A stretch of DNA of 64,000 nt, from the NCBI GenBank assembly GCA_900547955.1, contig URIR01000004.1:12680-76679 (forward strand). Reading direction: 5' to 3'. This stretch comes from an uncultured Eubacteriales bacterium. GTDB lineage: Bacteria > Bacillota > Clostridia > Christensenellales > QALW01. The notes under the pieces are model-generated. The model was given only the letters and a program-made list of their open reading frames with translations. It had not been told where the DNA came from and made no database searches. The position numbers were made by a program, and so were the translations under genes. How positions within the stretch are numbered: position 1 is the first letter of the stretch; each line of letters opens with the position of its first letter. Of this stretch, positions 1 through 64,000 are shown one piece after another.

Positions 1-1297
1 TTAAAATTCCATCTATCCCCAAAAATCCAGGTAATATAAGTATTAACGGCATAAAGCATACAATATCCCGCACTAAAGACGAAATAACAGCCTGAACCGG
101 TCTGCCTACCGCCTGAAAGAAAATAGAATTCATTTTAACCACGCAGGTAAATGATACGAGCGCTAAAAAGATGCGAAATGTTTTTTCAGCAAAAACCCAA
201 TAATCTTCGGGGTTGGGTATATTAGTAGGCTGACCGAAAAGTCTCGCTACTGCGTTTGGCGCCAATTCAAACAGCAGGGTAAAGGCAAAACCGATTACTA
301 ACGTGCATATAAGGATTAATTTATATATTTTCCGCACCCTGCTATAATTCTTCGCACCCATATTATACCCAATAATAGGCTGGCAGCCAAGTACGATACC
401 TACTACTAAATTAATTACAACAGTAAAAACCTTGCTTTCAATTCCTATAATAGCAATGGGTATGTCTGCTCCATAGCGCGAAATAGCTCCATATTTCGCC
501 AGCATAACATTGCATACCAATGAAATTGCAACAATGGTCATTTGAGTAATAAAAGATGAAAGTCCAAGCTTCAGCGCGTAAAAAAACGCCTTAAAATCAG
601 GAATAAAGCTTTTAATAGTCAGCTTAAAGGTTTTAGTATGAAAAAAGTATATCAAGCTTACGGCAAAGGATATAAACTGCCCGATAACGGTAGCAAGGGC
701 GGCTCCCTTCATTCCCCAATGCAGCCCGAAAATGAATATTGGGTCCAAAATAATGTTGGCAATTGCGCCGGCAAGCATGGAAAGCATGGCCCAGGATGGG
801 CTGCCGTCCGCCCGTATTACAGAATTAAGCATATTGGACAACATATACGCCGGAAAAAATGCTAAAATAATATTAAAATACTCAATCGCCATGCCTAGGC
901 TGTTTTCAGACGCGCCAAATAAGGTTAAAAGCTGAGTTTTTAATGGAAAAAAGACCGCCATTAGCACCAGGCTGGAAAACAGGGTAATAATTATTCCCGT
1001 TCCAATCGCTTTGTGCGCCGAGCGGGCGTCCCTTCGGCCCTGACATATATTAAGGTACGCGGCGCAGCCGTCTCCAAAACACCAGGCAAAAGCCTGTGAC
1101 ACTACAAAAATAGGAAAAACAACGCCCGTCGCCGCATTGCCCAAAGCGCTCAATTCACTATTGCCTATAAAAATTTGGTCAACTATATTGTAAAGCGCGC
1201 TTACCAGAAGTGAAAGTATGCAGGGAACGGAAAATTTCAGCATCAGCTTCCATATTTTTTCCGTTCCTAAGGCCTGACCATTTCCCAGTTGATTCAT
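1..1297 (-). CDS. MATE family efflux transporter (C-terminus runs off window edge)
   Basis: The minus-strand frame is open from ATG 1297-1295 (AGGAGG upstream) to the window edge. My translation starts MNQLGNGQALGTEKIWKLMLKFSVPCILSLLVSALYNIVDQIFIG and is polytopic and MatE-like. It is missing from the ORF track because it has no in-window stop. Confidence 0.8.
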   Translation of the reverse strand, partial: MNQLGNGQALGTEKIWKLMLKFSVPCILSLLVSALYNIVDQIFIGNSELSALGNAATGVVFPIFVVSQAFAWCFGDGCAAYLNICQGRRDARSAHKAIGTGIIITLFSSLVLMAVFFPLKTQLLTLFGASENSLGMAIEYFNIILAFFPAYMLSNMLNSVIRADGSPSWAMLSMLAGAIANIILDPIFIFGLHWGMKGAALATVIGQFISFAVSLIYFFHTKTFKLTIKSFIPDFKAFFYALKLGLSSFITQMTIVAISLVCNVMLAKYGAISRYGADIPIAIIGIESKVFTVVINLVVGIVLGCQPIIGYNMGAKNYSRVRKIYKLILICTLVIGFAFTLLFELAPNAVARLFGQPTNIPNPEDYWVFAEKTFRIFLALVSFTCVVKMNSIFFQAVGRPVQAVISSLVRDIVCFMPLILILPGFLGIDGIL

Positions 1298-1357
1298 ATA
1301 CCCCTCCTGAAAATTGCATTTGGAGTCTTTATCAGAGAAAAAGCTGCCTGAAAACTG

Positions 1358-1403
1358 CAACAAACAAAAAAGAGCGCAGAACCGTCGTAATTCTACGCTC
1401 TTT
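1358..1403 (-). terminator. Rho-independent terminator downstream of sigE
   Basis: The 8-bp stem AAAGAGCG (1369-1376) / CGCTCTTT (1396-1403) is followed on the minus strand by TTTTTTGTTTG. Confidence 0.6.
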
Positions 1404-1484
1404 AAGCTATTCGACACTAATAATATATCATAAAACCTAGTCGGAGTCAAGTTAAAATCCAACCGGCTTAAAAACCATATTCCC

Positions 1485-1615
1485 TTAGTCTGTACAATCA
1501 AAGCACAATGCGTTTTTGCTTTCATTGCCCGCCGTATCCGCTTTGCTGTGTGATCTAAAAATACGCACAATCCCTGCCTGCGCACCGAGCACCGTCAAAG
1601 GGCTTATATTAAGCA
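1485..1615 (-). repeat. Intergenic repeat family, copy G (inverted relative to copies A-D)
   Basis: The plus strand of 1493-1562 aligns to the reverse complement of 21860-21930. They share exact runs gcgtttttgct and tccgctttg, and roughly three quarters of positions are identical by hand alignment. Confidence 0.55.
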
Positions 1616-1644
1616 TAGACAAACAGCTTAAACCATTTCTTAAT

Positions 1645-2370
1645 TTATACCAGCCGTCCGATTTCCTTGCGCAGTCGTTTAATTATCCTTTTCTCTAAGC
1701 GGGAAATATATGATTGAGAAATACCCAGCCTGTCGGCAACTTCCTTTTGCGTCTGTTCCGCATTTCCCTCCAGCCCAAAGCGCAGCTGCATTATTTCCCT
1801 TTCCCGCGCGCTTAATTTTGATAAGGCCCCTCTAAGAAGCTCTTTTTCTGTTTCAGCCTCTATGTCCTTATTAACTATATCCGGCTCGGTGCCCAAAATG
1901 TCTGAAAGGAGCAATTCATTGCCGTCCCAGTCCACGTTCAGCGGTTCGTCTATAGAAACCTCCATCTTATGCTTGCTTGTGCGCCTTAGAAACATTAAGA
2001 TTTCATTTTCTATGCAGCGGGACGCATATGTGGCAAGCTTTATTTTTTTGGCGGCGTCAAAAGTGTTAACAGCCTTTATAAGGCCTATAGCGCCTATCGA
2101 AATAAGGTCCTCCACCGTCACGCCCGTATTTTCAAATTTCTTAGCTATATATACCACTAATCGGAGATTATGTTCTATAAGCTTTGAGCGCGCTCCGGCC
2201 TCCCCTCTGCCCAGAGCCTGTATGCAATTAGACTCCTCCTCTGCACTCAGCGGAGGAGGAAGGGATTCGCTGCCGCCTATGTAAAAAATATCCCCTCTTC
2301 TTCTGCTGGCCAAAAGCAATTTCAGCTTATTAAAAGCACCTAAAATAAATCCAAAGAAATTTCCTTTCAC
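1645..2370 (-). CDS. sigE: Sporulation sigma factor sigma-E (pro-sigma-E)
   Basis: Carries the hallmark [18 protein letters not shown] motif and sigma-70 regions 2 and 4. Its GTG start overlaps the spoIIGA stop (GTGA). Confidence 0.92.
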
Positions 2371-3224
2371 GCTGCCGCCTCCTTTAACATATCCGGATTG
2401 ATTATCGCTTCATACTCTCCGCAAAAGCTGGGATTATCTGAAATTGCCAATATGCAGCGGGAAGTATATGCTTTGCCATTCTTTATTATTTGAGCCTCCT
2501 GCGGCCTAAAGCCATAAAGTATTCCGCCGTCCCCTACGCTTTTATACCCTATAACATATATTCCAATGGGTGTCTGAGATATCTCGCCGTTCAAAAGCTT
2601 GTTTATCTCGTCATTTAGCAGCGGCTCAACCGCTTTCCGGCTTGCAATAGCTACTGGTAATCCGGAAATGGCGTCCTTAAGACAATTTCCGCTGTCTATA
2701 AACGAATGCAGACTCGCGGTCCTGCCATCAAGCGTCACTATAAATTGCGCCTCTCCGCTTATTATCCTTCTTCGCTTCTTTATAAAGCAAATGAGGCCAA
2801 TAGCGCTTAGAAAGGCCGCGGAGATTCCCAGCACTATACCGCTTGAAACCCCGCCTGCAGTAAAAAAACCGCCAGGTACAGCCAGCATATCCGCATTAAA
2901 GAGATAGGTCAAGCCCATTGCAGCGCCTCCGGCAAGCAAGGTGCCGCCAATAAATATAAGCGCCGGCGTCCAAAATCCGCGCTGAGCCTTTGAAGCAAAC
3001 GCGATTACCGCCATCACGCAAGGTAAAACAAGCTTAAAAGGCAGGAAATCCAGAATGCCGGCAATAGGCATCAGGCAGGCATAGATTGCCCCCAGCGCTG
3101 CGGCGGCCAGCAGCCTTAAATAGCTTTGACGCCGTCCTGCCAGTATCCGGGCGCAAAGCAGCAGAGAAAAATCCATGACAAAATTATCCAGCAGCACCTG
3201 TTCGATGTAAACATGAATCTGCAT
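2367..3224 (-). CDS. spoIIGA: Sigma-E processing peptidase SpoIIGA
   Basis: Polytopic N-terminal half plus a C-terminal aspartic-protease-like half (FIDSGN), immediately upstream of sigE. Start trimmed to [14 protein letters not shown]. Confidence 0.85.
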
Positions 3225-3344
3225 AACCCTTTCACCGCCTCGGTTTAAATTATATCCTGTCCCAGCCGCAGAATATTGTTGTGCCATATACCTGTTAAGC
3301 AGAACAAAAAATATAATATTGACGATATATGAAAGGTATAATTA

Positions 3345-3375
3345 AAGGCGCGCGCTATATATAAGCGCGCGCCTT
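3345..3375 (-). terminator. GC-rich hairpin downstream of dxs
   Basis: A 12-bp perfect stem AAGGCGCGCGCT / AGCGCGCGCCTT has a 7-nt AT loop. The trailing U-run is weak. Confidence 0.5.
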
Positions 3376-3419
3376 CTTTGCTGCAATTAGAATTATAAAA
3401 TTAAAAATCCAAATTCCAG

Positions 3420-5258
3420 TTATTTAGCAATATTATTTAAAATATCCGCGGCCCTTAAAGCAATATCCTGAGCAGTTATATGGAACAGCCTTTGCTGCTG
3501 GCCTACCGTGGCATGCGGAACGACGCTGTCAGATAAATTCATCCCATAAACCGCTGTTTTTCCGCCCAATCCCTCCATATATCCGCTTACCCCCTCAAAC
3601 AGGCCGCCTGCGCATACATTATCCTCAATCACCAGCAAACAACTTTTTGCACTAAGTTCGGATAAAAGCCCGGCGTCTATAGGCTTTAAAAAGCATGCGT
3701 CAATCACGTCGGCGCGTATTCCCTGAGAAATTAGAATTTCATATGCCTTAACCGCCTGATGCAGCATGGCCCCAAAGGCAATAAGCGTAATTTCAGCGTC
3801 TGATTTATAAATATACTGCCATCTATACGGCTCAAGCGGCTGATTGACAGATATTTTAATATTGCAGCCCTTAGGGTAGCGAATCAATGAAGGAGAGCTG
3901 CTTTTAAGCGCCAGCTCCATCATATATTTTAATGTAGGAATATCTCTGGGCGCCATTATGGATAAATTAGGCATACCCCTTAAAAAGCCAAGGTCATATA
4001 TTCCTTGATGCGCTTCGCCGTCCTCTCCCGTAAGCCCAGCGCGATCCTCCAAAATAACTACCGGCAGCCCCTGCAGACATATATCGTGAAAAACCTGATC
4101 CAAACCTCTTTGCAAAAAAGTTGAATATATCGCCACAAACGGGCGCATCCCCCCTTTAGCAAGCCCCGCCGCAAGCGCCAGAGCATGCTGCTCGCATATA
4201 CCTACATCAAAAAAGCGAGAGGGATACAGCGCCGCAAAATGCCGCAGGCCGGTTCCCAAAGGCATACCGGCAGTAATAGCGCATACACCGTCATTTTCGC
4301 GGGCAGCGCGTATAAGCTCCTCTCCCATGGCAATAGAAAAGCTTTCCGCTCCTTCTATGCTCCCTTCGCTGGAGGAAACGCCGTGATATTTCTCAGGATT
4401 CTCCTCCGCCGGCGGATATCCCTTTCCCTTTTTAGTGGCAACATGGACTAAGACCGGTCCATCCTCCTGCTTTGTACGCTCCAAAATTTTTATCAATGCG
4501 GGTATGTCGTGACCGTTTATAGGACCTAAATATTTTATACCCAGGCGTTCAAAGAGGGTATCCCCCATAATCATATATCTAATTGAATTTTTTATTCGTT
4601 CCAGCAGCTTATAAAGCGGCTTGCCTACAAGAGGAATTTTATTCAGAACTCTGGTCAGTCCCCTTTTAAAATCCGCATATGGACGAGTAGTGCGCAGCAT
4701 GGTAAGATGCTCTGAAAGCGCTCCAACATTCTGCGCTATAGACATATCGTTCTGATTCAGAATTATTATAAGCCGACATTTTTTATAGCCTAAATCATTT
4801 ATAGCCTCTAAGGCCATGCCGCCGCCCAGCGCTCCGTCTCCGATAACCGCGATTACATTAAATTTTTCTCCCTTAAGGTCGCGCGCTCTGGCCAGACCAA
4901 GCGCCGTAGAAATGCTTGCTGAGCTATGACCGGTGGTAAAAATATCGTGAATACTTTCATCCTTATTGGAAAATCCGCTTAAGCCGTTTTGTATGCGTAT
5001 GCTCTTAAATTCCCGGGCGCGGCCCGTAAGCAATTTATGTATATAAGTTTGATGCCCTACGTCAAAAACTATTTTATCCTCAGGACTGTCAAAAACATAA
5101 TGCAAGGCTAAGGTAAGCTCTACAACGCCTAAATTTGACGCAAGATGCCCGCCGTTTTTAAGTATAACCTCTATAAGCTCGCCGCGTATCCGGGCGCTCA
5201 GCTCATATAGTTCAGAGGGCGCCATGCTCTTAAGCTTTTTAAGATCTATATCAATCAT
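3420..5258 (-). CDS. dxs: 1-deoxy-D-xylulose-5-phosphate synthase
   Basis: Full-length transketolase-like protein with the GDG(X)nN thiamine-diphosphate motif (VIGDGALGGGMALEAIND). Start trimmed to MIDIDLKKLKSM. The ATG overlaps the stop of the upstream membrane-protein gene. Confidence 0.95.
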   Translation of the reverse strand: MIDIDLKKLKSMAPSELYELSARIRGELIEVILKNGGHLASNLGVVELTLALHYVFDSPEDKIVFDVGHQTYIHKLLTGRAREFKSIRIQNGLSGFSNKDESIHDIFTTGHSSASISTALGLARARDLKGEKFNVIAVIGDGALGGGMALEAINDLGYKKCRLIIILNQNDMSIAQNVGALSEHLTMLRTTRPYADFKRGLTRVLNKIPLVGKPLYKLLERIKNSIRYMIMGDTLFERLGIKYLGPINGHDIPALIKILERTKQEDGPVLVHVATKKGKGYPPAEENPEKYHGVSSSEGSIEGAESFSIAMGEELIRAARENDGVCAITAGMPLGTGLRHFAALYPSRFFDVGICEQHALALAAGLAKGGMRPFVAIYSTFLQRGLDQVFHDICLQGLPVVILEDRAGLTGEDGEAHQGIYDLGFLRGMPNLSIMAPRDIPTLKYMMELALKSSSPSLIRYPKGCNIKISVNQPLEPYRWQYIYKSDAEITLIAFGAMLHQAVKAYEILISQGIRADVIDACFLKPIDAGLLSELSAKSCLLVIEDNVCAGGLFEGVSGYMEGLGGKTAVYGMNLSDSVVPHATVGQQQRLFHITAQDIALRAADILNNIAK

Positions 5259-5835
5259 TGGCCCTATCCCTCTTTTTAAATAGCGACAGAAAAACCCCCA
5301 CAAGTAAAAGTATATCCTTGCTTCTCTTAAGAGCGATAGTTTTCCCAAAGGCCTTGCCCCCTATTGTGAGACACGCTACTATCGCGCTGAAAAAAATAGT
5401 AAATATCATTTCCATTAAAGAGCTGGAAATATTTTTTGCAATTACAACGTTATAAATAATTGCAGAGGTCGCCGCTCCCGAAACTATGCCGCATATATCC
5501 CCGACTATATCATTGCATATGCTGCATACTTTATCGGTATTTTTTATCAGTCCCAGCACTTCTTTAGCGCCTCTCACCTTTCTGCTTGACATAGCGACAA
5601 AGGGCGCCTGTTCCGCCGAGGCCATAGCAGTACCAATCATATCAAAAATAATGCTAATAATTACCAGCAGCAGTACTATAAACGCCGAAATATAAACCGA
5701 AGCCGAGCGTACAATCAATTCGGAAAATAACGAAAAAGCTATTGTCATAAAAAATGAAATGAAGGTCGCCTTAACCGCCCAGTTTATGCCCGGCTTGGAT
5801 TTAGGGGATTTTTTATTGTCTAAGGTATTTTTCAA
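5251..5835 (-). CDS. oapA: Small polytopic membrane protein, candidate OLE-associated protein A
   Basis: 194 aa with about four hydrophobic helices. It lies between the large ncRNA and dxs, and its stop overlaps the dxs start (ATGATTGA). The assignment rests on position, size and topology only. Confidence 0.55.
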   Translation of the reverse strand: MKNTLDNKKSPKSKPGINWAVKATFISFFMTIAFSLFSELIVRSASVYISAFIVLLLVIISIIFDMIGTAMASAEQAPFVAMSSRKVRGAKEVLGLIKNTDKVCSICNDIVGDICGIVSGAATSAIIYNVVIAKNISSSLMEMIFTIFFSAIVACLTIGGKAFGKTIALKRSKDILLLVGVFLSLFKKRDRAND

Positions 5836-5949
5836 AACAACATCTCCAATATTAAATCATGCAAAAAACGCAGGGCTGACTCAAAAAAATTTATTAATAC
5901 TTAAAGCCTATAAAATATTAAACGGCCCAGCCGTAATGCGTTAAAAAGC

Positions 5950-6560
5950 ATGAAAATAATAAAAAGGTGGTAGCAAATCGGGTAAACCTTGCGGCTTAGG
6001 TCGAGCCAGATTTCCTTGCGTCCTGCCCCCCGTCGCCGAAGGGGCGGTTTCCCATTAAAGGACGTATTGCGCCGTTGCCCGAACGCAACGCTCGATAGCC
6101 ACTTAGACCACACTATAATCCCCGAAATGCCGTAAACAGTCTAGGAGATTTCCTCGGCAGCACGCCCAGCCTCTAGCCTCTTTTGCAGACAAGATTTCAA
6201 AAGGCCGTCATTACGTTAAAGCATGGCCATGCTTAAAACGAATGTTCCTTTATCCCTCAAAATCCACTCAAGGCAGGCTACGCTGTACACAGCAGCCAAT
6301 AACGGCACCGCATAGCAGGTTCATCCATATCCAGTAGCTTAAAAGCCACCGCAATATGTCTCCGCGGAGACTGGGTCAACGCCCGCATGCCATTGCGGAT
6401 CGCCCAACCTCCTTAACTCCCAGCACAAACCCCGGACTGGGCGTCCGAAGCCTGCACAAGAAACTTCATCGATATGCCCTTTGACGATTTTTTAATCCCG
6501 TCTTCAAGGCAGGACAAGCTGACTAGAATACTGCACCACCTTAATAACTAAAACTACATA
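5950..6560 (-). ncRNA. Large structured non-coding RNA, probable OLE-class RNA
   Basis: No credible ORF. The G+C-rich core is bounded by AT-rich DNA. An 8-bp closing helix pairs 5964-5971 with 6535-6542. Local hairpins lie at 6358-6371, 6214-6240, 6176-6205 and 6073-6090. A promoter sits upstream, and the oapA-like gene and dxs follow downstream. Confidence 0.6.
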
Positions 6561-6650
6561 TATAATCCCTTGCCTTTATTCAATCATACAACGCCGGCAT
6601 TTATTTTATCAGACTCAAATGACAGAAATAAAGCAAAATCTTATATTTGT

Positions 6651-6678
6651 ATTATATCATAAATTAATTAAAATGCAA
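6651..6678 (-). promoter_or_regulatory. Sigma-A type promoter upstream of the large ncRNA
   Basis: Minus strand reads TTGCAT (6678-6673), a 16-nt spacer, then the extended -10 TGATATAAT (-10 hexamer at 6656-6651). Confidence 0.5.
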
Positions 6679-6698
6679 ATTTAAAATAATTCATCCTA

Positions 6699-7292
6699 TT
6701 AATCCTGTCCGCAAACCGTTAACTCCCCCATCCGCTCAAGTAATTTTTCCCGTCCCTCACCGTTGACGGCAGAAACCGGATAAATGTCCGAGGAAATTAT
6801 ACCCGTTTCACGCGAAAGCTCTATTATCCGCTTTGCCTGCTGCGCTCTCGAGAGCTTATCCGCTTTAGTTGCAATGATACTAAATGGTTTCTGATAATAA
6901 TACAGCCAATCAAGCATCAATTTATCGTCCTGAGTAGGCGCATGCCTAATATCCAGCAGCAGAAACACATGCCTAAGCTGCTGGCTGCTATTAAGATAAA
7001 ACTCTATAAGCTCGCTGAAGCGCCTTTTTTCATTTTCTCCAATCTTTGCAAAGCCGTAGCCCGGCAAATCCATAAGACAAAACTTCTGATTTATAATAAA
7101 CGCATTAATAATCCTAGTCTTGCCTGGAGTTTTCCCTATCTTAGCAAGCTTAGAATTGCGGGTAAGCATATTTATCAGGCTGGATTTGCCGACATTGGAA
7201 CGTCCTGCAACCGCTATTTCAGGCAGGCCGCTAGGCTTATACTGAGCAGGCAGAGCAAATCCATAAGCATATTCAGCTCTTTTTATCTCCAT
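6699..7292 (-). CDS. engB: Ribosome biogenesis GTPase EngB/YsxC
   Basis: G1 motif GRSNVGKSSLIN and DLPGYG. It follows lon, as in Bacillus. Start trimmed to [11 protein letters not shown]. Confidence 0.9.
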   Translation of the reverse strand: MEIKRAEYAYGFALPAQYKPSGLPEIAVAGRSNVGKSSLINMLTRNSKLAKIGKTPGKTRIINAFIINQKFCLMDLPGYGFAKIGENEKRRFSELIEFYLNSSQQLRHVFLLLDIRHAPTQDDKLMLDWLYYYQKPFSIIATKADKLSRAQQAKRIIELSRETGIISSDIYPVSAVNGEGREKLLERMGELTVCGQD

Positions 7293-9636
7293 TATTGGCC
7301 GCCTTTCCGCTGCTCCGCTCCTTTTTAACGGGCATTTTAACAAGCGCATTTTTCAGCACCTGATTAATTTCGCTGACAGGAATAAATTCTATTTCTGAAC
7401 AAATCTCCTGCGGGATATCCGATATGTCTTCAACATTATCAGAAGGTATTATTATGCGCCTAATTTCCGCGCGGTAAGCTGCCAGCGCTTTTTCCTTCAG
7501 CCCGCCTATAGGCAGAACCTTTCCGCTGAGAGTTATTTCCCCAGTCATGGCCGTATCTGAACGCACAGGTATTCCGGATAAAACAGATACCATTGCAGAA
7601 AACATGCTTATGCCAGCCGAGGGTCCGTCCTTGGGCATAGCCCCTTCGGGAATATGAATGTGAATGTCCTTTTTCTTATGAAAATCCGGGCTTATTCCCC
7701 AATGCTCAGCATTTGCCCGTATTAATCCCATTCCCGTCATGGCCGATTCCTTCATGACCTCTCCTAAGTGTCCCGTAAGCACCAATTCGCCGCTGCCAGG
7801 CATGGCCGCCGCTTCAATATTAAGAGTCTCGCCTCCAACGCTGGTCCAGGCTAAACCGGTAACAATGCCTACTGAATCCTTCTTATTAGTTCCGCCCCTG
7901 TGTATCTTTTTATCGGTTAAATAATTTTCTAAATTCTCTTTGGTAACTGAAATAGTCTCCGCCTTATTCTTAACCACTTCTATAGCGGCTTTTCGACATA
8001 TTGCGCCTAACCGGCGTTCTAAATTTCTAACTCCAGCTTCCCGCGTGTAATCATCAATTATTTCCAAAATCGCCTCGTCGCTTACAGACAAACAGTCTTC
8101 CTTAAGACCGTGTTCCCTAATTTGCCTGGGCAAAAGATGCCTTTTCGCAATTTGAAGCTTCTCCTGGTCAGTATAGCCCGAAAGCTGTATAAGCTCCATA
8201 CGGTCCAAAAGCGGCCTGGGAATAGTATCGGAGGTATTCGCCGTAGTTATAAACATAACCTTGCTTAAATCATAGGGTACCTCAAGATAATGGTCGCTGA
8301 AAGCATTATTTTGCTCCGAATCCAGTACCTCCAGCATGGCCGAAGCCGGATCCCCCCTGAAATCGCTGGACATCTTATCAATTTCATCCAAAAGAAAAAG
8401 CGGATTGATAGTGCCCGCCTGGCGCATATGATAAATTATTTTACCAGGCAGAGCGCCCACATAGGTGCGTCTATGCCCGCGAATTTCAGCCTCGTCACGC
8501 ACTCCGCCCAGAGACATCCTTATAAAGCTCCGTCCCAGCGCCTTAGCTATGGACCGGGCAATAGAGGTTTTTCCTACGCCGGGAGGGCCTACAAGGCATA
8601 ATATTGGGCCATGCATACTGTTGGTAAGCGCATGCACCGCCAGAAATTCCAATATTCTCTCCTTCACCCTCTCCAGCCCGTAATGGTCGGCTTCTAAAAT
8701 TTTTGAAGCATAATCAAGATCCTGATTGTCTGTAGATTGATTCTGCCACGGCAATTCCAGCATCCATTCCAGATATGTGCGTATTAACGCTCCCTCAGGC
8801 ATGCCTGTCGGCATTCGCTTCATGCGTTCCAATTCCTTAAGGCATTTTTTCCTGGCGTTTTCGCTCATATCGCTCTGTTCAATACGCTGTAATAATTCCT
8901 CAGCCTCCTCAGTATCTCCCTCGCCCAGCTCCTTTTGTATGGCTTTAACCTGTTCCCGCAAATAATATTCCTTCTGAGACTGATCAATCTGGCGCTTAAC
9001 CCTTACCGAAATTTTCTTTTCCATTTCCATTATTTGGATTTCAGAAAGCAGAAATTCATACAGCCATTCCAAACGCTTGACTGGGTCAAAAATATCCAGT
9101 ATTTCTTGCCGCTGCTCTTCATTTTCCAAAATACTGGCAGTCATAAGGTCGGCAAAATAAGAAGGGTCGTTCACAGCTTTCAGCGACTGCAGTATATCAG
9201 GAGAAACCTTGCCCGATTCCTGAGCATATTCCTCAAAGACATTGGTTATAAGCCTCATAAGCGCAGAAGCCTGAACATGATCGTATACAAACTCATCAGG
9301 CGCTTCTTTAATAACTGCTTCAAACATATGCTCGTCTGTCGTAATAGCCTTTATTTCCGCTCTGTATAATCCCTCTGCCAGGATTCTTACCGTATCCCCA
9401 GGAATCCTTAAAACCTGTTTTATACGGCACACACATCCCACTTTAGCCAAATCATCCAGCATCGGATCCTCTATAGCCGCCTCTTTCTGACTTATCAAAA
9501 ATATCTGCTGGCTGGAAAGCATTGATTGCTCTATGGCGGCTTTGGATTTTGCCCGAGCTACGTCCACATGCATAGACATACTGGGAAATATGGCCATTCC
9601 TCTCATGGGAATCATAGGTAGTGTCAGCTCGCTCAT
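7273..9636 (-). CDS. lon: ATP-dependent Lon protease (LonA)
   Basis: LON N-domain, AAA+ Walker [10 protein letters not shown], and protease domain with PKDGPSAGI. Start trimmed to [13 protein letters not shown], which has a GGAG RBS. Confidence 0.96.
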
Positions 9637-9723
9637 ATATTCTCCATTTCCTCCGACTGCCTTGCAAGCCGCCGGTATAGTAATAATCAAAAAAATTCGG
9701 CTTCATATATAAGCCGCTAATAT

Positions 9724-9752
9724 ATTATATATTGTTTGCAGTTAAAAAGCAA
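9724..9752 (-). promoter_or_regulatory. Sigma-A type promoter for lon
   Basis: Minus strand reads TTGCTT (9752-9747), 17 nt, TATAAT (9729-9724). Confidence 0.45.
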
Positions 9753-9785
9753 ATATAATAAATATGAATGCGAATGATTTTTCCA

Positions 9786-9825
9786 ATGAAAAACTCAAGG
9801 GCGCGTATTATGTATACGCGCCCTT
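9786..9825 (-). terminator. Rho-independent terminator
   Basis: A 12-bp perfect stem AAGGGCGCGTAT / ATACGCGCCCTT (9797-9825) is followed on the minus strand by GAGTTTTTC. Confidence 0.8.
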
Positions 9826-9875
9826 TGTCAAATAAATATCAAAATCAGCTATATTTCTATAGGACGGATGTTTGG

Positions 9876-10158
9876 TTATTGTTTGGAATCACTATTATAC
9901 GCATAATTGTAAAAATATCCTATATTACCGTCCAATGTGCTGACTCCTCCGATTATTCCAATACTAAATTTATTTGAATGAATTTTAATGCTTTTTAAAT
10001 AGGTATCCTCAATATATTACTGATTGCCTGCATTGCAATGCATACGGACGAATATCATATTTTCCCGAATAGCCCGCGCCTTGCAGCTCTGAATAACTGA
10101 ACGTGCATAAATTAATCAACAACAACCCAACCAATGCAGTAACTATTGACTTTTTCAT
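9876..10158 (-). pseudogene. Possible frameshifted small secreted-protein gene
   Basis: ATG at 10158 opens MKKSIVTALVGLLLINLCTFSYSELQGAGYSGKYDIRPYALQCRQSVIY and stops at 10009. An adjacent frame continues IEDTYLKSIKIHSNKFSIGIIGGVSTLDGNIGYFYNYAYNSDSKQ to the stop at 9876 but has no start codon of its own. Confidence 0.25.
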
Positions 10159-10221
10159 AAGCTTACTTTCTTATTTACTAAAGCGGTACCCCATTTTGAA
10201 CTCCTTTCTCATTATTCCGCT

Positions 10222-10917
10222 TTAAGAACGTATGAATAGTGATACAGAGCCCTGCAAAGTATTATCCTTATATACGCCGCATGAAAAGCAAACAGTTTGA
10301 AAATCGAAATCTGCGCCATCCACCTTTTGGATAACATCATTGCTTATTAAATAACAATTCTCTCCTTCATCAGCCTGCTTATCCAGAACTATATTTATAT
10401 AATCTCCATCATAGCTTTTTAAAATATCCTCTGCCAAATAAAGCTTTGATATTAAATCCGCCCGACCGGCGCTTATGCCTGCGGCCGCTATATCCTCAGC
10501 ATTATATTTATCTGCCTCTATATAGAAGCCCTGAAGCTGAATTTCAGAACCGCTCTGTCCTAAAAACTCATATAATATATGCTTGTCTTTTTGCATATAT
10601 AATTTATAGGCTCGCATATACATATCTTTAATTATAAGTCCACGCTCGTTCAATACAATACCTATTTCAATTTCGTTGAATATCAGGTCGTTAAAAGCTT
10701 TATCCGTGCTTTTATCAAATTGCTTTAACTCTGTCTCAAAAAGTTTTAAAGAATTATTAACCGGAGAAAAATCTCGCCAGTTAGTCTCCCTGTTATACCA
10801 TGGCGCTTCGCGCAAAGCTACAACGTAATCTTTTTTTAGCAGGCTTGTAAAAATAATAACGGCTATTATAATAACTACAACTAAAATAGGAAAAACAATT
10901 AATAGTTTCTTTTTCAT
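10222..10917 (-). CDS. Hypothetical membrane-anchored protein
   Basis: 231 aa with N-terminal signal-anchor MKKKLLIVFPILVVVIIIAVIIF and a GGAGG RBS. I do not recognise a family. Confidence 0.6.
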   Translation of the reverse strand: MKKKLLIVFPILVVVIIIAVIIFTSLLKKDYVVALREAPWYNRETNWRDFSPVNNSLKLFETELKQFDKSTDKAFNDLIFNEIEIGIVLNERGLIIKDMYMRAYKLYMQKDKHILYEFLGQSGSEIQLQGFYIEADKYNAEDIAAAGISAGRADLISKLYLAEDILKSYDGDYINIVLDKQADEGENCYLISNDVIQKVDGADFDFQTVCFSCGVYKDNTLQGSVSLFIRS

Positions 10918-11000
10918 AATACTTCCTCCGCAATAAATATCAAATCTTCGACAATATAATATTAACTTACGCGCATCGCCTTGTCAATACTGCTTCAAAA

Positions 11001-11038
11001 GTTTTATAAAAAAGCAGCGGATATAGCGCCGCTGCTTT
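11001..11038 (-). terminator. Rho-independent terminator after clpX
   Basis: Stem AAAGCAGCGG / CCGCTGCTTT (11011-11038) is followed on the minus strand by TTTTATAAAA. Confidence 0.7.
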
Positions 11039-11055
11039 AAAAATAGCATTTTTTA

Positions 11056-12318
11056 TTATGAAACCTGGTCTTTTTTCCTTGCTTTAGCCTTTTCTAACAG
11101 AGGAGGCTCCCTATCAGTAATACACTGCTCGGTAACAACGCATTTTGAAATATTCTCCATTGAAGGAAGCTCAAACATAGTCTGGGTAAGCGCTTCCTCT
11201 ATAATGGAACGCAGTCCGCGCGCGCCCGTTTTACGGCTTATCGCCTTTTTGGCTATAGCCCTGACCGCTTCCGGCTCAAAATTCAGCTCTACGCCGTCAA
11301 TTTCAAATAGCCTCGCATACTGCTTGACCAGCGCGTTTTTAGGCTGCGTAAGAATATCCACAAGCATATCCTCATTCAAAGCGTTTAAGGTAACAATGCT
11401 GGCCAGTCTGCCTATAAGCTCAGGAATAAGTCCAAATTTAACTAAATCCTGAGGCATAACCTGTTTTAAAACCTCGCCGATATCCTGCTGCCGGGAAAGC
11501 AATTTTATTTCCGAGCCAAAGCCTACTGTCTTTTTGCCCACGCGGCTTTCAATTATCTTCTCCAGACCGTCAAAAGCGCCTCCGCAGATAAAGAGAATGT
11601 TGGTAGTATCCAACTGGATAATCTCCTGATGCGGATGCTTGCGGCCGCCGGTCGGAGGTACATGAGCTATTGTGCCTTCCAGTATTTTAAGCAGAGCCTG
11701 CTGCACTCCTTCGCCCGAAACATCCCGGGTAATGCTTGGATTATCAGACCGGCGGGAAATTTTATCTATCTCGTCTATATATATTATGCCCCGTTCTGCC
11801 TTAGGCAAATCGTAATCGGCCGCCTGAATAAGTCGGAGCAGAATATTTTCAACGTCGTCTCCCACATATCCGGCTTCGGTTAAGGTAGTAGCGTCGGCAA
11901 TGGCAAAAGGTACGTTCAAAATTCTGGCCAGAGTCTGCGCAAGATAGGTTTTACCCGTACCAGTAGGACCAATCATTAAAATGTTGCTTTTCTGAATCTC
12001 AACATCGTCAGTATTCTTTTTATATGCAATACGCTTATAATGATTATATACCGCCACAGCTAAAGCCTTTTTTGCCTCGTCCTGACCTATTACATACTGG
12101 TCAAGCGTTTCCTTTATTTCAGCCGGCTTAGGCAGATATATTTCATTAACCGCATTGTTGTCCATTTCAGGCGCATCTTCTAAGGCCTCAAGACAATCGT
12201 CTATGCATTCGTCGCAGATAAAAATTCCTGGAGGACCAGCGACCAGACGTTTTACCTGGTCGCGCGTGCGGTTGCAGAAAGTACACCGTATTATTCTCTT
12301 ATCGTCATATTTAGGCAT
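11056..12318 (-). CDS. clpX: ATP-dependent Clp protease ATP-binding subunit ClpX
   Basis: Zinc-ribbon [10 protein letters not shown]...CDEC, Walker A GPTGTGKT, and an IGF-like loop. Confidence 0.97.
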
Positions 12319-12330
12319 TTGACGTCTCCT

Positions 12331-12915
12331 TTAATGAGCTTGGATAATATTATCTATCAGCCCGTATTCCAGAGCCTCCTGCGCTGAAAGGAAATGGTCC
12401 CTCTCAACGTCCCGCTCTATGCGTTCAATAGGCTGCCCGGTACACTCTGAAAGTATACTGTTTAATTTTGCGCGCGTTTTTATAAGATGCTCCGCATGAA
12501 TGGCCACATCGCTAGCCTGTCCCTGAGCTCCGCCAAGAGGCTGGTGAATCATTATCTCGCTGTTAGGCAGAGCGATTCTCTTGCCCTTAGCGCCAGCAGT
12601 TAAAAGCAAGGAACCCATAGAAGCGGCCATGCCAATGCAGATAGTTGATACCGGCGCTTTAATATAGCGCATGGTATCAAATATAGCCATTCCGGCAGTA
12701 ACCGAGCCGCCCGGACTATTAATGTAAAGAGATATATCCTTATCCGGGTCGTCGGCCTCCAAAAATAAAAGCTGAGCTACAATAAGATTAGCCATATTGC
12801 TGTCAATTTCGCCGCCTAAAAAAACAATTCGATCCTGAAGAAGGCGGGAATATATATCATACGAGCGTTCTCCTCTGGTGGTTTGCTCTACAACATAAGG
12901 AATCAGCATTTTCAT
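12331..12915 (-). CDS. clpP: ATP-dependent Clp protease proteolytic subunit ClpP
   Basis: Canonical ClpP sequence (GMAASMGS active-site Ser region, IHQPLGG). Confidence 0.97.
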
Positions 12916-12939
12916 ACCTCCATAAATAAATTATGAATA

Positions 12940-14406
12940 TTATTCGGCCGGAGTTTCCTCAGCCGCGGTTTTTTTAGTCTGACGCGGTTTTTTAGCAGCG
13001 GGTTTAGCGGGCTTAGTCTCCTCCGCGGGCTGCGTCTCATCGCCGTTCTGCGCTTCAGCCTCCTGCTCCTGCGCCTGAGCTTCCTCGCTTTCCGCCGTTT
13101 TTTTCTTAGCGGGCGCCCTCTTGGCGGCGGGCTTATTGTTCTGGCGGATAAAGTCCAATATATTATTTACCGTTACCGTCTCCTTAATATATTCTAATTC
13201 ATCCGGCTTAATCTCCTGCTTATATTCCTCGACATCCTTTTTAAACATTTCGGCATACCGGGATATTTCTTTATCAATGCTCTCCTGATCGGCCTCTATA
13301 TTCTCTGCATTTTTAATCGCCTCAAGCACAAGCTGCTGCTTAACCGTTTTCTGCGCGTCATTGCGGTACATATCTCTAAGCTGCGCTACAGTCATACCGG
13401 TATAAGCCAGATAGTCTGACATCTTAAGCCCCTGATAGCTCATGCGCATTTCCATATCGCGGAGATGATAATCAATCTGCCGCTCTATCATGCTTTCAGG
13501 AATATCAACCTGGGCGTCTTCGCAGATTTTATCCAGCAGCGCGTTCTCATATTCATTTTGGGCGCGGCGGTCGTTCTGCTCCTTTAATTTCTTAGCAATA
13601 TCCGCCTTATATTCAGCCAGAGTATCAAATTCGCTTACATCCTTAGCAAATTCATCATCTGCTTCAGGTAGCTGTTTTTCCTCAATTGCGTTTATTTTAA
13701 CGCTGAACACCGCATCCTTGCCTTTAAGTTCCTCAGCATGATAATCCTCAGGGAATTTAACGTTTATATCTTTCTCCTCGCCTACATTCATGCCTATAAG
13801 CTGCTCCTCAAAGCCGGGGATAAAAGCTCCTGAGCCAATTACCAGAGTTTGGTCTTCAGCCGTCCCGCCTGGGAATTTTTCGCCATTAACGCTTCCAGAA
13901 TAGTTTAATTTCACGCTATCCCCGTTTTGGACCGGCCTGTCCTCAACAGAAACCAGTCTGCCCGCCCTTTCGCGCGCGTTCTGGACTTCTTTTTCAATAT
14001 CCTCGTCCGAAACATTATACTCATTTTTCTTAATCTTTATACCCTTATATTTGCCTAAGACAACCTCGGGCTTAAGATCTACCGTAACGGTAAGCACAAT
14101 GCTCTTATCTTCCAGAATATCCTTTATATCAACATCGGGTCGGCTTACAGGCTCCAGGGAATGCTCCTTAACGGCCGCTTCATAAAATTCCGGAAAAACC
14201 TCGTTAAGAGCGTCGTCAAAAAATACGCCGGCTCCATAATATTTTTCCACAAGGCTGCGCGGAGCTTTGCCCTTACGGAATCCGGGGATAGAATATTTGC
14301 TTGCGGTTTTCTTATAAACGTCCGCAACCGCTTTTTCATAGGACGCGCCGTCCACAGTAATGGTAATCACCGCTTGGTTTTTATCATTTTTTTCATAAGT
14401 ACTCAT
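12940..14406 (-). CDS. tig: Trigger factor with a long K/A/E/P-rich C-terminal tail
   Basis: N-terminal ribosome-binding motif GFRKGKAP and an FKBP domain, upstream of clpP-clpX. The last 60 aa or so are low complexity. Confidence 0.95.
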   Translation of the reverse strand: MSTYEKNDKNQAVITITVDGASYEKAVADVYKKTASKYSIPGFRKGKAPRSLVEKYYGAGVFFDDALNEVFPEFYEAAVKEHSLEPVSRPDVDIKDILEDKSIVLTVTVDLKPEVVLGKYKGIKIKKNEYNVSDEDIEKEVQNARERAGRLVSVEDRPVQNGDSVKLNYSGSVNGEKFPGGTAEDQTLVIGSGAFIPGFEEQLIGMNVGEEKDINVKFPEDYHAEELKGKDAVFSVKINAIEEKQLPEADDEFAKDVSEFDTLAEYKADIAKKLKEQNDRRAQNEYENALLDKICEDAQVDIPESMIERQIDYHLRDMEMRMSYQGLKMSDYLAYTGMTVAQLRDMYRNDAQKTVKQQLVLEAIKNAENIEADQESIDKEISRYAEMFKKDVEEYKQEIKPDELEYIKETVTVNNILDFIRQNNKPAAKRAPAKKKTAESEEAQAQEQEAEAQNGDETQPAEETKPAKPAAKKPRQTKKTAAEETPAE

Positions 14407-14568
14407 ACTAATCCTCCAGAAAGTTATACAATTATTCTATGCAAAAATCATTTTATAGTGTATCATATTAACCGAAACAAAGCAATAACTTTTTGTTCCC
14501 AATGCCCAGATTTTTGTAATATTTTAACCAATATCCGGGCTGGGATATCTAAAACGGAGGAAAAAAAG

Positions 14569-16275
14569 ATGCCCCTTGACGGAATAACTCTCGGAGGAAT
14601 AGCCTTTGAATTAAACAGGCTGCTTGCAGGAGGACGTATTGACAAAATCCAGCAGCCTGAAAAAGACGAAATAATCTTAATAATTAAAAACAACTCACGG
14701 CAGCATAAGCTGCTCATCAGCGCCAACGCTGGCAGCGCGCGCATGCACATTACTCAAATAATTAAAGAGAATCCCGAAACTCCGCCCAATTTCTGCATGC
14801 TTCTCCGCAAGCATTTAAGCGGAGGAAAAATACTATCCATTTCGCAGCTTGGAAATGAACGTATCGTCAATATTACAATTCAATCCTACAGCGAGCTGGG
14901 AGAACAAACAATTAAAACTCTCACAATTGAGCTGATGGGCAAACACAGCAATATTATACTGCTTAATTCCCAGGGCTTTATGATAGACGCAATAAAACGC
15001 GTAGATATTACTGTCAGCTCCGTGCGCCAGGTTATGCCGCACGACCTTTATGCGGCTCCCCCGTCCCAGAATAAGCTTGAGCCCAGCATGGAAAATATCC
15101 GGCGCTTTTTTCTTGACAGAAAGGAAAACATCACCGCAAGGCTAATCAGCGAAAGCTTTATAGGAATATCCAGAACCGCTGCAGAAGAAATAATTTTCAG
15201 AATGAAAAATCAAGGCGGAATAGAAGGCTTCAGTTCATATATGCAAAACGCATATCAAAAAACATATAGGCCCGCTATGCTGTTGAACGGCCAGAACCAG
15301 CCCGCAGATTTTCTGCCTTTTCAATATCTTTCCCTCGCTACTGAATTGCAGCGGGAACATGCTGATTTTTCAACAATGCTGGAAGAATTTTATTCCGCCA
15401 GAGATATGGCGCAGCATATGAAAAGCCGCAGCCGGGAATTAAATATGCTTTTAGATAAGCTGATAGAAAAATGCGAGCGCAAGGACGGGCTTTATGCGCA
15501 AAAATTAATGGAATGCTCTCAAATGGAGAGTTACCGAATTAAAGGAGAGCTGCTTACCGCAAACCTATATCTTGTCGTCCGGGGCGCAAAAAAAGTTACG
15601 GTAAGCAATTATTACGATGACAATAAGAGCCTGGAAATAGAATTAGACGAGCGGATTTCTCCGCAGTCCAACGCTCAGCAGTACTTTAAAAAATATAACA
15701 AATTAAAAACTGCTTCTAAGCTTTTAGCTGGGCAAATTGCTCAAAACCGAGAGGAAAAGAGCTATCTGGAATCTTTGAAACTCAGTCTGGAAAGTATTAC
15801 TAATTATGCTGAGCTGGAAGAAATCCGCCAGGAACTTATGCAGGCGAGCTATATAAAGCGCCAGACGTCCAGAAAAAAAAGCAAGCCCATTAGCTCAACT
15901 GCTCCGCATTGCTATATTTCTTCAGATGGAATTGAGATACTTGTAGGAAAAAATAACCGTCAAAACGATGCGCTTACCCTTAAAACTGCACAGCCTAATG
16001 AAACCTGGCTTCATGTAAAAGACATGCCCGGCTCTCACGTTATCATACGCAAGACGGGCGAAATTCCCGAAAGCACCCTTATGCAGGCAGCAAATCTTGC
16101 TTTATATTATTCTAAAGGACGCACTTCGCAAAATGTGCCGGTAGATTATACCTTGGTAAGGTATGTAAAAAAGCCCGGCGGTGCAAAGCCGGGCATGGTT
16201 ATCTACCAAAACATGAAAACTCTGTATATGACCTGTGATATCGACGAAATTAACGCTCTTACCAAAGTGAAATAA
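14569..16275 (+). CDS. rqcH: Rqc2/RqcH homologue (NFACT, fibronectin-binding protein A family)
   Basis: Start trimmed to MPLDGITLGGIAFELN with a GGAGG RBS. Has the NFACT-N domain, a coiled coil and a C-terminal DUF814-like region (WLHVKDMPGSHVII). Confidence 0.85.
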   Translation: MPLDGITLGGIAFELNRLLAGGRIDKIQQPEKDEIILIIKNNSRQHKLLISANAGSARMHITQIIKENPETPPNFCMLLRKHLSGGKILSISQLGNERIVNITIQSYSELGEQTIKTLTIELMGKHSNIILLNSQGFMIDAIKRVDITVSSVRQVMPHDLYAAPPSQNKLEPSMENIRRFFLDRKENITARLISESFIGISRTAAEEIIFRMKNQGGIEGFSSYMQNAYQKTYRPAMLLNGQNQPADFLPFQYLSLATELQREHADFSTMLEEFYSARDMAQHMKSRSRELNMLLDKLIEKCERKDGLYAQKLMECSQMESYRIKGELLTANLYLVVRGAKKVTVSNYYDDNKSLEIELDERISPQSNAQQYFKKYNKLKTASKLLAGQIAQNREEKSYLESLKLSLESITNYAELEEIRQELMQASYIKRQTSRKKSKPISSTAPHCYISSDGIEILVGKNNRQNDALTLKTAQPNETWLHVKDMPGSHVIIRKTGEIPESTLMQAANLALYYSKGRTSQNVPVDYTLVRYVKKPGGAKPGMVIYQNMKTLYMTCDIDEINALTKVK

Positions 16276-17413
16276 TGCGCTTTAAAATATCCCAGAGCTT
16301 AGCGTCCTTATATTCGCGGTCGGCTACTAAATCAACGCGCATCATTTCTGCGCCGTCCTTCCTGATTATAATTTCGCCAACCTTTTGGCCCGCCTGAATA
16401 GGCGCGGATACCTCCGAGGGAAGAACTATCTCCTTTTCTATTAGCTTTTCCTCGCCCTTTCTGAGCACGGCCGTAACATTCCAGGCTGGATGCACGGACA
16501 TGGTCTTATCCATACCGTTTTTAACGGCCGGCTGCTGTTCTATAACGTCGTCTTTATTAACCAGCTTAACCGTAGTAAAATTAGCAAAGCCGTAATTAAG
16601 CAATGTGCGCGCATCATCAAAACGTTTCTGGCTGGTTTCTCCTCCTAATATTACACTTATCATACGCGTTCCGTTACGGGTAGCCGAAGCGCTCAGGCAA
16701 TGCTTGGCTTCATCTGTATAGCCTGTTTTTACCCCGTCGCAGCCCTCGTAAAAACGCACCAGCTTATTGGTGTTGGTCAGACCGGTGACCCTTCCGTCCT
16801 TATGCGTTATTTCATCCATCCAGGTGCTGCTCCATCTAAAATAGTCCTTATGCGTTAAAAGCTCCCTGGACATTATTGCTACGTCGCGCGCGGTTGAAAG
16901 ATGTCCTTCAGCCGGCAGACCGGTACAATTCACAAAAGTAGTATTATTCATTCCCAGCTCTTTTGCCTTTTGATTCATGCGGGAAACAAAAGTTTCCTCA
17001 TTTCCGGCAAGATGCTCGGCCATGGCTATACATGCGTCATTAGCCGACGCTATTATTATAGATTTAATGAGCTCGCTGGCAGGATACTGCCAATGGGCGT
17101 CAGTAAAAACATGAGAGCCGCCTATATTTGCAGCATATTCGCTTACCGTTACTTTATCATCCAATTTCAGCGTGCCCTGCTCCACCTCGTCAAAAATAAG
17201 ACACAGGCTCATTATTTTAGTAACGCTGGCAATAGGAAGGGGCTGATCTATGTTTTTTTCATAGAGTATGGTACCCGTTTCATATTCCATAAGCAGGCCC
17301 GCTCTGGCATTAATATCAAATTCGGGCTCGGCTTTTGTTACCGTAACTGAGCAGAGGCTTACGCTAAGAAAGATTATTGCGGCAGAAATTATTTTCAAAA
17401 AACTCTTAGACAT
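16259..17413 (-). CDS. D-alanyl-D-alanine carboxypeptidase (low-MW PBP, DacB/DacF type)
   Basis: Signal peptide, SxxK (ASVTKIMS), SxN (ASAND) and KTG (VKTGYT). The 3' end overlaps the rqcH 3' end convergently by 17 nt. Confidence 0.88.
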   Translation of the reverse strand: MSKSFLKIISAAIIFLSVSLCSVTVTKAEPEFDINARAGLLMEYETGTILYEKNIDQPLPIASVTKIMSLCLIFDEVEQGTLKLDDKVTVSEYAANIGGSHVFTDAHWQYPASELIKSIIIASANDACIAMAEHLAGNEETFVSRMNQKAKELGMNNTTFVNCTGLPAEGHLSTARDVAIMSRELLTHKDYFRWSSTWMDEITHKDGRVTGLTNTNKLVRFYEGCDGVKTGYTDEAKHCLSASATRNGTRMISVILGGETSQKRFDDARTLLNYGFANFTTVKLVNKDDVIEQQPAVKNGMDKTMSVHPAWNVTAVLRKGEEKLIEKEIVLPSEVSAPIQAGQKVGEIIIRKDGAEMMRVDLVADREYKDAKLWDILKRIISLW

Positions 17414-17471
17414 AAAAACCTCCTTGTTTTTTATTTAGGTTATGCAAACAAAAAGGTTTTATGCGCTATTT

Positions 17472-18281
17472 TTAAATATTTTCAATTATTTTGTCAATTA
17501 ACGAGGCAAAAGCTCCTTCAGTCCTTCTGCCCGTCTCCATCACCTCGGCATGTGAAAGCGGGGTTTCAAGTATACCGGCTGCCATATTTGTTATACAAGA
17601 TATGCCCAATACCCTTATGCCCGCCTGCACAGCGGCAACCGTCTCAAAAACAGTAGACATTCCCACCATGTCGCCGCCTAAAATGCGTATCGCCCGTATT
17701 TCCGCCGGCGTTTCGTAGCTGGGACCGGCGCAGTAATAATATACTCCCTGCTTAAGAGGTATTCCGGCCTGCCGGGCTGCTTCAAGAGCCAAAGCCCTCA
17801 GTTCCGCGTCATAGGCCTGGCTCATTGAAGGGAAGCGCTCCCCAAATTCCAGCGCCTTCATCCCTCTTAACGGATTAAGCCCTGTCAAATTTATATGGTC
17901 GGTTATGCATACTAAATCCCCCGGAGCAAAAGAAGTATTAACGGCGCCCGCAGCATTTGTAAGAATAAGCTTTTTTACTCCCAGCGCCTTAAGCACCCTC
18001 AAAGGGAAGACCGTCTCCTCCGGGCTTCTGCCTTCATAATAATGCACGCGTCCTTGCAGGCATATTATCTGCTTTCCCGCCTTATCTCCTATAACAAACG
18101 CGCCCTTATGCCCATCAACGGTAGAAACCGGCATACCAGGGACATCCTTATAATGTATAACCTCCGCATTAGCCAGCCCTTCAGCATAACTGCCCAGGCC
18201 CGAACCAAGCACAAGTCCGGCTTCCGCCATAATATCCAATTTATTTTTTATATATCCTGCAGCCTTTAATACTTCGTTCAT
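17472..18281 (-). CDS. punA: Purine nucleoside phosphorylase (PunA type)
   Basis: PNP/MTAP family sequence (GSGLG, GRVHYYEG, MSTVFE), adjacent to deoB. Confidence 0.9.
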   Translation of the reverse strand: MNEVLKAAGYIKNKLDIMAEAGLVLGSGLGSYAEGLANAEVIHYKDVPGMPVSTVDGHKGAFVIGDKAGKQIICLQGRVHYYEGRSPEETVFPLRVLKALGVKKLILTNAAGAVNTSFAPGDLVCITDHINLTGLNPLRGMKALEFGERFPSMSQAYDAELRALALEAARQAGIPLKQGVYYYCAGPSYETPAEIRAIRILGGDMVGMSTVFETVAAVQAGIRVLGISCITNMAAGILETPLSHAEVMETGRRTEGAFASLIDKIIENI

Positions 18282-18294
18282 TTTTCTTCCTCCG

Positions 18295-19431
18295 TTATAA
18301 AAATGCTTTGCCGCTTAAATCATAAGGCAGATTAAAATAATGCGCCAGCGAAGCCGCGACATCCGCGAAATCTCTTATATGCATATTTTCCCGCTTAATT
18401 TTATTACCGTAAAGCAAAATTGGCGTGTATTCTCTTGAATGGTCGGTGCTGGCCGTAACTGGATCGCAGCCATGGTCTCCCGTAATAATCAATATATCAT
18501 CTTCTCTCAATTTCGCCGTTATTTCGGGCAGCACGCAGTCAAATTTCTCTAGAGCGCGCGCATATCCATATACGTCGTTTCTATGTCCGTAAAGCGAATC
18601 AAAATCCACTAAATTAACAAACAGCAGTCCATTAAAGGGTTCCTCCAGCAATTCAAGAGTCCTATTGACGCAGGCGTCATTGCCCTTATCCGGATAGCTT
18701 TTAGTCAAACCGCAGCCGTCAAATATATCCCCTATTTTCCCTATTCCTATAGCATCAAGTCCGTTCTCACTAAAAATATTTAAAACTGTGCGGCCCGGAT
18801 TGATAGAAAAATCATGCCGATTTTTAGTGCGCACAAAATGACCCGGAGTACCAATAAACGGACGGGCAATAATTCTGCCTACAGCATATTTCCCCGACAT
18901 AATCCTGCGCGCCTCTCTGCACATTCGATATAATTCTTCTAGTGGTATTATTTTCTCGTGCGCTGCAATTTGGAGCACGCTGTCGGCGGAGGTATATACT
19001 ATGGGGAAGCCCGTGCTCATATGCTCCCTGCCCAGCTCTTCAATTATAACTGTTCCCGAAGCCGCCTTATTGCCCAATATTTTGCGGCCGAAAGCGTTTT
19101 CCAGCTTTGTCACAATTTCAGGCGGGAATTTTTTAAACGTAGGAAAAGGCTCTGCCAAAATTTTGCCCATAAGCTCCCAATGGCCTGTTGTAGTATCCTT
19201 TCCAGGAGAATGCTCGCATAATTTTCCATACGCAGCGCTAGGCACGGCAATCGGCCGAGCATAATCTATCCCGTCAATATTGAAAAGCCCCATTTCAGTT
19301 AAATTAGGCAGACGCGCCTGGCCTGAAAGCACCACGCTTTTTAATGTATTGCTGTTTTGGTCTCCAAAAGCAGCAGCATCCGGCAATTCCCCTACGCCCA
19401 GGCTGTCCAGCACTATCACAGCAGCTTTCAT
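18295..19431 (-). CDS. deoB: Phosphopentomutase
   Basis: Alkaline-phosphatase superfamily metal sites (VIVLDSLGVG, TGDHGCDP). Confidence 0.92.
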   Translation of the reverse strand: MKAAVIVLDSLGVGELPDAAAFGDQNSNTLKSVVLSGQARLPNLTEMGLFNIDGIDYARPIAVPSAAYGKLCEHSPGKDTTTGHWELMGKILAEPFPTFKKFPPEIVTKLENAFGRKILGNKAASGTVIIEELGREHMSTGFPIVYTSADSVLQIAAHEKIIPLEELYRMCREARRIMSGKYAVGRIIARPFIGTPGHFVRTKNRHDFSINPGRTVLNIFSENGLDAIGIGKIGDIFDGCGLTKSYPDKGNDACVNRTLELLEEPFNGLLFVNLVDFDSLYGHRNDVYGYARALEKFDCVLPEITAKLREDDILIITGDHGCDPVTASTDHSREYTPILLYGNKIKRENMHIRDFADVAASLAHYFNLPYDLSGKAFL

Positions 19432-19510
19432 TAAAACATTCCCTCCGACGCTTTATAAAAAAGCATTAACATAATCTTTTTAAAGACAAATAAACTTTTA
19501 AAATATTATA

Positions 19511-20149
19511 TCATAAAACGCCGCTGAATAAACTATAAATTCCGTTCATGACCAAAGGCATTATAAGCGCAACATATATGCTGGCTGGAATCGTTCCCAC
19601 GACCGAACATATAAAAAACTGCAGATATCCCAGGTCCTCTCTTCCTATTCCTTTTTTACCTTTTAATAATCTTCGCTTTTTCAATCGGATAAAAGCAAGC
19701 ACAGTACAGAAAAAATATATAGGCAGCAAAAGCAGATACTGCGGCAACAGCGCCAAAAGCAATATAAAAAAACCATCCAATCCCAGCAGGCTCAAAAGCA
19801 TGGATGCCGAAAAGCCCAGAACAAATCCTCGTCCGCCTAAAATAAGATAAGTAAACGGATATGTAAAGGTAAACAGGCCCAAAAGCATTATAAAAAATAC
19901 CGTTTCGGCAGAGCTGAGAAACGAGGTGAAAAATATGCCCCAGCGGTCTGCGCTGCCGTTAGCAATATATTCCAAATAGGATTCCATATACCGGCCAAAG
20001 CTGTCTCCAAAATAATCCCCAACATATTTATAATAAAAGCAGCCGCTGCTAATTCCTATAAGAAAAGAAACCAGCGCAATTATATAGCCCATTAAATTCT
20101 CTCTTATATGCTGAACAACGTTTTGTTTTATATACCCCAGTTTCACCAT
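19511..20149 (-). CDS. spoIIM: Stage II sporulation protein M
   Basis: 212-aa polytopic protein in the position conserved beside deoB/punA in spore formers. The family call is by resemblance. Confidence 0.65.
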   Translation of the reverse strand: MVKLGYIKQNVVQHIRENLMGYIIALVSFLIGISSGCFYYKYVGDYFGDSFGRYMESYLEYIANGSADRWGIFFTSFLSSAETVFFIMLLGLFTFTYPFTYLILGGRGFVLGFSASMLLSLLGLDGFFILLLALLPQYLLLLPIYFFCTVLAFIRLKKRRLLKGKKGIGREDLGYLQFFICSVVGTIPASIYVALIMPLVMNGIYSLFSGVL

Positions 20150-20739
20150 ATTTCACCCCCTCTAGATATTATTTTATTGAGAGGGACTAGTTAGCATTCT
20201 TAATAAATAAAAAAGTGCTGAAATAGGGTGCAAAGCAAAGTCGAGCACAACTAAAATAAGTAATGAAACTTTACTTCAAAAATCAATAAAGAATAACTGT
20301 GTTAAGCGCAGATTATTGATAGCACGGTATTAAAACCCCAAAGAATAAGTGACTGTTGGAATTAAGATAAAATATATTTTCCCCGCATGACAATAGCGCC
20401 ATACGAAAACCGTTACTCATATTTTCTATCAAAAGAGCGCCAATACGGCCATTTTGAATTTTCGGGAGTATCGTAAAATATTCGCGCAGCATGCAAACAT
20501 TAAAATCCAACTATATATAATATTAAAATAATAGAAACATAATTCGATTATTAATATTTCAAATAGAAAAATACTCGTTTTGCGCGCTGTTTCATCAATT
20601 TTAAAATTATTTATTTATTCAATTGCGCTAAATTGATAAAAAATTTTAAATATAATACTACTGCAGGACCTGAAACGTCAAAAAACAACATTTTCATTTC
20701 CTGAATGACAAAATATACCTACCGTTTGAGAACTGCAGC

Positions 20740-21468
20740 TTATTCTTCGAAGGTATTGCTTATATAATCACAAATAAAGCCGATAAATTCACTATTTGTA
20801 GGCTTTCCCTTATCCGAACGAATGCTGAATCCAAATAAAGAATTTATATACTCCAAATCCCCGCATATCCATGCTGTTTCTATGCTGTTTCGTATATTGC
20901 GTTCAATACAATTTGGACGGTTTCCGTATTTATCTGCAAGCTGCTGGTATATTTTACCCATATTATTATAGTATGGATATGCGTTGCCGTTTCTAACCAA
21001 CAACAGTATAAGATCTAATAGATAATTAAAGCCAAGTAGATTAGGCCTCATACCAATTTTCTTTAAAGTATCTCCTATGTATTTAGCCAGCTTATTCTCC
21101 CGCTCCTTTGAAATTCCCTCTATATTTATTCCACCGCCGGCATATGAAGAAATAAAATCAAAAAGCTGACTGCGCTCCTCATCTTTTTTAAAAACTCTTA
21201 CCGCCCCTAGAGCCACAGCAATCCTTGCCAAAAAATCATTTGTCAATTCAGAATATATAATGAATTTTGTATTCTCCTGGCCCTCCAATTCTTTTAATAG
21301 ACCAATTCCGTCTAAATCCTTTAGAATATAATCGGTAATCACTATATCCGGCATAATGTCCTGAACAGCCTGAACCAGTTCTCTGCCCGATTGATACACT
21401 CCTTTTATGACTAATTGTCCGTCGAAAGCAATTTCATGTTCACTTGTAGTACCTAGTAGTATTTTCAT
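20740..21468 (-). CDS. spo0A: Sporulation master regulator Spo0A (atypical receiver domain)
   Basis: The C-terminal Spo0A_C signature is present (ERNIRNSIETAW, INSLFGFSIRSDKGKPTNSEFIGF). It lies directly downstream of spoIVB and has a strong AGGAGG RBS. The N-terminus lacks the DD pair. Confidence 0.8.
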   Translation of the reverse strand: MKILLGTTSEHEIAFDGQLVIKGVYQSGRELVQAVQDIMPDIVITDYILKDLDGIGLLKELEGQENTKFIIYSELTNDFLARIAVALGAVRVFKKDEERSQLFDFISSYAGGGINIEGISKERENKLAKYIGDTLKKIGMRPNLLGFNYLLDLILLLVRNGNAYPYYNNMGKIYQQLADKYGNRPNCIERNIRNSIETAWICGDLEYINSLFGFSIRSDKGKPTNSEFIGFICDYISNTFEE

Positions 21469-21513
21469 ATGATTTCCTCCTTTATTAATTATATTCCTCT
21501 ACCTAGTAAAGAT

Positions 21514-21542
21514 ATTATATTAAAGATTAACATATTTTGCAA
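21514..21542 (-). promoter_or_regulatory. Sigma-A type promoter upstream of spo0A
   Basis: TTGCAA (21542-21537), 17 nt, TATAAT (21519-21514) on the minus strand. Confidence 0.5.
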
Positions 21543-21719
21543 GGGAAATTTATACAAAATAGAATATAGTTAATTATTTTGTTTAGTTTAGTTATTGATG
21601 ACTATTTCATATACAATTAATCAAAAAAAACATCATATTATACATAATATCGACATATATCGCTATTACCCACAGTTTACAAGGAACCACACGCCTCAAA
21701 ACAAGATAATTTCTTCATT

Positions 21720-21931
21720 TTCTGCGTTATCCTCAATCAACGTACTCCCCATTTCAAGGATAACAACGCAGAAAAGCCAATACTTTTCCTCTCTGCGGTC
21801 GGAGATTTTTGCTTAAGAACCCGTTGATGGCCGCACGGCGCGCGATTGAAGCCATACCAGGCATATTTTAGGACCGCGCAACAAAGCGGACCCGGCTGGT
21901 CATTGAGCAAAAACGCTTTGTACTTTGATGG
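21720..21931 (+). repeat. Intergenic repeat family, copy A
   Basis: Shares the exact 13-mer cgttatcctcaat with copy B, gct[t/g]a[a/g]gaacc with B and D, and a roughly 70-nt block with inverted copy G. It starts with a 12-bp bulged hairpin at 21721-21773. Confidence 0.6.
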
Positions 21932-22016
21932 TATTGTCTACACAATACCATGATTAATTATAAAAACGAAGGAAGATATCTGCTTTGCAATTATCTCCCT
22001 TCAGATTTCTTTTTTA

Positions 22017-23333
22017 TTAATCATGCATCCAATCTATATATAAGGCATAGCCTTTTTGCGGGTCGCTTATTAATACATGTGTAACGGCGCCTATCAATTT
22101 ACCGTTCTGCAATATGGGGCTTCCGCTCATGCCCTGAACTATACCTCCAGTTTTTTCAAGCAGGCGTTGGTCCGTAACCTCAATTATCATGCTTTTAGCA
22201 GCTTTTACATCCTGGTCGTTAGCCTTTATTATATTTATCTCGTATTCCTGTATTCCCTGTCCGTCTATAGTGGTTAAAATAGTAGCTTTGCCTTCCTTTA
22301 CGCTATTCCGCGAAGCCATTTCTACACCATTAGGATAGAGCTTATTAATAATATCTGAATAAGTATCCCCATAAAGGCCAAATTCCGTGTTGGCCAAAAT
22401 GCTGCCATATGCAGGGGAATTCAATCGGAAGCTGCCCTTAAGCTCGCCCGGGATACCCTTTCTTCCCTTGACTATATCATTAATGGTGCATTCCACAATT
22501 TCACCCGTTCCAACCGGCAGAATTGTACCTGTATCCGGGTCGGTTATGGCATGACCCAAAGCCGCGTACTTCTTATTTTGATTATCCGCGTAGGTAATTG
22601 TACCAATTCCAGCGGTACTGTCTCTAAGCCACAAACCCAGCCTGTACTTTTTCTCATATACGTCGTAAGCGGGAGTGATATTTATATCTACGTTCTTATT
22701 ATTTCTTAAAACCGTCAAAGTTATCGGCCGATTCTTGCTTTCTTCCACCAGCTGCCCAAGCTGACGTGCATTTTGTAATTGATGCCCGTTCGCTTTTACT
22801 ATAATATCGCCGTCAAAAAGTCCGGCCTGTAATGCGGGATTCACCTTTTTTCCACCTTCGCAGGATATATCAGAATTGCCGGCGACTATTACACCGTTTG
22901 TATATAAGGAAACCCCTATGCACATTCCTCCCGGCGTAACGGTTTTTTGAGGAAGAATATATACCTCTATATTTTTGATTTCCATTCCCAGAAAAGAAAC
23001 GGGAATATTACCTCTGATTATCTCGTTTTCTCCTTCACCCAAATGTCTGAATAACTGAGAATTATTTGCAATATCTGCGTTTGCGCTTAAAACAAGGCTG
23101 TTTTTATCCTCGCACAGACTAAATGGAAAGGAGCATTCCAGCCCCACCTGCTCGTTTTCATAAATCACCACCCTGTCCGGAAGCTCAAACAGCTCAACAA
23201 GGGGTGCGCTTCTTAATATAGTAAGAAGCAGCCCGGCGCTAGCCAGAGCTAATATTTTATTTTTAAATTTCAATCTTTTCAACTCCAAATCATTTAAAAT
23301 TCCGTTTCTATATCTTTTGTAAATGCAATGCAA
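22017..23333 (-). CDS. spoIVB: SpoIVB signalling serine peptidase (S55)
   Basis: PDZ region plus S55 catalytic region (YAALGHAITD, GMSGSPILQNGKLIGAVTHV). Canonical position between recN and spo0A. Confidence 0.88.
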   Translation of the reverse strand: MHCIYKRYRNGILNDLELKRLKFKNKILALASAGLLLTILRSAPLVELFELPDRVVIYENEQVGLECSFPFSLCEDKNSLVLSANADIANNSQLFRHLGEGENEIIRGNIPVSFLGMEIKNIEVYILPQKTVTPGGMCIGVSLYTNGVIVAGNSDISCEGGKKVNPALQAGLFDGDIIVKANGHQLQNARQLGQLVEESKNRPITLTVLRNNKNVDINITPAYDVYEKKYRLGLWLRDSTAGIGTITYADNQNKKYAALGHAITDPDTGTILPVGTGEIVECTINDIVKGRKGIPGELKGSFRLNSPAYGSILANTEFGLYGDTYSDIINKLYPNGVEMASRNSVKEGKATILTTIDGQGIQEYEINIIKANDQDVKAAKSMIIEVTDQRLLEKTGGIVQGMSGSPILQNGKLIGAVTHVLISDPQKGYALYIDWMHD

Positions 23334-23344
23334 ATATGCTTGTT

Positions 23345-23378
23345 AAAAAAATAAAGCTTCGACAAAAAATGCCGAAGC
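23345..23378 (-). terminator. Rho-independent terminator after recN
   Basis: Stem GCTTCG / CGAAGC (23356-23378) is followed on the minus strand by TTTATTTTTTT. Confidence 0.65.
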
Positions 23379-23417
23379 CTGTTAAAAACAGATATTTCTT
23401 ATCCAGAGCCTGTTAAT

Positions 23418-25100
23418 TTATGTAATTTTTAATTTTTGCTTAAATTTTTCGCACTCCTCCAGCATTTCCTTTCCATGCCCGCGTGCAAGAGCGGTTTCTC
23501 CGCCGCCTGTCAGCCTTGCTATTTCGCCTATTCTGCCCTCTTCGTTAAGCAAAGAAAGGCGTGTGACGGTGCTGTCCGATGTGGATATTTTCTCAATAAA
23601 ATAGTGGCTGTCAGCCATTGCCGCAATAACGGCCAGATGAGTAACGCATAACACCTGATGTGAAAGAGCTATACCCGCCATTTTCTCAGCCGTCACTTTG
23701 GCCATTCGTCCGCTTATACCCGTATCTATTTCATCAAAAACCATAGTGGGAATCATGTCCCTATCAGCAAAAATACTTTTAATCGCAAGCATAAGCCGGC
23801 TTAATTCACCGCCTGAAATTATCTTGGTAAGCGGCTTAAGAGGCTGTCCCGGATTAGCTGAAAACATAAATTCAGCCGTGTCTGCGCCGTCAAAAGAAGG
23901 CTGCTTAGCCTTCATATCTATCTGAAACAGGGCTTTATCCATGCCCAGCTCAGCCAATTCTCCCTTAATTTTTTCAGCAAGCATAACAGCGGTTTCTCTG
24001 CGTACAGCGGTAAGTTTAGCGCACGCCTCATTCAATTCAACCTGTCTCTGTTCTAATTCCTTCTTTAAATTCTCTATAGTCTGACCCGCATTTAGCAGCT
24101 CATCCAGCTCGATTTCCGCCTTGTGCATATAATTTATGGCTTTTTCCTCAGAATCACCGTATTTGCGCAGAATATCCGAGATAAGCTCCATCCTGCTTTC
24201 AACCTGCTTTAATCTGCGCGGGTCATTTTCCGAAGCGTCAAGCTGTTCAGATAATTCGCTGTCTATATCTTCCAATTCATAGTAGGCGGATTCCATCCTT
24301 CGCGTTAAATCGGCAAAATCCTCCGTATAGCGTTCAAGAGAGTTCAGCGAGCTTATTCCCGAGCGAATAGAATCCAGCGCGGCGCCCTCTTCCCTCAATG
24401 CCTGACATGCTTCAGCCAATCCCTGAGCTATCTGCTCTATATTAAGCAGCCTGGCGCGCTCGGCGCTCAACTCATCAAATTCTCCGGGCTCCAGCTCGGC
24501 CATCTGAATCTCATCTATTTGATATTTTAATAAATCGATATTCCTGGCCCGTTCCTCATCCGTACCCCAATCGGCATGCAGTCTGCTCTGTACGCCTTTA
24601 TAGGCTTCATACGTCTGTGCAACCAGGCTTTTAGCGTTTAACGCTTTTTCTCCCGCATAAGCGTCTAAAAAGCTCAAATGATTTTCACTCTTTAAAAGCG
24701 CCTGATGCTCATGCTGCCCATGAATATCAACCAGCCAGGCAGAAACATCGCGCAGCATAGAAAGGGTGACAATACGACCGTTAATACGGCAGGTGCTTCT
24801 GCCGTCGCTTGAAAGCTCCCGAGACAGGATAAGGCATTCATCCTCACAATCAAAGCCCAGATTTATCAGCTCGGCTTCACGCCCGAGCGGTATATCAAAG
24901 CTGCCCTCAACATACCCTTTATTCTGCCCTATGCGAACTAATTCCTTATCCCCTCTGGCGCCGAAAAGCAAATTGAGCGAATCTACCAATATAGATTTAC
25001 CTGCTCCAGTTTCACCAGTAATTACATTCAGTCCATCGCCAAATTCCACGCTTATATTATCCATAAGCGCTATATTCTTAATATTAAGGCTACGCAGCAT
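23418..25100 (-). CDS. recN: DNA repair protein RecN
   Basis: SMC-like protein with Walker A GETGAGKS, a long coiled coil and the C-terminal signature LSGGELSR. Confidence 0.96.
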   Translation of the reverse strand: MLRSLNIKNIALMDNISVEFGDGLNVITGETGAGKSILVDSLNLLFGARGDKELVRIGQNKGYVEGSFDIPLGREAELINLGFDCEDECLILSRELSSDGRSTCRINGRIVTLSMLRDVSAWLVDIHGQHEHQALLKSENHLSFLDAYAGEKALNAKSLVAQTYEAYKGVQSRLHADWGTDEERARNIDLLKYQIDEIQMAELEPGEFDELSAERARLLNIEQIAQGLAEACQALREEGAALDSIRSGISSLNSLERYTEDFADLTRRMESAYYELEDIDSELSEQLDASENDPRRLKQVESRMELISDILRKYGDSEEKAINYMHKAEIELDELLNAGQTIENLKKELEQRQVELNEACAKLTAVRRETAVMLAEKIKGELAELGMDKALFQIDMKAKQPSFDGADTAEFMFSANPGQPLKPLTKIISGGELSRLMLAIKSIFADRDMIPTMVFDEIDTGISGRMAKVTAEKMAGIALSHQVLCVTHLAVIAAMADSHYFIEKISTSDSTVTRLSLLNEEGRIGEIARLTGGGETALARGHGKEMLEECEKFKQKLKIT

Positions 25101-25110
25101 ACAATCCTTC

Positions 25111-25569
25111 CTAATTCATAAGCTTTTTAAACTGATTCATTACGCCTTTAACCGACTGATTATCAGCCGCAACTACAAGCAGAGTATCATCTCCGGCAAC
25201 ACAGCCCAGCACTCTATCGTTATTCATGGAATCTACCACTACAGCCACAGTATTAGCGCTTCCCTGTATAGTCTTTATAACTATTAAATTATTGGCCGAC
25301 TGTATGGAAAGCACGGCTCCGGCAAATAATTTATGAAACCGTTCCTCCTGTTCGCTTTTATTCTTATGCTCGGTAGAATATTTATAACCGCCCTTTTTAG
25401 AAGGTACTTTTATAAGCTTAAGCTCTTTAATATCCCGGGAAACCGTGGCTTGAGTAACCTCAAAGCCGCTGCGGCGAAGCTCTCCGGCCAGCTCGTCCTG
25501 CGTTTCCAATTCCTTAGCTTCTATAAGCTCGAGTATTTTTGCATGTCTCTTGGATTTCATATGTTCCAC
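25111..25569 (-). CDS. argR: Arginine repressor ArgR/AhrC
   Basis: Winged-helix N-terminus (QATVSRDIKEL) and a C-terminal oligomerisation domain (GDDT). Confidence 0.92.
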   Translation of the reverse strand: MEHMKSKRHAKILELIEAKELETQDELAGELRRSGFEVTQATVSRDIKELKLIKVPSKKGGYKYSTEHKNKSEQEERFHKLFAGAVLSIQSANNLIVIKTIQGSANTVAVVVDSMNNDRVLGCVAGDDTLLVVAADNQSVKGVMNQFKKLMN

Positions 25570-25575
25570 TCTTTC

Positions 25576-26430
25576 TTATTTTTTATCCTCGCCCGAAATA
25601 CTCCATTCGTTCAGCTTTGAATGAAGCAGCTTATAGAAATTCCTGTTTTTCACAGTTAGGAATTTTGCGTTAAACGGCGCTCTGGTAACGGTTATCTCCG
25701 CATGATTCTCGTTAAGCTTCTGCTCCATTCCGTCGTATATTATAGACACGTCAGCTTCAGCCGCAACTCTAATCTTAATTATTTCGTGGTCGGGAAAAAC
25801 TATAGGCCTAGCTCTTAAAGTATGCGCGCATACGGGAGTCATCAGCATAGCAGAAAGAGACGGCGAAAGCACCGGTCCGCCTGCTGAAAGAGAATACGCC
25901 GTCGAACCGGTAGGACTTGCTATTATAAGTCCATCGGCATAAAAGCTGTCCGCCATAATATCTCCGGCGAATACATCCAAACGAATTATTCTCTCATATA
26001 CCGCTCTATGTACAGAAATTTCATTAAGCGCATAAAACTTTTTTCCATGCACCTGGCATTCCAGCATCATCCGCTCGTCGATTTTATATTGGCCGGCAGC
26101 TATAATATCCAGAGCGTTATTAAGCTCAGATATCTCAATTTCCGAAAGGAAGCCAAGCCTTCCCATATTTATTCCCATAACCGGCTTACCCTTTATAGAA
26201 GCCTCGGCGATTACCCCCAGCATTGTACCGTCTCCGCCCAATACAAATACGGCGCTGCTTCGGCTGAAAAAAGTAGAACGGCTAATTACCGGGCGGCCTA
26301 ATTTTTCTGCTACATCGCCAAAAAGCACCGGTTCTATGCCCTTCTCCTCCAAAAGCTTTATTAATAATTTAGTAACTTCCAGCGTTATATCTTTATTAAG
26401 ATTAACAATTATACCTATACATTTGAGCAT
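25576..26430 (-). CDS. nadK: NAD kinase
   Basis: GGDGT motif (VLGGDGTMLG) and the NAD-kinase C-terminal fold. Confidence 0.92.
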   Translation of the reverse strand: MLKCIGIIVNLNKDITLEVTKLLIKLLEEKGIEPVLFGDVAEKLGRPVISRSTFFSRSSAVFVLGGDGTMLGVIAEASIKGKPVMGINMGRLGFLSEIEISELNNALDIIAAGQYKIDERMMLECQVHGKKFYALNEISVHRAVYERIIRLDVFAGDIMADSFYADGLIIASPTGSTAYSLSAGGPVLSPSLSAMLMTPVCAHTLRARPIVFPDHEIIKIRVAAEADVSIIYDGMEQKLNENHAEITVTRAPFNAKFLTVKNRNFYKLLHSKLNEWSISGEDKK

Positions 26431-26534
26431 GAGCGCACCTCCGTATATATTATATACGAAACTGCATAAATATACAAGGAAATAATTTTTAAATAATTGA
26501 AATTAAAATAACGTGCCCTTTTGGCGGCTTATTT

Positions 26535-27137
26535 TCAACCTGCCTTTTGGAAAAGACTATCGGTAAATTTAACGGCATAGCCGTTTATTGAAAGGTTTAA
26601 AGTATATTCCGCCTTGCCGTCATGATATCTAGTCAAGCCTGTTCCCGCATAGCCCGATACCTCGCCGCACGCTATTTCATATATAATTCCTTCAGGCGAT
26701 TTATCGCACAGGCTATAAAAAAGCTCCCAATTTTTACCGCTATTGACGCTGTTTATGATAATACGGCCGGCGTCAGCCTTCAATAAAAGCGTATCAATTT
26801 TTGCATCAGAATACAGCGGCGCGTTTTCTGAAGAGCATACCGCTATTTCCCCCGAATTATCCTGTACAAGAGAAAATTCCCATACATGATTTTCTATTGC
26901 AAATTCATTTTCGGCCGAACCAAATATTGAACTGCCGAACAAGCAAACCAACAGCGTCAAACATGCGGCAGCAATGAGAATTATAATTAATATTGCCGGC
27001 TTTTTATAGTGAGCTGTCATTTTTATATGCCCACAAGATGCTAAGGCTTCGGTCTTAGAATTATAAATGCTGCCCGCAGTCTGCTTCAAACTGCTCTTTA
27101 TTTTGTAATTATCAATTTGCTCCTTACCCTGCTTCAT
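26535..27137 (-). CDS. Hypothetical membrane-anchored protein (start uncertain)
   Basis: The ORF has a single TM (PAILIIILIAAACLTLLVCLF) and a soluble C-terminal domain. No clear RBS accompanies any candidate start. Confidence 0.4.
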   Translation of the reverse strand: MKQGKEQIDNYKIKSSLKQTAGSIYNSKTEALASCGHIKMTAHYKKPAILIIILIAAACLTLLVCLFGSSIFGSAENEFAIENHVWEFSLVQDNSGEIAVCSSENAPLYSDAKIDTLLLKADAGRIIINSVNSGKNWELFYSLCDKSPEGIIYEIACGEVSGYAGTGLTRYHDGKAEYTLNLSINGYAVKFTDSLFQKAG

Positions 27138-27153
27138 AGAAATAATAGTAAAA

Positions 27154-27966
27154 TCAGATTTCAACCGTCCGCTTTGTTTTGCTGTCAAACATGACCGTAT
27201 GCTCAAAGCTGGTGATATTTTCCGCTCCCAATTCTTTCAACCACCCCGCAACCTCCTGCGTTTTAAATGGTCCGGCGCCAGGAGGTCCTCCTATATACGG
27301 CACGTTCTGCCAAAGCCAGTCAGGCGTAGGCCAAAAAGCCCATTTAGGGCTTATAGCCTGATATACGTTTTTTTCAACCCCGCTTTGGCCATGATGCGCC
27401 ATTTGTACAGCGTCAGCACGCAAATCATAGCCCTTCATTAAAAGGCGGCGGCCTCCCTCTACGGCTAAATCACCAAGAATCAATAATGAAAAATCCTCTT
27501 CACTCACTCTGAAAACGCAGGACTGATTATTAAATGGCTCTGTCAGCAAATCGGGATTAGCCGCGCTTAAAACCTCAACACGCATAGAGCCAAGCTGAAA
27601 CACCTGTCCCTCCCGAATTTGAAATACATTATCCAGCGTGCGCTCAAATTGATTCCAGGTTAATAAATCCTCCTCATCCCTTTTGCCCTTCGCCCAAGTA
27701 TCAGGAATCATGGAAGTGCCAATCCTGTCCGTGACAATTCCCTGAGGGTCGGATAAAACCTCTATTACGGCGTTATGATGATCGCAATGAGGATGGGTTA
27801 TAAGCCAAAGGCTTACATGCCCTCCAGCGCTTTTAATAAGCCGCCGCAGTTCATCCCCGTTGCCGCTGTAGCCTCCGTCAACAACCAATAATTCTCCGCT
27901 CTCAGCGATAATCTCATAGCCCATGCTTTGTTTGTCATTCATATTGGTTTGCTGAATTATCTTCAT
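27154..27966 (-). CDS. MBL-fold metallo-hydrolase
   Basis: HxHxDH motif (THPHCDHH). Confidence 0.8.
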   Translation of the reverse strand: MKIIQQTNMNDKQSMGYEIIAESGELLVVDGGYSGNGDELRRLIKSAGGHVSLWLITHPHCDHHNAVIEVLSDPQGIVTDRIGTSMIPDTWAKGKRDEEDLLTWNQFERTLDNVFQIREGQVFQLGSMRVEVLSAANPDLLTEPFNNQSCVFRVSEEDFSLLILGDLAVEGGRRLLMKGYDLRADAVQMAHHGQSGVEKNVYQAISPKWAFWPTPDWLWQNVPYIGGPPGAGPFKTQEVAGWLKELGAENITSFEHTVMFDSKTKRTVEI

Positions 27967-27990
27967 TTTTATATACCTCTTAAAAAGCCG

Positions 27991-28404
27991 TCAAACATTC
28001 TTATCGGCTTCAAGAATGGCAAGCTGCGCTTCAAGAAGATATTTAATCCTGTTCCTTATATTATCTTCCTCAGCTCTAAGAGTATCTACATGCTCTAACT
28101 GCTCCTTAGCACGCTGCTCGGCCGCTCTCATAAGCTCTGAAGCGCGCTGCTGAGCGCTCTTTAAAATACTGCTTCTGAGCTCTCCTGCCTGAGCCAGAGC
28201 AAAATCTATAGCCTGCTCCTTAGCTTTCAGCTCCGAGAGCTGTTTGGATAAAGCGTGCAGCCGACCGTCCAGCCTCTCATTCTCACTCTGAAGCATTTCG
28301 ATTCTTCCGCACAGCCTATCCATTTCCGCATCCACCTCAGAGGCCGCATATCCATTTTTTACTTTGGAAAATTCGGCGTTCTGACGTCTGCTTTTATCCT
28401 CCAC
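27991..28404 (-). CDS. DivIVA-domain protein
   Basis: N-terminal F-x-x-x-x-x-GY-x-x-x-EVD motif (FSKVKNGYAASEVD) followed by a coiled coil, downstream of sepF. Confidence 0.75.
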   Translation of the reverse strand: MEDKSRRQNAEFSKVKNGYAASEVDAEMDRLCGRIEMLQSENERLDGRLHALSKQLSELKAKEQAIDFALAQAGELRSSILKSAQQRASELMRAAEQRAKEQLEHVDTLRAEEDNIRNRIKYLLEAQLAILEADKNV

Positions 28405-28421
28405 GGCTTATCCCCTCAATT

Positions 28422-29042
28422 TCATTGCCTGTATCTATCGCTCTCATCCAGCACTAAAAAGCCATCCGCGCTCGGCTCCTGTTCCTTATCTCTCTCAGGC
28501 TTTTCTATCTTGGTATCAGTAGAAGTGAATAAATAAATCCCCTTGGAGATTTTGGTAACCTGAGCCTCCAGCGCAAAAGCCGCTCCGCTCATAAAATCTA
28601 ATATGCGCTGCGCTATTTCCTTTTCAATGGAATCCAATTTTATTATTATCTGCTTGTTCTGCTTAAGCTGAAGAACAAGTTCCTGCGATTCAGTATATGT
28701 AGCGGGCGAATGAATCAGCATAGTATGCGAGTTAGCGCCGCCTTGAATAGAGGAAAGCCTAGACCTCTTCCGGCGCGCTTCATATATATCGTCCGTTTGA
28801 CTATAATCGTGGCTATTCATGCTTACTTCCTCCCTTTTGCTTTCTCTTCTGGCATAACGGGAACTGCTTGTCTGGCTGCCGCCCGATGAAGAACGGGGGT
28901 ACCTGTTTGTAGTAACGGTGATGCCGTCCTGTTCATCCATATCCTCTTCGTCCTCGTCCTCCTCGAAGGTATTATCGAAATCCTCCTCATCCTCCTTGGA
29001 TACCCCGATAATTTCCAGCATCTTATTTATACCCTTGCCCAT
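28422..29042 (-). CDS. sepF: Cell division protein SepF
   Basis: Acidic or disordered N-terminal half and a conserved SepF C-terminal domain (IIIKLDSIEKEIAQRILDFMSGAAFAL). Confidence 0.85.
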   Translation of the reverse strand: MGKGINKMLEIIGVSKEDEEDFDNTFEEDEDEEDMDEQDGITVTTNRYPRSSSGGSQTSSSRYARRESKREEVSMNSHDYSQTDDIYEARRKRSRLSSIQGGANSHTMLIHSPATYTESQELVLQLKQNKQIIIKLDSIEKEIAQRILDFMSGAAFALEAQVTKISKGIYLFTSTDTKIEKPERDKEQEPSADGFLVLDESDRYRQ

Positions 29043-29070
29043 TTCTCATACGCTCCTATATATTTATTAA

Positions 29071-29757
29071 TTATTTTCTTTCTCCGAATAAAGCGCGGCC
29101 CGGACGTATCATATTGCTGCCTTCCAATATGGCCTCAAAAAAATCCTCGCTCATACCCATGGAAAGCACGGCTTTCTTTAGTCCCATATGCCCGCAGAAT
29201 ACCTCATACAGCTTATACATTTCCTCAAAGCATTTACGCCTTAAGGATGTTTCGGCCGCAATAGGCGCTACTGTCATAAGCCCGCTGGGCTTAACCGCCG
29301 GCAGATTCATAAGTCTGTCGCAAAATTCTTTCAAAACCTCGTCTTTCGGCTCAAGACCGCCCTTGGAAGCCTCCCGGCCTATATTTATTTCTATAAGCAC
29401 AGGCATAACTATTTGACATTTCCGCGCCTGACGGTTTATCTCCTCGGCCAAAGACAGCCTGTCCACCGATTGAATCAGACTGACTTTATCAACTATATAT
29501 TTTACCTTATTACTTTGTAATTGTCCAATGAAAAATGCTTGTCCCGCACTTGTTATATTTGGATATTTTTCAATCAGCTCCTGCACCCTGTTTTCTCCAT
29601 AGGCCGGTATGCCCAGAGACAAAGCCTGATTTATTTCCTGAGCGCTCCTAGTTTTGCTAGCGGCTACTATAGTTATTTCATCCGTTTCACGCCCAGCCTG
29701 CTCACAAGCACTTTTTACACGTTCCCTAAGCGTTTCTATATTCTGCTTCAAATCCAT
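29071..29757 (-). CDS. yggS: YggS/YlmE family pyridoxal-phosphate homeostasis protein
   Basis: Alanine-racemase N-terminal-like fold (VAASKT, GENRVQE, SMGMSEDF). Start trimmed to MDLKQNIETL. Confidence 0.88.
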   Translation of the reverse strand: MDLKQNIETLRERVKSACEQAGRETDEITIVAASKTRSAQEINQALSLGIPAYGENRVQELIEKYPNITSAGQAFFIGQLQSNKVKYIVDKVSLIQSVDRLSLAEEINRQARKCQIVMPVLIEINIGREASKGGLEPKDEVLKEFCDRLMNLPAVKPSGLMTVAPIAAETSLRRKCFEEMYKLYEVFCGHMGLKKAVLSMGMSEDFFEAILEGSNMIRPGRALFGERK

Positions 29758-29803
29758 AATAATTTCACTTCTGTTCACCACTTAATCAGCATTAAAAAAC
29801 TCA

Positions 29804-30964
29804 TTATTTATTATATATAACGCCATTTAAAGGCAATTCGCCGCTTTTCGCAGCAATTAATGTTGAATTGTCCTCCTCTGCCAGCCGGTTCACATATACG
29901 GCGTTTTTCTGCCCCTTATCGTCTAGTATATATATATACTGGCCCTGTTCATCCTCTCTTATAAAGCCGGACGGCACTATGAATCCCTCGTTTATGGGAG
30001 AATTCACGCTTATTTTTACCGAACGCAGTCCAAGCACTCTATCGACCTCTCCACTAATTTCAAATATAACAACCCGTTCTCTCTCGTTTAAAACATCGTA
30101 TACGCGGGCGTTAAAAGCGCCATCTACGCCCGAAATATATATTTCAGTTTCCGCTCCAGCTGTAATGGCCTGATTATCGCAAATTGCGGCGATATAGAAC
30201 TTTTCAGGGCTTATTATTTTGGCTATTTCACCATCTCTGCGATTATTTACCGGATTATTCCCGTTTAAGGCCTGCTTTATAAGGGATGCTGTAACGTTTG
30301 ATAAAGCGGAAGCGTTCAGGCTGTCCTCAAAACCGTCCGCAAACCAGGATATATATCCGTCCGCAGGCGAAAGCACTTCTTCCTGCCAGCCGCTCAAAGC
30401 CGCGGCACGCTCTTTCTCGTCCTCATAAAGCAGCGCTACCGAATCGCTGGGAGAAAAATTGTCGCGTATGTATTGCTGTCTCTCTTCCATTAAGCGTATA
30501 AGCTCTGCGTTTAATTCAAAATATGATAAATCCCCCTCCTCATAGTCCTGAAGACTTTTAAGAGTCTTTTCAATATCCAAATCATACTGCACTAGCTCGG
30601 GCTTATATATATCCTTTATAGTTTCGCTTTCCTGAGCTAAAACAATGCTTTTTTGAAGCTCCCATAAATCCTTTACAGCTGAAACAACATATCCCTTTTT
30701 ATACAAGCTTGCTAACGTCTGGCCCTTTGTTACCAGCTCCCCCTCCGCCGCCCGGTATATCAAACGGTCATTTTCAGGTACGGAAACAAGCTGCTCATCA
30801 TATATTACAGCAGCATCACAGAACCCCGAAGCAGACATGCTGCCATATCTAACATAACTTTTACTAGGTACGAACAGCAAAAAACACAGCCCGACTATAA
30901 CGGCAATAACAATAATTAAAAAAATATAAAATCTTAAACCTAATCTATATGACCTCGTACTCAA
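29804..30964 (-). CDS. Membrane-anchored HlyD-like (membrane-fusion-like) protein
   Basis: TTG start with AGAGGT RBS and an N-terminal TM. Has a lipoyl-like segment (GELVTKGQTLASLY) and a beta-barrel-like C-terminus. The family call is tentative. Confidence 0.4.
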   Translation of the reverse strand: MSTRSYRLGLRFYIFLIIVIAVIVGLCFLLFVPSKSYVRYGSMSASGFCDAAVIYDEQLVSVPENDRLIYRAAEGELVTKGQTLASLYKKGYVVSAVKDLWELQKSIVLAQESETIKDIYKPELVQYDLDIEKTLKSLQDYEEGDLSYFELNAELIRLMEERQQYIRDNFSPSDSVALLYEDEKERAAALSGWQEEVLSPADGYISWFADGFEDSLNASALSNVTASLIKQALNGNNPVNNRRDGEIAKIISPEKFYIAAICDNQAITAGAETEIYISGVDGAFNARVYDVLNERERVVIFEISGEVDRVLGLRSVKISVNSPINEGFIVPSGFIREDEQGQYIYILDDKGQKNAVYVNRLAEEDNSTLIAAKSGELPLNGVIYNK

Positions 30965-31051
30965 GCCTTACCTCTTAGATATTATAATCAATAATCTGCT
31001 GCATTGGCATATAAAATATATTTTGCTTCAGCTCCTGGCAATTTGATTTTT

Positions 31052-31244
31052 TTCTGCTCTATTCTCAGTTTGCATATTCTGGCACAGCCTCTTTGACCCG
31101 AAAACAGTCAAACTGTACTAAGCTGAAGCCATAGAATCAAAAGAATTTAATTCACACCCCTGCATGGCATCCGTACGGCATTTATCTAACATGCCGGAAG
31201 CCAAAGCAGCGAAACGAAAACGCAAATTCAGCATTTATGAGCCG
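31052..31244 (+). repeat. Intergenic repeat family, copy C
   Basis: Collinear with copy B. Shared anchors are ttct..tat.ctca.t, gctga[g/a][a/g]cc, ta[a/g]aatca, cctgca, aagc[a/c]aaagcagcg and aacgca[g/a]attca, at matching spacings (about 65-70 nt and 65-66 nt). Confidence 0.6.
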
Positions 31245-31318
31245 CGCCATATTTTATACGCTAACGCTTTTTATATAGTACTACATTTGCAGCTTTTATG
31301 CAATATAATTTACTGTTT

Positions 31319-32233
31319 TTATAGGTAATCTTTCAAGTAATTTATTATTTCCTCAGCATATATGCCGTGAGCGTATTCATTCACATGCCAATCGTCCCAA
31401 AAAACCTCCTTGCCCATACTTATTTCAGCTTTTACGCGCGCGTTTGTATCAGCAAGAGGTATTTTCCTGCTTTGGGCCGCCCTTTTCACCTGCTCTATAT
31501 ACGTCTCATACTCCCATGCGCTCCACGGCTCTTTCTGAGCCCCCCGTATAGGAGCGGTTGTATGCATTATTAATACTGCGCCCAAATCATCAGACCGCTC
31601 TATAAGGCTAAAAAGAGATGAGCGGTATTCCTCCGGGCTTTGCCCCGAAAGCCAGTCGTTTATGGTATTGGCCTCGCCTATAATAATTTTAGGCTTATAG
31701 ACGCATACATATTCCTGCCAATAACTCTTTAAATACGCTGATAGAGAGGTACTGCCTATTCCAGAATTTATTACAGCATAATTCCCGGCGTATGCCTCTA
31801 TCCTATAGATAATATTATCTCCCAGAATATCCTTAACAATAAGCTCATGCATTCCTGAATTACAGAATAACGGTATTATAACGTACGGCTTTTTCTCATC
31901 AAGCACTATATTAAAACACAGCCTCCCATCCAAATATATTTCGGTTTGTCCAGATTGCAGCCTTCCGCCGATATCTGCGGCCAATATTTGGATGCGAAAA
32001 AGCCCGGCTTCACAGAAAAGCCTGTATACGCCGCTCCGTTTAGGCTCATATTCATCCGCCGAGGAATCCGTCAAGGCATTTATTTTTTCTCTTAACCTAT
32101 TAGCATAGCATGGATAGATAAAAGGCATAAGGCGTTTTTCTCCGCCCTGAGCAGGAGGCGAAAAATGCCGCTCGCCGTCAACTCCCTGCCCCCAGGTATG
32201 AGAGTCCCCCTCCAAAACAATCGTACTAATCAT
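31319..32233 (-). CDS. SGNH/GDSL family hydrolase
   Basis: Block I GDSHTWG at the N-terminus and block V DxxH (DWHVNEYAH). Start trimmed to ATG 32233 with a GAGGTGG RBS. Confidence 0.72.
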   Translation of the reverse strand: MISTIVLEGDSHTWGQGVDGERHFSPPAQGGEKRLMPFIYPCYANRLREKINALTDSSADEYEPKRSGVYRLFCEAGLFRIQILAADIGGRLQSGQTEIYLDGRLCFNIVLDEKKPYVIIPLFCNSGMHELIVKDILGDNIIYRIEAYAGNYAVINSGIGSTSLSAYLKSYWQEYVCVYKPKIIIGEANTINDWLSGQSPEEYRSSLFSLIERSDDLGAVLIMHTTAPIRGAQKEPWSAWEYETYIEQVKRAAQSRKIPLADTNARVKAEISMGKEVFWDDWHVNEYAHGIYAEEIINYLKDYL

Positions 32234-32297
32234 GTTCCACCTCAAATATCCTCAATTATAAGAAACTATACGTCTAATAACGGAATAGCTTTTTCAA

Positions 32298-32484
32298 TTC
32301 TTTCGTTATCCTCAATGGACAGGCGTTAAATGCTCCTCAACCGTCCGCCCTGAAAATCTCCGGCTGAGAACCTAAAATCAGAATGATGAAATCCTCATCC
32401 TGCAAAACGTTTGAACGACGCGTACCGCACGTGCCCTAAGCAAAAGCAGCGTTGCCCAACGCAGATTCAATATGCTTTCTGACC
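32298..32484 (+). repeat. Intergenic repeat family, copy B
   Basis: See copies A and C. It lies between the ppdK terminator and the SGNH hydrolase start. Confidence 0.6.
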
Positions 32485-32513
32485 GTATAGTTCTTTATAA
32501 ACTGAGGGTAATT

Positions 32514-32556
32514 GGAAAATAAAAATAAAGCCGTGATTTTTCAAATGCACGGCTTT
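32514..32556 (-). terminator. Rho-independent terminator after ppdK
   Basis: 9-bp stem AAAGCCGTG / CACGGCTTT (32527-32556) is followed on the minus strand by ATTTTTATTTTCC. Confidence 0.85.
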
Positions 32557-32569
32557 AAATACTATTAAA

Positions 32570-35206
32570 TTATTTCTTAGCCCGAAGCTCTGCAATCCTA
32601 GCCTGAGCAGCGGCAAGACGGGCAATGGGCACTCTGAAAGGCGAGCAGGAAACATAATTGAGACCCACTTCATAGCAGAATTTAACTGTCGACGGGTCTC
32701 CGCCATGCTCTCCACAGATACCCAGCTTGATATCGGGGCGAGTCTTGCGGCCAAGCTCTGCGGCCATTTTCACCAGCTTGCCAACACCATGCTGGTCCAG
32801 ACGCGCAAATGGGTCAAATTCATATATCTTCTTGGCATAATAATCATCCAGGAACTTTCCGGCGTCGTCGCGGCTGAAGCCGAAAGTCATCTGAGTAAGG
32901 TCGTTAGTACCAAAGGAGAAGAATTCAGCCTCCTGGGCAATTTCGTCAGCCAGGAGCGCGGCGCGGGGTATCTCAATCATGGTTCCAACCATTATCTTGA
33001 GCTGAACACCCTTTTCCTCCATAACCTTCTGAGCGGTAGCCATAACTACATCCTTAACATACTTAAGCTCCTTGACTTCACCCACCAGCGGAATCATTAT
33101 TTCGGGAACTATGGTTTTGCCCGTAGCCTGCCCCACTTCTATAGCCGCTTCTACAACCGCACGGGTCTGCATTTCGGCAATTTCAGGATAGGTAACCGCC
33201 AGGCGGCAGCCGCGGTGTCCAAGCATGGGGTTGAATTCATGCAGGGAATCAATAGTAGCCTTAAGCTGGTCGTAAGAAAGATTCATCTCCTTAGCCAGAG
33301 CTTCAATGTCCTCTTTCTCGGTAGGCAGGAACTCATGCAGCGGGGGATCCAGGAAACGGATGGTAACCGGACGCTCCTGCATAGCCTCGTATATGCCCAT
33401 AAAGTCCTTCTTCTGGAAGGGCAGCAATTTTGCCAGAGCGGCTCTGCGCTGCTCCTCTGTTTTGCTGACTATCATTTCGCGCATGGCGGGAATCCTGTCC
33501 TCATCAAAGAACATGTGCTCGGTACGGCACAGTCCAACGCCCTCAGCGCCAAATTCCACAGCCTTAAGCGCATCGCGGGGAGTATCGGCATTAGTGCGAA
33601 CCTTCATTGTGCGAATGCTGTCCGCCCAGCCCATAATAGTTCCGAAATCGCCTGACACGCTGGCGTCAACAGTAGGAATAGCCTCGCCGTAAACATTACC
33701 CGTGCTGCCGTCCAGAGAAATATAGTCGCCCTCTTTATATGTCTTGCCGCCTACAGTAAAGGTGCCGGCAGCCTCGTCAATAACGATATCTCCACAGCCC
33801 GCTACACAGCAGGTGCCCATTCCGCGGGCAACAACCGCAGCATGAGAGGTCATGCCTCCGCGAACAGTCAAAATGCCCTGGGAAGCATACATTCCCTCGA
33901 TATCCTCGGGGCTGGTCTCCAATCTTACCAGCACGACTTTATTGCCAGCCTTAGCCGAAGCAATAGCGGCGTCAGCAGTAAAGCAAACCTGGCCGCAGGC
34001 AGCTCCGGGGGAAGCAGGCAGGCCCTTAGTTATAGGCTTAGCCTTTTTAAGAGCGGCAGCCTCAAATTGAGGATGCAATAAAGCGTCAAGCTGCTTGGGG
34101 TCGATATTCATAACCGCATCTTCCTTGCTTATCATGCCTTCGTTTACAAGGTCAACGGCAATCTTAATAGCAGCGGCGGCAGTACGCTTTCCATTACGGG
34201 TCTGCAGCATGTAAAGCTTGCCTTTTTCGATGGTAAACTCCATATCCTGCATATCGCGGTAATGCTTTTCAAGGGTCTCAGCTATCTGAGCAAACTGGTT
34301 GTAAACCGCTTCATTCGTATTCTTAAGCTCGCTTATTGGTTGGGGAGTACGGATACCGGCAACAACGTCCTCGCCCTGAGCGTTCATAAGATATTCGCCG
34401 TACAGCTTGCGCTCTCCGGTTGAAGGGTTACGGGTAAAGGCCACGCCTGTTCCCGAATCGTTGCCCATATTTCCAAATACCATGGCCTGTACGTTTACCG
34501 CCGTGCCCCAGTCGCCGGGGATATCATTCATACGGCGATAAACAATAGCGCGGGGATTATCCCAGGAACGGAATACCGCCTTAACAGCCTCCAGCATCTG
34601 CTCCTTAGGCTCCTGCGGGAAGGCTTGTCCCTTATTTTCAAGATAAATGGCCTTATATTCTTCACAAATCGCCTTCAAATCCTCAGCAGTAAGGTCGGTA
34701 TCAAACTTATAGCCCTTCTCCTGCTTAACTCTGTCCAGAACATGCTCAAACTTCATGCGGTCTATTTCCATAACAACGTCTGAAAACATGGTTATGAATC
34801 TGCGGTAGCTGTCATAAGCAAAACGCTCGTTATTGGTAAGCCTGGCAAGGCCTACAACAGTCTGGTCGTTAAGGCCAAGATTAAGGATGGTATCCATCAT
34901 GCCCGGCATAGAGGCGCGCGCGCCCGAACGAACTGACACCAAAAACGGATTGCTTACGTCTCCAAATTTTTTGCCGCATATTTCCTCGGTCTTAGCCAGA
35001 GCTTCTTCAATCTGGGCTACGATATCGTCAGAAATACGCTTGCCGTCCTCATAATATTTTGTGCAAGCTTCGGTAGTAACCGTAAAGCCCTGAGGCACGG
35101 GCAGACCCAGCCCCGTCATTTCGGCAAGGTTCGCGCCTTTGCCACCCAGGAGATTGCGCATGCTGGCATCTCCCTCGCTGAAAAGGTAAACATACTTTTT
35201 ACTCAT
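32570..35206 (-). CDS. ppdK: Pyruvate, phosphate dikinase
   Basis: Full-length PPDK with ATP-grasp, phosphohistidine swivel (GGMTSHAAVVARG) and PEP-utilising TIM barrel. ATG 35206 is chosen over the TTG in the ORF track. Confidence 0.97.
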   Translation of the reverse strand: MSKKYVYLFSEGDASMRNLLGGKGANLAEMTGLGLPVPQGFTVTTEACTKYYEDGKRISDDIVAQIEEALAKTEEICGKKFGDVSNPFLVSVRSGARASMPGMMDTILNLGLNDQTVVGLARLTNNERFAYDSYRRFITMFSDVVMEIDRMKFEHVLDRVKQEKGYKFDTDLTAEDLKAICEEYKAIYLENKGQAFPQEPKEQMLEAVKAVFRSWDNPRAIVYRRMNDIPGDWGTAVNVQAMVFGNMGNDSGTGVAFTRNPSTGERKLYGEYLMNAQGEDVVAGIRTPQPISELKNTNEAVYNQFAQIAETLEKHYRDMQDMEFTIEKGKLYMLQTRNGKRTAAAAIKIAVDLVNEGMISKEDAVMNIDPKQLDALLHPQFEAAALKKAKPITKGLPASPGAACGQVCFTADAAIASAKAGNKVVLVRLETSPEDIEGMYASQGILTVRGGMTSHAAVVARGMGTCCVAGCGDIVIDEAAGTFTVGGKTYKEGDYISLDGSTGNVYGEAIPTVDASVSGDFGTIMGWADSIRTMKVRTNADTPRDALKAVEFGAEGVGLCRTEHMFFDEDRIPAMREMIVSKTEEQRRAALAKLLPFQKKDFMGIYEAMQERPVTIRFLDPPLHEFLPTEKEDIEALAKEMNLSYDQLKATIDSLHEFNPMLGHRGCRLAVTYPEIAEMQTRAVVEAAIEVGQATGKTIVPEIMIPLVGEVKELKYVKDVVMATAQKVMEEKGVQLKIMVGTMIEIPRAALLADEIAQEAEFFSFGTNDLTQMTFGFSRDDAGKFLDDYYAKKIYEFDPFARLDQHGVGKLVKMAAELGRKTRPDIKLGICGEHGGDPSTVKFCYEVGLNYVSCSPFRVPIARLAAAQARIAELRAKK

Positions 35207-35436
35207 CAACGGTATTCCTCCTAATTAAAATCTAAAAGCAGACAACTGCTTTATGGCGAATTTCATGCCGGCCCCAAAGGTGTGCATACATAAACGGCCG
35301 ACGCTCCTTTAAGCACCTAAGGTATAATAATACAATTAACAAAAAAACACAACTATATTTTGCGCCTTTCTGGCTTAAAATAATAATATAATGAATAATA
35401 TCCTGCAAAATTAATAAAATTTTTAAATTTACTGCG

Positions 35437-36156
35437 CTATTTAATAAAATATGCCGCGCTTTTAAATTGATGGTCAAAGCACAGCTGTATATGGCGTATA
35501 AGAATCAAAAACGCATTGTCAACTGTCGCAGGTGCAGCTTCATTTATAAAGCTTTCGCTCTCTGAATAAACGCAGCCCTCAATAAAATCCGCAGTCCCCT
35601 TTTCCTGCTTTATCCAGCCTGCTCCGCTAATCTTGGCGGCGCAACCGTCGCATATTCCGCCCTCTCCAGGCAAAAAGCAATCCGCTGGTTTACCGCATTC
35701 AAGGCAATGCTTAAAGTCGGGCATATAACCGCTGATATTCAAAAGCCGCGCCGAAAAAAGCGCCAGCATGGCCTTGGGAGAATTGCCGCATAGTGCGTAA
35801 AGGCACCCCCTCAGCAGCTCAAACAGCTCAAACTGAGGCTGCTGCGTCCCGGCATAGTTAGCCATCTCCACCATGGCTGACGCCGCGCACATTTTATCAA
35901 TATCTTCTCTCAAGGGATAAAAGCTGTTTATTAATGAGCATCCGGTTAAGGCATACCGCCCGCCTCTGTCGCTGAGCACATAGCTGCCGTATGTAAAAAG
36001 CTCCGCAGCAAAACGAAGCTTGGCATTTTGTTTGCGTATTCCTCTGGCGGAAACGCTTATAAGCCCGCAGTCGGGAGTAAGCAGGGTAAGCATGCGGTCT
36101 GCGTCCTTATAATCCGCATGTCTTAAAACTATACCCTCCGTCTTTAATTCGCCCAT
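35437..36156 (-). CDS. recO: DNA repair protein RecO
   Basis: OB-fold N-terminus (GIVLRHADYKDADRMLTLLT) and a Cys-rich zinc module (CLECG...CDGC), downstream of era. Confidence 0.88.
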   Translation of the reverse strand: MGELKTEGIVLRHADYKDADRMLTLLTPDCGLISVSARGIRKQNAKLRFAAELFTYGSYVLSDRGGRYALTGCSLINSFYPLREDIDKMCAASAMVEMANYAGTQQPQFELFELLRGCLYALCGNSPKAMLALFSARLLNISGYMPDFKHCLECGKPADCFLPGEGGICDGCAAKISGAGWIKQEKGTADFIEGCVYSESESFINEAAPATVDNAFLILIRHIQLCFDHQFKSAAYFIK

Positions 36157-36208
36157 TCTGACTTAATCTTACCTCCGTTAATTATAAAACGGGCGCTTTT
36201 GCTCCTGC

Positions 36209-36319
36209 TCAGCCTTTTTTATCCTTTCTCTCCCTTAGAGCCGAACGGGTATTAAGATAAAGCGGATCGCCCGTCTTCATAAAAAGCTTCCAAAGCGCCT
36301 CATCTAACTTTTTATCCAT
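36209..36319 (-). CDS. yqzL: YqzL-like small protein (36 aa), not in ORF track
   Basis: ATG 36319 with AAGGAGGG RBS. It translates as MDKKLDEALWKLFMKTGDPLYLNTRSALRERKDKKG. It lies between era and recO, where Bacillus encodes yqzL. Confidence 0.55.
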   Translation of the reverse strand: MDKKLDEALWKLFMKTGDPLYLNTRSALRERKDKKG

Positions 36320-36409
36320 AGCTATCCCTCCTTTATTTATATTTTGCGCTATAAATAAAGGAATATGAGTATATAAATTTTGCCAGCGCGCAGTCAGACA
36401 ATACGGCGA

Positions 36410-37303
36410 TTATTTGCCTGAATAGCCCAGCTGCTTTAAAACACTCCTGGAATTACGCCAATCCTTTTGAACCTTTACAAACAATTCAAGATATATCTGG
36501 CATTGAAACAGCTCTTCCAATTCTGTCCGCGCTTCAGCGCCTATTCTTTTCAGCATAGAGCCATTCTTCCCTATGATTATACCCTTATGCGAATCTCTCT
36601 CGCACATAATGTCGGCCAGGATATAAATAGTCCCATTAGAGCGCTGCTGCATCTTTTCTATTTCCACTCCCACGCCGTGCGGCACTTCCTCCTTAAGCAG
36701 CATAAGCATTTTTTCCCTTATAACCTCGGATACCAGAAATTTTTCAGGATAATCGCTTACTATATCGTCAGGAAAAAACTCTGGTCCTTCAGGCATAGCC
36801 TTTATTACCGCCCGCAAAAGAGAGTCGATGTTTTCGTCCTTAAGCGCGCTCAGCTCGAATACTTCGTCTATTCGCGCGCATTCCAGAGCCTTGGCCTTAA
36901 GCGCTTCAACCTGTTCACGCTCAGCCGCATCTTTTTTATTTATCACTACAAAAACAGGGCATTGCAGCCTTGAAAGCCCCGTAAGCATCTCCCTGTCCAG
37001 CGGACCGAAGAATTCGTCGGCAGCCAGCATAGCTATAACGCAGTCCACTCCGTCAACCGAGCTTTTCTGTTCCTTCATCATATATTCGCCCAGCTTGTTC
37101 TTGGGTTTATGTATGCCGGGCGTATCCAAAAAGACTATTTGATATTCCGGCTTTGTAAGAATCCCCTTGATAAGATTCCGCGTTGTCTGGCTTCTGGGAG
37201 TAACTATAGCTATTTTTTGGCCAAGCAGCCTGTTAAGCAGGGTTGACTTTCCTACGTTCGGCCTACCAATAATAGCGGCAAAACCCGCCTTATGCGCATT
37301 CAT
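36410..37303 (-). CDS. era: GTPase Era
   Basis: G1 GRPNVGKSTL, DTPG, NKKD and a C-terminal KH domain. Start trimmed to MNAHKAGF. Confidence 0.95.
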   Translation of the reverse strand: MNAHKAGFAAIIGRPNVGKSTLLNRLLGQKIAIVTPRSQTTRNLIKGILTKPEYQIVFLDTPGIHKPKNKLGEYMMKEQKSSVDGVDCVIAMLAADEFFGPLDREMLTGLSRLQCPVFVVINKKDAAEREQVEALKAKALECARIDEVFELSALKDENIDSLLRAVIKAMPEGPEFFPDDIVSDYPEKFLVSEVIREKMLMLLKEEVPHGVGVEIEKMQQRSNGTIYILADIMCERDSHKGIIIGKNGSMLKRIGAEARTELEELFQCQIYLELFVKVQKDWRNSRSVLKQLGYSGK

Positions 37304-37307
37304 ATTT

Positions 37308-38237
37308 TCAAATCTCCATTTCCTCAATCTCTACTCTGGGAAGCATATGCTCAAAATCCTCTTTAAGCATAGGAGCAGTGCCCTCGGTAAGCACGCACGC
37401 TGTAGCCGCGGCTACTCCCTGAATAAAAAAGTTCTTCATATCCAGCCCGTCGCTTATGCCCTTAACGCATCCGGCGACCATAGCGTCCCCGGCGCCTACG
37501 GTAGATTTTACGCGCACCTGAACAGGCGGAGCGTAATACGCCTTTAACCCGTCGGTAATAAGCGCTCCGTTTTTCCCCATTGAAACGCAGACTATATTAA
37601 TACCCCCGCGCGTCAATTCAAGAGCCGCATCCAAATGCTCCCTAGGAGTTAAAAGCTCTCTTTTAGCATGAAGGGACAATTCATAGCTGTTAGGCTTTAC
37701 CAAATACGGCTTAAACTCCAGCCCGGCCTCAAAGGCTTCTCCGCTCGCGTCCAAAACACATTTGGCCTTAGGGCATTTATTCATAAGCCTAGCGTAATAT
37801 GAAGGCTCGCAGCCGGGCGGAAGGCTGCCTGAAAACACAGCCACATCACATTGAGCCGCCCAGCGTTCCACCAAAGCCTCAAGCTGGTCCTTTTTATCCT
37901 CTCCGGCAAAACGCCCGCTCTCGTTAAATTCAGTCATAATGCCGCTCTGGATATCTATGGCTTTTATATTTGTTCGGATTTCCCCGGCAGAATATACAAA
38001 TTCATAAGGAACGCTTTCCTTATCCAGCAATTCAGTTAAAATACCTCCGTTGCTTTGGTAATTAAAGCCCGTTAAAAATGCCTGACCTCCTAAACGAGAT
38101 AAGGTTACGGCTACATTTACGCCTTTTCCGCTGGGATTAAGCATACTGTCTACAATCCTGTTATACTGTCCCATAATAATACCGTTGACAGTTATAGTTT
38201 TATCTATGCATGGATTGACGCATACCGTAAGTATCAT
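37308..38237 (-). CDS. pfkB: 1-phosphofructokinase / PfkB-family sugar kinase
   Basis: PfkB ribokinase-like fold with the C-terminal GAGDAMVAG motif. Confidence 0.8.
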   Translation of the reverse strand: MILTVCVNPCIDKTITVNGIIMGQYNRIVDSMLNPSGKGVNVAVTLSRLGGQAFLTGFNYQSNGGILTELLDKESVPYEFVYSAGEIRTNIKAIDIQSGIMTEFNESGRFAGEDKKDQLEALVERWAAQCDVAVFSGSLPPGCEPSYYARLMNKCPKAKCVLDASGEAFEAGLEFKPYLVKPNSYELSLHAKRELLTPREHLDAALELTRGGINIVCVSMGKNGALITDGLKAYYAPPVQVRVKSTVGAGDAMVAGCVKGISDGLDMKNFFIQGVAAATACVLTEGTAPMLKEDFEHMLPRVEIEEMEI

Positions 38238-38278
38238 TTATACAACCTCCGGACCGGACGAACCGCATTTTAATAATA

Positions 38279-39526
38279 TTATTGCTCTTTTTCAGGAAAA
38301 TAAACAGCCTCGGAAGCGAGGAGCGAAGGGTTATCGGCTTCCCTATTCAAGCGCGCAGCCGCAATCCCCGTTGCAATTATAAAAAGCAATAATTGCCCCG
38401 TTTGAACGTTAAACGCCGTAACGTCCAGCATGCCGTGCGCCACAGTATATATCAAGCATCCGGCCACGGCTGAGATTTCCGCGCAGGCTCTTTTCTTTCT
38501 TTTAAAGGACGCAAATACCTCCTTAAGCTGTTCGCCGAACATTATAATCATGGAACCTGTGCCGGCGACGCCAAAATCAAGCAGAAAATTAACAAACAGG
38601 TTATGAGCATGCAAATAATTGCGAGACATAAGGCCATGACCGTATATTCTGAAATAGAAGGGCCCGCCTCCTAAAATAGGTCTCTCTAAAAATCCCTCCA
38701 GCGCCACGGTTATTATATCCATGCGCTCATACCAATTTTCTTCCACGTTCAGCAGCCTTGGAATGTGCTCAAAATTAAATAAAGCAACCAGAAGTACTGC
38801 CGCGCAGCCGCCCGAATAAATAACCGCCATTTTATATTTTCTCATGGCCAGCAGCACAATCAGGCCAGCGGCGGCAATGCTTGGAATAGCCGTGCGGCAT
38901 TGAGTAAAAAGCACGCCCGCCGCGCAGAAAGTCAACGCGGCCGCGTAAAGCATATTATATTTCTTATCGTATACGTCCACAAACGCCGCTACCGCGGTTA
39001 TAAGCACTAAGGAAAGCGCGTTGGCCAGAAGATTCGGATTATGGAAAGTAGCCTCCGGCCTGTAATTCGCCCCTTTAATAAAAAGCTGAATTATTCCTAT
39101 AAAAACTACGGCTATGCTTAATACGCATATGCTCCTGAAGCAAATATGAATCAATTCTCTATCCAAAAAGGAAGCCGCTGTTATATAAACCACCAGCATG
39201 GGAAACAGCACGAATACCGTACCCGCCAGGCCAAGCCAGTTTCGAGTAAGCAATGAGCCTACAACCCCTACGCCGCAGAAAATGCAGGCATACAAAAAAC
39301 CCGGAGAACGCAAAAACGCCGTCCTGGTTTTTTTTCTAATCAAAAATATAATGGCCGTAACGCCGCATACTACTCCAGCTACATAAGCCGTCATAAATAT
39401 GCTGGCCACGCATATAATTATAAGCCTCTGCTCCAAGCCGCGCCGCCAAAACGCCTTAAAAAGCGTTATTATGCCGGCGGAGTTCCCAGCGGGCAATTTT
39501 CCCATATTATCCACCCTAATTATCAT
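38279..39526 (-). CDS. O-antigen ligase-like (Wzy_C) polytopic membrane protein
   Basis: About 10-12 TM segments and a loop with YLHAHNLFVNFLLDFG, typical of the O-antigen ligase family. Confidence 0.6.
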   Translation of the reverse strand: MIIRVDNMGKLPAGNSAGIITLFKAFWRRGLEQRLIIICVASIFMTAYVAGVVCGVTAIIFLIRKKTRTAFLRSPGFLYACIFCGVGVVGSLLTRNWLGLAGTVFVLFPMLVVYITAASFLDRELIHICFRSICVLSIAVVFIGIIQLFIKGANYRPEATFHNPNLLANALSLVLITAVAAFVDVYDKKYNMLYAAALTFCAAGVLFTQCRTAIPSIAAAGLIVLLAMRKYKMAVIYSGGCAAVLLVALFNFEHIPRLLNVEENWYERMDIITVALEGFLERPILGGGPFYFRIYGHGLMSRNYLHAHNLFVNFLLDFGVAGTGSMIIMFGEQLKEVFASFKRKKRACAEISAVAGCLIYTVAHGMLDVTAFNVQTGQLLLFIIATGIAAARLNREADNPSLLASEAVYFPEKEQ

Positions 39527-39626
39527 CTAAAACGCTTCTTAACACGCGCGTTTTTTAATAGTACAAAAAAACAGTCCTCTATACTTGCTTTATTATACCA
39601 TATGATATAATAAAAGCAACCAGCCG

Positions 39627-40259
39627 CTAAATTAAATTTATTAATTCTGTAAGTCTGTCTATAACCGTTGAACCGCATTTAACAAGCCTGTCCCTGCTCT
39701 GATGCCCTGAAAAATACAGAATGCAGCGGCAGTTAATACTCAGCGCCGTCTCATAGTCATGCAGAGTATCCCCTATCAAAACGCCGTCTTCCCCCTTTAA
39801 GCCGCTCGCTTTAATAAAATCCGCCGCCAGCTTAGCCTTCCCATAAGCATGAATATTATCGGCGCCTATTATATGATAAAAATATGTATCCACACCAAGC
39901 GCCTTAGCCTGCCTCAAAAGCGTTCCCTTTTCAGAAGCGGAAAGCAATATCTGCTTTAATCCTCTGTTCTTAAAACTATCCAATACTTCCCAGGCGCCCC
40001 TAGTAAGCGCACACGCCTCTGAAAGCCCGGCGTATTCTTCAACATATGCAGCGCTCAGTTCCTCAAATGAAAGCTTGGATAAATCAAAACCCACTAATTT
40101 ATAATATTCCACTACTGGAAAAGTGAATATATCCATATAGCGCCGGCGGCTTAAACGCTTCATGCCGTATTTATCCAAAACATTATTCATGGCCTCAAGG
40201 GAAGCCTCGCTGTCGTCCAGGAGCGTTCCGTTCCAATCCCATATTATATATTCAGGCAT
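39627..40259 (-). CDS. HAD-superfamily hydrolase
   Basis: Motif I variant WDWNGTL, plus later S/T and GD..D motifs (LIGDTLHDYE). Confidence 0.75.
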   Translation of the reverse strand: MPEYIIWDWNGTLLDDSEASLEAMNNVLDKYGMKRLSRRRYMDIFTFPVVEYYKLVGFDLSKLSFEELSAAYVEEYAGLSEACALTRGAWEVLDSFKNRGLKQILLSASEKGTLLRQAKALGVDTYFYHIIGADNIHAYGKAKLAADFIKASGLKGEDGVLIGDTLHDYETALSINCRCILYFSGHQSRDRLVKCGSTVIDRLTELINLI

Positions 40260-40263
40260 AATT

Positions 40264-41034
40264 TCATCTTCCATAAAACAGCTTGGAATAGGTCTTCATG
40301 CTGAATTGGTCGTCGCTTGAGGAATTTAAAACAACCGCTCCCTTTCCTGCATCGGGTGAACGCTTTATACCTTTTTCCTCCAAAACGCTTTTCAGTCGGT
40401 TTACCGTCCCTCTATTGCCGTCAAAGAGCAAAACATTCTGCCCAAAGGCCTCTTTAATATCCTCTCTGATGAACACATAATGCGTGCATCCCAGCACTAT
40501 TGCTTCAATGCCCAAATTTCTATAGGGAGCCAGGATTTCGCAAAGATAATTATTGAGCTCGTCGCTGCGGCTAAGCACATTATGCTCTATCATTCCCGCC
40601 AATTTATTGCACGCCAGATTTACAACCCTCTCGCGCGCATTAAAGCGTTCAAGAAGATTATTATATCTCTCCAGCTTAATTGTAGCGGGAGTAGCCATCA
40701 TAAGCACCTTGCCCTCTACCGCCGCAAGCGCCGGCTTTATTGCCGGCTCCATTCCTATAACGGGAATATCCACTTCTTTGCGCAACTCGTCTATAACCGC
40801 GCTGGTAGCCGTATTGCATGCTATCACCAGCGCTTTTATATCGTTTGACATAAGATATCCTATGCCGCGCATGGTAAGCTCAAAAATTTCCTCACGGCTT
40901 TTTTCGCCATACGGCGCGTTTGCAGAATCGCCGTAATAAATATAATTTTCTTCAGGCATCAGCGAGCACGCATCCTTAAGCACGCTCAAGCCTCCTACTC
41001 CGGAATCGAAAAAACCTATGCTTTTATTAATCAT
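40264..41034 (-). CDS. murI: Glutamate racemase
   Basis: IGFFDSGVGGLSV, the two catalytic Cys contexts (ACNTA, GCTHY). ATG 41034 is chosen over the upstream TTG. Confidence 0.92.
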   Translation of the reverse strand: MINKSIGFFDSGVGGLSVLKDACSLMPEENYIYYGDSANAPYGEKSREEIFELTMRGIGYLMSNDIKALVIACNTATSAVIDELRKEVDIPVIGMEPAIKPALAAVEGKVLMMATPATIKLERYNNLLERFNARERVVNLACNKLAGMIEHNVLSRSDELNNYLCEILAPYRNLGIEAIVLGCTHYVFIREDIKEAFGQNVLLFDGNRGTVNRLKSVLEEKGIKRSPDAGKGAVVLNSSSDDQFSMKTYSKLFYGR

Positions 41035-41048
41035 TTGTATCAGTCCTT

Positions 41049-42083
41049 TCAACTCTCCGCCGAAAACAGCATATCTATAGCCTCGGCCAGAAGCTCGGCG
41101 GAATACATTACTTCTTCTAATGTGTTATAATGATTGCCCATCTCAATTAATACCGAACCATCGCATAAATGCTGATTGTACCTGTTGGTCTTCATATTGA
41201 CATCCTTGCACAAATAATCGTTCATGCCGTTCAGATAATCGGTAAGGGTCTGCGCTATCTTTAAATTATATTGCCAGTTGGGCTTAATGTCAAATCTATT
41301 CCCCTCAGTACCCTCAGCCGTACCTATAACAAACATTATTCTGGCCGCATCCCTGCCGTTTACCTCCGCCGTATTGACCGGCTTTTTAACGGTGTTATAC
41401 GCATCTCTGTGAAGGTCGATAACCAAATCAAATTCTCCCTCCTCCTTTAAATGCTTTTCCACCGTTTTTAGAGAGCGCTCATAGGCGGTATAAAATCCGG
41501 GAGAAATATGGTCTGTCTTGTCATGAATAACCGTATAGCCCATATCGGTAAGCTGCTGGGTCAATACCTCGCCCACCTTAACAATACTGTATTCCTGGTC
41601 ATATGTACGTCCTTCGCTCGTTTCCTTATATACGTCGTCCGCCTGCTTCTTAAAGGATTCGTCATTATGCGTGTGATATATAAGTATCTTTATATCTTCC
41701 TTTTCTCCCTTTAAATCCAAAGGCTCCAATTTCAAGCCCTCAGTTATCTTCTCTACCTCCATTTTCAGACTGTCCGAAATTTCTTCCCCGCCGAAAATAA
41801 TATCGTCCTCAGGCGCCCAAAGGGATAATTCGTCGTCTGGAAAGCTGCCTTTAACTATGGAGGCGGGGGAAGAAACGTCCACCCCGAAAATAACCCGGCC
41901 CGCAATAGCGCCCAGCCTGTCCAGCACCCTTGAAAAGGCGCTTTTAGGCTGGGCGTAGTAATCCGCCTGAACGCTTAAGGAATCTGTTGAAGCAGGCTTG
42001 CTTATTAAAAAAAGCACGACTGATATTAAAACCGTAAATTTTACGGCAGTCTTAAAAAAGGAAAAGATTTTATTTCCCAGCAT
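41049..42083 (-). CDS. spoIIP: Stage II sporulation protein P
   Basis: N-terminal anchor and amidase-like core (ILIYHTHNDESF, DLHRDA), adjacent to gpr as in other spore formers. Confidence 0.82.
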   Translation of the reverse strand: MLGNKIFSFFKTAVKFTVLISVVLFLISKPASTDSLSVQADYYAQPKSAFSRVLDRLGAIAGRVIFGVDVSSPASIVKGSFPDDELSLWAPEDDIIFGGEEISDSLKMEVEKITEGLKLEPLDLKGEKEDIKILIYHTHNDESFKKQADDVYKETSEGRTYDQEYSIVKVGEVLTQQLTDMGYTVIHDKTDHISPGFYTAYERSLKTVEKHLKEEGEFDLVIDLHRDAYNTVKKPVNTAEVNGRDAARIMFVIGTAEGTEGNRFDIKPNWQYNLKIAQTLTDYLNGMNDYLCKDVNMKTNRYNQHLCDGSVLIEMGNHYNTLEEVMYSAELLAEAIDMLFSAES

Positions 42084-42148
42084 AAATATCCCCTCTTCTC
42101 AAGTAAATTACATAGATATTTTTATGCCGGACATTTCTATTATATTAC

Positions 42149-43066
42149 TTAGTACATAAAATCCCTAATCTCCTCCATATTAACCCCGTCGTGCAGCGCC
42201 AAATTCAGCCCGTCCGCCAGCATGCGTGAACAATCCTCAATAATAATATCTATTTCCTTGGGGGTAACTATCAGCTCCTTAATATTTTCATTTATATAGT
42301 CCTCTGCCGAAAGGCGCAGCCTTCCGTCGTTACTGCGCTCCAAAAAATCTTCAAGCACCGAGGATGCGTAAACTACCATGGGAATACCCAAAGCGTACAC
42401 CGGGATTCCCAAAGTCTCCCTATTGATTCCGCAGCGCTTATTCCCTACGCCCGCGCCCGGCGCTATACCCGTATTGCTCATCTGAATAGTATCTCTTATC
42501 CGTTGAACGCTGGCGGCGGCAAGAGAATCTATAGCTATAACATACTGAGGATTTATTTTTTCGCACAGCGCAGAAATTATATCAGAGCTTTCTATGCCGG
42601 TCGCTCCCAATACTCCGGGCGCTATGGCGCAGACAGAATTTACCCGGCTGTCCACCTGATCAGGTATCATTTTTAACAAATGCCGCGTAACCATAAGCTT
42701 ATTTACTGTTTTAGGTCCAAGCGCGTCGGGCGTCATTTTTGCATTTCCCAGGCCCACAACCAATACCGTTTTCCCCTTCTCAGGCCTGGGCAGCAATTCC
42801 TTAAGCTGCTCTGATACAGCTTTGCCTATAAGCCCGTGATGCTCCGAATCCCTGTTGGCAATATATTCGGCGTTTATCGTTATATATGTCCCCTTTTGCT
42901 TATCCAACCTTTTAGCGGCCTCGTCAGTAAGAATTTCCACCTTCGTCACCTTTATATCCTTATTAATTGACCGGCTCTCTGATTTTATGCCGTCGGATAC
43001 GCCGCCCCGCGAGGTATGATACTCAAACGCTTCTTTAGCTAAATCCGTTCTTAAAGACATTGTCAA
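42149..43066 (-). CDS. gpr: Spore germination protease GPR
   Basis: N-terminal RTDLAKEA and peptidase A25 core. It is divergent from rpsT, the canonical arrangement. Confidence 0.9.
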   Translation of the reverse strand: MTMSLRTDLAKEAFEYHTSRGGVSDGIKSESRSINKDIKVTKVEILTDEAAKRLDKQKGTYITINAEYIANRDSEHHGLIGKAVSEQLKELLPRPEKGKTVLVVGLGNAKMTPDALGPKTVNKLMVTRHLLKMIPDQVDSRVNSVCAIAPGVLGATGIESSDIISALCEKINPQYVIAIDSLAAASVQRIRDTIQMSNTGIAPGAGVGNKRCGINRETLGIPVYALGIPMVVYASSVLEDFLERSNDGRLRLSAEDYINENIKELIVTPKEIDIIIEDCSRMLADGLNLALHDGVNMEEIRDFMY

Positions 43067-43201
43067 TCACTCCATTTACGCTGAAATCTTCTATAAACCG
43101 CATTTTAGCCAAATATAATTTCAATTATGCAAAAAAACTATTGCGCTAAATAAATATTTGTGCTAACATGTATTAGTCAACGCAGCAGAGGGGGTGAATC
43201 C

Positions 43202-43456
43202 ATGGCTAACATCAAATCGGCGAAAAAACGGATTTTGGTGAACAATAAGAAAAATCTGCGCAACCGTTCTATCAAATCCGCGCTTAAAACGGTTATTAAA
43301 AAATATGACGCTGCCGTCGCATCGGGAGATAAAGAGCTTGCCGCTTCTATGCTGCCTCAAGTATCAAGCGCTATAGATAAGGCCGCGGCTAAAGGCGTAA
43401 TCCATAAAAATGCCGCAAACCGCAAGAAATCACAGCTTGCTTCCAAACTGGCCTGA
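43202..43456 (+). CDS. rpsT: 30S ribosomal protein S20
   Basis: [23 protein letters not shown] is the canonical bS20 sequence. Start trimmed from the ORF track. Confidence 0.96.
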
Positions 43457-43480
43457 TTGTAAACGGATATAATGCTCTTT

Positions 43481-43514
43481 AAGGCGTCTTTTTAAGGACG
43501 CCTTAATTATTTTA
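43481..43514 (+). terminator. Rho-independent terminator after rpsT
   Basis: Stem AAGGCGTC / GACGCCTT (43481-43504) followed by a T-rich tract. Confidence 0.7.
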
Positions 43515-43530
43515 TAAAAAGGATACTATA

Positions 43531-43860
43531 ATGGCAACCTTTGATGATTTTATAAAACTGGATATCCGCGTAGGAACGATTATAAGCGCGCTGCCCTTCA
43601 AAAACGCCAAAAAGCCCGCATATAAGCTGAAAATTGATTTAGGTAATAAAATAGGAATTAAAAGCTCCTCCGCTCAAATAACCCAAAATTACAGCCCGTC
43701 TGAATTAATAGGTAGGCAGGTGCTTGCAGTAGTAAATCTTCCCCCAAAGCAAATTGCAGACTTTATTTCGGAGGTATTGGTGCTGGGCGTATACTCCAAA
43801 AGCGGAGTGATTCTAATTACGCCTGAGCAAAAGACAGAAAACGGAGATAAGCTGGGCTGA
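43531..43860 (+). CDS. tRNA-binding domain protein (CsaA/YgjH type)
   Basis: FDDFIKLDIRVGTI... indicates an OB-fold tRNA-binding domain of about 110 aa. Confidence 0.8.
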   Translation: MATFDDFIKLDIRVGTIISALPFKNAKKPAYKLKIDLGNKIGIKSSSAQITQNYSPSELIGRQVLAVVNLPPKQIADFISEVLVLGVYSKSGVILITPEQKTENGDKLG

Positions 43861-43906
43861 ATACCGCCGGCGCGCCTCTATATTTTAAAGAAAGGAGCTA
43901 TTAATA

Positions 43907-44431
43907 ATGCTGGAAAAGCTTAGAGCAGATGATTTTGAAAACGTATTTGAAATAATGAAGGACAGCTTTCCAAAGGACGAATACCGGCCCTTTGAAGAAC
44001 AGAAAGCTCTTTTAGAGGTACCCGAATATCAAATTTACGCCTTCAGAAACAGCGAAGCTCAGACTATAAAAGCATTTATAGCGGTTTGGAATTTTAGCTC
44101 AACAGTATTTATCGAGCATTTCGCTGTAAATAGTGAGTACAGAAACTGCGGCTTAGGCTCAAAAATGCTTAAGGAGCTGACTGACAAGCTGAAAAAGCCC
44201 TTGTGTTTGGAAGTGGAGCTGCCTAAGGACCAAATTTCTGCAAGACGAATAGAATTTTATAAGCGCAATAATTTCTTTTTAAACGAATATCCATATATAA
44301 TGCCGCCGGTTTCCAAAGGACGAAAGCCTTTAAATATGCAAATAATGACCTCAGGCAGGCCTATAAGCCAAAATGAGTTTGAGGAAATAAAAGCTCTGTT
44401 ATACTCCAGAGTTTATAATTGCCCTATATAA
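43907..44431 (+). CDS. GNAT family N-acetyltransferase
   Basis: Acetyl-CoA binding motif (YRNCGLGSKMLKEL). Confidence 0.8.
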   Translation: MLEKLRADDFENVFEIMKDSFPKDEYRPFEEQKALLEVPEYQIYAFRNSEAQTIKAFIAVWNFSSTVFIEHFAVNSEYRNCGLGSKMLKELTDKLKKPLCLEVELPKDQISARRIEFYKRNNFFLNEYPYIMPPVSKGRKPLNMQIMTSGRPISQNEFEEIKALLYSRVYNCPI

Positions 44432-44445
44432 ATCTATATAATTTC

Positions 44446-44497
44446 AAAACGCTCCCCTATAATTGTTAAAATATTAACAATTATAGGGGAGCGTTTT
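44446..44497. terminator. Bidirectional terminator: 24-bp perfect inverted repeat
   Basis: Arms at 44446-44469 and 44474-44497 are exact complements with a 4-nt loop and A/T runs on both sides. It lies between convergent genes. Confidence 0.8.
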
Positions 44498-44521
44498 ATA
44501 CTTTCCTAAGCTGCTCTAATT

Positions 44522-45373
44522 TTAACCGTTCTCCAAAAAACTCTTTAATTCAGGATACGCATTCTGAGCATCGTTATAGCCGTCTTTATAAAGCGCCTCT
44601 AATTTATCCCGGTCCTTTTCCAAAAGGCCTATATGCACAGCCTGTTTAGGACGTATTACAAATACGCTGCCCTCATCCTCTTTCTGATGTATAAAATCCA
44701 GCGTCTGATTATAGTTGTCATGCCTTTCTTCCAGCCGTTTTATCAGCTCAGGGCAGTCGCTGTATTTTAAGCGTATTATCCTGGCCAGCTTGTTTGGTCT
44801 CTTTCTATAGCTTTTATCTCTGGTAAGCACAAGCACATTCTTTGCATTTCCGTCCATTATGGATTTTTTCAACGGTATTGAATCGGAAATTCCGCCGTCC
44901 AGATACTCCTCATTATTTATAATTACCCGTCTGGCCAGCAGAGGAAGCGAACTGCTGGCTCGTACTGCCTTTATATCCTCGTGCATATCTTTAATTCTAA
45001 AATATTCAGGCTTGCCCGTCCTGCAATTTGTTGCAACAGCGTAAAAACGGCATGGATTTTTTTCAAATGCCTGATAGTCATATGGAATAAGCTTATTTGG
45101 AATAATATCATATAGCATTTCAACGCCGAATAAATCGCCCGTAGTAACAAGACTGTGCACGCTGCAATATCTCTTATCCTTTAAAAAATCCACATTTGTG
45201 GCAAACGCACGCCCTCTCTGTCCTGAAAGATAGCTGCACGCGTGACACGCACCTGCTGAAACGCCGTAACATGACGAAAATTCTATATTTTTATCCAAAA
45301 AGAAATCCAGCACGCCGGCTGTATACACTCCGCGCATTCCTCCGCCTTCAAGTATTAAACCTACGTCATACAT
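44522..45373 (-). CDS. Patatin-like phospholipase
   Basis: GGGMRG oxyanion motif and GVSAG nucleophile elbow. Start trimmed to MYDVGLILEGGG with a GGAGGG RBS. Confidence 0.88.
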   Translation of the reverse strand: MYDVGLILEGGGMRGVYTAGVLDFFLDKNIEFSSCYGVSAGACHACSYLSGQRGRAFATNVDFLKDKRYCSVHSLVTTGDLFGVEMLYDIIPNKLIPYDYQAFEKNPCRFYAVATNCRTGKPEYFRIKDMHEDIKAVRASSSLPLLARRVIINNEEYLDGGISDSIPLKKSIMDGNAKNVLVLTRDKSYRKRPNKLARIIRLKYSDCPELIKRLEERHDNYNQTLDFIHQKEDEGSVFVIRPKQAVHIGLLEKDRDKLEALYKDGYNDAQNAYPELKSFLENG

Positions 45374-45658
45374 AGTTTTTTGTCCCTCCCGCAATTTATT
45401 ATAGCATATAACTAACCGGCGCGTACCCATCAAAATGAAATATATGCGTTAAAACGCCGTTCTCTTATATGCATGAATCAGAGTGCAATGACGGCGAAAT
45501 TATACCTTTTTGAATTCATGTCCCCTTACTAATTATGAATAAAACATAAATATTACGGTTAAAATTCAATTTTGCTTTTATTTACCGTATTTTATCTTGA
45601 TTTTTTAGGCAACAATTATTATAATATTAACAACTTGATTTTTGGGATGAAGGAAATA

Positions 45659-46768
45659 ATGAGTTTTCAGGAAAGCTTTGCGAATATCACGTCTGAACAG
45701 TTTAAAAACGGCATATGTCGGCTTTATATACAAGAATATCCATTTACTGTCGAGCTTACGGAAAATAATATTGAAATCAAATTCCCCTTTAACCAAAAGC
45801 AGGGCGCATATGTGTATTCTCTTTCTGAAGAAATTAAAAATTTCTTCTGCAATAATTCCGAAATACTTAATTCCGAGCAGGACTTAGCTTTAGAACAGGC
45901 TAACGAATTGGACATAGCAATTGTAAACGCACAAACGCACAAGGCTATCCCTCCGCAGACTGAAAAAAAATATACTACTACTTCTTCCAGGCGCTATTCC
46001 CAAAGCGCTTCTATTAAAGCCAGAAAAATCACGCTTTCAGAAGACGCCAAAAGTAGTAGCCTTGAATTTTTAAACGAGCAGGAATTATTTTCTCATGAAT
46101 GGGACGGTATGTTTTATTATATCTCCTTTTTTGCTTCTCCGAATGCCAAAACCGCGGCGTTATGCGTAAAGCTATTGGAAACTATAGCGGAATTTTTAAA
46201 GGCTGCGGATATTGAACCGGACGTCTGCGCTTTGTGCGGTGAAAAAGGTGCGCAAAGCGGGTTCATTATTGAAGGCGCGCTCTGCGCGGCGCATATGCAA
46301 TGCGCCTCTGGGCGCTCGTCCAAGCGTTCTTTGCCCCGTTTGATATGCGCCTATCTCACCGCCGCTGCCTTTTGCGCTGTTGCCGCTCTTTCCTTTATAC
46401 CCCTATGCCGCTATAATATTATGCCGTCTGTCGCCGGAATACCCATGGGCCTTTTAGGAGCGCTGGGCTTTTGGCTTATGGATAAAAAAAATGCGCCCAA
46501 CAGATGGATAATGCTTATAATTTACGCCGTGCTAGGCAGCGCGGCCAATTTCTGCGGCGATTATCTTTTTTTAATTCAAAGCGGCTCAAATTTTGATTTT
46601 GTCGCTACTTTTACCTACTCCCTCAATATTATAAACTCTGTTTTTGATATAATATGCTGCGTTATTATAGCGCATTTCAGTTCTATAATTATTTACGACC
46701 TTTTATATAAAAAGCTCAGTATAAGAAAACCCGATAAAAAGCTTGCAGACCACCAAAACGCGCGTTAA
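45659..46768 (+). CDS. Hypothetical protein: soluble N-terminal domain plus C-terminal polytopic membrane domain
   Basis: A promoter-like TTGATT-17-TATAAT at 45597-45625 argues against the TTG start in the ORF track. ATG 45659 has a GAAGGA RBS. It carries a CALCGEKG...CAAHMQC motif and about 4 TM segments. Confidence 0.5.
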   Translation: MSFQESFANITSEQFKNGICRLYIQEYPFTVELTENNIEIKFPFNQKQGAYVYSLSEEIKNFFCNNSEILNSEQDLALEQANELDIAIVNAQTHKAIPPQTEKKYTTTSSRRYSQSASIKARKITLSEDAKSSSLEFLNEQELFSHEWDGMFYYISFFASPNAKTAALCVKLLETIAEFLKAADIEPDVCALCGEKGAQSGFIIEGALCAAHMQCASGRSSKRSLPRLICAYLTAAAFCAVAALSFIPLCRYNIMPSVAGIPMGLLGALGFWLMDKKNAPNRWIMLIIYAVLGSAANFCGDYLFLIQSGSNFDFVATFTYSLNIINSVFDIICCVIIAHFSSIIIYDLLYKKLSIRKPDKKLADHQNAR

Positions 46769-46828
46769 ACACTTCTTCTTTCCACAAATTGACTTAAGCA
46801 CATTTTAATATTCACAAGGGGATATTTT

Positions 46829-47770
46829 ATGTTTTTCAAATTACGAAAGCTAATAGCGTATACGTTGGTTTTGCTTATTCTATGCGCAGTTTTTTCCGGC
46901 TGCGCCGTACAAACCGCCTACACTCCTCTTATTTACAAGCTTCAGGCCGATAACGGTGCGGTACTATATCTTTTCGGCTCAATACATATAGGCGACGAAG
47001 ACACATATCCTCTGCCTCAAACAATTACGGACGCTTACAGCGCCAGCGATTATCTTGCTGTCGAATGCGATATTCTGGCATATGAATCAGATTTATCCGC
47101 CGTTACGCAAATAGCCCAGCAAATGATTTGCGAGCCGGGTAAACGCATATATGATTATGTCGGAGAAGAAAATTACAATTCCGCCGTACAGCTTCTTAAA
47201 AATTACGACCTTTATTACGAGGAATACGATTATTTCAAGCCTGTTTTCTGGATTTCACTACTGGGGGAAATCCCCGTTAATCTATCCCAGCTTGACGCCG
47301 AAATGGGTATTGACCGGCATTTTCTCCAAATGGCCAAAAAAGACGGCAAGCCCATACTGGAAATTGAAAGCGTACAGCAGCAAATAAATATGCAGCTTAA
47401 TTATTCCGAGCCTCTGCAAACGCTGCTTTTCGAGCAAAGCCTGACCGACCCCGCAGGACAGGGGTTAGCTGTAAAATTAATGTATCAAAATTGGAGACAA
47501 GGCAGCAAGCTCCCCTTAACAAGCGAAATGGATTATTCCCGCGAACAGTTTATACAGCTCTACGGCGAAGCTCAAAGCAGTCTTTATCACGAATATTATT
47601 ATGAGCTGGGCGAAAAGCGCAACATAAAAATGGCCGACGCAGCGGAGCAATATTTAAATGAAGCTAAAAACGTATTCTATGTAGTAGGCGCAGCTCATAT
47701 AAGCGGAAAAAAAGGTATAGTATCCCTTCTCCGTCAAAGAGGCTATACCGTTGAAAAAATTGAATATTAA
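46829..47770 (+). CDS. TraB/GumN family protein with signal/lipoprotein-like N-terminus
   Basis: LYLFGSIHIG motif near the N-terminus and VVGAAHISG near the C-terminus. Confidence 0.75.
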   Translation: MFFKLRKLIAYTLVLLILCAVFSGCAVQTAYTPLIYKLQADNGAVLYLFGSIHIGDEDTYPLPQTITDAYSASDYLAVECDILAYESDLSAVTQIAQQMICEPGKRIYDYVGEENYNSAVQLLKNYDLYYEEYDYFKPVFWISLLGEIPVNLSQLDAEMGIDRHFLQMAKKDGKPILEIESVQQQINMQLNYSEPLQTLLFEQSLTDPAGQGLAVKLMYQNWRQGSKLPLTSEMDYSREQFIQLYGEAQSSLYHEYYYELGEKRNIKMADAAEQYLNEAKNVFYVVGAAHISGKKGIVSLLRQRGYTVEKIEY

Positions 47771-47771
47771 T

Positions 47772-48293
47772 TCAATAATGGTTTTTAAATATTTTTAAGC
47801 GCTCTGCAAATGCAATAAAATAACGCGCACAATATTCATACAGCCAGATAAAGAACGCTATCGCCGCCTGAGCTATGGCAGCCAGCGCCCAAAACGGCAG
47901 AATTTCTACGGCTCCCGGTCCCAGCAGCGCCCGTGCGGCAAAATATGCTGCGATGCCAGCCGCTTCGCAATAAACAGCCAATAATGCAAAATACGCCGTC
48001 CTGCTGCGCCAATGCTGAAACAAATGACGCATAAGAGGAAAAAGCCCGAAAAACAAGCCGTATGCAAGAAAATACACAGGATTGGGAATAAGCAAAAAAA
48101 TCAGGGCCGTACAAGCCGCATAACAGGCAACAGAGGCCAGGACCGCTCTGTCCTTAAGCAAAATCAACGGCAAAAAAGCAACCGCAGCAAAGGCTGCCAA
48201 TCGGCCGCCCGGCAAAAGATATGAAACATATATAATTATAAGCGTAAGAGCGGTTATCAGCCCTCCGCGCGCTATATATACTGACTTTTTCAT
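47772..48293 (-). CDS. Hypothetical polytopic membrane protein
   Basis: 173 aa with about 5 hydrophobic helices. No family recognised. Confidence 0.5.
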   Translation of the reverse strand: MKKSVYIARGGLITALTLIIIYVSYLLPGGRLAAFAAVAFLPLILLKDRAVLASVACYAACTALIFLLIPNPVYFLAYGLFFGLFPLMRHLFQHWRSRTAYFALLAVYCEAAGIAAYFAARALLGPGAVEILPFWALAAIAQAAIAFFIWLYEYCARYFIAFAERLKIFKNHY

Positions 48294-48305
48294 ATTTTAT
48301 TAATC

Positions 48306-48923
48306 TCAGCAGCAGGATATAAGGTCTCCGCCCATGCACTCGCAGCAGGTATCTGCAACGCAGAGGCCGGTACATAAATCGCACCCATTGCATTCGCGCC
48401 CTGAAGAAGCGCCCCGCTGATAATAGCCTGAGCGCGAAGAATACTCCCTAAAAGCCTGAGCATATTCTCCGTTTTGAGGATCCATGCGGCATGCCTGAGC
48501 CAAATGCTGTACAGCCTCGTTATGCCAGCCTCTTCGACTGTAAATCATACCCATAAGAAAATACCATTCTGCAGGCCGCTCACTCATTGCTTTAAGCAGG
48601 CGCTCCGCCTCATTAATGTCGCCGGCATTAATTTTTGCCCTTACTGACGCAAATTCCGGACTTGCAGAGCCCGAATAGGACGAGCCCGAGGAATAAGACG
48701 AGCCTGCGCCGCCGCCAGAAGAATAGCCTCTATTCTGCGAACGCATCTTTTGTATCATATCATACGCTTCATTTATTTCCTTCATTTTACCTTCGGCAAG
48801 ATCGGATAAAGGATTATCCCTATATTGATCGGGATGATATTTTCTCACAGCCGCATGATATGCGGCCTTAATCTCTGCATCCGTAGCGTTTTCATTTACG
48901 CCCAAAACCTTGTATGGATCCAT
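48306..48923 (-). CDS. J-domain protein with TPR-like middle and Cys-rich C-terminal tail
   Basis: J domain with HPD (YKVLGV...KYHPDQ). The C-terminus reads CNGCDLCTGLCVADTCCECMGGDLISCC. Confidence 0.85.
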   Translation of the reverse strand: MDPYKVLGVNENATDAEIKAAYHAAVRKYHPDQYRDNPLSDLAEGKMKEINEAYDMIQKMRSQNRGYSSGGGAGSSYSSGSSYSGSASPEFASVRAKINAGDINEAERLLKAMSERPAEWYFLMGMIYSRRGWHNEAVQHLAQACRMDPQNGEYAQAFREYSSRSGYYQRGASSGRECNGCDLCTGLCVADTCCECMGGDLISCC

Positions 48924-49761
48924 CTTTTTCTTCCCTCGTCTTTAATATTGCTATAGTTTTATCATGCATTCCATAACGGATAATATTACTTATTATCGGA
49001 GTATTCGCGCACGAAGGCAATAATTCGCAGGCGCGTGACGCCGCATACAAAGAACAAAACAGCGTATCCTTTATCCATTCAGGAATTTCATCTTCGGATA
49101 TTCCCCGGCGCTTGCTCTCTGCCGCAATAGGATTATAATTTCCCCGCCGCTCATCCTGCTCCATATCGTCATACGCGTCTATAATATATACCCATCTGGC
49201 AGTATTATAAGCTATCTCGTAGACTATACGCTTAAGCTCCTGAGTATTAATCAGCGGCGCCTCGGCCGCTAAACGCCCGCACATATCTGCAAATTCATGC
49301 GCAGCCTCGTCCAGCCGGCTACAGCCGGCCTGTTCCAATTCGGATAATTTTTTCAAGCCGCTCTCTATTATATCGCCAGCCAGTACAGTTTTGCTGCGCG
49401 CGTTAAATTCAGCTTTATTTAATAAAAGAAGGGCGGCTGAACGGGATTTCTGGCCGTCGGATATATCGTCTCTAAGCTTCCCGCAGCTTAACAGCACATT
49501 GAGCGCAGCGGCGTAATCCAGCGCCTCTCCGCAGGCATACGGCTTTTTCTTTAAATTCCATTTACATCGCTTGACCTTGATGTCCGCCTTGGCTTCAGGG
49601 TCGGTCAGCAGCGCATAAAAAGCAATGTCATAGCTTAAAAGAGCGCGCCCGATAAAGGTATATTGGCTCATTCCCCTGCATATTCCGCAGTAATAAGCCT
49701 TATACCTGGCGTATTCCTTAACCTTTAATTCTTCGCTGGCAGTTCTGACATAGCCGAACAT
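48892..49761 (-). CDS. Hypothetical protein (DUF5685-like), coupled to the J-domain gene
   Basis: 289 aa with N-terminal YYCGICRGM. It overlaps the downstream J-domain gene by 32 nt. The family name is from memory of similar Clostridial proteins. Confidence 0.5.
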   Translation of the reverse strand: MFGYVRTASEELKVKEYARYKAYYCGICRGMSQYTFIGRALLSYDIAFYALLTDPEAKADIKVKRCKWNLKKKPYACGEALDYAAALNVLLSCGKLRDDISDGQKSRSAALLLLNKAEFNARSKTVLAGDIIESGLKKLSELEQAGCSRLDEAAHEFADMCGRLAAEAPLINTQELKRIVYEIAYNTARWVYIIDAYDDMEQDERRGNYNPIAAESKRRGISEDEIPEWIKDTLFCSLYAASRACELLPSCANTPIISNIIRYGMHDKTIAILKTREEKDGSIQGFGRK

Positions 49762-50039
49762 TATTTATCCCTGATATCAAAAACAGCATTAACCAACTCA
49801 GCCAGCAGCCTGATTATTATAACCTCAAAGGCTAACAAAAACGGAGCGGTTATAATTTTCCAAACGCCCGAAAGAATGCCGGCAGCAGCTCCCGAAAAGC
49901 ACATGACAAACCCGCCTACAATATTAGCCAGCATTGCAAAGGCCGCCACTATCAGCGCTGCATAATATGCAACGGTAACTATCTTTTTCCCGTAGCTAAC
50001 CTTAAGACTGAGCATGCCTTTAAAATCAAAGCCATCCAT
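49761..50039 (-). CDS. Small membrane protein (DUF4282-like)
   Basis: 92 aa with two hydrophobic helices and an N-terminal FDFKGM motif. Its stop overlaps the next start (TAATG). Confidence 0.5.
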   Translation of the reverse strand: MDGFDFKGMLSLKVSYGKKIVTVAYYAALIVAAFAMLANIVGGFVMCFSGAAAGILSGVWKIITAPFLLAFEVIIIRLLAELVNAVFDIRDK

Positions 50040-50057
50040 ATTATACCCACCTCGAAC

Positions 50058-50327
50058 TTTCTATTCTCCGGTATATTGGTTATTATATCAAAAAGCTTAA
50101 AATAACACAATCGATTACTGTGAACCTTAATGCTTTTTAAATGCTTTTGAAAATAATATTTATGAAAAATTAATATTTATTCATCCAGTTCACTATTTAA
50201 TGAAGCCTTAGACAATACAATCAAAGTAACCGCATAAGCATGACGGCATAGTCCTCCTATATATAAAAATGTAATTAAAGGCCGCTTAAAAATGAGCAAA
50301 AACAGCCCGCGAAACAAGAATTTTTCA
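50058..50327 (+). repeat. Intergenic repeat family, degenerate copy D with AT-rich insertion
   Basis: The anchors tctattctc, ctgtgaacctta, gcatgacggcat and agcaaaaacagcccgcgaaac occur in the same order as in copies B and C. Confidence 0.35.
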
Positions 50328-50411
50328 GAAGAACGTCATAATTACTTCCTTCTATATTTCTTATACCGGCGTTTTATACTGCCGCGGCCTTTTATACTCC
50401 TTAAAATTCAG

Positions 50412-52523
50412 TTACGGCGCTAAACCCAGCAGGCGCGACAGAGAGGCTAAGATAAAGCACAGCAGGCAGCCTGCTGCCGTAGGCAGCAGAAACGCCGCAG
50501 CCGTCCATTTAAAACGCCCTGTCTCACGCTTTATTGTGATGCATGTTGTAGAACAGGGCCAATGCATCAGAGAAAATATAATGGTGCACACCGCCGTCAG
50601 CCACGTCCAGCCGTTGTCCACCAACAGATTTTTAAGAGAATCCAAGCTGGTATAATCAGTAATTGTGCCGGTCGCCATATAAGCCATTATAATTATAGGC
50701 ACCACTATTTCATTTGCCGGCCAGCCTAATATAAAGGCCATAAGTATAACGCCGTCCAGTCCAAGCAAATGCGCAAACGGTTCTAAAAATCCCGAGCAAT
50801 GAGCAAGCAGAGTGGCGTCGCCTACCGTAACGTTGGCCATAATCCATATAATTAGGCCGGCAGGAGCAGCAACAGCCGCCGCCCGTCCCAGCACAAAAAG
50901 CGTTCTGTCCAATACCGAGCGGACAATAACCTTGCCAATCTGAGGCCTGCGGTAAGGCGGCAGCTCCAAAGTAAAAGAGGAGGGCTCCCCCTTAAGCAGG
51001 GTACGTGAAAGCAGCTTGCTCATAATTAAGGTCATTGCCACACCCGCAACTATTACCGCAGTCAAAATAAGAGTGGAAAGCACGGTCTGCGTCATGCCTG
51101 CAGCCGAACCCACAAAAAACATGCTTATAATAGCAATGATAGTTGGAAAGCGCCCGTTGCATGGCACAAAGCTATTTGTAATTATGGCAATAAGCCTTTC
51201 TCTGGGCGAATCTATTATCCGACAGCCTGTTACTCCCACGGCGTTGCAGCCTAGACCCATGCACATAGTCAAAGATTGCTTACCGCACGCCCCGCATTTT
51301 TTAAAGCTGCTGTCCAAATTAAACGCTACCCTGGGCAGATATCCAAAATCCTCCAAAAGAGTGAAAAGAGGAAAGAAAATTGCCATTGGCGGAAGCATGA
51401 CTGATATAACCCAGGCCAGCACCCTATATACGCCAAGCACCAATGCCCCGTGCAGCCATGCAGGCATTCCTATATTAAAGCAAAATTCCGTCAGCCTGTC
51501 CTGTATCCAGAACAATCCGTCGGCTAAAAGCTGAGAGGGATAATTGGCGCCAGTAATAGTAATATAAAATATAGCGGCCAGCAGGGCCAGCATAAACGGA
51601 ATTCCCGTCCATTTACCCGTTAAAATTTTATCCAGCCTTCTATCCCGCCGGTTATAGTCAGGCTTTTTAAAGCTTACGCCCTCCCGCGCGATTCTATCGG
51701 CCGTTTCAGACACGCCCAGCGCTATAATATCCTGTACCCTTTCATTATCCAATCCTGCTCCCGCAAGCCGGGCTCGCTGTTCTTTTATCAGGGCAGTCGT
51801 CTCCCTCTTTAATTGATAATCCTTCGCTATTAAATTGAGAATATCCTCCTCTCCCTCAAGCAATCTCAAAGCTATCCAGCGCGCATTAACAAAAGCCGGC
51901 AATTCCTTTTTCAATTCAGCTTGGATACGCTCGGCCGCAGCCTCCACTTTATCCGGATATTTTATTTTAAAGGGCTGCGCATATGTATTCTTGCTTAAAT
52001 TCTGAATCGCTTTTTTCAACTCCTTAAGCCCCTTAGCGCTGCGTGCGCTCGTGCCTATTACCTCCACCCCCAGCAATTCGGACAGCCTTTTAAAATTTGG
52101 AATTATACCCTTTTTAGCAGCTTCATCCATTAAATTTATACATACTACCGCCCGTCCCGTAATTTCCAGCGTTTGAATAACTAAATTTAAATTTCTTTCC
52201 AGACAGGTAGCGTCGCAAACCACTACGGTTCCCCATGCTCCCCCGGCGCAAATAAAATTCCTGGCTATCTCCTCTTCAGCAGAATGCGGCATAAGAGAAT
52301 ATGTACCGGGCAAATCTACCAGTTCATATCTATCCGACTCAAATTCGTATTCCCCTCTCGCGCTGGAGACAGTTTTTCCCGGCCAATTTCCAGTATGCTG
52401 CCTCATACCTGTCAGCGCGTTAAAAATAGTACTTTTGCCTACGTTTGGATTACCCGCTAAAGCAATTATTCGGGTTCCCTTCTCAGCCTCTTCATTATGC
52501 AATCGTTTTTTTCCTCTATTCAT
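50412..52523 (-). CDS. feoB: Ferrous iron transporter FeoB
   Basis: N-terminal G-domain (GNPNVGKST, DLPG) and a large polytopic permease domain. Confidence 0.96.
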   Translation of the reverse strand: MNRGKKRLHNEEAEKGTRIIALAGNPNVGKSTIFNALTGMRQHTGNWPGKTVSSARGEYEFESDRYELVDLPGTYSLMPHSAEEEIARNFICAGGAWGTVVVCDATCLERNLNLVIQTLEITGRAVVCINLMDEAAKKGIIPNFKRLSELLGVEVIGTSARSAKGLKELKKAIQNLSKNTYAQPFKIKYPDKVEAAAERIQAELKKELPAFVNARWIALRLLEGEEDILNLIAKDYQLKRETTALIKEQRARLAGAGLDNERVQDIIALGVSETADRIAREGVSFKKPDYNRRDRRLDKILTGKWTGIPFMLALLAAIFYITITGANYPSQLLADGLFWIQDRLTEFCFNIGMPAWLHGALVLGVYRVLAWVISVMLPPMAIFFPLFTLLEDFGYLPRVAFNLDSSFKKCGACGKQSLTMCMGLGCNAVGVTGCRIIDSPRERLIAIITNSFVPCNGRFPTIIAIISMFFVGSAAGMTQTVLSTLILTAVIVAGVAMTLIMSKLLSRTLLKGEPSSFTLELPPYRRPQIGKVIVRSVLDRTLFVLGRAAAVAAPAGLIIWIMANVTVGDATLLAHCSGFLEPFAHLLGLDGVILMAFILGWPANEIVVPIIIMAYMATGTITDYTSLDSLKNLLVDNGWTWLTAVCTIIFSLMHWPCSTTCITIKRETGRFKWTAAAFLLPTAAGCLLCFILASLSRLLGLAP

Positions 52524-52584
52524 GCAAAAACCTCCGAATGCCTATATCTAATGCGGGACCGTTCTTAAGCCGGCCCCGCTAGGT

Positions 52585-52824
52585 TTAAATTCTCTCTACC
52601 ATTATGCACGCTGAATCCTCGCGCCTTAAGGCTATAACTGTTCCCTTTATATAAAAGGCAGTTGGGTCTCCAGCCGGCCCGCTCTGCAGCCTCTGCACGC
52701 TTGTGCCAGCCGTAAAGCCTATATCCTGAAGCCTGCGTCTCATAGCTCCGTCTGTATTAAGACCAGAAATTTTAACTGTCTCACCCATCTCTGTTTGAGC
52801 CAGGCTTAATGACTGTGTACTCAT
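52585..52824 (-). CDS. feoA: FeoA family protein
   Basis: 79-aa SH3-like FeoA, directly upstream of feoB. Confidence 0.88.
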   Translation of the reverse strand: MSTQSLSLAQTEMGETVKISGLNTDGAMRRRLQDIGFTAGTSVQRLQSGPAGDPTAFYIKGTVIALRREDSACIMVERI

Positions 52825-52932
52825 AAAATTCCCTCCTGTTGTATTGGGATGAAAATCCCTTATTGTACTATATTCTACGCCGGCGTAATGTGTTCAAGCT
52901 GTCCGAACAAAACCATTCCCCTTAAATAAACG

Positions 52933-53065
52933 CTTATAAATTCAAAAACGCCCTGCAATCCTTACGCGCCTTATCTTAAACTAAAAAAGCACCGCGCAGT
53001 CATTGCACGCCTGTCTTAAACCAAAAAAACACCGCGCAGCCATTGAGCGCCTGCTGCAAGCTAAA
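52933..53065. repeat. Tandem repeats of about 40 nt upstream of feoA (three clear units)
   Basis: Units 52971-53011 and 53012-53051 are nearly identical (t.tcttaaac.aaaaaa.caccgcgcag.cattg..cgcc). A more diverged unit lies at 52933-52970, and a further partial unit merges into the adjacent terminator. Confidence 0.75.
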
Positions 53066-53101
53066 AAGCAAAAAAATAAAGCGCCCTTTCTAAGAGCGCT
53101 T
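53066..53101 (-). terminator. Rho-independent terminator after the DAK2-domain gene
   Basis: Stem AAGCGC / GCGCTT (53079-53101) is followed on the minus strand by TATTTTTTTGC. Confidence 0.65.
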
Positions 53102-53131
53102 AAAAACCATTGCTTATTAAACTAATTAAAG

Positions 53132-54778
53132 TTACTCAACAGACAAAATATAATAGTACAGAGGCTGTCCGCCGTTATGCAGTTCCACATCCGCGCTGTC
53201 AAACCGCTCCTCCAGGCGCGCTACCAATTCTTCGGCCTGCTGCTCTGAAACATCCGCTCCGTAATAGACGGTAATCAAATCGTTTTCCTTTTCGTCATAC
53301 ATATCCTCTACCAGCTCAAAGGCCGTTTGATCAATATCCTTGCCCGAAGCGGCTATTTTACCATTATAAAGGCCGAGAATATCTCCCTCCTTAATAACCT
53401 TGTCTTCCATTTCAGTATCACGAACCGCATAAGTTACCTGCCCCGTTTTTACGCTGTCTATAGCCGAGCACATATTTTCGTAATTCTCCTTAGCCTCATG
53501 CTCAGGATTATATGCCAGCATAGCTACGACTCCCTGCGGAATGCTTTTAGTAGGCACAACGTAAACTTCCTTATCGGTTAATTCATTTACCTGCTGAGCC
53601 GCTAGGATAATATTGGAATTATTAGGCAGAATTATAACCGCTTTAGCCGGCACCTTCTGTACGGCGTTAAAAATATCCTCAGTACTGGGATTCATGGTCT
53701 GGCCGCCGGGTATTATATCTGAAACTCCGATATCCTTAAATATTTCTTCTAAGCCCTTGCCGGCAGCTACGGCTACTATTCCCTGCGGAAGCTGTTCCTC
53801 CGCCTGACGCGCGGCCATAAGCTCGCGGTGCTGAATCACCATATTTTCTATTTTAATGCCGTTAAGCTCCCCAAGCTGAAGCGCATACTGCAAAGCCTTG
53901 CCAGGAGTGTTTGTATGCACATGCACCTTAACAAGATTGGTATCCCCTACAACAACCAGCGAATCGCCTATATTGCCCAGCATTTTCCTCAGCTTATCTA
54001 TATCCTTTTCAGTAACAAAATCAAATAGATTCTCAATAAAAAATTCTGTGCAATATGCGAAGGTTATATTTTCTAAATCGTTTTCCGCAGGCCATTCACC
54101 TTCAACCGCCTGCGTGCTTCCGGAAAAGCTTTCTGCGGCAAATATCTCGTCCGGTATATACTCTCCGTTTATAACCTTCTGATAAGCTGTATAAATAAAC
54201 AGCAGCCCCTGTCCGCCAGCGTCCACAACTCCCGCTTTTTTAAGCACGGGAAGCATTTCAGGAGTTTTATTCAGTATAGCTTTTCCGCTGCTGACCATAA
54301 TATCCGTCAGCTCATATATATCCCTGCCCGCTCTGGCCGCGTTTACACAAGTCTCGGCTATAACCCTGGCTACTGTTAAAATGGTGCCCTCTTTAGGCTT
54401 CATAACCGCCTTATACGCCATATCTACTCCGCTGCGCAGGGCCGCCGCCAGCGTATTGCTGTCTATAAGTTCGCATTTTTCCAAAGGCACGGCAAAACCG
54501 CGGTAAAGCTGAGATAAAATAACACCGCTGTTTCCGCGCGCGCCCTTAAGCGCTCCTTTAGCTGCCGCCGCCGAAATATTCTTTACTGATATATCGGTAA
54601 CCGCCTGCACTTCCTTAACCACCGATTTCATGGTAAGGGACATATTAGTACCCGTATCCCCGTCAGGCACAGGAAATACGTTAAGGTCGTTAAGCTGCTG
54701 TTTATTTGCCTCAAGCGCTGCGGCCGCAGCAAGAATACACTCCTTTAATGAAGCGCCGTCTATCTTGTTCTCTTTCAA
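53132..54778 (-). CDS. yloV: DAK2 domain fusion protein YloV
   Basis: N-terminal Dak2 domain (PVPDGDTGTNM) and a C-terminal DegV-like domain, downstream of the Asp23 gene as in Bacillus yloU-yloV. Confidence 0.9.
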   Translation of the reverse strand: MKENKIDGASLKECILAAAAALEANKQQLNDLNVFPVPDGDTGTNMSLTMKSVVKEVQAVTDISVKNISAAAAKGALKGARGNSGVILSQLYRGFAVPLEKCELIDSNTLAAALRSGVDMAYKAVMKPKEGTILTVARVIAETCVNAARAGRDIYELTDIMVSSGKAILNKTPEMLPVLKKAGVVDAGGQGLLFIYTAYQKVINGEYIPDEIFAAESFSGSTQAVEGEWPAENDLENITFAYCTEFFIENLFDFVTEKDIDKLRKMLGNIGDSLVVVGDTNLVKVHVHTNTPGKALQYALQLGELNGIKIENMVIQHRELMAARQAEEQLPQGIVAVAAGKGLEEIFKDIGVSDIIPGGQTMNPSTEDIFNAVQKVPAKAVIILPNNSNIILAAQQVNELTDKEVYVVPTKSIPQGVVAMLAYNPEHEAKENYENMCSAIDSVKTGQVTYAVRDTEMEDKVIKEGDILGLYNGKIAASGKDIDQTAFELVEDMYDEKENDLITVYYGADVSEQQAEELVARLEERFDSADVELHNGGQPLYYYILSVE

Positions 54779-54805
54779 AGCCTTTCTCCTCCAATCAGCC
54801 GCGCT

Positions 54806-55156
54806 TTAGACGCGAACCCCCTTAATGTACACGTTCACGCCGTCCACTATAAGGCCGGTCATGGATTCGATGCTGTATTTAACAGTACTTATAACGTTAT
54901 CAGCTACAGCCACCATTGAAACGCCGTATTCTACAATAACATTTATATCCACCTGCACGTTTTCACCGTCCGAAACAACTTTGATACCCTTGGTAAGGCT
55001 TTCAATTTTCAGCAGCTCGGCAATACCCTCGGCCGCTCCCTGCGTAGCCATACCAACAATGCCTGCGCACTGCATCGCCGCCAAGCCGGCTATCGTAGCC
55101 AAAACAGTATCCGCAATAGCTATGCTGCCCAGCTCGTTAGAAGTTTTTATAGCCAT
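54806..55156 (-). CDS. yloU: Asp23/Gls24 family protein (YloU)
   Basis: 116-aa Asp23-family sequence, divergent from rpmB. Confidence 0.9.
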   Translation of the reverse strand: MAIKTSNELGSIAIADTVLATIAGLAAMQCAGIVGMATQGAAEGIAELLKIESLTKGIKVVSDGENVQVDINVIVEYGVSMVAVADNVISTVKYSIESMTGLIVDGVNVYIKGVRV

Positions 55157-55394
55157 CTTTGCTTCCTCCAGAATTAAATATAAATATAATTACTCCAGCT
55201 ATTTTACTGCAAAACTTAAATAAATGCAAGCAAATACGAAATAAGCTTTTTATAAGGCTCCATCATTATATTATATTAAACTTTTAAGGGTTAATACCAA
55301 AAAACCCTTGCGCAAAAATATAATTAATGATATAGTATTAACGCTGTTTAAAGATATAAACGTAAGTTTAACATACCCAAAGGAGGTGTGCAAC

Positions 55395-55586
55395 ATGGCA
55401 AAATATTGTGAAATATGCAAGAAGGGCGTTATGTCTGGAAATAAGGTCAGCCATTCCAACAGGCATACGCGTACCTATTGGGCTCCTAACGTCCAAAAGG
55501 TCAGCGCTATAATAGACGGACAGAAGCGTCGTGTAACCGTATGCACCAGATGTCTTCGTTCGGGCAAAGTGCAGCGCACAATTTAA
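55395..55586 (+). CDS. rpmB: 50S ribosomal protein L28
   Basis: MAKYCEICKKGVMSGNKVSHSNRHTRTYWAPNVQK is the canonical bL28 sequence. GGAGG RBS. Confidence 0.96.
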   Translation: MAKYCEICKKGVMSGNKVSHSNRHTRTYWAPNVQKVSAIIDGQKRRVTVCTRCLRSGKVQRTI

Positions 55587-55615
55587 CGCCCTGAGCTTTT
55601 GATACATTTGGAAAA

Positions 55616-55653
55616 AATTCCGGCCGTGTTTTTTCTGGCCGGAATTTTAATTT
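55616..55653 (+). terminator. Rho-independent terminator after rpmB
   Basis: 10-bp stem AATTCCGGCC / GGCCGGAATT followed by TTTTAATTT. Confidence 0.85.
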
Positions 55654-55665
55654 ATATTGTCTTAA

Positions 55666-55694
55666 TTGACATTTCAGTTCTTCAATGATATAAT
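55666..55694 (+). promoter_or_regulatory. Consensus sigma-A promoter of the trpBA leader
   Basis: TTGACA (55666-55671), 17 nt, TATAAT (55689-55694). Confidence 0.75.
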
Positions 55695-55699
55695 TATAT

Positions 55700-55996
55700 T
55701 GTATTTAACCGAATAATGCAAACTGTTGAAGCGAAAGTAAAAATAGCAGCGCGCCTGAAGAGAGCCTCGGATTGCTGTGAACGAGGCGGAAAGCGGGTTA
55801 TATAAATGGTTCGCTGAGGGCGCGGAGGAAAGGAAGTATCTTAGTATTCCGCGACGTGGAGGCATGCGTCAGTTGCTCGGAATATATTATCGTATTCCGT
55901 TAAGAGTGCATTTTTTCTTAAAATGCAAACCGGGGTGGCACCGCGGATTCAATGTTTATTCGTCCCCGACAGCATTAATGCTGTCGGGGATTTTTT
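55700..55996 (+). promoter_or_regulatory. T-box riboswitch leader, probable tRNA-Trp specificity
   Basis: Stem I has AGAGA. A candidate specifier UGG lies at 55807-55809. The T-box sequence GGGGTGGCACCGCGG lies at 55932-55946. The terminator is a 13-bp stem at 55963-55990 plus TTTTTTATTT. Confidence 0.85.
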
Positions 55997-56096
55997 ATTT
56001 CTCAATGACAGCGAGAACGCTTAACACAAAATGGCTTATGCCCTTTTTTCAGGCAAAAGCCGGCAGAATAAAAAAGCAGGAAGGGAAGAACGCATT

Positions 56097-57287
56097 ATGC
56101 CTGAACCCAAAGGCAGATTTGGCATTCATGGAGGTCAATATATTCCAGAAGCCCTCATGAACGCAGTTAAAGAACTGGAAGAAGCATATACCTTTTATAA
56201 AACAGACGCCCAATTCCAAACCGAGCTGGAGTATCTTCTAAATGAATATGCCGGAAGGCCCAGTTTGCTGTATTACGCACAAAGGCTTACCCAGGACCTT
56301 GGCGGCGCTAAAATATATCTCAAGCGGGAGGACCTGAATCATACCGGCTCACATAAAATAAATAATGTGCTTGGACAGGCCCTGCTGGCAAAAAAAATGG
56401 GCAAAACCAAATTAATAGCCGAAACGGGAGCGGGCCAGCACGGCGTCGCCACCGCAACCGCCGCGGCGCTTATGGATATGCAATGCGTCATATTTATGGG
56501 CGAGGAGGATATAAAGCGTCAGCTGCTCAACGTATATAAGATGAAGCTGCTGGGCGCTGAAGTAGTCGGAGTCTCAAGCGGCACCGGCACCCTCAAAGAC
56601 GCGGTTTCTGTCGCTATGAGCGAATGGACCAGCCATTTAAAGGATACTCACTACTGCCTTGGCTCGGTCATGGGGCCCCACCCATTCCCCACCATCGTAA
56701 GAGATTTCCAGGCGGTAATCTCTAAGGAAATTAAAAGCCAGATGCTTTCAAAAGAGGGACGGCTGCCCGACGCGGTTTTAGCATGCGTAGGCGGAGGTTC
56801 AAACGCCATAGGCAGCTTTTATCACTTTATAAATGAAAAAGGCGTGAGGCTTATAGGCTGTGAAGCGGCCGGCAGAGGAATTGACACATTTGAAACGGCG
56901 GCGACCATAAATACAGGAAGGCTTGGGATTTTTCACGGCATGAAATCCTACTTCTGCCAGGATAAATACGGACAAATCGCTCCTGTATACTCAATTTCGG
57001 CCGGCTTAGACTATCCAGGCATAGGCCCTGAGCACGCATATCTATACGATACCAAACGGGCTGAATATGTCGCTATTACAGACAGCCAGGCGGTAAAAGC
57101 CTTTGAATACCTCTCGAAAATAGAAGGAATAATTCCGGCGATTGAATCGGCTCACGCCCTCGCCTACGCAATGGAGCTGGCTCCTAGAATGCCGAAAGAC
57201 AAAATAATAGTAGTAACAATTTCGGGCCGCGGCGATAAGGATTGTGCAGCTATTGCCCGATACACAGGAGAAGATATATATGAATGA
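56097..57287 (+). CDS. trpB: Tryptophan synthase beta chain
   Basis: [16 protein letters not shown] (PLP lysine) and GGGSNAIG. Start trimmed to MPEPKGRFG. Confidence 0.96.
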
Positions 57288-58038
57288 TAAACTCGCAAAA
57301 GCGTTTCAAAATGGAAAAGCAATCATTCCATTTATAACCTGCGGCGACCCAAGCCTCCAGGCCACCGCCGATATTATAAAGGCCGCGTGCCTTAACGGAG
57401 CGGATATAATAGGGCTGCGCGTGCCTTTTAGCGACCCGGTAGCTGAGAGCGCCTGTATGCAAGCCGCCTCGCACAGAGCCCTTGCCGCCGGAATTACTGC
57501 CGACATTATATTTGATTTTGCAGTACAATTAAACAGTCAAATTTCAGCGCCTGTTATATTGATAAGCTACGCCAATACTGTCTTTTCCTACGGAACAGAG
57601 CGTTTTAGCCAAAACTGCGCTCAGGCGGGTATTGACGGCGTCATTCTGCTGGACGTGCCTCTTGAGGAGAGGCAGGAATTCGCCGAAGCATTTCATAAAT
57701 ACAGCATTTCCCTTATACCAACCGCCGCGCTTATAGAGCAAAAAAGAATAGAAAGGATATGCCAGACAGCCGAAGGATTTATATATTTCAATCAGCCAAG
57801 CGAAGGCGCTTCATCTATTCAGGCCTTCAAGGCCGCTATGTCCCTGCTTCAGGCCAATATTCATATGCCCGTCGCCGTCCAATTAAATCTATCCGTTCCG
57901 GAGCAGGCCGCCGCAGCTAAATATGCCGACGGCATAATACTGGAAACCGCCGCAGGCCAGCTAATTGAGAAATACGGTTCCAAAGCCGCCCCGTATATAG
58001 GCAGACTTATAGCTGAAATAAAAAAGCAAATAAGCTAA
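57280..58038 (+). CDS. trpA: Tryptophan synthase alpha chain
   Basis: The TIM-barrel TrpA N-terminus resembles canonical TrpA ([18 protein letters not shown]). The ATG overlaps the trpB stop by 8 nt. Confidence 0.9.
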
Positions 58039-58058
58039 TAGCTTTTAAGCGCATAATA

Positions 58059-58089
58059 AAAGCTCCGTATTCTAAATATACGGAGCTTT
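58059..58089. terminator. Bidirectional terminator between trpA and queA
   Basis: 12-bp stem AAAGCTCCGTAT / ATACGGAGCTTT flanked by A and T runs. Confidence 0.8.
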
Positions 58090-58091
58090 AT

Positions 58092-59126
58092 CTATATAAT
58101 AAACATAGCGTCGCCAAAGCTGAAAAAACGATATTTTTTCTCTTTGGCCTCTTCATAGATTGCTAATATTCTTTCTCTGGAGCACAGGGAGCTAACCAGC
58201 ATTAAAAGAGTAGACTGAGGAAGATGAAAATTAGTTATTAAGCAGTCCACGCATTTAAATTTATAGCCCGGATAAATAAAAATATCCGTCCAGCCTGACT
58301 GCGCTTTTAATACTCCGTCTTCACCGCATGCAGTTTCCAATACCCGCGTACTGGTTGTGCCTACAGAAATAACCCGGCCTCCCAAGGCTTTAGCCTGATT
58401 TATGCTTTGCGCAGCCTGAGCGCTGAGACAATAGTATTCGCTATGCATTTTATGCTGCGCGACGTCGTTCACTTTAACCGGCCTGAAGGTTCCTAAGCCC
58501 ACATGCAGCAGCACAGGGACAATTATAACTCCCATATCTCTTATTTTATCCAAAAGCTCCGGGGTAAAATGCAGCCCCGCCGTAGGCGCGGCAGCCGAAC
58601 CCGTCTCTCTGGAATATACCGTCTGATAGCGCTCCTTATCCTCCAGCCGTTCTGTTATATAAGGCGGAAGCGGCATCTGGCCCAATTCATCCAGAATTTC
58701 TTCAAATATCCCGTCATATATAAATCGTATGAGCCTGCCTCCGTCCGGTAAGCTTTCAAGCACCTCAGCCTGAAGGCGCTCGGAAAAAACAAGCCTCTCG
58801 CCCGGCCGAATACGCCTTCCCGGCCTGGCCAGCGTTTCCCATATATCCTTTTCCCTTCTATTAAGCAGCAGCAGTTCAACTATCCCGCCCGTTTGCTTTT
58901 TTCCCATAAGGCGGGCCGGGAGCACCCTTGTTTCATTTATAACCAGCACATCCCCCGCTTTTAAATATTCGGGCAGATTATAAAAATACCTGTGCTCAAC
59001 GCTGTCTGTATTCCTGTTATATACAAGCAGCCTGGAATGGTCGCGCGGTTCAACCGGCGTCTGAGCTATAAATTCTTTGGGCAGCTCGTAATTAAACATA
59101 TCCGTACTAAGCTTTTGCAATGTCAA
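58092..59126 (-). CDS. queA: S-adenosylmethionine:tRNA ribosyltransferase-isomerase
   Basis: F(N/D)Y.LP..IAQ.P at the N-terminus and a conserved QueA core (PLPPYI, GTTSTR). Confidence 0.95.
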
Positions 59127-59135
59127 ATACCTTCT

Positions 59136-60143
59136 TTACTTTTTCTCCTCATACGGTATGCCCAGATGGGCGTATGCAGCCGGGAGAGCCACTCGTCCTC
59201 TTGGAGTGCGCGCTATAAAGCCAAGCTGAATTAAAAACGGCTCGATAACGTCCTCTATAGTAACATCCTCGTCTCCTGTCGCCGCCGAAAGAGTATCCAA
59301 ACCAACCGGCCCGCCGCGAAATTTATTAATCATGCATTCCAATACCCGTCTATCGTCTGAATCCAAGCCCAGGCCGTCTATTTCCAGCATATCCAGCGCA
59401 GCCTTAGCCACGGGCATGGTTATAACTCCGCCTCCACGCACCTCTGCGTAATCGCGCACCCTCTTTAAAAGACGATTGGCGATTCTCGGCGTCCCGCGGC
59501 TTCTTCTGGCTAATTCCATACAGCCCTCTTTATCCGATTTTATACCCAGAATGCCCGCGCTGCGCTCTACAATTCGAGCCAGCTGCTCAGGACTATACAT
59601 TTCCAGGCGGCATATTACGCCGAAACGGTCCCTCAAGGGAGAAGTAAGCATGCCCGCCCGCGTCGTCGCACCCACCAGAGTAAAATGAGGCAGGCTCAAT
59701 CTAATAGAACGGGCGCTCGGCCCTTTACCCACCATAATATCAAGAGCATAATCCTCCATAGCGGGATACAGCACCTCTTCCACGCTGCGGTTAAGCCGAT
59801 GTATTTCATCTATAAAAAGTATATCGTTTTCATTCAGATTTGTCAGAATAGCAGCCAAATCTCCAGGCCGGTCTATAGCCGGGCCGGAGGTGATGCGTAT
59901 TGATACTCCCATCTCAGAAGCGATAATATTAGCCAGCGTGGTTTTCCCAAGGCCAGGAGGTCCGTAAAGCAAAACATGGTCCAATGCCTCTCCTCTGCTG
60001 CGGGCGGCTGAAATATACATCTGAACAAGCTCTTTAACCTTTTCCTGCCCTATATATTCGTTTAAATGCTTAGGGCGCAGAGAAAATTCCTGTTCCGAAT
60101 CCTCTTCCCGAAAAGAAGAAGTAATCAATCTTTCGTCTTCCAT
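59136..60143 (-). CDS. ruvB: Holliday junction helicase RuvB
   Basis: AAA+ Walker [16 protein letters not shown] and a winged-helix C-terminus. Confidence 0.97.
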
Positions 60144-60157
60144 GCTTTAAAGCTCCC

Positions 60158-60751
60158 TTACATTTTATCCAAGCCCTTTAAGACAAGGCGTATTATCTCT
60201 TCAGCAGTATCCGCCTTTGCCGAAGCCTCCTTAACCGCCCGAACAGCCTCAGCCTGAGGCAGCCCAAGCGCTACAAGCGCCCCCACCGCCTCATTTACGC
60301 ACTTTTCATCCGCGGCCGCGGCCGGCTGAAAATCATTGGAGGGCAATTCCTCGTTATCCACCCGCTCCCGCAGCTCCAGAATAAGCCGCTGCGCAGTTTT
60401 CTTTCCTATTCCCGGCACTCTGGTAAGAGCAGCCGTATCCCCTGTGACCAAGGCTATGGCCAGTTCCTGTACTGAAACTGCCGTAAGCGTCTGTACTGCT
60501 ATTTTAGGGCCTATACCGCTTACGCTTACCAGTCGTAAAAACATTCTTTTTTCCTCAGCCGAGGCAAAGCCGTAAAGAGAAATGCCGTCCTCCTTAACAG
60601 ACTGATATACATATATCTTAGCGTTTTCGCCTATCCGGCACATATTCACCGCCGCGCCGGTAGCGGTAATATAATATCCTACTCCCCCGGCCTCCAGCAC
60701 TATATAATCCGACCCAATATCCTCCGCCGTACCTTTTATATACTCATACAT
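60158..60751 (-). CDS. ruvA: Holliday junction DNA-binding protein RuvA
   Basis: Start trimmed to MYEYIKGT. Has HhH motifs (VSGIGPKIA, VPGIGKKTAQR). Confidence 0.92.
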   Translation of the reverse strand: MYEYIKGTAEDIGSDYIVLEAGGVGYYITATGAAVNMCRIGENAKIYVYQSVKEDGISLYGFASAEEKRMFLRLVSVSGIGPKIAVQTLTAVSVQELAIALVTGDTAALTRVPGIGKKTAQRLILELRERVDNEELPSNDFQPAAAADEKCVNEAVGALVALGLPQAEAVRAVKEASAKADTAEEIIRLVLKGLDKM

Positions 60752-60767
60752 AATATCGCTCCCCCAA

Positions 60768-61259
60768 TTAAATTTTAAACTGCCGGCCCATACGCGCCGA
60801 ATGCGCATGACAAATAGCCACGGCAAGAGCATCCGCCGCATCGTCCGGCTTAGGCAATTCCTTAAGCCCAAGATATGTGCTTACCATTATCTGCATCTGC
60901 TTTTTCTCAGCGCGCCCATACCCAACAATGGCCTGCTTTATCTGCAAAGGCGTATATTCGTATAATTCGTCCATTTTTGAGGAGGCGGCAGCCAAAAGCG
61001 CGCCCCGCGCCTGCGCTACCGCTATAGCCGTTTTTACATTCTGATTGAAAAAAAGCTCCTCAACGGCTATTGCATCCGGACTAAACTTATCTATTACCCA
61101 GCAAACGTCGTTATAAAGATTGCGCAGCCTTACAGGCGTACTCATACCTGCGGGCGTGGAAATAATGCCGAAATCCACAGCGCGGTGCTTATGTCCGTCC
61201 GTATTTATAATACCATAGCCCAATGTGGCCAAGCCAGGGTCAAAACCCAAAATAATCAT
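60768..61259 (-). CDS. ruvC: Holliday junction resolvase RuvC
   Basis: [16 protein letters not shown] and a conserved acidic catalytic residue set. Confidence 0.93.
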
Positions 61260-61349
61260 CTATATATTCGTCCTCGGTATTTTCAAGCTACTATATATAA
61301 TATAGTATCCTCCGCCTTTAGTCAAATAAAATAAACTTATTAAAAACAG

Positions 61350-61378
61350 TTGCATATTTATGCAGTTTGATGTATAAT
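61350..61378 (+). promoter_or_regulatory. argG promoter with overlapping ARG-box-like palindrome
   Basis: TTGCAT (61350-61355), 17 nt, TATAAT (61373-61378). The palindrome TGCATATTTATGCA at 61351-61364 covers the -35. Confidence 0.6.
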
Positions 61379-61408
61379 CCATTAAGATTCAAATGGAGGG
61401 ATTAAATT

Positions 61409-62629
61409 ATGAGCGGTAAAAAGGAAAAAGTGATACTTGCATATTCTGGAGGCTTGGATACATCTATAATAATTCCCTGGCTCAAGGAGAATTACGACTA
61501 CGAGGTTATAGCCGTAGCCGGGGACGTAGGTCAGGGAGAGGAATTAGAGCCTCTTAATGAAAAAGCAATAAAAACCGGCGCCAGTAAAATATACATTGAG
61601 GACCTGCGCGAGGAATTCATAACAGATTTTATATGGCCTACCCTTAAGGCTGGAGCGCGTTATGAAAAAAAATATCTCCTGGGTACCAGCTTTGCGCGTC
61701 CTGTTATAGCAAAGCGCCTTGTGGAAATAGCCCGCAAGGAAGGCGCTGTAGCAATATGCCACGGATGTACGGGCAAGGGCAACGACCAGGTTCGCTTCGA
61801 ACTCACAATCAAGGCTTTAGCGCCCGACCTTAAAATAATAGCGCCCTGGCGGATATGGGATATCAAATCCCGCGAGGATGAAATCGACTATGCGGCGGCA
61901 CGCGGAATAGACGTTCCCGTAACTAAAAAACACATATACAGCATGGACCGCAATCTCTGGCATCTCAGCCATGAGGGCGCAGATTTGGAAGAGCCCTGGA
62001 ATGCTCCTCAGGATGAATTATACATGATTTCCTGCCCGGTTGAAAAGGCTCCGGATAAACCGGTATATGTTGAAATAGAATTTGAAAAGGGCATTCCTAC
62101 TGCGATAGACGGCAAGCGTATGGGAGCCATTGAAATTATGGATACTCTTAACGCCATCGGCGCTCAAAACGGCATAGGCATAGCTGATTTAGTGGAAAAC
62201 CGACTGGTGGGCATGAAGAGCAGAGGGGTTTACGAAACTCCCGGCGGTACAATTCTATTTGAGGCGCACGATATTCTTGAAGAGCTTACCTTGGATCGCG
62301 CTACCTCACATTATAAAGAAACCATGGCTATCCGTTTTGCCGAGCTTGTATACGACGGCTGCTGGTATACTCCTCTCAGAGAAGCCATGAGCGCATTTGT
62401 AGATAAAACCCAGGAAACTGTCAGCGGAACTGTGCGCTTAAAGCTCTATAAGGGCAATGTTATCCCCGCTGGCGTTAAATCCCCCTATTCTTTATACAGC
62501 GAAGAATTAGCTACGTTCAGCGCGGACGAGGTGTATGACCAAAAGGATTCGGCTGGTTTTATCAACCTCTTTGGCCTTCCTCTAAAAATGCGCGCGCTTA
62601 TGCAGCAAAAGAATAAGGAGAACAAATAA
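61409..62629 (+). CDS. argG: Argininosuccinate synthase
   Basis: [12 protein letters not shown]-binding motif. Full-length type I ArgG. Confidence 0.97.
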
Positions 62630-64000
62630 ATGAAGCTCTGGGGCGGAAGATTTAAAAAGGAAACAAGCGGGCTTATGGACGATTTTCATTCGTCCATAGG
62701 CTTTGACTGCCGTATGTACCGCGAGGACATAACAGGCAGCATAGCGCATGCCCAAATGCTGGGCAAGCAGGGCATTATACCAAAAGAGGACGCGCAAAAG
62801 ATAACCGAAGGCTTAAAAGGCATATTGGCAGATATAGACGCGGGCAAAGTAGAATTCTCTACGCAGGCGGAAGATATACACATGAATATTGAAAGCCTGC
62901 TTATTCAGCGCATAGGAGAAGCGGGCAAGCGCCTTCATACCGGACGCAGCCGCAACGACCAGGTAGCGCTTGATATACGCATGTATCAAAAGCGCCGGAT
63001 AGATGATTTATGCGCGCTGCTGAAGGAGCTTGAAAAAGTAATCCTGAACATTGCGAAAAATAATCTGGAAACCATTATGCCCGGCTATACTCATCTGCAA
63101 AAAGCGCAGCCTATAACCTTAGCGCATCATGCCATGGCTTACTTTCAAATGTTTGCGCGGGATATCGCGCGCTTAAGGGATTGTTATGCGCGCACTAATT
63201 TATGCCCGCTTGGTTCCGGAGCCCTTGCAGGAACGACATATCCCTTGGATCGCGAATACGTCGCTCATGCTCTCGGATTTGAAGATATAACGCAAAACAG
63301 CCTGGACGGAGTTTCTGACCGGGATTTTCTCATTGAATGCGCCGCAAGCTGCTCAATAATAATGATGCACTTATCGCGCTGGTGCGAGGAACTCATATTA
63401 TGGTCCAGCAATGAGTTTGGATTTGTAGAAATGGACGACGCCTTTTCTACCGGCTCCAGCATAATGCCCCAAAAAAAGAATCCTGACGCATGCGAGCTTA
63501 TACGCGGTAAAACAGGACGTGTTTATGGCAGCTTAACAGCTCTGCTCACAATAATGAAATCTCTACCTCTGGCCTATAACAAGGATATGCAGGAGGATAA
63601 GGAAGCTATTTTTGACGCTGTAGATACAACTGAAAACTGCTTAAGGGTTTTTACGCGCATGCTGGATACCCTTTCGTTTAATAAAGAAAAAATGCTTTCG
63701 GGAGCGGGCCTAGGCTTTACCAACGCTACTGACGCCGCCGATTATCTGGTAAAAAAAGGCGTGCCATTTAGAGAAGCGCATGAAATTATAGGACATATGG
63801 TATTACTCTGTCTGGAAAAAAAATGCGCTATACATCAGCTTTCCATACAGGAGCTGAAAAATATAAACCCCATATTTGAGGACGATTTTTATGACGCCGT
63901 CAGTCTGAAAACCTGCGTTGAACAACGGCTGACTCCCGGCGGTCCCTCTAAAAATGCAGTATTACAGCAAATTGCTTGGGCGGAAAATTTCCTTGAAAAG
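62630..64000 (+). CDS. argH: Argininosuccinate lyase (3' end runs off the window)
   Basis: The ATG at 62630 abuts the argG stop. My translation starts MKLWGGRFKKETSGLMDDFHSSIGFDCRMY, and the fumarate-lyase signature GSSIMPQKKNPD is visible near 63450. It is not in the ORF track because it has no in-window stop. Confidence 0.95.
   Translation, partial: MKLWGGRFKKETSGLMDDFHSSIGFDCRMYREDITGSIAHAQMLGKQGIIPKEDAQKITEGLKGILADIDAGKVEFSTQAEDIHMNIESLLIQRIGEAGKRLHTGRSRNDQVALDIRMYQKRRIDDLCALLKELEKVILNIAKNNLETIMPGYTHLQKAQPITLAHHAMAYFQMFARDIARLRDCYARTNLCPLGSGALAGTTYPLDREYVAHALGFEDITQNSLDGVSDRDFLIECAASCSIIMMHLSRWCEELILWSSNEFGFVEMDDAFSTGSSIMPQKKNPDACELIRGKTGRVYGSLTALLTIMKSLPLAYNKDMQEDKEAIFDAVDTTENCLRVFTRMLDTLSFNKEKMLSGAGLGFTNATDAADYLVKKGVPFREAHEIIGHMVLLCLEKKCAIHQLSIQELKNINPIFEDDFYDAVSLKTCVEQRLTPGGPSKNAVLQQIAWAENFLEK

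Follow-up and report, generated by a model that had tools for sequence, protein, structure and literature searches.

OLE RNAs form a family of which over 2,800 representatives have been catalogued in Bacillota (PMC11332333). The RNA is abundant and very stable, has its own promoter, and helps cells to withstand ethanol and cold (PMC3413148). It assembles into a homodimer (PMC12286853), is anchored to the membrane by the protein OapA and may itself span the membrane (PMC12265935), and binds OapC at a k-turn (PMC9723947) and OapB at hairpin P13, for which both a GNRA loop and a bulge are required (PMC7936274). Loss of the OLE particle leads to Mg2+ sensitivity, and OapA resembles the MpfA family of Mg2+ transporters (PMC11332333); it is weakly related to CNNM domains, has four transmembrane (TM) helices, and carries a DxxxD motif that is lacking in true CNNM domains (PMC11332333). 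Stem P1 lies at the 5' terminus of OLE. In Halalkalibacterium (Bacillus) halodurans, the 5' ends of the RNA map to the start of P1, and OLE precursors that arise by read-through are trimmed to this stem (PMC3413148).

The gap between engB and oapA in the window (the whole stretch of 64,000 nucleotides analysed here) holds an ordinary full-length copy of this catalogued RNA and as such represents known biology. An earlier note on this DNA had proposed an OLE/OapA locus from architecture alone and had named the Rfam OLE model as a check. In a cmscan search of the whole window with Rfam 15, that model (RF01071) matched over positions 1 to 616 of 616 with a score of 482.5 bits, far above the gathering threshold of 50 (E value of 1.6e-138), and the protein encoded downstream has the hallmarks of OapA, both of which bear the proposal out. 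The only other match in the scan was to an unrelated T-box at 55.7 kb. All of the sequence strings quoted in the earlier note were recovered where it had placed them when the minus strand of 5100-7400 was read. The gap from the engB stop (6699) to the oapA start (5835) is 863 nt, as had been counted, and the G+C contrast that had been described is present, with a G+C fraction of 0.506 in the RNA (5951-6555) compared with 0.442 in the window as a whole; the spacers upstream and downstream of the RNA have fractions of 0.238 and 0.322, respectively. We regard it as very nearly certain that the locus is an ole-oapA-dxs operon, with family membership, fold, synteny, and promoter conservation computed here and function assigned by homology. 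The features discussed below are as follows; helix names are limited to P1, P13, and P14.1, since papers do not number the helices alike.

6651-6678, minus strand: predicted sigma-70-type promoter from the promoter scan, with -35 TTGCAT (6678-6673), a 17-nt spacer, and extended -10 TGaTATAAT (6659-6651)
6543-6643, minus strand: AT-rich 5' leader from the predicted start to P1, not conserved
6555-5951, minus strand: OLE RNA gene (RF01071), full length, cmscan match to the whole model
6542-5964, minus strand: OLE core closed by P1, 579 nt
6542-6535, minus strand: P1 5' strand AAGGUGGU, pairing with 5971-5964
6067-6088, minus strand: P13-type hairpin with a GCAA (GNRA) loop (6078-6075) and a bulged U, from the Rfam alignment, its main stem 86% paired in relatives
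6025-6045, minus strand: hairpin with a GCGA tetraloop (6036-6033), from the Rfam alignment, 89.4% paired in relatives
5971-5964, minus strand: P1 3' strand ACCACCUU, pairing with 6542-6535 and followed by a U-rich tail
5836-5963, minus strand: OLE-oapA spacer, with a weak terminator-like hairpin at 5934-5922 and the oapA ribosome-binding site GGAG at 5846-5843
5251-5835, minus strand: oapA, whose 194-aa product has four hydrophobic segments and DxxxD (D109, D113)
3420-5261, minus strand: dxs (1-deoxy-D-xylulose-5-phosphate synthase), TIGR00204, 665.8 bits

Conservation of the fold was assessed in an alignment (A2) of 71 full-length OLE copies and the window RNA (n = 72). The loci were collected via OapA homologues, and OLE was located upstream of them by nhmmer using the window RNA as the query. 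The structure projected onto this alignment consisted of the Rfam consensus and the P1 helix as it occurs in the window, 160 pairs altogether. Across the 72 RNAs the projected structure was 86.8% paired, compared with 41-45% when the partners were slid by 1 to 3 columns, and 134 of the 160 pairs had changes on both sides. The long-range helix that had been predicted to enclose 579 nt (AAGGTGGT/ACCACCTT) is the published P1 stem, which is not annotated in the consensus structure printed by cmscan for the Rfam OLE model. The earlier note had suggested examining the spacer of relatives for covariation, and P1 covaries in the 72 OLE RNAs along with the consensus fold: 89.6% of its cells were paired versus 29-69% in slid controls, compensatory cells numbered 138 versus 51.5 in shuffles, and both-sided changes were present in six of its eight pairs. 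Typical variants are GAGUGGU/GCCACUC, GGGAUGGU/ACCAUCCC, and UAACGGU/ACCGUUA. The tail that follows P1, ACCACC-UUUUUUAUU, is conserved in the two sister lineages L088 and L087 (OapA 92% and 88% identical to that of the window, respectively) and is U-rich in the Rfam consensus. As a separate observation, the OLE RNAs of Oscillibacter and other Oscillospiraceae metagenome-assembled genomes (MAGs) (e.g., L074, L079, L061, and L046) carry an extra G+C-rich hairpin of ~20-25 nt (GGAAGCGCG...CGCGCUUGC, A2 columns 146-168) directly after the first long hairpin, which is absent from the window and from other lineages.

The four local hairpins that had been listed inside this helix fared unevenly. The one at 6214-6240 is an apical hairpin bearing a conserved UGGCCA loop; it was 42-68% paired in either register, in a length-variable tip where the MAFFT alignment is unreliable. 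Those at 6176-6205 and 6073-6090 conflict with the conserved fold and were rejected. The former strings together 3' strands that belong to three nested helices of the consensus and was 59.8% paired in relatives, with two of its pairs forming in only 13/72 and 1/72 sequences, and the latter is in the wrong register, being 52.9% paired, whereas the main stem of P13 in the consensus register reached 86%. The palindrome at 6358-6371 extends over one helix's 3' strand and the conserved CCGYGGAG junction as far as the first base of the helix that comes next; it contains only one covarying pair and may represent an alternative pairing. The repeated 10-mer CCTGCCTTGA was found in both places reported, and we treat it as a chance occurrence rather than a functional repeat, since by our own estimate a 600-nt sequence would be expected to contain ~0.17 repeats of this kind. 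Only the second copy (6277-6268) sits in an invariant OLE block (GUAGCCUGCCUUGAG), and the first is not preserved even in the sister lineages nearest to the window (OapA 88-92% identical), where L087 has AGTGCTTTGA and L088 has TTTGCCTTGA.

By analogy with characterized OLE RNAs, the P13-type hairpin would be the expected docking site of OapB. It contains the GCAA loop and the bulged U and has one extra G relative to the consensus, giving either a pentaloop or a G-G mismatch; the extra G is shared with L088, and L087 has a clean GUAA loop. Because of this G, docking of OapB in the window is likely but not assured. The hairpin at 6025-6045 would correspond to the published secondary OapB site, P14.1 (PMC7936274).

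The 194-aa protein encoded downstream, which had been described as having about four TM helices, is OapA. Its hydrophobic segments span residues ~24-42, 49-67, 114-132, and 140-158, and both aspartates of the motif D109-I-V-G-D113 are invariant in 21 homologues. It matches PF01595 (CNNM) just above threshold (31.4 bits, with a cut-off of 28.4) and no other Pfam domain, and no NCBIfam model matched it. The gene starts 128 nt after P1 on the same strand. The next gene is certainly dxs, and the overlap that had been pointed out between the oapA stop and the dxs ATG amounts to 8 nt (ATGATTGA), with the same gene calls on public contigs.

Homologues of OapA numbered 2,342 at an E value of ≤1e-5. 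A profile of 21 homologues recovered at least 80 loci in Bacillota reference genomes (GTDB scan; 34-45% identity), the loci listed being distant relatives that do not include the species of the window, and close relatives were obtained by exact-protein look-ups; two of the latter, L092 and L093, are too short to hold OLE. Among the loci listed, nhmmer with the window RNA located OLE upstream of the homologue on the same strand in 78 of 80, usually directly adjacent, and dxs follows oapA in most. A few loci have OLE at 0.5-6 kb from oapA, and some OLE matches are cut by contig ends. Two loci of Anaerofustis stercorihominis (L023 and L028) have clear OapA homologues and gave no OLE match by nhmmer, and in L068 and L074 OLE does not adjoin oapA and is found 2.5-5.8 kb upstream. 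These four could represent divergent OLE variants or rearranged loci.

The near-consensus promoter that had been reported upstream of the RNA is the top site in our scan (10/12 plus the TG of an extended -10) and is conserved in the sister lineages. When the engB-oapA spacer of the window was compared with those of L088 and L087, the TTGCAT-N17-TGATATAAT block was ~90% identical in L088 and L087 retained the -10, with divergence in the spacer around it. Such a conserved footprint amid a diverged spacer supports a real promoter at 6678-6651, as inferred from sequence, with a predicted start near 6643. Only the last ~20 nt before P1 could be aligned among the window, L087, and L088, the ~100-nt stretch between promoter and P1 being otherwise unalignable; the 5' leader is presumably trimmed or dispensable. 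A -10-like hexamer ends ≤35 nt from P1 in 68 of 72 OLE loci, many of them having a perfect TATAAT with TG, a count that is inflated by AT-rich flanks and is descriptive only. The nearest consensus -10 in the window lies 110 nt from P1, which places the promoter unusually far away, its predicted start being ~100 nt upstream of P1, and only weak TATGAT and TAAAAT sites were found just upstream of the stem. L087 additionally has a proximal TGGTATAAT. A short block directly 5' of P1, ATATA...TTAGTTATTA (6543-6565, minus strand), is kept in the window, L087, and L088 although the rest of the leader is not; this block might mark where the RNA is processed or be what is left of a proximal promoter. 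If precursors are handled as they are in B. halodurans, the mature 5' end would probably arise by trimming to P1.

At the other end of the RNA, the hairpin at 5934-5922 was considered as a terminator and rejected: 4 such sites were found versus 3.1 expected, it is absent from L087 and L088, and the spacer folds only weakly (z score of -2.07). With no convincing conserved terminator after OLE, read-through from ole into oapA-dxs is likely. Cotranscription of this kind, and the position of the RNA upstream of oapA-dxs on the same strand, would also fit a cis-acting 5' leader (a riboswitch or an attenuator) that controls oapA-dxs, as opposed to a stable RNA acting in trans. We consider such a leader very improbable, however. 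The sequence is that of a full-length OLE member, and OLE of H. halodurans is a discrete, very stable, abundant, and membrane-localised RNA (PMC3413148, PMC12265935); a structure of 579 nt with ~17 helices goes far beyond any known leader, and OLE and oapA are kilobases apart in a few genomes (L068 and L074).

A second alternative, to which we give still slightly less credence, accepts the RNA as OLE and holds that it is a decaying relic which no longer functions in this lineage. Seven of the 159 consensus pairs are deleted in the cmscan alignment, so that one small hairpin is missing and a second lacks its tip; 14 of the 152 retained pairs are noncanonical, P13 has its extra G, and the module has been relocated and its promoter displaced. 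Against this, the score is very high, the other 138 retained pairs (91%) are canonical, the deleted elements fall in regions of A2 where the OLE family varies, the differences that separate L087 and L088 from the window lie mostly in variable stems, and oapA is intact with every invariant residue present. Six independent contigs, one of them from a MAG and the others from metagenome assemblies, carry the locus in near-identical form and encode an identical OapA protein, which indicates purifying selection on the locus, and the exact window OapA sequence is present on at least 92 metagenome or MAG contigs. The window RNA reads as a compact full-length form of OLE.

That the gap instead encodes a 70-aa protein with incidental RNA structure is the least probable reading of all: a 70-codon ORF does exist and public gene callers have called ORFs within OLE elsewhere, but this ORF (5901-6113, the only one in the gap, which had already been judged to hold no credible one) begins with GTG, lacks a ribosome-binding site and a Pfam match, and has the Arg/Gly/Pro-rich composition typical of G+C-rich RNA read in frame, and conservation tracks base pairing, not codons. 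Translation of OLE by gene callers was seen in several places: besides the minus-strand ORF in the window, L087 has a called gene of 88 aa (9534-9800), and the OapA homologue P0029 bears a false N-terminal extension (residues 1-47, ...GKPLPRRREAARREIRLDLSRKVY...) that translates the conserved 3' portion of OLE. These cases are a reminder that gene callers produce spurious ORFs from OLE and false N-terminal extensions of OapA.

The order of genes on the minus strand is trigger factor, clpP, clpX, one to three unannotated genes, lon, engB, OLE, oapA, dxs, spoIIGA, and sigE. The context had been described as rearranged, with lon-engB and not ispA preceding OLE, and engB is indeed the upstream neighbour in this lineage alone among the loci listed: of 77 scorable loci, 32 have an IspA-like polyprenyl synthase, the commonest neighbour, and 3 have engB, all of them from this lineage. 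The separation of ~20 kb that had been given between dxs and the nadK-argR-recN-spoIVB-spo0A block also holds, the block lying at 20.7-26.4 kb. In the window, the region at 17400-26430 (minus strand) contains nadK, argR, recN, spoIVB, spo0A, spoIIM, and phosphopentomutase-like and PNP-like genes and is without ole-oapA-dxs. Relatives whose OapA is 49-50% identical have the order oapA-dxs-nadK-argR-recN. In L089 and L091 the nadK-containing block directly follows oapA-dxs, and in L091 recN is followed by spoIVB, spo0A, one unannotated gene, and then phosphopentomutase-like and PNP-like genes.

The simplest reading of these arrangements is that ole, oapA, and dxs apparently moved together as one unit. 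It is possible, as a tentative reconstruction to which we give rather less than even weight, that the three genes were excised from an ancestral site and re-inserted behind lon-engB, with the promoter ~100 nt from P1 acquired or kept in the move; by analogy with the Bacilli order ispA-ole-oapA-dxs-nadK-argR-recN, the ancestral site would probably have been upstream of nadK-argR-recN-spoIVB-spo0A. If this reconstruction is true, selection maintains a physical and translational coupling of dxs to the OLE particle, which would argue that the particle is genuinely linked in function to isoprenoid or membrane-lipid synthesis, beyond an inherited gene order. The apparent movement of the trio as one block adds a little weight to the view that dxs and the OLE particle belong together in function.

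The window contains many sporulation genes (spo0A, spoIVB, spoIIGA, sigE, spoIIM, and spoIIP), which places the host in Bacillota, in line with the OLE family. A member of the ClpX cluster (at least 90% identity) bears the label Christensenellaceae, a tentative indication of placement below the phylum. Several other observations were made in these surroundings. In the clpX-lon interval (~9700-11050 in the window and 4800-6000 in L001-L006), strains of the same species differ in their gene calls, with proteins of 147, 179, 197, 206, or 380 aa, none of which has a Pfam match, and in L002 (6198-8562) lon is split into 443 and 354 aa; the interval differences represent either a variable spot or assembly or frameshift noise. 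Upstream of nadK (26535-27966, minus strand), two overlapping ORFs of 223 and 270 aa with no Pfam match at 1e-5 occupy the place of the tlyA/rrmJ-type genes of Bacillus OLE loci. The T-box leader (55717-55970, plus strand) scored 93.9 bits, barely above its threshold of 93, and lies upstream of ORFs 56031-57287 and 57244-58038, which encode a PALP-family enzyme (probably trpB) and trpA; a UGG triplet located by eye near the expected specifier place fits a Trp T-box.

By analogy with Halalkalibacterium halodurans and Clostridium acetobutylicum, the OLE RNA of the window would be transcribed from a promoter of its own, with part of the transcription continuing into oapA-dxs, and would accumulate as a stable, homodimeric RNA of ~580-600 nt. 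Dimers of OapA would be expected to bind it and to hold it at or through the cell membrane. The RNA, together with OapA, OapB, OapC, and bS21, may then form a ribonucleoprotein that aids the cell against alcohol, cold, excess Mg2+, and poor carbon sources, as known OLE particles suggest. The most likely route would be that OapA, with a membrane domain resembling that of CNNM/MpfA transporters, controls the transport of divalent cations. The best-supported model, drawn from these homologous systems, is that the locus specifies a membrane ribonucleoprotein which tunes OapA-dependent cation handling and stress responses.

As for what this copy contributes, standard Rfam-based annotation would label it automatically as OLE, and the kind of evidence that it brings is not new; its value is modest and comparative. 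It offers an example of a promoter placed at some distance upstream of P1, an arrangement that would imply 5' processing. Among other large, highly structured noncoding RNAs, GOLLD, ROOL, and the raiA motif are unrelated to OLE in sequence and fold, and the Rfam scan gave no match to them anywhere in the window. The membrane domain of the window OapA weakly matches PF01595, the domain of the MpfA/CorB/CorC Mg2+ transporters, as has been reported for OapA generally; OapA differs from these CNNM transporters in being without CBS or CorC domains, in having four rather than three TM helices, and in the presence of DxxxD (PMC11332333). The OLE variants 1 and 2 of the TANB77 and RF39 gut lineages (PMC11332333) are, like the window, from uncultured Clostridia known from metagenomes or MAGs, and likewise have some apical stems shortened. 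However, judged by the Rfam alignment, the window RNA spans the model from end to end, retains in P13 the GNRA loop (GCAA, with the extra G) that is often missing from variant 1, and retains the central helices missing from variant 2.

The OLE RNA of C. acetobutylicum (577 nt; PMC12286853) resembles the window RNA in its compact length (579 nt in the window), its clostridial host, and its family; its cryo-EM structure is that of a homodimer. The OLE RNA of H. halodurans C-125 belongs to the same Rfam family and has the same P1-closed fold, its own promoter, oapA immediately downstream and then dxs, and an OapA with DxxxD and four TM helices; the GNRA loop and bulge of its P13 have counterparts in the GCAA and bulged U of the window. 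In that organism, ole is located between ispA and oapA-dxs-...-nadK-argR-recN, and the start site adjoins P1 (PMC3413148). In contrast, the window copy stands behind lon-engB, has its conserved promoter ~100 nt upstream of P1 and one extra G in P13, and is missing a small consensus hairpin (model positions 424-435). Only the relocated three-gene module and the distal promoter are points specific to this lineage; otherwise, the RNA is a routine member of the OLE family.
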